From Candidatus Saccharimonadota bacterium (GTDB taxonomy: Bacteria; Bacillota_I; Bacilli_A; Mycoplasmatales; Hepatoplasmataceae): a DNA stretch of 32,000 nucleotides. The notes beneath the pieces were generated by a model. That model saw nothing but the letters and a program-made list of their open reading frames with translations. It made no database searches and was not told where the DNA came from. Shown here one piece after another: positions 1 through 32,000 of the stretch. The translations under genes and the position numbers were made by a program. The stretch covers positions 270,001-302,000 of the forward strand of contig AP027133.1 in assembly GCA_027925325.1 (NCBI GenBank). Reading direction: 5' to 3'. Position 1 is the first letter of the stretch; every line of letters begins with the position of its first letter.

Positions 1-698
1 TATTCACCTAAACTTAAATCGACAATATTTCCGCCTCAATCACTCTGATTTTGTGGTGTTATTTTAGTTGGAACATATTTATCTTCCTCACTATTATCAC
101 CGATTTGGCCATAATAATTAGATCCTCACATATATAATGTATCGGCATATCCATCTAAATCCGTATCAATTTCAACTCCGCTATGATAGTATCCTAAATT
201 CAAATTAATAATATTGCCACCTCAATCACTCTGTCCTTGTGGTGTTATTTTTGTTGGAACATATTTATCAATTGTACTATTATCACCAATCTGCCCACTA
301 AAATTATTCCCTCAAATATACAAGGTATCGGCATATCCATCTAAATCAGTATCAATTGTAACTCCATTATCATTTCCACCCGAATCTAAATCAATAATTT
401 TTCCGCCTCAATCATTTTGTCCTTCTGGAGTTATCTCTGTTGGTACATATTTATCTTCTGTACTATTATCACCAATTTGCCCATATTGATTATCTCCTCA
501 CATATACAAGGTATCTGCATTTTTATCTGAATCTATGTCAATAATAGCGCCACTATCATCCCCACCTAAATCTAAATTAATAATATTATCATTTTGATTT
601 AAATTTAAATTTTTTTCTTTCTTTATTAAAATGGAATCAAAAGTATTAAATTTTATTAACATTAATGGAATTAAAAAAACGATCAAGAATTTTTTCAT
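1..698 (-). CDS. Secreted RCC1-like beta-propeller repeat protein, paralog A (start in window, 3' end runs off the left edge)
   Basis: ATG at 698 (reverse strand) followed by a hydrophobic signal-like N-terminus, MKKFLIVFLIPLMLI. At least 3 blade repeats follow, of the form ..IDTDLDGYADTLY(M/I)-W(TGA)-G.N..GQIGDNS..KYVPTKITPQ..DWGG.I..L. The frame stays open to base 1 if TGA=Trp. Paralogous to 26706..29351 and 29572..31566. Confidence 0.8.
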
Positions 699-832
699 AA
701 TAGAAAAATTATATTCGAATTTATTTTTTTATTTAAACTATATTTTGTTTTTTCAAATTAAAAATAAATTTAATTTAAAAAATAAAATTAATGATATAAA
801 TATATATAGGAGTTTAATTTTATTTAAATTTT

Positions 833-1525
833 ATGTTCAAAAGTAGGTTTTTTTCTTTATTTTTTAGCTTTGTGATCTTTTTTTCATTATTTGGATTTGT
901 TGATACAAAGAAAATAAAAAATGATAGTTTTTTAAAATATCAAAATCAAGCTGAATTTTTGGTTAGCGCTAATGCTAAAGAAAATATTTATACAGCAAAT
1001 GTTAATAGTGTAGGTAGGGATAGTATTAAATTTACAGTTTATGATATTCCCAGTGAATTTATTCCAAGTGATTTAACAGGTGAAGTTATTTATGCTTTTT
1101 CATTAGATCAAAATGCTAGTGATTCTGCTGATTTTCCAAATAATACAAATATAAAAGTAGATGAGGTAATTTTAGATAGTAATGATCAAACATATGATTT
1201 TGTTTTTACTGTTTCTGATTTAGATTCAAGTACAACTTATGAAATTTATTCTATTTATGGATGATATGCAGATAGCAATAATCCAAATGATTGAATTCCA
1301 TTCAGTGATGGTGATGGAAATAATGAAATTCAACTTGTGAACGAAAGTGGTGAAGCAGGGATTAGCGGAACTACCAAAATAGGATCAGGATATTTTTACG
1401 GAATTATTGCAATTTCTATTGTTGTCTTTATTTTACTTATTTTAATTATTGTTTTATTCTTAGTAAGATTTAAGGATTATCGTAAAACAAAAGAAAAATA
1501 CGATTTATTAAATAAAGAGTTATAA
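833..1525 (+). CDS. Anchored surface protein: N-terminal signal-like segment, Ig/FN3-like ectodomain, C-terminal TM anchor (230 aa)
   Basis: ORF-track pieces 833..1264 and 1337..1525 share one frame (offset 504) and are joined through TGA codons. N-terminus is MFKSRFFSLFFSFVIFFSLFG. The C-terminal hydrophobic helix YFYGIIAISIVVFILLILIIVLFLV is followed by a basic tail. The motif DLDSSTTYEIYSI resembles the L..T.Y motifs in the C-terminal halves of the propeller paralogs. Confidence 0.65.
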
Positions 1526-1570
1526 AAAAATTTAAATTAATCTTTTTTATTATTGAGTATAATCTATAAA

Positions 1571-4453
1571 ATGAAACAGCAACAATTAAATTTAAATTTA
1601 ATTACAAAGTCTTCTTTTAATTTTTTTACATCACTTTTGAAATTAGAAGATATTATTAATTTTTCTTTAGAAAATAATTATCAAAATGCTTGTTTAGTTG
1701 AAAAAGATACAATGTATCTTATTTATCCTTTTATTAAAGATTGCGTTAAAAATAATTTAAAACCAATAATAGGTCTTGAAGTAAGTTCATTAAATGTTAT
1801 TTTTTTCGCTAAAAATTTATCAGGATATTATAAATTAGTAAAAATTTCTTCTATTATTAATACTCAAAGTAATTTTGATATTAAAAAATATCTCAATGAA
1901 GATGATTTGATAATTTTATCGGATTATAATAATTTACCACAACATCTTTTTAAAAAAAATAATCAACTTGAATCATTAGAAATTTTTGCAAAAATAGGAA
2001 ATAAAGAACTACCTTTAAATAAAGATAAATTATTAAAAAATGAAGAATTTATTAAAAAATATGGAAGTGAACTTTTAGATAAATATCAAAAAATAATTAA
2101 AGAAATTAATTTAATTTTTGATTTTAAAAAGAATTTTAAATTACCTGAATTTGAAATTGAAGATAAATTTAAAAATCAAGATCAATATCTTTATTACTTA
2201 TTAGAAAATAATTTAAAAAATTATTTAAAAGTGAGTAAATATGCAAATTTACATAAAAAGATTTATTATGAGCGAGTTAATTATGAATTTTCAATAATTA
2301 AGAAAACAGGTTTTACAAATTATTTTCTGATTATTTTTGATTTAATAAAATATGCAAGGAAGATGAAGATATATGTTGGCCCAGGAAGAGGATCTGCTTC
2401 TGGTTCAATTGTTTCTTTTCTTTTAAATATAACACTTGCTGATCCGATAAAAGCAAATCTTTATTTTGAAAGATTTTTAAATCCGGAGCGAATTACTTTT
2501 CCTGATATTGATATCGATATCGAAGATGAAAGAAGAGATGAATTATTTTTGTATCTTCGTAATAAATATGGAAAAGATAATTTTGCGCAAATTATTACTT
2601 TTCAATCATTAAAGGCAAAAATGTCACTTAAAGATGTTTTTCGGTTTTTAAAAATTTCGCCATCAGAATCAAATCGTATTACTAAACTTATAGATGACAA
2701 AGTTGATTTAAATTATTCTTATAATCATAATAAAAATTTTAAATATGCAATTGAAGAGAATTTAAATTATAAAAAAGGATACGAAATTGCAAAACAAATT
2801 GAAGGATTACCAAGACAATTTTCAACACATGCGGCCGGAATTGTAATTTCACATCAAAAAATAATTGATTTAGTTCCGATTCAATCAGGCTATAGTAATG
2901 AATATAATCAAACACAATATTCAATGAATTATTTAGAAGAAAATCAATTATTGAAGATGGATCTTTTGGGATTAAAAAATCTTACATTTTTAAAAAATAT
3001 TCTTAATTTAATAAAGCAAACAGAAAAAAAACAAATCGATCTTAAAAAAATTAATTATAAAGATCAAAATATTTTTAAATTATTATCTCAAGGAAGAACA
3101 TTGGGAATATTTCAACTTGAATCAGCGGGAATGAGTGATGTTTTAATTAAAATTGAACCAACTGAATTTGAAGATATCGTAGCAACAATATCTTTATTTC
3201 GCCCAGGTCCATTTAAACAAATCGATCATTATGTAAAAAGAAAACATCAAAAAGAAGAAATTACTTATTCTGTTCCAGAATTAGAAGAAATTTTAAAAAA
3301 AACGTATGGGATTATTATTTATCAAGAACAAATTATGGAAATTGCAAAAAAGATTGCAAATTTTAGTCTTGCAAAAGCTGATCTCTTGCGAAAAGCAATT
3401 TCTAAAAAAAATAGTGCAGAATTAGAATCATTGAAAAGTGATTTTATTAAAGGGGCGATCAAAAATAATTTTTCTTTAAAAATTGCAGAAGATATTTATA
3501 ATCTCATTTTTGAGTTCGCTTCTTATGGATTTAATAGATCACATGCATTTTCATATTCTTTTATTACTTATTGATTAGCTTATTTAAAAACTTATTTTCC
3601 TAAGCAATTTATTACTTGTTTATTAAATCAAGCGATCGGAAATGATAATAAGACAATTCAATATATCGAAGAGGCACAATTTTTTAAAATAAAGATTAGA
3701 TATCCAGATATAAATGAAACAAATTATGATTATTTTTTAAAAGATGATCAAATTTTTCTTGCTCTTGAAGTGATTAAGGGTTTAGGAAAACAAATTGTCA
3801 ATGATCTTTTAAATGAACGAAAATTAGGTGTATATAAAGATTTTACTGATTTTGTTGTTCGCTCACAAAAATTACGATTATCTCGAAAACAGCTTGAATT
3901 TTTAATTAAAGGAGGAGCATTAGATAATTTCAATTTAACAAGAAATACGATGCTTAATAATCTTAATTTAATTTTGGAGTATGCAAAATTAGTATTAGTA
4001 AAAAAAGACAATCATTATCAAATTGATTATTCAATTTTAGAAGAAAAACCAGTTATCAAAAATTATCAAAAGGATAATTACCAACAATTTGAAAAAGAGG
4101 CTTTAGGATTTTTATTAGAAGCGAATGATTTTATTAAATATCAAAATAAATTAAATCAAAAACAAAGACAAAATTTATTATTAATCATACAAATAGAGAA
4201 TAAGCAAGATTTAAAGATAAAAACATTTGGTGTTATTAATTCAATTCGTAAAATTAAGACGAAAAAACTACAAGAAATGGCTTTTATTGAGATTAAAGAT
4301 AGCACTGATAAAATTTCAATTACAATCTGGCCGAAAGATTATAAGCAATTACAAACAAAATTAAAAATAGGTATCGGAATTATTATTCATGGTAAGATTG
4401 ATTTAAGAAGAAACAGAACAATAATTTTAGAACAAGCAGAGTTTATTGAATAA
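1571..4453 (+). CDS. dnaE: DNA polymerase III alpha subunit (DnaE-type), 960 aa
   Basis: Motifs GPGRGSASGSIVSFLLNITLADP, FERFLNPERITFPDIDIDIEDERRDE, STHAAGIVIS and FNRSHAFSYS. ORF pieces 1553..3574 and 3770..4453 are in one frame (offset 2217), joined through TGA at 3572. I prefer ATG 1571 to the in-frame TTG 1553. TAA stop at 4451. Confidence 0.9.
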
Positions 4454-4482
4454 ATTAATTATTAAATTTTGGGGCTTAATAA

Positions 4483-5568
4483 ATGCAGCGTTTGTATATA
4501 AAAACAGTTACTATTCATTATCTTGGACCATGAATAGATAATCATTTTCGATTTAAAAAAAATAATCTTATTTTTGGTATTAATAATAATGCAGGAGGAT
4601 TAGATGTAATTGAGATTATCAAGTTAATTAAAGATATTCGTAAAAAACATCGAGTGGAAAAAGAGTTTTTTCATGAGAATTTAATAAATAATCCTAATGC
4701 TAATTTTGATAAATGTTTATTAAAAATAACATATTTTAATTCTAAAAAGGATACTTATATTAAAGTAACAAAAGATGGTTTTATTAATTATAAATATAGT
4801 AAAAATTTAAATTCCTTAAATAAAATTAAAATTTCTTGTTTTGAAACAAAAGAAGATTTAGAAGAAATTCTAAATGCTCTTAATTCCAAAAAAGATCAGA
4901 TAAATTATTTAAAAAATCGTATTGTTATTTTTCTTAAGATAGAAAATATTATTTCTGAATCTAAAATTAAAAAAATTTTAGATTTTTCTTATAAATATTC
5001 CGGACAAACTTTTTTTTCGACAATTTCACCAAAAATAATTGTCCATGCTGTCAATAATTTTGATACAAAATATCTTGATGTATTTTATATGGTAAATCAT
5101 TTTGAAAAAAATAAAAGACCAGATTTATTACAACAACTAACCGAATATACAGGTAAAAAAATTAATAAAAAAATTCTTTTTGTAGAAGGGATTAGTGATC
5201 GATTGATTATTGAATCGATTGCCAAAAAGAATCGAATTAAAGATTTAATCATAATTGATGTTGGCGGGATTGCAAATATTAATTTCGATGCAATTGCAAA
5301 ACTTAATCATTTTCTTACCGCAAAAGCGATTATCGATCATGATAATGAGATTGATCGTAAATCAAATCGTTTAATTCATGTATTAACAAGAACGGCAATT
5401 GAGTGATATTTAGATCAAAATATCTTACGGAAATATGCTTTAAATGATTTTAGAATGTCTTCTCATAATAAAATTTTGATGGCTGAGAATTTTAAAAATA
5501 CTTATCTTAAAAGTCAAAATTATCGTAAGTTAGAAAAAGAATTTTTAAATCTATATAATTCATTCTAA
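4483..5568 (+). CDS. Toprim-domain protein with a degenerate N-terminal ABC/OLD-like P-loop region (361 aa)
   Basis: ATG 4483 is in frame with ORF 4654..5406 (offset 171) and reads through TGA at 5404 to TAA 5566. The N-terminus LYIKTVTIHYLGPWIDNHFRFKKNNLIFGINNNAGGLDVI follows the strand-strand-P-loop pattern of RecF/SMC/OLD ATPases, but GKS/T is replaced by GGL. The C-terminal part has KILFVEGISDRLII (Glu codon 5185..5187) and AIIDHDNE (5335..5343), which matches Toprim E...DxD as in OLD/DUF4435-type nucleases. Confidence 0.55.
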
Positions 5569-5593
5569 AAATAATTTAAAATTAAGTTAATTT

Positions 5594-7612
5594 ATGAATG
5601 AAAAAAAAACAGTAAATAAAAGTAAAAAAATAGTATCTTTTGATATTTTAAAGTTTAGATTGTTTAAACTTATTATCGGTATCATTTTTTTGATTATTTT
5701 TCTTTGAACAGAATTTTTTGTTATTTTTTATCCTGATTCAAATTTATTACCTGATTTATTTGTAAATATTTGATGACAGTTTTCTCTTTCTACGATCATT
5801 TTATTTTTAATTAGTTATGAATATCTTTTTAATTCGATTCGTGATGCTTTCAAAAAAACAATTTCTGATGATTTATTAGTTTCTCTTTCTGTTTTTACTT
5901 CTTATATTTTTTCGATCTGTGCAATCGTAATTAATTTTGATGAATTAGAGGCAAATAATTGATTAATTACCAATATAAATGATGGCAACACTCTTTATTT
6001 ATTATTTTCAGCATTTATTGAAGTTTCTGTAATTATTTATATCGGTAGAATGATTGAATTTTATGTTACAAAAAAAACAGTAAATGAAATTTCAGCAATT
6101 AATGATCTATTTGTTGATGAGGCGATAATTTTACGTGATAATAAAGAAGTTAAAATTGCAACAGAAGATTTAGAGATTGATGATATTGTAATTTGTTATC
6201 CGGGAGAGATAATTCCTGTCGATGGAACTGTTGTCGATGGAGAGGCACTAATAAATGAAGCTTCCTTTACAGGTGAGGCAAAACTTGTAAAAAAAACGAA
6301 AAATAGTGATGTTTATGGTGGCTCAGTCCCTGATCAATATTTAAAAATAAAAGTAAAATATAAACTGGAAGATTCATTAATAAACAAAATTAATCAGGGA
6401 ATCTTAAAAGCAAAAGAAGCTAAATCAGATTATCAAAAACTAGCAGATAAGGTTGTAATTTTTTTAGTTCCTACTATTTTAATTTTAGGTCTTTTATCAT
6501 TAACATTATGATCAATTTTTGCAGGATGAGAGCAAGGGTTATTGGTAATGATTACGGTCTTTGTGGTTGCTTGTCCTTGTTCTTTTGAAATGATTACACC
6601 ACTTTCAATTCTTGTTGCAAATGGTGTTGCTTTGAAAAGAGAAATTATCTTTAATTCGAAACGACCATTTGAAAAAAAAGAGGTAATCGATGCAATTGCT
6701 TTTGATAAGACAGGAACGATCACAACAGGAAAATTAGTTGTTAAAAAGACTGATCTTTCAATTGAAGATTTAAATTTAGTTTATTCGATGGAACTTTATT
6801 CAAATCATCCGATTGCAAAATCAATCGTTTTAACTTATCAAGATAAATTTAAAAAGAAGATAAATTTAAAAATCCAAAATATTGTTAGTGATGGTTTGAA
6901 GGCAAAGTATAATAAGCAAAATTATTATTTAGGTTCTAAAAATTTTGTTAACAAAATTTTAAAAGTTAATAAACAACAAAAATTTATCAAAAGTGATGAA
7001 ATTATTATTTATCTTTTCACAGATGAAAAAATAATTGGTTATCTTGAACTTGCCGATGAAATTAGAAAAGATGCATCTTTAGTAATAGATTCCTTAAAGC
7101 AAAAAAAGATTGAAGTATTTATGATAACCGGTGATCAAAAAAGTGTTGCTTTTAAAATTGCTCGTAAAGTTGATATTAAAGAAGAAAATGTCTTTTATCA
7201 AACATTACCATCTGAAAAAGCAGAAATTGTTGATAGATTAAAAAAAGAAGGACATAAAGTTGGTTTTATCGGTGATGGAATAAATGATGCGATCGCCCTT
7301 GAGACAAGTAATTTAGGAATTTCTTTAGGTTCAGGATCAGCACTTGCTTTACAATCAAGCGATATCACAATTAGAAATGATAATTTAAATTTAATTAATG
7401 ATGCTTTAGATATCTCTCAAAAAACCTTAAGAACAATTTATATTGGTCTTATCGTTGCTAGTATATATAATTTAATTTTAGTCCCACTTGCACTTAGTGG
7501 AATTTTAGTCCCCTCTATCGGTGCGATTGCGATGGCGATAAATGATACATTAGCTGTATTTATTGCCGCAAGTTTAAAAAGATTAAGTTTTAAAAAGAAA
7601 AATAAAAAATAA
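5594..7612 (+). CDS. P1B-type (CPC motif) heavy-metal-translocating P-type ATPase, 672 aa, with no N-terminal CxxC metal-binding domain
   Basis: ATG 5594 is in frame with ORFs 6050..6511 and 6542..7612 (offsets 456 and 948). Motifs: FTGEA (actuator), VVACPCSFEMITP (TM CPC), DKTGTITTGK (phosphorylation site), MITGD, GDGINDAIAL. TAA stop at 7610. Confidence 0.85.
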
Positions 7613-7634
7613 TTATTTTTTTAAAAAAAATAAG

Positions 7635-7676
7635 TATAATAATGTTGAATTACTTGATGGAATTAAATGGTATTAA
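7635..7676 (+). promoter_or_regulatory. Candidate promoter elements for the tracrRNA (TATAAT 7635..7640; TGgTATTAA 7668..7676)
   Basis: A consensus -10 hexamer and a weaker extended -10-like element lie just upstream of the anti-repeat region. There is no experimental TSS, and in DNA this AT-rich such matches are common. Confidence 0.25.
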
Positions 7677-7852
7677 ATAATTCATGAATACCAACAAACA
7701 CAACTCAACTTAAATGATTCATGAATACCAACTGGTCAAGATAATGGTTTAGTAACATTTCTATGTGTTACAGATATCTAAGGGTACTCAGGTAACCCTA
7801 AATGTAATCTTCCTGAAATAGAAAACACCTTTTAAAGAGGTGTTTTCTTTTA
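7670..7852 (+). ncRNA. tracrRNA: tracrRNA (5' end uncertain); full anti-repeat 7709..7742, partial upstream anti-repeat copy 7670..7695
   Basis: 7709..7742 can pair with 34 of the 36 nt of the minus-strand CRISPR repeat (26 Watson-Crick pairs plus 8 G.U). Downstream there are three hairpins: 7752..7771 (GTAACA/TGTTAC), 7779..7800 (TAAGGGTAC/GTAACCCTA with a bulge), and terminator 7822..7846 followed by a T-run. This is the canonical layout of anti-repeat, hairpins and terminator. Confidence 0.8.
7822..7852. terminator. Bidirectional intrinsic terminator shared by tracrRNA (+) and csn2 (-)
   Basis: 9-bp stem AAAACACCT (7822..7830) / AGGTGTTTT (7838..7846) with a 7-nt loop. It is followed by TTTTCTTTT on the plus strand and by a T-rich run on the minus strand. 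It overlaps the csn2 stop codon (7850..7852). Confidence 0.7.
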
Positions 7853-8935
7853 TTTAATTTGTTTTAATATCTCGTTTTGATATTCTTGTTTTGAATTTAA
7901 TTTTATTTCGTTCAATCGAAAAAATAATTCATCACGTAATCTTTCATTTTCACTTTTAAAATTAAGTGGACCCTTATAGATATTTTCAAAGATATCAAAA
8001 TCTAATAAAATATAAGACAATTTATTTTTAATAAAATCACTTGCCATTTTTTTATAATCATCTTTTTCTGCTACTAATTTTAATTGCTTTATTTTAGTAT
8101 TAAATTGATCAATTGATTTAATATCCTCTTTTATAAAAATATTATCCTTAAGAAAATAATTTTTAAGCAAAAAGGAATTATCAATATAAAAATTATTTAA
8201 TTGATTTTTATTTAAATATAATATTTCTTCAATATTTAAATCAAGATAACGAATTATGAGTGGATTTCTTGTCGTAAGGATAATTAAATTATTTTTTCTT
8301 AAGGAAATTAAAAGTGAGCAAAATTCTTGTAAAGATCTGCCATTAAGAATAGAATCAATACAATCAAAAACAAAAATTTTGTTTTTGGTATCGGTATCGA
8401 TCAATAATTTTAAATAAAGCATCAATCTTTCGGAACGAGAAAGATTTTTTTCACTTATTTCATCTTCTTCTTGGTTATAAATTGCTAATTTAAAAAGAAT
8501 ACTAATTAGATCAAAATCGTTTTTAAAATTAAAATTTGGTTCGATGTAATATTCGTTAACTTTACAATTTATTAAATTTTTAATTCTATCTAAAATTAAA
8601 ACAATATCTTTTTCTAATCTTAATTTTTCTGTTAAGTCAATATTTTTTTCCTCTAAAAAATCAATTAGATGATCAATTATAAATTTATATAGATAAGATT
8701 TTTTTTGCAAATTTAATTCTTTTTTTAATTCTCATTCTTCATTTAAAATTAAATATGACCTATTATCCTCATATAAAAGATTAGAAAATAGTTGATGGGT
8801 TTTTCTTTTTAGCAAATACTCAAAATTATTAATAAAAGTTGTTTTTCCACTATTATTTTCGCCATAGATTAAAACAATATTATGTTCTGTTTTAATCTTA
8901 AAATTATTATAAAATTGATTTAAAATTATTTCCAT
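7850..8935 (-). CDS. csn2: Csn2-family protein, long form with intact P-loop (361 aa)
   Basis: It is the last gene of the cas1-cas2 operon (start 8935, 1 nt after the cas2 stop). ORFs 8732..8935 and 7850..8710 share one frame (offset 225), joined through TGA 8732. The region ERLMLYLKLLIDTDTKNKIFVFDCIDSILNGRSLQEFCSLLISLRKNNLIILTTRNP parallels the conserved core that I recall from S. pyogenes Csn2 (..[42 protein letters not shown]..). Walker A is GENNSGKTT. Confidence 0.6.
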
Positions 8936-8936
8936 A

Positions 8937-9245
8937 TTATAAAATTAAAAAGTCTTCATCATTTGTATAGGATTCTTGTAAACTTTTTCTTCCTTTTAAA
9001 ATTTCTATTTCATTGTATTGTTTATTTGTAACAATAATTATTCTTATATCGCCCTTTTGTGGCAAAATTTCTTTAATTTTTAACTTAGTTCGATTTACTC
9101 AATCATAGTTGTAGCAATGTTTCATATAGACAGATTCTTGAATCATAATAAAGCCAAGCTTTGTGATATCATTACGAAATTTATTCATCGCCTTTTGATC
9201 TACTTTTGTTATCGTTGGTAGATCATAAAAAAGTAAAATATTCAT
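8937..9245 (-). CDS. cas2: CRISPR-associated endoribonuclease Cas2 (102 aa)
   Basis: Translation MNILLFYDLPTITKVDQKAMNKFRNDITKLGFIMIQESVYMKH...GDIRIIIVTNKQY matches the type II-A Cas2 pattern (..ILMFDMPT...YRKFRKFL..GFIMHQFSVY..). ATG 9245 lies 4 nt after the cas1 TAG. There is one internal TGA (Trp). TAA stop at 8937..8939. Confidence 0.85.
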
Positions 9246-9249
9246 CTGT

Positions 9250-10209
9250 CTAAAACGAGATTCCTTGTTCTTCATTTTCGAGTTTTTTTCTTATATTTAA
9301 AGGGAGATGTAATTCTGGTAAGATTAAATCATCTCTTTTTCCTTCTAAATAAGAGATAATCGATTTTACCATCATATCAATTGCATTTTTAATTTTTGTT
9401 ATCTTTCCGGCAATTATTACATCGAGTGATAAAACCTTTATTAATTTGATTCTTAAGATTAATTCTAATTTATCATCCTGAATTAATTGATTATTATCAT
9501 GGACAATCCAATCGATAAAAGGTCTAAATGGTTCGATTAAATCATATGTAAGATTAAAATAATTCAATTGATCTTTATGATTAAAACCAAGGGTAGGATT
9601 TAAACCAAATTTTATAATTGCACTTGAGATCCGACTAGCTAAGATTTTATAACCATAATTTAAAGCACCATTAATTGCATTTGGTCCTTTTCTTGCAAAT
9701 TCACCGTATATTCCAAATAATTTTTGAAAATAAAGTTTTGCAGCAACAGCTTCCATGTTTTGCGTATCACCTTGATTTACTCTTTTTAAATAAATCTTCA
9801 TTTTTTCAAGATCATCATCAGAGCAATTAATTTTTGTTTTTAAATCAACGAGCAAATTTCTTTGATTTGCTATTTTTTGAATAATAATTTGCTTTCAAAT
9901 CCTTTGTTTATCCCTAAGGGATAAATTTAATTGTTTGTTAAAATTTTTTAAAGGATTATGATGTCCTGAAAGATTAAGGATAATTGCAGAAGGATCATGA
10001 TAATTATTATCAATAATAATAGGAATATTATGTTTAGTGCATTCAATAATTGTTGGAATTGAGATATTAGTTCTTGTATTATCAATTATTATAATATCTA
10101 TATCTTGCAAGAACAATTTAATTTTTTCATCTCTTCCTTCAATTATTAATGAGTTATTTTTGATCTTAAGATTTTGATCACTTTCTATATATACTGTTCT
10201 TCAACTCAT
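9250..10209 (-). CDS. cas1: CRISPR-associated endonuclease Cas1, type II (319 aa)
   Basis: The N-terminus MSWRTVYIESDQNLKIKNNSLII is typical of type II Cas1 (M.GWRTV..). Other motifs: EAVAAKLYFQKLFG, NGALNYGY, GFNHKDQLNYFNLTYDLIEPFRPFIDW. ORFs 9895..10116 and 9250..9855 and the ATG at 10209 are all in one frame (offsets 93 and 354), joined through TGA codons. Confidence 0.9.
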
Positions 10210-10251
10210 ATAAAAATAGAGTATCATAAAATTTTTTAATTTTATTATTAT

Positions 10252-10260
10252 TGCTATAAT
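10252..10260 (+). promoter_or_regulatory. Extended -10 promoter element TGcTATAAT
   Basis: Exact match to TGnTATAAT, about 43 nt upstream of a GGAGG Shine-Dalgarno (10303..10307) and the micro-ORF at 10313. Confidence 0.3.
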
Positions 10261-10312
10261 TTTTATAGAAGAAGAAAAAATAAAAAGTAATTTGTCACTT
10301 TTGGAGGGAATT

Positions 10313-10375
10313 ATGAGTAATTTAAAACCAAGATATACAAAAACAGGTGGGGAATTATTAAGTTGATTTAAATAG
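10313..10375 (+). CDS. Possible 20-aa micro-ORF (MSNLKPRYTKTGGELLSWFK)
   Basis: GGAGG sits 5 nt upstream of the ATG, with an extended -10 further upstream and a TAG stop at 10373..10375. It lies in the cas1/GH13 junction and is convergent with the GH13 gene. I recognise no homology. It could be a rearrangement relic or a non-coding or antisense start. Confidence 0.2.
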
Positions 10376-10377
10376 GA

Positions 10378-14087
<3,710 letters not shown>

Positions 14088-14269
14088 TTACTGTTTAAAA
14101 TATTCCTCTTTAGTTTAATTTTATTAATAAATATTTTTTGAAATTAATTTTTTTAAATTTAGATATACAAATAATGATTGTAATTTTTTTTATTTCATAA
14201 AAATTAAGAAAAATTATAATTTTATGATAATTTATTAATTTTAGAGATAAATTTAAATTAAAAAATAAG

Positions 14270-14275
14270 TATAAT
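14270..14275 (+). promoter_or_regulatory. Candidate -10 box (TATAAT) for the glpFKO operon
   Basis: Consensus hexamer 28 nt upstream of the glpF ATG, with AAAGGAG (14286..14292) between them as the SD. Confidence 0.3.
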
Positions 14276-14302
14276 ATGTTTTGAAAAAGGAGTGATTAAA
14301 AA

Positions 14303-15028
14303 ATGGATTTAAGTTTAGGAGGAATATTCCTTTCAGAAATGATCGGGACTTTTCTTTTAATTTTGATAGGATGTGGTGTTAACGCTAGTGTTAATCTTAA
14401 AAAAACACATTCATATAATTCTGGATGAATTGTAATATCTTTCGGTTGAGGAATGGGGGTTATGATCGGCGCAGCCGCTGCCTATTATTCAGGTGGACAT
14501 CTAAACCCTGCTGTTACTTTAGCGATGTGAACTGCGGATTTCATTAATACAAAAGAAGCAATGATTTATTTCTGTGGAGAAATTGTCGGAGCATTTTTAG
14601 GAGCTTTAACAGTTGCCTTTTTGTTTTGAAATCATTTTAAAGAAACAAAAGATCCAAAAGCAATTGCAGGAACATTTCATACTTCTCCAGCAATTAAAAA
14701 ATGATATAGAAATTTTGGAGCAGAATTTTTTGCAACATCTGTTTTAGTATTGCCATTATTGACAATTACTGAAGTAGATATTTCATGAATTTATGGACCA
14801 TTGTTTGCCGGATTAATAGTTTTGGGAATCGGTCTTGCATTGGGTGGACTTACTGGATATGCAATAAATCCAGCAAGAGATTTAATGCCAAGATTAGTTC
14901 ATCAAATGATGAGAATACCTAACAAAGGGACAAGCGATTGAGGATATGTATGAGTGCCTATTTTAGGTCCTTTATTTGGTTCAATGCTTGCAACAGGTGT
15001 TTTTGAATTAATGATTTATGCATATTAG
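14303..15028 (+). CDS. glpF: Glycerol uptake facilitator (MIP/aquaglyceroporin), 241 aa
   Basis: [26 protein letters not shown]..., first NPA box [14 protein letters not shown], second box INPARDL. Several TGA Trp codons explain why it is missing from the ORF track. TAG stop at 15026. Confidence 0.9.
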
Positions 15029-15178
15029 GGTATTTATAAATTTTTAATTTTAAATTTAATAACATATTTTTACGAGATTTTTTATTTTTAATTTTTTTAT
15101 AAAAGTTTTATAAAATTTAAAAATAAAATATTTTCGTTTAAAAAATTAGAAAAAAATAAGATAGGAAATTATTCATTA

Positions 15179-16669
15179 ATGGAAAAAAAATATATTTTAG
15201 CACTAGATTCAGGAACAACTTCAACTCGAGCTGTAATTCTTGATCAAAAAGCAAAAGTTATCGCAATTGGTCAAAATGAATTTACACAATACTTTCCAAA
15301 ACCAGGATGAGTAGAACATGATGCAAATGAGATTTATGCAAATCAAATTGCAGTTGTGATTCAGGCGATTCAAAAGGCCCATTTAAACACAAATCATATT
15401 AGCGGAATTGGAATTACAAATCAAAGAGAAACGGTTGTAATATGAGATAAAAAAACAGGAATGCCTGTTCATAATGCGATTGTTTGACAAGATAAAAGAA
15501 CATCAGATTATTGTGAAAAATTACAAAAAGATCCCAAAATAGTTAAAATGATCAAAGATAAAACAGGACTTGTGTTAGATCCTTATTTTTCTGGTACAAA
15601 AATAAAATGATTATTAGATAACATAAAAGGTTTAAGAGAAAAAGCAAATAAAGGTGAAGTATTAGCAGGAACAATCGATACTTGACTTACCTGAAAATTA
15701 ACAAATGGGAAATCATTTTATACAGATTATACAAATGCCTCAAGAACTTTACTTTTTAATATCGTTAATTTAAAATGAGATCAAGAATTATTAAAATTAT
15801 TTGATATTCCAGAAATTATTTTACCGGAAGTTAAAAACTCTTCTGATGATTTTGGTAAAACAGAAATCGATGCGATAAAAGGAATTCCAATTTATTCTTT
15901 AATTGGAGATCAACAATCTTCTCTTTTTGGTCATCGTAGTAAGATCGGTGAATTAAAAGGAACTTATGGGACTGGAGCCTTTTTGATGCTTAATATCGGT
16001 GATAAAATTATCCATTCAAAAAATGGATTACTTACAACGATTGCATTAGGATTAAATGGAAAAGTTACTTATGCTCTTGAAGGGTCAATTTATATCGCTG
16101 GTAATGCTTTAAAATGAATCAAAGATGAATTACATTTAATTCAAGAATATGGACAGATTGATTATTATTTAAAAGATGATTATGATTCAAAAGGAGTCAC
16201 TGTCGTTCCTTATTTTGTCGGTGTTGGTTCACCATATTGAAATACAAGAGCACGAGGAATGATTACAGGAATTACAAGAGGAGTAAATCGTGGTGATATC
16301 ATAAGAGCAACAGCTGCTTCGATTGCTTTTCAAACTTATGATATTTACAAAGCTTTTCAAGAAGATTATCAGAAAAAAATAATCAAAATGTCAATCGATG
16401 GTGGAGTTTCAAAAACAGAAAAGCTAATGCAATTACAGACAGATATTTTAGATGCAAGACTTTATAATCCTGAATCAACAGAAATTACAGCATTAGGAGC
16501 AGCTTTTTTAGCAGGATTAAAAGTAGGAATCTGAAAAAATCAGCAAGAACTTGATCGTCTACTTAAATTTAAAAAGATTTACAAACCGATGGGAGAACCA
16601 TCTCATCGTTCTGAGATGATTAAAAATTGAAAAGATTCTGTAAAATTAGCACTTGAATGAAATAAATAA
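15179..16669 (+). CDS. glpK: Glycerol kinase, 496 aa
   Basis: [74 protein letters not shown] 15179 is in frame with ORF 16259..16534 (offset 1080). TAA stop at 16667. Confidence 0.95.
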
Positions 16670-16677
16670 GGAAAATT

Positions 16678-17802
16678 ATGGATAAAATAAGAACATATGA
16701 TGTTGTTATTATCGGTGGGGGAGTAATCGGATTAACAATCGCAAAAGAATTTTTAGAAAATGGTGTTAAAAATATCTGTTTACTTGAAAAAAATAGTGAA
16801 GTTATGCTTGAAACTTCATCACATAATAGTGGAGTTATTCATAGCGGGTTCGATGCAACTCCCGGAACCCTTAAAGCGAAATTTAATGTTTTAGGTCGTC
16901 ATATATTTGAAAAGAAGTATTTAAAAGCAGATGCAAAATTTCATTGAGAAAAAGCAGATTCATATATCTTAGCTTTTACAAAAGATGAAATTGAAGAATT
17001 AGATAAACTATATGATCAGGGGATTAAAAATGGTTTAGAAAAAGGTAGTATGAAAATTATTGAGCATGATGAACTTTTAAAGATAAATCCTTATCTTAAT
17101 AAAAGAATCATAAAAGCTTTACAGATTACTACTTCTAAGGTTATCGATGCTCATCAATTTGGTAATTTTATTTTTGCACAAGCAAAAGAATTAGGTTTAA
17201 ATTATCACCTTAATTTTAAAGTAAATGAAATTACAAAAAATAAGAATCATTGAGTAATCAAAAGTGATAATAACCATATCTTAAATGCAAACTTTATCAT
17301 CAATGCAAGTGGAGTAAGAGCAGAGGAAATCGCAAGATTTGTCGAAAAAAATCCTTTATTTAAGATCAAAACAAGAAGAGGTCAATATCTTGTTTTAGAT
17401 CAAAGCGAGAATAAGTTTACACCAACAGGAGTTTTCTTTCTTACTCCATCTAAACATGGAAAAGGGGTAATAGTTGCATCGCTTTTAGATGGAAGAGTTT
17501 TAGTTGGTCCAAATGCAGAAGATAATGTCCCTAAGGACAATATCCATTTGGTAACGGTAGAAGGTTTAAAATATGTTCGCAAGATTGGTAGAAAGATTAA
17601 TTCGAAGATAAATCTTGATCGTGTTGTTTCGGTATTTGCGGGTTCAAGATCGATCAACGAATTAACAAATGACTATTATATTGATAATAGTAAAGAGGTT
17701 GATAATTTCTTTCATGTAGCAGGAATTCAATCACCTGGATTATCAAGCTCACCCGCAATCGCAGAATATGTATTTAAAAGATATAAAGAACTAAAAAAAT
17801 AG
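16678..17802 (+). CDS. glpO: FAD-dependent glycerol-3-phosphate oxidase/dehydrogenase, short Mollicutes type, 374 aa
   Basis: N-terminal dinucleotide fold YDVVIIGGGVIGLTIAKEF. ORFs 16678, 17050 and 17548 are all in one frame (offsets 372 and 870), joined through TGA. C-terminal motif HVAGIQSPGLSSSPAIAEYV. It is the last gene after glpF-glpK. Confidence 0.85.
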
Positions 17803-17813
17803 ATTTAATATAA

Positions 17814-17844
17814 AAAAATATAGGGCATTTAACCCTATATTTTT
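17814..17844. terminator. Bidirectional intrinsic terminator between convergent glpO and cas9
   Basis: Perfect 12-bp stem AAAAATATAGGG (17814..17825) / CCCTATATTTTT (17833..17844) with the 7-nt loop CATTTAA. There are A/T runs on both sides. Confidence 0.75.
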
Positions 17845-17861
17845 ATTTTACAAAAATATAG

Positions 17862-20800
17862 CTATTCTTGTAATTTTCCTAATCTTGTTATGTTAACAAG
17901 TTTTAATTCTTGTGCCTTTGCAACACCAATTCTTGGCCAGTTTCCAATTATTTTTTCATATTTTGAATCTGATTGTTGTTTTAAATTTGCATTTCCTGCT
18001 AATATAACTTTTCCTAATCCACCTAATCCACGATAAACATACACAATTTCACTATCAGGTAATTTAAATTGTGCATTCCGAAATAATACAAGATTTATTT
18101 TTTGTTTATTCTTTGCATATTCGATCATTTTATTTCGATAAATCGGAATTAATTTATTTTTGTCATCATATTGATATCCAATATATTTAGAAATATCTCA
18201 ATAATTTCCTGCTTTATCTTTAATAAATGAAGATTTTAATTGCTTTGTTTTAGGATCTAATGCTTCTTTTTTTCCAGATGGATTTTGTTCCGCAAGAATT
18301 TGCCCCCTAACTCTTTTATCAATTTTGTAAGATACATAAGGATATTGTTCAATTTTTTTATTGTTTAATTTGGCTCATTCACTAGCCTCAATTGTATTTA
18401 AAAATCCCGGTACCTTATTTTTAATTTTTTCTTTTTTTAATTCATTTGTATTAATATTAAGAATTTCTTTTATAGATTCTTCTTCCTTTCATTTTAATTT
18501 AACAGGAATTAAATTATTTATTTTTTGCGGTAAGTTTTCAATAAGTGGGCTTATTAAATTAAAAATAAATTTATCAGCTTTAAAATCTATCTTTTCTAAT
18601 TTTTGGTTATTTTTAATTCTTTGATCAATTTCATTAATAATGTAAGAGAAAATATCATCTATCTTTTCTTTTAAAAGATCTGCTCTTGTAAAGTTAACGA
18701 TATTAAAATTTGTCATTACTTGATCAATTGCCTTTTTTTGCTTAAATAATTCTTCTTTTACATTAAATTTATCAAGTTTATTTTTGTAAAATTGATTTAC
18801 TAAATAATTATAATATCTAATAATTCTTATGCTTAATTGATAAATTTCAATATGTTCCTTTGAAATCATATTTGAAAGAATAATTGCATCAACGGCATGA
18901 TGAAAAGGAGAAATATCACGTAGCTTTTTATCATCTCCTCATAAACTACCAATTAAAGAATTAGTTGGATTTAATCACATTCTTCTAAAATAAGATGTGA
19001 TTCCTCCCTGTATCTGTAATATTTTTGGAGTTAAAATATTTTTTTTCTTACTGATTTTGGTAAATTCTAATTTAAAATAATCGCTAATATATTTTGTAAT
19101 ATATCTCGTGTCATTTATATCTCTGGTTTCAAAACCCATCTCAGTTGATCTATTTATTGTATCTAAAAATAGATATGATTGCTTTATTTGATTTTTATCA
19201 AATGATTTTTCTATTTTATTTTTTCAATTACTTATAATCTTTGTTGATAAATTTTGACTTTTAAAGTAATCTAAAGGTGTTTTATTATTTTTTAAAGCAT
19301 TGTTTTTTGTTGATGTTACTATTTTATTATTTTTGCTATCATCATTTACTAAAGAATAAGGAGCTATATGATCTATTTGATAATTATTATTTATATCTAA
19401 TATAAATTCTTTTAAATAAATTTTCTCTTTAAGATTTATATCATAGATATCAATCGCATATTGTTCTTTTTTACCTTGTTGATCTATTTGCTGTTCTTTT
19501 CAAATTAGATATTTATTAATATTTTTATTAGAGGGATCTAAATTGTTTTTTTTAAGTTCGATTGCTGCTTCTTCTCTTCTTTTTTGATTTTTATCTTGAT
19601 TATTTCTAATATTTTTTCTGATCTTTTTTTCTGCATAAAGATCTTTAGCAACTTCTATTATTACATTATCAAAATTATTGTATTTTTTAAAAAGATCACG
19701 GACAACCAATCTAATCTGATTAATTGAACGAAAAACAACAGAATTTTTTTGCATATCTTTATCTCTAATCGGTTCAAATTCCTTTGCATTCAAATTAAGT
19801 TTATTGATTTTTTCCTGATCTTTTTTTGCATTTAATCTGTATTGATATTCAGAAATAAGTTCACCTGTTTCTAATTGATTTTTAAGCGCTGATAAAATAA
19901 ATTCACTAGAAGTTGATAGGGTTTTATTTCCTCTTTTTATTCAATCATTATTATTTTTGATTCATTCATAACCTTTTTTATCATCATTAAAAAAATTATC
20001 AATTTCAATTAATTTATTTTTTAATTTTTGTGGTGTTTTATATTTAAATAAAATTTCAGCAATTTTATTTATTTTGCTTTCTTTGATTGAATTTAAAAAA
20101 TTTAAATTAATGTTTAGATTTTTTAAAATAAATTCCTTATTTTCTTTTTTCTTTGCAAAATTATGTAAAAAAAGTCCACTATTTGCAAAACTAATTCCTT
20201 TTAAAATAGGAGGAAGTTGTAATTTATTTTTTTCAAAAATATCATTAATTATTTTTTTATCAAATTTAAAATTTGTAAAATAATTATTAAAAATTTCTTT
20301 TGTGAGAATTTTTATATTTTCATTATCAATATTTTTTTCTTTTTTTAATTTAGAAAATATTTTTGAAGATTCATTTAATATAAAAGAAATATCATTTTCA
20401 ATTGAAAAACAAGATACTCTTTTTTTATTTGGAAAGAATTGACAATATCCTACATTTTCGATAAAGGGTTTATAGTAAAACTGTTTTGAATCTTTTTTGA
20501 GAGAATTTTTTCAAAATTCTTTTATTTTTTGATCATTTGGTCCTGGACCATCTTCGAAATCACGTTGTCTAAAAATTATCTTTTTAATATCTTCCTCTAA
20601 ATTTTTTAATTTTGAATTATATTCAATTTGCTTATCTATAATAGCATCAACTTCAATTTCATAATCTTTTCTATTAAACAAAATTTGATGATTAGTGTAA
20701 AATTCATTAATTTTATCTTGCAAAGTTTTTACTTTTTGCTTTAAATTTGTATTTTTATCAAATTTCAAATCATATTTTAAAATTAGATTATTAACATTTG

Positions 20801-21473
20801 TTTCTATTATTTTAGTTTTTGATTTATCTTCATAAATGTATTTTTCAAATTTTTTTAAATTTAATTTTTTACTTCGATAGATAAATTTTTCGGGAGAATT
20901 AAAATTAAAAAGATTACTTTCAGTAATTGCTAAAATAGGATACTTATATTTAGCAATTAACTCATCACTTTTTTTAATACTTTCTCTTGCATCGTTGTTT
21001 TTTTCTTCAAGATCAGGAATAATAAATTTATTACTATATCCTCTTCTTTTTGCAATATTTATTAATGCAATTAATAATTCTAAATTTGTTAACTTTTCTG
21101 TTAAGCCTTTTTTTCTTAAGATTAAAGGATCAAATATATTATTTTTTAAATAATTTTTTCCATTTAATTTTATTTTTTCACTATGATTACTATAATCTTT
21201 TGCAGATAAAAAATTATTACTATAAAATAAATTTTTTAAATCTTTTATTCTTGTTTTTTTTCGTGAATTTAATCTTCTTCCAGATCTAAAAATTCTTCTT
21301 TCAGATGACTTTGTATCTAATGATTTGCTATCTTCAGGTGAATCTCAAAGTCTAACTCCAAAATCTAATATATCAATTTTTTTTGTATTTTTATTATATT
21401 CAGAAATTGCTCATCCAAGTGAGGTAACCCCGATATCTAATGCTAAAAATTTTTTATTTTGTTCTTTATTCAT
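17862..21473 (-). CDS. cas9: Cas9 (type II-A effector nuclease), 1203 aa, all catalytic motifs present
   Basis: RuvC-I MNKEQNKKFLALDIGVTSLGWAI (Asp codon 21435..21437). Arg-rich bridge helix ERRIFRSGRRLNSRKKTRIKDL. RuvC-II NVIIEVAKDL (Glu 19653..19655). HNH NYQIDHIAPYSL...NKIVTSTKNN..K.NKTP (His 19368..19370). RuvC-III SPFHHAVDAII. The ORF-track fragments starting at 20768, 19793, 18869 and 18128 are all in frame with 21473 (offsets 705, 1680, 2604, 3345). TAG stop at 17862. Confidence 0.95.
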
Positions 21474-21567
21474 TTTCTTTTCTTTAAATATTCTGTCTTT
21501 TATAACAAAAAAATTATATAAAATAGTCTTATTATTTTATATAAAAATAAAAAATTTATTGTTAAAT

Positions 21568-21732
21568 TTATTTATATTTTAAAGCAAATATTAATATTAA
21601 TTTTATTAAAATTTGTTGTCAATAAAACATAATAATTAAGTCAAAAATCATACTAATGATTTCAAATGTTATGACACTTATGACAGTAATAATATTAAAT
21701 ATTATAGATATTAAATTGAAAACAAAATCCAT
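21568..21732 (-). CDS. 54-aa very hydrophobic small protein (MDFVFNLISIIFNIITVISVITFEIISMIFDLIIMFYWQQILIKLILIFALKYK)
   Basis: Consensus SD AGGAGG (21739..21744) 6 nt upstream of ATG 21732, and a candidate -10 TATAAT on the minus strand at 21787..21792. One TGA Trp. TAA stop at 21568. It is missing from the ORF track because of its size and the TGA. Confidence 0.45.
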
Positions 21733-21829
21733 ATTTTTCCTCCTTTTTTTAAATAAAACAATATATTATTGAATATCTTTTTAAAAATTATACATTTTGT
21801 TAATAATGCTTTTTTTAAAATCATTTTAT

Positions 21830-22171
21830 TTAAAATAATTCTTTTTTATTGTCATCTTGATTTTCTTTATCTTCATTAATTTTTTTTGTATCTTCTATGC
21901 TGTTTATGTCTTTAGAGTAATGATTTAAATTTTTGGTAAGAAGATTAATATTTCAAAATAAAAATACTCAAGAAGTAAACATAGTTAATCAAGTTGCTCC
22001 TAATACTCCTTTTTGAAATGCTGTTAATCCATCTTCGTAATAATAACTATCTTTTATATCATTCATATAAATAATTATAGATATTGATAAAGTAAGCATA
22101 ATAATACTAAATAGTATTCTAAATATATTACTTTTAAATTCTTTGTTCCATTTTCTACTTTTTTCCATCAT
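21830..22171 (-). CDS. 113-aa small membrane protein with two predicted TM helices and an acidic/Lys-rich tail
   Basis: ORF 21989..22171 continues through three TGA codons to TAA at 21830 (offset 339). Hydrophobic segments are IFRILFSIIMLTLSISIIIYM and GVLGATWLTMFTSWVFLFW. The tail is SIEDTKKINEDKENQDDNKKELF. The SD is weak. Confidence 0.45.
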
Positions 22172-22240
22172 TTAATTTTCTTAATTCTATTTATAATTTT
22201 TAATTTTAATTCAATATTTTTGTAATTTATTTTAATATTC

Positions 22241-25200
22241 TATCTAAACAACTCATGAATACCAACTGACCAAAACAATTCTCAATAGTTCCCATTTTTT
22301 TTAATTGTCCTAAACAACTCATGAATACCAACTGACCAAAACGGATGTATTCAATCAAACAAAGCATGAACAGTCCTAAACAACTCATGAATACCAACTG
22401 ACCAAAACATAATTCTCAAAGATTCTGTTTAAACATTGGTCCTAAACAACTCATGAATACCAACTGACCAAAACGTTGAAGAAGTTCCTATTTGTCTTTC
22501 AAAAGTCCTAAACAACTCATGAATACCAACTGACCAAAACTGATTACAATGGTGGCAAAAATAAAATCATGTCCTAAACAACTCATGAATACCAACTGAC
22601 CAAAACGTTAAAAAAGGTATTGAGAAAAAACATATTGTCCTAAACAACTCATGAATACCAACTGACCAAAACTTACGGAGATTGGCAACGCTATCGCGCA
22701 ATGTCCTAAACAACTCATGAATACCAACTGACCAAAACGGAGATTGAGAAACAGAGCAAATATTAAAAGTCCTAAACAACTCATGAATACCAACTGACCA
22801 AAACAATAAACAAAAATAGCAGTTAAAATAACTGGTCCTAAACAACTCATGAATACCAACTGACCAAAACATTATTTTGATTCATGGATTAACGCAAAAA
22901 GTCCTAAACAACTCATGAATACCAACTGACCAAAACCGAATAAACGAATAAAAAAATTAATCAAACGTCCTAAACAACTCATGAATACCAACTGACCAAA
23001 ACCTTCTGATCTGTTCGCCTCTTTTTAATTTCGTCCTAAACAACTCATGAATACCAACTGACCAAAACTGTGATGGTCTTTATTGGTCAATTTGCCCCGT
23101 CCTAAACAACTCATGAATACCAACTGACCAAAACAAATTATTTTTAGTTAAATTAGTAAAATTAGTCCTAAACAACTCATGAATACCAACTGACCAAAAC
23201 TGCTATTCTAATTCCATCTTTGTGTTCAAAGTCCTAAACAACTCATGAATACCAACTGACCAAAACATACCCATAATCGAGATTATAAATTTCCTCGTCC
23301 TAAACAACTCATGAATACCAACTGACCAAAACTGTATTGCCAAAGACGCCAAACTAATGAATGTCCTAAACAACTCATGAATACCAACTGACCAAAACCT
23401 TGCCCTTTCTCGCCCTTTTTCCTCCTTAGTCCTAAACAACTCATGAATACCAACTGACCAAAACATTTCTCAGTATCATATTCTCAAGTAGGAGGTCCTA
23501 AACAACTCATGAATACCAACTGACCAAAACATCTTTGGCGTTTTTATGATGGTCTCAATTGTCCTAAACAACTCATGAATACCAACTGACCAAAACATCA
23601 ATGTTGATTAAATTCTTTTTTTGTCCGTCCTAAACAACTCATGAATACCAACTGACCAAAACAAAATTGAACAGATCAGAAAGATTAAAGGGGTCCTAAA
23701 CAACTCATGAATACCAACTGACCAAAACAGACGAATTAATTGGCAACGTCGAACAAATGTCCTAAACAACTCATGAATACCAACTGACCAAAACCATTGG
23801 TTGATTGAGGCAAAAAAAACGACGGTCCTAAACAACTCATGAATACCAACTGACCAAAACTCCTATTTCGTCATTATCAAAACTAAAAGTGTCCTAAACA
23901 ACTCATGAATACCAACTGACCAAAACTATAACCTAGAAGGGGATTATTCTTACTATGTCCTAAACAACTCATGAATACCAACTGACCAAAACGAAGGAAG
24001 GAGGAGGATTAGCAGACCTCGAGTCCTAAACAACTCATGAATACCAACTGACCAAAACAATTGGATTAGGAATGTTGTGTTGCTTTCTGTCCTAAACAAC
24101 TCATGAATACCAACTGACCAAAACTTGATCGTAATTTCACTTTTCGTTGTTGTAGTCCTAAACAACTCATGAATACCAACTGACCAAAACACAAATAAAA
24201 ACAATGTGTTATAATGATTAGTCCTAAACAACTCATGAATACCAACTGACCAAAACAATATTGTATATAGAAGCAATATCGTTTTCGTCCTAAACAACTC
24301 ATGAATACCAACTGACCAAAACCAACATCGACGGCGATTATTCTTACGAAATGTCCTAAACAACTCATGAATACCAACTGACCAAAACGTCATTATCAAA
24401 ATTGAATTTATCATTATTGTCCTAAACAACTCATGAATACCAACTGACCAAAACGTCCTCAATCGCTTCGATTAATTCGCTCTCGTCCTAAACAACTCAT
24501 GAATACCAACTGACCAAAACTGTTAATAGATTATCTAATATTTCACTTTTGTCCTAAACAACTCATGAATACCAACTGACCAAAACTACATCAATTGTCT
24601 TAGCAATATATTTTGCGTCCTAAACAACTCATGAATACCAACTGACCAAAACACCATCATTAATTATTTCTTTTGCTTTTTCGTCCTAAACAACTCATGA
24701 ATACCAACTGACCAAAACATGCTCCGTCATATTCTGGTGATTGTTATCGTCCTAAACAACTCATGAATACCAACTGACCAAAACTTATCTATATCGCTTG
24801 TTATCATATGTACAGTCCTAAACAACTCATGAATACCAACTGACCAAAACAAATACAATAATCATAAGAGCAAGAGGGATGTCCTAAACAACTCATGAAT
24901 ACCAACTGACCAAAACCATATTTTTGATTATATAGATTATTTTTATGTCCTAAACAACTCATGAATACCAACTGACCAAAACAATTCTCAATTATCTCCA
25001 ATTTTTTTAATTGTCCTAAACAACTCATGAATACCAACTGACCAAAACAAAAAATGTTAAAATTATTAATAAAAAAAAGTCCTAAACAACTCATGAATAC
25101 CAACTGACCAAAACTAATATCATTTTCTATATTATCAATTAATTGTCCTAAACAACTCATGAATACCAACTGACCAAAACTCCTCCAAAATTGGTGTTTT

Positions 25201-26502
25201 TTTGGACATTGTCCTAAACAACTCATGAATACCAACTGACCAAAACAAGGAAAAATAAAGGAATTTAATCATTACTGTCCTAAACAACTCATGAATACCA
25301 ACTGACCAAAACTTTTATAAAATAATCATTTTCATTTTCAATGTCCTAAACAACTCATGAATACCAACTGACCAAAACTAAATGAAAAAGACTTTGAAGT
25401 AGCAAAATTAGTCCTAAACAACTCATGAATACCAACTGACCAAAACCTTTTTTATTATTAATTAATATTGGGTATTGTCCTAAACAACTCATGAATACCA
25501 ACTGACCAAAACCCAAATCTTCATAATCATTATAATTTAATTGTCCTAAACAACTCATGAATACCAACTGACCAAAACATGCTTTTAAAAGTAATTAAAT
25601 CTCATTCAGTCCTAAACAACTCATGAATACCAACTGACCAAAACCATTTAAAAACATTCATACCGGAGAAAGATGTCCTAAACAACTCATGAATACCAAC
25701 TGACCAAAACTTTACGTTTACGTGTTCTTCGTAGATTAATGTCCTAAACAACTCATGAATACCAACTGACCAAAACCGATAATCTCTATCTTTTCCAATT
25801 AAAAAAGTCCTAAACAACTCATGAATACCAACTGACCAAAACCTATCGAGTTATGACTTGGACCACCAAATCGTCCTAAACAACTCATGAATACCAACTG
25901 ACCAAAACATAATAAAAAGATCCGCTTTGGAAAATGAAGTCCTAAACAACTCATGAATACCAACTGACCAAAACACAAACTAAGGAAACAAAAAATAATA
26001 ATATGTCCTAAACAACTCATGAATACCAACTGACCAAAACGTTATTGTTATCAAATCGATATTATCATTTGTCCTAAACAACTCATGAATACCAACTGAC
26101 CAAAACAGCAATTCTAAACGGACTTACTTTAATGGTGTCCTAAACAACTCATGAATACCAACTGACCAAAACATTATATTTACGTTATTGAAGAACATAA
26201 AAGTCCTAAACAACTCATGAATACCAACTGACCAAAACATATATAAATGTATGTGTGGTTTTTTTAATGTCCTAAACAACTCATGAATACCAACTGACCA
26301 AAACACTATTTCTTATGACCCAGGTGATTTTGAAGTCCTAAACAACTCATGAATACCAACTGACCAAAACACAAGTATTATAGTAGAAATTTTTACAGTA
26401 GTCCTAAACAACTCATGAATACCAACTGACCAAAACACCAGAAGTAAAGCTATCTGATTCTATTTCGTCCTAAACAACTCATGAATACCAACTGACCAAA
26501 AC
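22241..26502 (-). CRISPR. Type II-A CRISPR array: 65 x 36-bp repeats, 64 spacers
   Basis: Plus-strand repeat is GTCCTAAACAACTCATGAATACCAACTGACCAAAAC; transcribed sense is GTTTTGGTCAGTTGGTATTCATGAGTTGTTTAGGAC. I enumerated every unit: 63 spacers are 30 nt and one is 32 nt (25379..25410). I noticed no variation in 64 of the repeats. The leftmost repeat (22241..22276, TATCTAAAC...) has 3 substitutions, marking the trailer end. Orientation is confirmed by tracrRNA complementarity. Confidence 0.98.
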
Positions 26503-26705
26503 ACTACAAAAAAATTATATTAAAAAATTAATTTATATAAGGATTATTTTTGCTTTTTTAAAAATTAGCTTTTTAAAAATATTATTTATTTTGATCTTTT
26601 TTGATATGAAAATTTTAAATTTATTTATTTTTTCTTGTTATAATTCTCTTATTAAATAATAATTATTAGAGTTTTAAATCGGTAAAAGGGACAATTAATT
26701 AAAAG
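26503..26705 (-). promoter_or_regulatory. CRISPR leader (AT-rich), with a candidate minus-strand -10 TATAAT at 26515..26520
   Basis: It abuts the perfect, non-degenerate terminal repeat on the side opposite the degenerate one. The minus-strand TATAAT lies 12 nt upstream of the first repeat. The same interval also holds the plus-strand promoter of the neighbouring gene. Confidence 0.5.
26636..26644 (+). promoter_or_regulatory. Extended -10 promoter TGtTATAAT for CDS 26706
   Basis: Exact TGnTATAAT 62 nt upstream of the GTG start. The same TGTTATAAT element precedes the paralog at 29537..29545. Confidence 0.4.
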
Positions 26706-29351
26706 GTGAAAAAATATAAATTTTTTAATTTTAAAATTTTCAGTGTTTTTACTAGTTTTTTAATTTTCATTAATTTTGCAAATATTAATTTAATTAATAA
26801 TAAATTAAATGATGATAATCTTAATGAAACAAAAATTGGTGATATTATCACACAAGTAAATGGTCAACAAGTTTATGGCGAGGATTTTGATCAAAGTTAT
26901 GAGGCTACTTCAGGAGCTTTAGTTGATGCAGATTTAGATGGATTTGCTGACACTATTTATATGTGAGGCGGAAATAGCTACGGTCAATTAGGAATAAATG
27001 ATCAGGAAAATGAAATAGTTTCTACTCCACAAAAAATAGATACTTTTAAATACGGAACAGGTAGTTTTTATGAACTACAAAGTAGTGGTACACATTCAGG
27101 TGTTATATTTGATTCTGATAATGATAATAAAAGTGATCAATTATATATGTGAGGAGATAATAGTTCACAAGAATTAGCAATTAATCGAAATATTACGGAA
27201 AATATTTCAATTCCTGTTGTTGTTGATTTTGATTGAGGCGGAAATATAATTGAATTAGAATTAGCTTATGGTTATTCTGGTGTTACCGTTGATACCGATG
27301 AAGATGATTATGCTGATACTCTTTATATGTGAGGTAATAATGCTGATGGACAGATCGGAAATGGTGAAAAAGAAAATACAATTTTAGAACCAACTTTAAT
27401 AACACCACAAGATCAAGATAATTGAAATGGTAATATTTTAGATTTTGAAACAGATGGACATCATACCGGTGTAATTATCGATACTGATTATGATGGATAT
27501 GCTGATACCTTATATATGTGAGGTAATAATGATTATGGACAGATCGGAAATGGTGAACGTACTTTTGATGTTACGATTCCAACGATGATTACTCCGCAAG
27601 GTAATGATTGAAATGGTAATTTAATTGATCTTGAATTAGGAGCTTATCATTCAGGTGTTACCGTTGATACTGATGATAGTGGATATGCTGATACCTTATA
27701 TATGTGAGGGGATAATTATTTTGATCAATTAGGAAATTTGCAATCATCAGGTAATACTTTAGTACCGTTAATTTCATATGGCCCTGATCAAACTTGAAAT
27801 GGTGATATCGTTGATTTTTCTCTTTCTGGTTTAAATAGCGGAACAGTAATTGATACTGATAATGACCATCTTGGTGATAAGGCCTATTTTTGAGGTGATA
27901 ATAATTGTGGACAGATTGGTAATAATCAGAAAACGAGCGGAAATGAAAATCAAAGTGAAATTAGTATTCCAACTTCACCATTAGATCAAAATGGAGAAGA
28001 ATTCTTGTGAAATGGGAATATAGTTAATTTAGATTTAGGTGGTAATTCAAGTTCCATATTGATTGATACTAATTATGATGGATATGGTGATGATCTTTAT
28101 TTTTGAGGCGATAATGATTATGGGCAATTGGGAAATAATGAAATTAGTAAAGATCAATTAACACCTGTAGGACAAGATTTTTATTTAGAAAATTTCTTAT
28201 TAGAAGATTATCAATTTTACAATACTAATAATCATCAATTATTAATTAATATTAAATTAAAAGATGAAGATAATATTTTTAATCAAGATAATATTCCTGA
28301 TTTAAAATTAAAAAATCAAAATGATGTTTATACAACAACATATCTTCTTGATAATTCAAATCCGGAAATTGATTCTTATACTTTTTTAATAAATAATACA
28401 AAAACAGGAACATCATATAATTTTGAGAAAATTTTAATAAATGATCAAAATGATGATTTTGATCAAGATAAAATTTTTGCAATTGAAAATGGACAAATCG
28501 TAAGTGATTATAAAATTGTTTCAGCAACAATTCCTGAAGAAAATATTTCACCAACAGAAGTTTTATTAGCTCTTAAAATTGAAAATCAAAAAGATTTTGA
28601 AATTAGTAATTTTACTAACGATCAATTAAAAGTAAGAATAAATTATCAAGATAAAGATCAAGAACAAAATCTTTCGCAGGAAACATTTATAAATGAAAAT
28701 AAAGAAATATTACTTACAGGACTTGAAGTACAAAAAAATTATCAAGTTACAAGTATTGATTATTTTTATGAAGATAGTAATTATAAATATAGTTTAGATA
28801 ATTTAAATTTAAATTTCACAACTAATGCTGTTGCACCTACTTTTTATGATTTAGATGACACTTTTGTAGTAAATGATGTAGAAGAAAATTGGTTTCAATT
28901 CACAGTTGAATTAGATAATGTTATTTTTGATCAAAATGGAAAAGTAAGTAATATTAGTAGTGATATTATTTTCTTATTTGATGATGATAATTCTTATCAA
29001 GCTTATTATGTAGAGAATAGTTGAGAAGAAGATACATCGCAATTAACAACAGCAAATGGATCAATGCAAGGATATGCGACATTTGAGGTCGAGGAATTAT
29101 CAGCAAAAACAAATTATTCTTTTATCGGACTTAGCTTTGATCAAAGTGAAGAGAATATGCAAAGATTTTCACAAGCACAAGTAATTAAAACTGATAAAAA
29201 CGTAAATTATATTTTAATCTTTTTGATAATAATTGGTTCAATACTTATTATTTTATTATTGATCGGGGCGTTTTATTTATTTAGAAAATATTATTGAACA
29301 AAAGAACCTGAAAATTCAGAAGAAGATTTTGAAATTTTAAGTAAAATTTAA
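26706..29351 (+). CDS. Membrane-anchored surface protein: signal-like N-terminus, seven-blade RCC1-like propeller, Ig/FN3-like stalk domains, C-terminal TM anchor (881 aa), paralog B
   Basis: GTG start (an in-frame TAA lies immediately upstream). ORFs 26706, 28128 and 29064 are in one frame (offsets 1422 and 2358). Seven Y-(M/F)-W-G-.-N-..-GQ(L/I)G blades. Stalk motifs NNTKTGTSYNFEKILI and LEVQKNYQVTSIDYFYEDSNYKYSL. TM helix NYILIFLIIIGSILIILLLIGAFYLF. TAA stop at 29349. Confidence 0.85.
26925..28130 (+). repeat. Seven tandem coding repeats (propeller blades, 180-213 nt period) inside CDS 26706..29351
   Basis: The TGA (Trp) of the YMWG/YFWG motif recurs at 26964, 27150, 27330, 27519, 27705, 27891 and 28104. 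Stretches such as GCTGATACCTTATATATGTGAGG recur nearly verbatim. Confidence 0.85.
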
Positions 29352-29360
29352 TAAAAAGCA

Positions 29361-29386
29361 AAAAAGACTTGAAAAAGTCTTTTTTT
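29361..29386 (+). terminator. Intrinsic terminator after CDS 26706..29351
   Basis: Stem AAAAAGACTT (29361..29370) / AAGTCTTTTT (29375..29384), GAAA tetraloop, followed by a T-run. Confidence 0.7.
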
Positions 29387-29536
29387 GCGAAAATTAATAT
29401 TTTTTAAGAGCGATGTAAATAAAAAAGAAGATAAAATTTATTTTTATTTCTCTTAATTAAGATATTTCTTAGCATCAATTAAAATATATTCTTTTATTTA
29501 AAATGTTCTCAAATTTTTAAATTTAAAAATTAGCAA

Positions 29537-29545
29537 TGTTATAAT
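29537..29545 (+). promoter_or_regulatory. Extended -10 promoter TGtTATAAT for CDS 29572
   Basis: Exact TGnTATAAT 27 nt upstream of the ATG. SD AAGAGGA at 29557..29563. Confidence 0.4.
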
Positions 29546-29571
29546 TTATTAATTATAAGAGGATTAAATAA

Positions 29572-31566
29572 ATGAAAATAATTAAAAAAACTCTATCAAT
29601 ATCTGCAATTTTAATTTTTATCATCGGATTACCAATAAGAAATTTAAACTCTAATAAAAATCAAAATAATCAAACTGATTTTAATTATGGTTTAATTATT
29701 GATCAAGAAGATGCTAATTATTATTCAGGAGCGACAATTGATTCCGATTTAGACGGAGATGCTGATACCTTATATATGTGAGGAAAAAATGATAGCGGTC
29801 AAATTGGTGATGGAACAAAAAATGATGTCACTTCTGGTCCTATTGAAATTTTCCCTAATAATAAATCTTGAAATGGCAACTTAATTAATCTTGAATTAGG
29901 TGATGATCATAGCGCAATTACTGTTGATACAAATTATGATGGATATGCTGATACTCTTTATATGTGAGGAGATAATAGCAGTGGACAATTAGGTAATGGT
30001 GGTGTAATTAATAGTTTTTCCTATCCACAAAAGATAGTTCCGCAAAATCAAATAAATTGAAAAGGAAAGATTATTGATTTATCCTTGGGAACAGATTTTA
30101 GCGGGGTGATAATTGATACTAATTTAGATAATTATGGTGACACACTTTATATGTGAGGTAACAATAGTAATGGACAATTAGGAAATGGTAATATTGAAAA
30201 TTTAAATTATCCTAAAATTATTACCCCACAAAATGAATCTTGAAATGGTAATTTAATTGATCTTGAATTGGGAGAAAAGGATTCAGCGCTTACTATTGAT
30301 ACTAATTATGATGGATATGCCGATACCCTTTATATGTGAGGAAGTAATGAATTTTTGCAATTAGGTCAAGAAGATTCCAATTTAAATAATCAAATTTATC
30401 CAACAATAACAGAACCAAATAATATAAATGGATTTGATGGTAATATTTTAGATTTATCGACATCAAAATATAGTTCTGGGGTAATTATTGATAATAATTT
30501 AGATAATTATGGTGATACATTATATATGTGAGGGACAAATATAAATGGCGTAATTGGCAATAATATCGATTCAAATATAACTCCTACTATTATTTCCTCT
30601 TTTCCTGGTAATTTAATTAAATTTGTAACGAAAAATCAAAATTCTGGTGTTACCGTTGATACTGATTTAGATGGATATGCTGATACTCTCTATATGTGAG
30701 GAGATAATCAATATGGTGAAGCTGGAACAGGGGATATTGATCAAAATGTTATTTATACTCCGATAGAAATATTACCCTATTTTGGTAGTTGAGAAGGAGA
30801 TATTTTAAATTACGCAATCGGTGATACTTATGCAAGTGTTGTAGTAGATAGAAATTATGATCAACATGGTGATACTTTGTATATGTGAGGAAGTAATCAA
30901 TATGGTGAAATAGGATTGGCACCTTCTCCTAATGTCATTCTTCCTAACGATGTCTTTAATTTAATTAGTTATTCTATTTCCGAGCTTTTAATAACAAATA
31001 ACAATGATCATGGCTTAAATTTAAGATTATCTTTAAATGATTATTGAGATATTTTCAATATTAACAATCTTCCAGAAGTTACTTTATATGATCAATATAA
31101 TTCAGAATATTCTCTAACTTATTTAGAAGATTTATCAAATCCTGATAGTGACTTATATTATTTTGAAATTAATGATCTTAATTCAGGAACAAAATATATT
31201 TTTGAAAAAATAAAAATCGATCAATTACATTTTCATTTTCCTGAAATTATTGCAATAAGTGATTATTATATTTCTGGGATGGAAGTAAAATCAATTGGAA
31301 CTAATGATGTGGTTTTTGATCTTGATTTAATTTTGGCAGATAATTTAAATATTAGTTATTTTGATTTTAACGAAAGAAAAGTAAGAGTAAATTTTAGTAA
31401 TGATACTTATCAAGAAGCATTAATTAATAATGATCGTAGTGTTAAATTAATTAATTTAACTGCTAATACCAATTATCAAATAACTAGCATTGATTATTTT
31501 TATCAAGATCAACAATATAAATATAACTTGGTAACTGATATGGCTTTTAAAACTTTAGCAGAATAA
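29572..31566 (+). CDS. Secreted seven-blade RCC1-like propeller protein with Ig/FN3-like C-terminal domains and no TM anchor (664 aa), paralog C
   Basis: N-terminus MKIIKKTLSISAILIFIIGLP. ORFs 29572 and 31279 are in one frame (offset 1707). Seven DTLYMWG blades. C-terminal motifs DLNSGTKYIFEKIKI and LTANTNYQITSIDYFYQDQQYKYNL parallel those of paralog B. TAA stop at 31564. Confidence 0.85.
29740..30910 (+). repeat. Seven tandem coding repeats (propeller blades, 168-192 nt period) inside CDS 29572..31566
   Basis: The TGA (Trp) of YMWG recurs at 29779, 29965, 30154, 30337, 30529, 30697 and 30886. Confidence 0.85.
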
Positions 31567-31568
31567 AA

Positions 31569-32000
31569 TTAATTATCTTTTGGCCAAACTCATTCTCCAA
31601 ATAATGGGTGCTGAGGGAAAATACCTGATCAGTGGGCAATTTTTTTATTAATATAAAAAGTAAAAATAAAATCACGATGCAAAATTACTTCTTTTTGATT
31701 CAAATCTAATAATTTTGCATCTATTCTAATTTTTTTACTTTTAGCATCAATAATAATGTAATTTATAATAAATTTTACAAAACTTTTATCATATCTTATT
31801 TCAACATTTATTTTACTATTTAATAATCTTTTATTTTTCCAATTAATTTTTATAAGTTCATGTCTTATTGTTTCTTTATGTTCAAGAATTTTTCCATACA
31901 AATCTTCATCAGCTTCAATTCTTAATGGGATATTTATCTTAGTTGTAATTAAATTAGCTCCTCAAAAACTGTTGAGACTATTTTTAATGTATCTTCGTTT
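31569..32000 (-). CDS. Hypothetical protein, C-terminal part (5' end beyond the right edge)
   Basis: The frame is open from base 32000 through ORF 31629..31901. The track's stop at 31629..31631 is TGA, so under code 4 the protein continues as WSGIFPQHPLFGEWVWPKDN to TAA at 31569..31571. I recognise no family. Confidence 0.5.

Follow-up and report, generated by a model that had tools for sequence, protein, structure and literature searches.

Can a Cas9 system stay intact when its effector and adaptation genes lie kilobases apart? The question is posed by Candidatus Hepatoplasma scabrum, a mollicute of the isopod gut that reads its genes with genetic code 4, and was addressed in a 32,000-nt stretch of its genome (contig AP027133.1, hereafter the window). 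An earlier, sequence-only reading had described a type II-A CRISPR-Cas system split into an effector and an adaptation module. Our analysis bears out this description, with the features recovered at, or within a few bases of, the same positions (Table 1): cas9 and a 65-repeat array form one module, and cas1, cas2, a csn2-like gene and a tracrRNA form the other. Exactly 7652 nt (10210-17861) separate cas9 from cas1, occupied by five genes, treC, treB, glpF, glpK and glpO. The Cas9 system is real and complete-looking, with its halves parted by sugar and glycerol genes, and it is not the single cas9-cas1-cas2-csn2 operon with the array downstream, the array lying upstream of cas9. The split itself is a known oddity, reported from the sister species H. 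crinochetorum in 2014, and the system of the present genome was called likely intact type II-A in 2024 (PMC10928387). Three side findings may be new: the tandem anti-repeats of the tracrRNA, Walker A motifs among Csn2-like proteins, and the different way in which the locus of Candidatus Hepatoplasma vulgare is split.

Table 1. Features of the split CRISPR-Cas locus, in window coordinates.
Feature	Position	Strand	Basis or remarks
-10 box (TATAAT) of predicted tracrRNA promoter	7636..7641	+	read from sequence; GTATAATAAT in H. crinochetorum
tracrRNA gene (predicted, ends approximate)	7648..7855	+	anti-repeats, conserved scaffold, terminator; convergent with csn2-like gene
AR1, upstream anti-repeat copy	7670..7705	+	10 mismatches to repeat complement
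AR2, scaffold-proximal anti-repeat	7707..7742	+	deviations from perfect complement mostly G:U-compatible
tracrRNA intrinsic terminator	7820..7848	+	13-bp stem then TTTATTT; abuts csn2-like stop codon
csn2-like gene	7850..8935	-	361 aa; ABC/SMC-ATPase-like, Walker A GENNSGKT
cas2	8937..9275	-	PF09827 2.4e-15; TIGR01573 72.1 bits (cut-off 24.5)
cas1	9250..10227	-	probable start 10209, other in-frame ATG at 10227; TIGR03639 (type II Cas1 model)
treC-cas1 intergenic region	10210..10377	-	no terminator; weakly conserved TATARC motif
treC, trehalose-6-phosphate hydrolase, GH13	10378..12009	-	NF008183 546 bits, TIGR02403 680 bits, PF00128
treB, trehalose-type PTS EIIBC	12009..14087	-	TIGR01992 404 bits, PF00367, PF02378
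glpF	14303-15028	+	MIP
glpK	15179-16669	+	FGGY_N/C
glpO, type 2 glycerol-3-phosphate oxidase	16678-17802	+	NF033460 444.7 bits
bidirectional terminator common to glpO and cas9	17814..17844		terminator scan; T-runs on both strands
cas9	17862-21473	-	1203 aa; TIGR01865 391.7 bits (cut-off 100); PF13395 HNH match
-10 box TATAAT upstream of cas9	21513..21518	-	conserved
TTGACA-17-TAATAT match upstream of cas9	21622-21594	-
small ORF between array and cas9	21830..22171	-	113 aa, hydrophobic stretches; no family match
CRISPR array	22241..26502	-	65 repeats of 36 nt (GTTTTGGTCAGTTGGTATTCATGAGTTGTTTAGGAC on - strand), 64 unique spacers
leader	26503..26705	-	AT-rich; adjoins non-degenerate array end; kept beside residual repeats in strain Ps

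The cas genes are fragmented when read with table 11, and with table 4 each is a single ORF, with 12 in-frame TGA codons in cas9, two in cas1 and one each in cas2 and the csn2-like gene. All frames are open under code 4 and the catalytic motifs align, as the claim of intact components had it. The Cas9 of the window is 100% identical to the annotated H. scabrum Cas9, and its RuvC-I LDIG (D), HNH DH...N and RuvC-III HHAVDA motifs align to those of NmeCas9, as expected of a type II Cas9. Among solved structures the best sequence match was NmeCas9 (1.4e-34), a II-C protein, rather than SaCas9 (about 1e-19), in which the protein differs from canonical II-A. The bidirectional terminator proposed at the 3' end of cas9 was recovered, and its hairpin is kept in two relatives that have lost the system, strain Ps and L041.

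The placement of the array has to be corrected: it runs in the same direction as cas9, upstream of that gene, and the leader adjoins its far end. Repeats and spacers are regular, as in type II arrays; 64 of the 65 repeats are identical, the degenerate one being at the cas9-proximal end (22241-22276), and all spacers are 30 nt long except one of 32 nt (63 and 1 of 64). No spacer of the 64 recurs among the 25 of H. crinochetorum or the two of strain Ps. Across six arrays compared, a few near-duplicate spacers occurred, each within a single array, and the search for self-targets or shared spacers gave only 14-27-nt chance matches to other sequences. With the complete array as query, INPHARED phages and PLSDB plasmids yielded only chance-level 30-nt matches (E of at least 0.1), no protospacers of the newest and third-newest spacers were found in IMG/VR, and no related arrays were found in JGI metagenomes queried with the conserved repeat core. 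The small ORF beside the array was considered as an accessory gene and rejected, the 99-aa ORF at that place in H. crinochetorum having given no BLASTP match to it; the small ORF probably stands outside the CRISPR system.

In the adaptation module, cas1 and cas2 are of the type II kind. Cas1 scored 268.5 bits against TIGR03639 (cut-off 120), and its N-terminus MSWRTVY aligns with MNWRTVF of H. vulgare. The fourth gene, which the sequence-only reading had called csn2, begins 1 nt after cas2, and its family follows cas2 in seven lineages. No Pfam or NCBIfam Csn2 model matched the protein or 22 members of its family, for which only weak SMC_N, AAA and ABC matches were obtained; likewise, a profile search of PDB sequences with the family returned weak ABC/SMC ATPase matches and no Csn2. 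An AlphaFold2 model built from a 22-sequence alignment (pLDDT 90.3, compared with only 49 from a four-sequence alignment) had as its top Foldseek match in the PDB 3zth_A, the large Csn2 Stu0660 of S. thermophilus (E 6e-7, TM 0.51/0.53). Other Csn2 chains (9h72_L, 3v7f, 3toc and 9hp8_O) were matched too, interleaved with ABC-ATPase domains. Thus, position after cas2 and a Csn2-type fold speak for the name csn2, whereas recognition by curated Csn2 sequence models does not. HHpred is reported to have independently assigned Csn2 identity to this gene (PMC10928387). We consider it a putative csn2 on the grounds of position and predicted fold, the structural match being moderate (TM about 0.5), and the protein resembles ATPases of the ABC/SMC type, its Walker A motif being intact. 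The presence of this gene sets the locus apart from II-C systems, which have only cas9, cas1 and cas2, although H. crinochetorum was classed as II-C-like (PMC6882279).

The tracrRNA had rightly been assigned to the adaptation module, but with a single anti-repeat, where we found two in tandem. The duplex of AR2 with the repeat was predicted at -43.0 kcal/mol, compared with -11.6 for shuffles, and that of AR1 with its cognate repeat at -32.7, compared with -11.1 +/- 2.5; AR2 is likely the segment that pairs with the crRNA. The tracrRNA has homologues in H. crinochetorum, strain Ps, H. vulgare and L003 whose stems show compensatory changes, and the terminator hairpin is kept in relatives though its stem sequence differs. 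An anti-repeat, a scaffold with terminator and compensatory changes across five lineages are what is expected of a type II tracrRNA; an Rfam scan of the window gave no match, hence no curated tracrRNA family. Anti-repeat and repeat co-vary between species (CTGGTC/CTGACC in place of CTAATC/CTAACC). Cognate anti-repeat:repeat duplexes had predicted energies of -40 to -47 kcal/mol, against -11 to -23 with the repeats of two more distant lineage groups, while among H. scabrum, H. crinochetorum and strain Ps, whose repeats are near-identical, anti-repeats cross-pair about equally well.

Relatives allowed the split to be dated. The gene order of H. scabrum recurs in H. crinochetorum Tokyo2021 (L001) and in two further, unrelated contigs from metagenomes (L009, L010). 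In CRISPR-less strain Ps (L011) the order is dnaE-orf361-ATPase-treC-treB-glpFKO-RCC1. What survives of the CRISPR locus there is the tracrRNA, 217 nt from the 3' end of the csn2-like gene, ~194 nt from the 3' end of cas9, and three repeats with the leader beside them. In CRISPR-less L041, cas1 is reduced to its first ~24-42 nt and cas9 to 49 nt at its 3' end, and the treC-cas1 spacer is retained. The deletions of the adaptation module correspond to window positions 8068-10308 in strain Ps and 7613-10185 in L041; they are non-nested and therefore independent, and the effector module was lost in both. Non-nested deletions around a retained block mean that the split is ancestral and that the modules were lost together more than once. 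Gene order thus shows, as far as these genomes record it, that the split is older than the separation of H. scabrum, H. crinochetorum and the two CRISPR-less relatives. The more distant L004/L005, L006 and L007 have a contiguous cas9-cas1-cas2-csn2-like locus, so the split is the derived state. The CRISPR system is dispensable, as two related lineages discarded it. A single inversion was ruled out as the origin of the split by gene-order reasoning, since it cannot give the genes their present order and orientation.

Leclercq et al. (2014, PMC3942034) read the locus of H. crinochetorum Av as decaying and non-functional: csn2 was reported absent, the system probably inactive and cas9 reversed relative to the array. 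Such a remnant, in which rearrangements piled up unopposed after the loss of csn2 or of co-transcription, would fit the broken operon, the deletion of both modules in two relatives, the yet more fragmented locus of H. vulgare, where a membrane-protein gene lies between cas1 and cas2, and the failure of the tested spacers to match phage, plasmid or IMG/VR collections. Contrary to that paper, our data point to the presence of a csn2-like gene, to purifying selection and to an array that runs in the same direction as cas9. Between H. scabrum and H. crinochetorum, dN/dS was 0.32 for cas9, 0.25 for cas1, 0.10 for cas2 and 0.25 for the csn2-like gene, and 0.17-0.22 for flanking genes, with dS (0.6-1.05) high enough to make these values approximate. 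Four cas genes have thus stayed intact in two species at a dS of about 0.7-1.0, with dN/dS values like those of their neighbours, whereas neutral 3.6-kb ORFs at 25% GC would soon gain TAA or TAG stops. Homogeneous repeats, an anti-repeat that co-varies with them and spacer sets wholly different between lineages also argue against decay, and we regard it as unlikely. By these sequence comparisons, all components are shown to have remained intact and under purifying selection since the split. Intact frames, aligned catalytic motifs, dN/dS near that of neighbours, anti-repeat co-variation and the absence of shared spacers together make the system look functional.

The explanation that we favour, at a probability of roughly three in four, is a system of II-A content, with a divergent csn2-like gene, that was split by an old rearrangement, has stayed intact and works in trans. 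An old chromosomal rearrangement would have put the treC-treB/glpF-glpK-glpO block between cas9 and cas1, after which the parts would operate from at least three transcription units. The leader promoter would drive pre-crRNA on the minus strand, toward cas9. Cas9 could also be expressed from its own conserved -10 box, ending at the terminator common with glpO, and the tracrRNA, beside the csn2-like gene and about 14.5 kb from the nearest array end, from a promoter of its own, these promoter assignments being consensus matches in a 25% GC genome, no commoner than in shuffled sequence. The tracrRNA would pair with the repeats, leading to processing and Cas9 loading. The tightly packed cas1-cas2-csn2-like unit lies downstream of treB-treC on the same strand, and its expression might depend on a weak promoter within the 150-nt spacer or on read-through of the trehalose operon. 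A convincing hairpin had been reported missing from the treC-cas1 gap; a terminator scan found no terminator-like site and the structure score was unremarkable (z = -0.12), and the gap has neither terminator nor structure in H. crinochetorum as well. The three proteins would acquire spacers with the aid of Cas9 made elsewhere.

In an alternative reading, which we judge quite unlikely, the split is stable and itself selected: adaptation would depend on tre read-through and so be coupled to sugar, with the effector unit and the two-anti-repeat tracrRNA expressed independently. If true, spacer acquisition would be tied to sugar supply in the isopod gut, the Hepatoplasmataceae would offer a natural, fully modular in-trans Cas9 system with nutrient-linked adaptation, and the tracrRNA would be an unusual one able to bind two repeats at once.

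The block could also have arrived as a mobile catabolic island, through a since-erased transposase or integrase, rather than by the ordinary recombination or rearrangement of our favoured explanation. Family matches agree with the gene content first proposed for the 7652 nt (the GH13 enzyme being TreC and the PTS EIIBC of trehalose type, with GlpF, GlpK and GlpO). In favour of an island, the block consists of two compactly arranged, divergent catabolic operons, glpFKO lies in unrelated neighbourhoods in H. vulgare and L040, and H. vulgare has another sugar block between cas9 and cas1. Against this, all five genes are catabolic, with no transposase, integrase or recombinase at the block, no tRNA gene anywhere in the window, and only AT-rich chance matches as flanking direct or inverted repeats, in line with the sequence-only reading; nor is a compositional break evident past gene-level variation. 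The marks of an island are thus missing, and we hold this origin to be very improbable.

That the two modules stem from different systems, the adaptation genes and tracrRNA serving another array or cas9 in the genome, is hardly credible. The modules are physically apart, and in the barnacle-associated mollicute L042 a cas1-cas2-csn2-like module stands alone, neither a cas9 nor an array lying within 8 kb of it. The genome paper nevertheless reports one CRISPR array and one Cas9/Cas1/Cas2/Csn2 set in H. scabrum (PMC10928387), the anti-repeat pairs with the repeat of this array and follows that repeat through its species-specific changes, and the modules were lost jointly in strain Ps and L041. 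With a single array and cas set, and an anti-repeat specific to this array, the adaptation module is not part of another system. An assembly artefact, with cas9 and cas1 truly adjacent and the tre/glp block mis-joined, might be suspected in a metagenome-assembled genome where a contiguous operon is the canonical expectation, but it is effectively refuted: the assembly is complete and combines ONT and Illumina reads (PMC10928387), four further independent assemblies or contigs of related lineages have these junctions, none of the close relatives shows a contiguous cas9-cas1 locus, and CRISPR-less genomes hold cas remnants exactly at both block borders.

The locus can be set beside known systems. 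H. crinochetorum Av has the same split by metabolic genes in the same flanking backbone (PMC3942034, fig. 3), with Cas proteins 64-84% identical to those of H. scabrum. Av and Tokyo2021 have seven intervening genes, two of them additional small ORFs that lie between cas9 and glpO, where H. scabrum has five, and 25-35 spacers where H. scabrum has 64. In common with the II-A systems of S. pyogenes and S. thermophilus CRISPR1/CRISPR3, H. scabrum has cas9, cas1, cas2 and a Csn2-fold protein, structurally closest to Stu0660, together with 36-nt repeats starting GTTTTG, 30-nt spacers and a tracrRNA with anti-repeat and terminator. Unlike them, its operon is interrupted by 7.65 kb, its array lies upstream of cas9 instead of downstream of csn2, its tracrRNA is downstream of csn2 and bears two anti-repeats, and its Csn2-like protein retains Walker A. 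The uncultured mollicutes L004/L006 and L007 belong to a common Cas9 clade with it (33-34% identity) and share the csn2-like family and a tracrRNA scaffold motif (...CAAGATAAT...), but have no intervening genes. L007, with the order array-cas9-cas1-cas2-csn2, matches the upstream array of H. scabrum. The tracrRNA lies upstream of cas9 in L004/L006 and two genes downstream of csn2 in L007.

A Cas9 system can therefore persist long in evolution even when its effector genes are far from its adaptation genes and its tracrRNA is far from its array, which means that co-transcription is not required for maintenance. This could already be learned from the 2014 paper on H. crinochetorum (PMC3942034) and the 2024 genome paper (PMC10928387); the support added here is the ancestral split, purifying selection, joint loss of the modules and tracrRNA-repeat co-evolution, and the older description is corrected on two counts, the stated lack of csn2 and the stated reversal of the array relative to cas9. 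The interest of CRISPR specialists could lie more in the tandem anti-repeats and the Csn2-like proteins with an ATP-binding motif than in the split.

In H. vulgare (AP027131.1) cas9 and cas1 are also split, and its tracrRNA carries two tandem anti-repeats as well. The locus lies elsewhere in the genome, next to rpsL-fusA-tuf and to secA-atp, and its array is directly downstream of cas9, unlike that of H. scabrum. The intervening genes there encode a ROK kinase, two LacAB/RpiB-family isomerases, a class II aldolase, and paralogous membrane and ~103-aa proteins.

Candidatus Hepatoplasma scabrum is a mollicute of the woodlouse Porcellio scaber, of the family Hepatoplasmataceae, and its genome (AP027133.1) is metagenome-assembled (PMC10928387). 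The Cas9 encoded in the window matches the annotated Cas9 of this genome with 100% identity. The split between its cas9 and its adaptation genes is real and the earlier interpretation is supported; since the genome paper names four Cas proteins, whose accession numbers are five genes apart, and describes the system as a likely intact type IIA (PMC10928387), the finding was already known. What we add here is evidence for an ancestral split that has been under selection and whose halves were lost together. We also place the tracrRNA and show its co-variation with the repeat, support Csn2 at the level of fold, determine how the array is oriented and report a second, different split in H. vulgare. 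By gene content the system is II-A. Among solved structures, however, its Cas9 sequence is closer to NmeCas9 (II-C) than to SaCas9 (II-A), an affinity that the earlier II-C-like label of the sister species fits (PMC6882279).

GC content across the window ranged from 18 to 36%. Under the standard bacterial code the genes were fragmented, whereas code 4 (TGA = Trp) yielded long ORFs, with 12 in-frame TGA codons in cas9. All elements named in the sequence-only reading were found, including its 7652-nt gap between cas1 and cas9, which encodes TreC, a trehalose-type PTS EIIBC, GlpF, GlpK and a type 2 glycerol-3-phosphate oxidase. The strong bidirectional terminator that it had proposed beyond cas9 (17814-17844) was recovered as a terminator-like hairpin with T-runs on either strand. 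Likewise, the treC-cas1 spacer, in which no convincing hairpin had been seen, contained no terminator-like site and was no more structured than shuffled controls (z = -0.12), and the tre/glp block was bordered by no transposase, integrase, tRNA gene or meaningful flanking repeat. In the EIIBC encoded by this block (12009-14087, minus strand), an internal insertion divides the EIIC match in two, and a lysine-rich C-terminal tail of ~120 residues lies outside the family models.

Coordinates of the CRISPR-Cas features in the window and of the corresponding sites in related loci
Feature	Position	Strand	Basis or remark
tracrRNA TATAAT box	7636-7641	+	sequence
tandem anti-repeat copies AR1, AR2	7670-7705, 7707-7742	+	match to repeat
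tracrRNA terminator	7820-7848	+	terminator scan
csn2-like fourth gene, 361 aa	7850-8935	-	ORF under code 4
cas2	8937-9275	-	family search
cas1	9250-10209/10227	-	TIGR03639 (type II Cas1 model), 268.5 bits
cas9	17862-21473	-	TIGR01865, 391.7 bits
CRISPR array	22241-26502	-	65 repeats of 36 nt, 64 unique spacers
leader, AT-rich	26503-26705	-	opposite array end from degenerate repeat
tandem anti-repeat sites	window 7670-7742; L002 9777-9838; L003 3444-3512; L004 9689-9900; L006 9715-9915	L002: -	L002, H. vulgare; L003, H. vulgare relative; L004, L006, distant uncultured mollicutes
cas remnant sites	L011 4658-5240, 12618-13250; L041 5085-5271, 12637-12890		L011, strain Ps; L041, CRISPR-less relative
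H. vulgare split (AP027131.1)	L002 9660-16850, L008 1-12300		

The tracrRNA gene was located on the plus strand just past the stop codon of the csn2-like gene, with ~14.5 kb between it and the closer array end. It carries two tandem anti-repeat copies (AR1 upstream, AR2 next to the scaffold), then a variable hairpin, an invariant GGGTAC.CAGGTAACCC hairpin and the terminator. The gene is conserved in H. crinochetorum, where the variable hairpin and the terminator show compensatory changes, and recognisable homologues were found in strain Ps, H. vulgare and one H. vulgare relative. The duplex of AR2 with the repeat reached -43 kcal/mol, versus -11.6 for shuffles, and the departures of AR2 from the perfect complement were mostly G:U-compatible. 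At the site where the H. scabrum repeat has CTGACC and the H. crinochetorum repeat CTAACC, the anti-repeat reads CTGGTC and CTAATC, respectively. This co-variation over ~14.5 kb is direct evidence that both modules form one system.

Two tandem anti-repeats are present in three deep groups, namely scabrum/crinochetorum/Ps, vulgare and the distant L004/L006, among which the array repeats have strongly diverged. Both copies track the cognate repeat, because they pair far better with their own group's repeat than with repeats from outside it: the AR1-type upstream copy gave -30 to -41 kcal/mol with its cognate repeat versus -8 to -23 with the others. The tracrRNA of L007, another distant mollicute, has a single copy. 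A full-text search of the literature for tandem anti-repeats in type II systems found none described, and this feature may be newer than the split finding.

In the array, 64 of the 65 repeats are identical (GTTTTGGTCAGTTGGTATTCATGAGTTGTTTAGGAC on the minus strand), the single degenerate copy being cas9-proximal. As this copy lies at the low-coordinate end and the AT-rich leader at the other, the array is transcribed from the strand of cas9 and lies upstream of it, as is also indicated by repeat polarity, by conservation of the leader and by the direction in which the tracrRNA pairs. In the sister species, cas9 was described as reversed relative to the CRISPR locus (PMC3942034); our data indicate a co-orientation that contradicts this published arrangement. 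No terminator-like site was detected by a scan between array and cas9. The same space (21474-22240) holds a 113-aa ORF with hydrophobic stretches, and its counterpart in H. crinochetorum (L001) a non-homologous, apparently soluble 99-aa ORF. Two further ORFs of 69 and 258 aa, absent from the window, lie between cas9 and glpO in H. crinochetorum (small-ORF sites, L001 9561-10000 and 13586-14871); a Pfam scan of the 258-aa ORF gave no match.

We infer that the split system is functional. The cas frames are intact in both H. scabrum and H. crinochetorum despite a dS of ~0.6-1.05, with dN/dS values of 0.32 for cas9, 0.25 for cas1, 0.10 for cas2 and 0.25 for the csn2-like gene; those of eight flanking housekeeping and catabolic genes were 0.17-0.22. 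The Cas9 catalytic motifs align with those of NmeCas9, and the homogeneity of the repeats was counted as further evidence. None of the 64 H. scabrum spacers, the 25 of H. crinochetorum or the 2 of Ps is found in either of the other two arrays, which, given an ancestral split, implies spacer turnover after it. Leclercq et al., describing H. crinochetorum Av in 2014, interpreted the system as inactivated (PMC3942034), in line with protospacer searches that found none and with the dispensability of the system in relatives. Intact frames, dN/dS, aligned Cas9 motifs, homogeneous repeats and unshared spacers make inactivation the less likely reading.

The same gene order was observed in H. crinochetorum Tokyo2021 (array, small ORF, cas9, two small ORFs, glpO-glpK-glpF, treB-treC, cas1-cas2), and two metagenome contigs run from glpO through treC-cas1-cas2-csn2-like into the window's P-type ATPase, orf361 and dnaE. 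The decisive evidence for the split came from remnants in CRISPR-less relatives. Strain Ps (labelled 'H. crinochetorum Ps'; ~81% DNA identity to the window) has the gene order of the window, dnaE-orf361-ATPase-treC-treB-glpFKO-RCC1. At the adaptation border, its tracrRNA gene is apparently intact and the final 217 nt of csn2-like remain; at the effector border it retains the shared terminator and the final ~194 nt of cas9, along with three repeats, two spacers and the leader. A second relative, L041, retains the first few dozen nt of cas1 together with the entire treC-cas1 spacer; of cas9, 49 nt at the 3' end are left, and neither tracrRNA nor repeats were present at its locus. A misassembly is thus excluded by the same order in other assemblies and by cas remnants at both borders of the block.

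The adaptation-module deletions in Ps and L041 correspond to window positions 8068-10308 and 7613-10185, respectively; as they are non-nested, the two losses were independent. The effector module was likewise lost in both, and this joint loss argues for mutual dependence of the modules. The split was already in place in the ancestor shared by all four lineages. Between dnaE and the P-type ATPase, a conserved 361-aa gene (4483-5568, plus strand) is kept in all four related lineages, CRISPR-less ones included; its OLD-like TOPRIM match is weak (22.6 bits against a cut-off of 23.2).

More distant relatives, whose Cas9 is 33-34% identical, have contiguous cas9-cas1-cas2-csn2-like operons, with the array downstream in L004 and upstream in L007, as in the window. 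An insertion between cas9 and cas1 is all that separates the window layout from that of L007. A single inversion was rejected as the origin of the split, as the observed orientations are not obtainable in this way. A search around the tre/glp block revealed no remaining mobile-element signature. Gene order is fluid in the family, because the neighbourhoods of glpFKO are unrelated among relatives: leuS / glpFKO / sepF-ftsZ in H. vulgare and glpFKO-atp operon-secA in another relative, neither resembling the window.

H. vulgare and one relative carry another split, in which tracrRNA-cas9-array is followed by metabolic and small genes and then by cas1. The intervening genes encode an ROK kinase, two LacAB/RpiB-family isomerases, a putative transporter (357 aa in H. 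vulgare) and an aldolase, and a membrane-protein gene lies between cas1 and cas2. Interspersed in this region of H. vulgare are three paralogous membrane proteins of 364-370 aa (62-72% identical) and five paralogous ~103-aa proteins. In addition, an isolated cas1-cas2-csn2-like module was found in a barnacle-associated mollicute (Spiroplasma endosymbiont of Amphibalanus improvisus, CAXIPX010000003.1; L042 6734-9077); the 8 kb to each side of it held no cas9 homologue and no CRISPR array. The H. vulgare-type split and this isolated module make uncoupling of the adaptation module a recurrent event in the group.

Curated Csn2 models did not match the csn2-like protein or 21 relatives, which gave only weak SMC_N, AAA and ABC ATPase matches, and a profile search of PDB sequences with the family returned ABC/SMC ATPases only. 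The family is small (28 proteins with E <= 0.001 among 1.84 billion representatives); two of ten looked-up clusters were named, as 'hypothetical protein' of uncultured Mycoplasmataceae or Spiroplasma-like symbionts. An AlphaFold model (pLDDT 90.3; 22-sequence alignment) had as its best solved-structure match 3ZTH, the 'large Csn2' Stu0660 of Streptococcus thermophilus (E 6e-7, TM 0.51/0.53); further Csn2 chains (9H72_L, 3V7F, 3TOC, 9HP8_O) were interleaved with ABC-transporter nucleotide-binding domains. Because of this predicted structural match and because a family member directly follows cas2 in seven lineages, we accept the fourth gene as encoding a putative Csn2-like adaptation protein. 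An HHpred-based statement supports the assignment (PMC10928387), which disagrees with earlier reports that csn2 is absent from the sister species (PMC3942034, PMC6882279).

The protein has a Walker A motif (GENNSGKT, residues 25-32), a signature-like LSRSE (165-169) and a Walker B Asp followed by Cys (187-194). Walker A is kept in 17 of 22 members, five distant ones having degenerate motifs, and member P0064 combines an intact Walker A with a Walker B DE pair. Characterised Csn2 proteins, in contrast, are not known to keep Walker A. The range of motifs in the family would be consistent with descent of Csn2 from an ABC/SMC-type ATPase; the family may connect the two, and its ATPase motifs may be newer than the split finding.

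We propose that the system works as three transcription units acting in trans. In the effector unit, the leader would drive the pre-crRNA, possibly reading into cas9, upstream of which lie a conserved TATAAT (21513-21518) and a TTGACA-17-TAATAT match (21622-21594). The tracrRNA would be transcribed from its own promoter to its own terminator. The adaptation genes are tightly packed (cas1 and cas2 overlap; 1 nt separates cas2 from the csn2-like gene) and lie downstream of treB-treC on the same strand, across a terminator-free 150-nt gap; their expression could rely on read-through or on a weak conserved TATARC motif. PAM-specific spacer selection in II-A systems requires Cas9, which here would act in trans on a Cas1-Cas2-Csn2 complex.

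Several large paralogues built from RCC1/WD40_RLD-like repeats (motif DTLYMWG.N..GQ.G) and hydrophobic N-termini flank the region (3-698, minus strand; 26706-29351 and 29572-31566, plus strand) and contain 186-nt tandem repeats (16-587 and 27274-27720). Their between-species identity was 58-61%, versus 75-85% for neighbouring genes, pointing to fast divergence.

Follow-up and report, generated by a model that had tools for sequence, protein, structure and literature searches.

Csx27 and Csx28 of type VI-B systems are membrane proteins linked to CRISPR loci, and addiction modules of the CreTA type guard the cas operons of type I systems, where CreT is an RNA toxin that is held under a crRNA-like guide. 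Known type II anti-CRISPRs are small, soluble proteins which bind Cas9 and are carried by mobile elements, usually with an aca gene of the HTH type close by. A small two-helix membrane architecture is found in many abortive-infection (Abi) or exclusion proteins, and class II holins are also small proteins, built of two membrane helices and a C-terminal tail that is highly charged. Type I toxin peptides, such as Hok, Fst, TisB and TxpA, are hydrophobic and shorter than 60 aa. Neighbourhood analysis has further linked CorA, membrane CARF proteins and small transmembrane proteins of type III and type I-E loci to CRISPR systems (bioRxiv 10.1101/270033). What defines these linked proteins is that they occur stably with cas genes in many genomes, and they belong mostly to type III loci, with no type II example among them (10.1101/270033).

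Here we describe a stretch of 32,000 nucleotides (the window) from the genome of 'Candidatus Hepatoplasma scabrum', an isopod-gut mollicute with a genome of 606,194 bp, 24.7% GC and genetic code 4. The minus strand of the window carries, in this order, the leader, a 65-repeat CRISPR array, ORF113, ORF54 and cas9 (Table 1), and the 767-bp spacer between the array and cas9 (21474-22240) holds both small ORFs. A preliminary description of this DNA had placed two small genes on the cas strand between array and cas9, and both reading frames were confirmed under translation table 4. It had also held that a standard-code call would miss or truncate them, which is the case because the in-frame TGA codons shorten ORF113 to 60 aa and ORF54 to 37 aa under table 11. 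In our reading, which we hold with moderate confidence, the two ORFs are orphan small membrane-protein genes that arrived by a lineage-specific insertion of about 750 bp and do not belong to the type II-A machinery.

Table 1. Features of the array-cas9 region, given in positions of the window
Feature	Position	Strand	Remarks
cas9	17862..21473	-	1203 aa, ATG at 21473; TIGR01865 9e-117; RuvC-I, HNH and RuvC-III motifs present
cas9-proximal direct-repeat copy	21479..21498		imperfect, 20 nt; 5 nt from the cas9 ATG
ORF54	21568..21732	-	54 aa under table 4, one in-frame TGA; very hydrophobic peptide
TTGACA-17 nt-TAATAT promoter-like site	21594..21622	-	inside the 3' part of ORF54, points at cas9; 10/12 matches
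Shine-Dalgarno AGGAGG	21739..21744	-	6 nt ahead of the ORF54 ATG
TATAAT, preceded by TG	21787..21792	-	candidate -10 box for ORF54; not significant alone in 16% GC DNA
ORF113	21830..22171	-	113 aa under table 4, three in-frame TGA (Trp); predicted small membrane protein
array-proximal direct-repeat copy	22226..22245		overlaps the first 5 nt of the degenerate terminal CRISPR repeat
degenerate terminal repeat	22241	-	last repeat of the array, 3 mismatches
CRISPR array	22241..26502	-	65 repeats of 36 nt, 64 spacers
array leader	~26503 onward	-	on the 26503 side of the array

The genes cas1 and cas2, a gene for a 361-aa ATPase-like protein at the position of csn2 and a candidate anti-repeat/tracrRNA are located 7.6 kb away, past trehalose and glycerol genes. 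This separation of the cas1/cas2 side from cas9 has already been published for the genus Hepatoplasma (PMC3942034; PMC10928387). The tracrRNA candidate (window positions 7670-7742, plus strand) has a duplicated anti-repeat, with neighbouring anti-repeat-like segments at 7670 and 7707 that each match the complement of the repeat at 26 of 36 positions. Both segments adjoin the csn2-position gene and lie upstream of a hairpin followed by a T-run at about 7824-7850. A tracrRNA inside the array-cas9 spacer was considered and rejected, as the spacer contains no anti-repeat and the best one is that of the distant candidate. Another structured RNA in the spacer was rejected as well, with zero Rfam matches.

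ORF113 is a real gene, non-random and protein-like. Dinucleotide shuffling of the 767-bp spacer gave a reading frame of at least 113 aa in one of 3000 trials (P=0.0003), and the codon log-odds score of ORF113 (0.19) equals the mean of the other intergenic ORFs of 90-149 codons and lies above about 90% of the spurious ORFs of the same size. It is also present, as a called gene, in a collection of 5.8 billion proteins. A six-frame genome search found a homologue, the 91-aa P0003, in a sister genome of the same genus (G003) with E=1.5e-7; composition-corrected BLASTP put the pair at 8e-5 and 33% identity (33-35% overall). The strongest conservation in their alignment was observed at codon position 2, and a synonymous-site pattern is present in ORF113: 9 of the 32 identical aligned residues use different codons, including AGT/TCT for serine and TGA/TGG for tryptophan. 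A single strong transmembrane segment was observed at residues 14-39 while residues 55-79 are uncharged, the N-terminus is basic and the C-terminal tail is of mixed charge. AlphaFold2, run on the two-sequence alignment, predicts a helical hairpin of helices 2-42 and 47-112 with a mean pLDDT of 77. The product is likely to be a helical-hairpin membrane protein with both ends in the cytoplasm, as the basic N-terminus and the charged C-terminal tail suggest.

The family to which ORF113 belongs is very small. An exhaustive HMMER search with the two-sequence profile returned two members among 1.84 billion representative proteins, and no homologue beyond P0003 was found by a word-indexed search of 5.8 billion proteins, by DNA-pattern scans of metagenome and GTDB genome contigs or, among accepted matches, by a profile search of 14 family genomes. 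Comparison with the ESM Atlas gave a best score of 0.83, which is at the chance level, and the predicted fold matched generic hairpins only in BFVD, where the best match (to an uncharacterised protein) had E=0.027 and none fell below E=0.001. Neither ORF113 nor ORF54 gave a meaningful E-value in Pfam, NCBIfam, PADLOC or PHROGs. The earlier remark that neither protein resembles a known Cas protein therefore agrees with the curated Cas profiles, where no family of Pfam, NCBIfam or PADLOC takes in either of the two.

Two other proteins with two transmembrane segments were compared with ORF113 and set aside. The first is a 116-aa protein of the relative G001, encoded between pgsA and cinA, which matched ORF113 with E=0.003-0.004; it is treated as a different family because its orthologue at the same site in the present genome (G000) is a 64-aa protein with one transmembrane segment. 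This 64-aa protein is conserved, has an AGGAG Shine-Dalgarno sequence and is located at G000:C1:97335-97529 (L046 1480-1674, plus strand). The second is a 122-aa ORF of Ca. H. crinochetorum Av (L023 10541-10909, plus strand), which runs convergently towards the 3' end of cas9 and is unrelated to ORF113 (E=0.63 and 1.6).

The preliminary description had offered toxin or abortive-infection effectors, regulators of Cas9, phage-exclusion factors and unrelated cargo as roles for the two products. Comparison with other cas9 loci favours unrelated cargo and leaves the CRISPR-linked roles unsupported. The closest Cas9 (64% identity) is that of Ca. Hepatoplasma crinochetorum Av (G002), where the same cas9-array-RCC1 synteny is found and the distance from the cas9 ATG to the last repeat is 57 bp, without small ORFs. 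The ORF113 profile found no homologue in this genome or in G001, both of which have a full CRISPR-Cas system, and no analogous small transmembrane ORF was observed at the array-cas9 junction of nine other mollicute cas9 loci. The sister genome which holds the sole homologue no longer has cas9, cas1 or an array. Between its glpO and RCC1-repeat genes lies a 63-aa C-terminal scar of cas9 (71% identical), directly followed by an array remnant of about 190 bp or about three repeat units (both together at G003:C1:53266-53656; L026 8267-8657), and a search of G003 for cas1 found none.

P0003 is located about 200 kb from this scar, between a 234-aa gene and the genes of a type II restriction endonuclease (REase; PADLOC 3e-24) and its partner methyltransferase (MTase), an N4/N6 methylase. 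Measured by the refuting conditions of the preliminary description, the CRISPR-linked roles fail for ORF113: its only homologue has no CRISPR locus near it, its genome being devoid of cas9, cas1 and array, and the closest cas9-array junction is too short for such genes. Co-occurrence of ORF113 with cas9 was looked for and did not emerge, as one of the two family members is at a CRISPR locus and none is at the nearest cas9 loci. The homologues of a CRISPR-linked accessory are expected mostly beside cas genes or arrays (10.1101/270033), which is not the distribution of ORF113, and ORF54 has no homologues. A role of ORF113 and ORF54 as a conserved part of the CRISPR machinery is therefore not supported.

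The neighbourhood of P0003 is itself variable. The gene is a stand-alone transcription unit which is convergent with the REase gene, and this site in G003 contains two gains, an ion-channel gene and an HNH gene, relative to the syntenic region of the present genome (491-502 kb). The restriction-modification neighbourhood is also rearranged between the two species (L009 6442-13305 in G003 against G000:C1:493611-498031), and on the other side of the REase/MTase pair a 365-aa gene of unknown function is only 41% identical between them.

The segment with both ORFs is bracketed by the two copies of the direct repeat, which are 17/20 identical and 747 nt apart. A match of this quality between the two boundary 40-mers has a P of about 0.02-0.03, judged from shuffles and from random AT-rich genomic 40-mers. 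The repeat at both ends and the short junction of Ca. H. crinochetorum Av (57 bp) suggest that the 747-bp segment is an insertion which would have duplicated a short sequence upstream of cas9. Insertion and deletion are not strictly polarised, as the 57-bp junction aligns to neither end of the spacer above chance, and G001 provides no outgroup for the junction because the order there is cas9 and then array. Matches of the 767-bp spacer elsewhere in the genome were of AT-rich low-complexity sequence only, with no repeated or mobile DNA. Furthermore, ORF113 and P0003 share 33-35% identity whereas the neighbouring orthologues of the two genomes share 71-88%, so that the family is either evolving very fast or comes from a mobile pool (xenology).

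Under the insertion reading, about 750 bp would have entered between the end of the array trailer and cas9 in Ca. H. scabrum, and the two genes would have been drawn from the flexible, fast-evolving gene pool of the genus. The position next to cas9 would be the landing place of a variable-region insertion and both products would be independent of Cas9, while the relative of ORF113 in the sister species would occupy a different variable spot, beside restriction-modification genes. Several observations count against this reading, among them the chance-level alignment of the 57-bp junction. Both members of the ORF113 family abut defence genes (CRISPR-cas9 in one genome and type II restriction-modification in the other), which may exceed a hot-spot effect, with n=2. 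The direct repeat is a match of just 17/20 in AT-rich DNA. Finally, ORF54 could be a chance ORF.

This last point leads to the alternative which survives best, namely that ORF113 is the only gene and that ORF54 is a chance frame over the promoter or 5' region of cas9, with a fortuitous AGGAGG. We regard it as a real possibility and ORF54 as probably a genuine gene. The ribosome-binding site of ORF54 had been called exceptional, and the genome bears this out: AGGAGG occurs 96 times on both strands, and it has an ATG 4-10 nt downstream at 16 sites only, which argues against chance. Eight of the 16 head ORFs of at least 100 aa and seven head ORFs of at most 16 aa, with ORF54 as the lone intermediate. 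The seven short sites also lend something to the chance frame, as the probability that one of them would reach 54 codons by chance is estimated at roughly 0.1-0.25. Small intergenic ORFs with an AGGAG-type Shine-Dalgarno sequence were, when their sequences were read, nearly all found to be ribosomal or other conserved small proteins, which counts against a fortuitous signal.

Length alone gives no support to ORF54, because an ORF of at least 54 aa was found in 12% of the dinucleotide shuffles of the spacer, as the chance frame would have it. Composition speaks for a gene. The peptide has a GRAVY of 1.69 with two hydrophobic segments and six charged residues only, and its hydrophobicity is carried by T at the second codon position, where T makes up 64% as compared with 33% at the first. 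None of 400 chance ORFs obtained by shuffling the spacer exceeded its GRAVY and position-2 T, and the share that exceeded them was 1.4-2.6% among ORFs of similar length in the real genome and 3% and 5.5%, respectively, among chance ORFs with the base composition of ORF54 itself, which leaves it in the top 3-5% even at its own composition. The codon score, on the other hand, ranks at the 1st-2nd percentile among real genes and falls within the spurious range, as expected of a chance frame. The same holds for the lack of homologues in 60 relatives and in the 5.8-billion-protein collection, from which ORF54 itself is absent, and for the lack of annotation in the source record. A conserved ORF54 frame was sought in relatives and none was found, nor was any hydrophobic small ORF with a Shine-Dalgarno sequence observed in 107 kb of the relatives' loci. 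A 54-aa ORF just after P0003 in G003 was considered as a counterpart and rejected, as it is antisense to the REase gene and unrelated.

ORF54 had been credited with a candidate -10 box of its own; a TATAAT is indeed present ahead of the gene (Table 1), but the total number of promoter-like matches in the region is at the level of shuffles. The best -35/-10 match of the region is the TTGACA-17-TAATAT site, whose position inside ORF54 and direction towards cas9 are in line with the chance frame. An AU-only hairpin with a U7 run was also observed between ORF54 and cas9 (window positions 21507-21544, minus strand), which coincides in part with a TATAAT and may act as a weak terminator or belong to the cas9 promoter; its fold is not significant (z=-1.7). 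If ORF54 is a gene, its product would most likely be translated very efficiently from the perfect Shine-Dalgarno sequence to give a hydrophobic micropeptide that lies wholly within the membrane.

A further alternative, which we consider unlikely, makes the ORF113 family (alone or together with ORF54) a small membrane effector or an exclusion factor which would accompany defence loci at large. Superinfection exclusion and an abortive-infection depolarisation are examples of how such a module would work at the membrane. The placement of the two family members beside CRISPR-cas9 and beside the REase/MTase pair is what this alternative would predict, and the divergence of the family relative to its neighbours and the two-helix architecture predicted by AlphaFold2, as in many Abi and exclusion proteins, are consistent with it. 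However, the pattern consists of two members, and the gene in G003 stands alone, convergent with the REase gene, at a spot which is variable in general. The module would also have to be reconciled with the lack of any PADLOC or PHROG match and with the lack of ORF113 in Ca. H. crinochetorum Av and G001 despite their full CRISPR-Cas systems. Slightly less probable again is the broader proposal that the 747-bp cassette is a new small membrane module which tracks defence loci and would work in one of two ways, as a membrane effector or exclusion factor, or by stabilising (in the manner of a toxin) or damping the cas9-array unit. If this minority reading were true, the cassette would be the first membrane accessory to be associated with a type II system, and its stabilising or damping form could account for the tolerance of a perfect self-targeting spacer directed at an essential aminoacyl-tRNA synthetase (aaRS) gene.

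It is improbable that ORF54 is an addiction element, similar to type I toxins, which stabilises the cas9-array segment that sister lineages delete. The 54-aa length and extreme hydrophobicity of ORF54 place it within the range of type I toxins, and its very strong Shine-Dalgarno sequence is also suggestive. In addition, a loss pressure on the cas9-array segment exists because the same chromosomal segment is deleted in G003. On the other side, there is no unusual mRNA folding that would sequester the Shine-Dalgarno sequence (z=-0.22), the antisense promoter-like site is weak (9/12 matches, at chance frequency), no Rfam family matches, and no spacer or repeat-like guide with seed complementarity to the region was found. 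The two hydrophobic segments of ORF54 and its near lack of a polar tail are also atypical for type I toxins.

One spacer of the array matches the chromosome of its own host. This 32-nt spacer (25379-25410), which is the 17th from the leader, is identical at 32/32 positions to G000:C1:21169-21200 (L055 7170-7201), within a gene for a 497-aa class II aminoacyl-tRNA synthetase of the Lys/Asn/Asp type, and 16 younger spacers lie on its leader side. The tolerance of this spacer needs an explanation because the catalytic motifs of Cas9 look intact. The 3' flank of the self-protospacer on the crRNA-sense strand is AATTATCT. Either AATTATCT does not serve as a PAM, or interference is weak or switched off, or a sibling strain was the source of the spacer. 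Other mollicutes whose systems look intact have been reported to carry self-targeting spacers (PMC6882279). The spacer keeps a small probability for the damping of Cas9 by one of the small proteins, without singling out ORF113 or ORF54.

That ORF113, ORF54 or both act as a chromosomal self-inhibitor or regulator of Cas9 is very improbable: the self-match with its 16 later acquisitions, the intact motifs and the insert that parts cas9 from its array-proximal upstream region would suit it, but the homologue of ORF113 is retained in a genome where CRISPR-Cas is lacking altogether, the self-target may simply be without a PAM, such spacers are reported from other mollicutes, and both products are predicted membrane proteins with no adjacent HTH or phage genes whereas known type II anti-CRISPRs are soluble and carried by mobile elements.

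The insertion of orphan cargo therefore remains the reading that we prefer. It would make this locus a documented case of a lineage-specific insertion that parts cas9 from an array whose end lies just upstream. ORF113 defines a two-member orphan family of membrane proteins, and ORF54 is a probable unannotated micropeptide gene which has the strongest ribosome-binding site of its class in the 606-kb genome. A function that is assigned from the position in a CRISPR locus may be misleading where defence loci coincide with insertion hot spots.

Against this background the locus can be compared with the known systems. Type I toxins resemble ORF54 in their length of less than 60 aa, their hydrophobicity and their strong ribosome-binding sites, and they differ from it in that ORF54 has two hydrophobic segments and no detectable antisense RNA signal, structured mRNA or homologue. 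CreTA modules share with this locus a potentially toxic small element inside a CRISPR-cas locus; however, no guide-like match was found to ORF113, ORF54 or the cas9 upstream region, and the lack of any spacer with a seed match near them leaves a control similar to CreTA or tracr-L without support. ORF113 is similar to class II holins in its small size, its two membrane helices and its highly charged C-terminal tail, but it lacks a lysis cassette or phage context, its host has no cell wall, it matched no PHROG at E<=1, and its neighbours are the array and ORF54/cas9. The membrane proteins that are linked to CRISPR systems are, like the two products described here, small predicted membrane proteins encoded within a CRISPR-cas locus, and they differ in that only one of the two members of the ORF113 family is at such a locus and the nearest cas9 loci have none. 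The orphan small membrane proteins of variable mollicute regions are alike in being short, helical, AT-biased, confined to one genus, located at a strain-variable junction and without a domain match. They form a description and not a family, and the present case is distinguished among them by a gene that splits the array from cas9 and by a second, unannotated ORF at its side.
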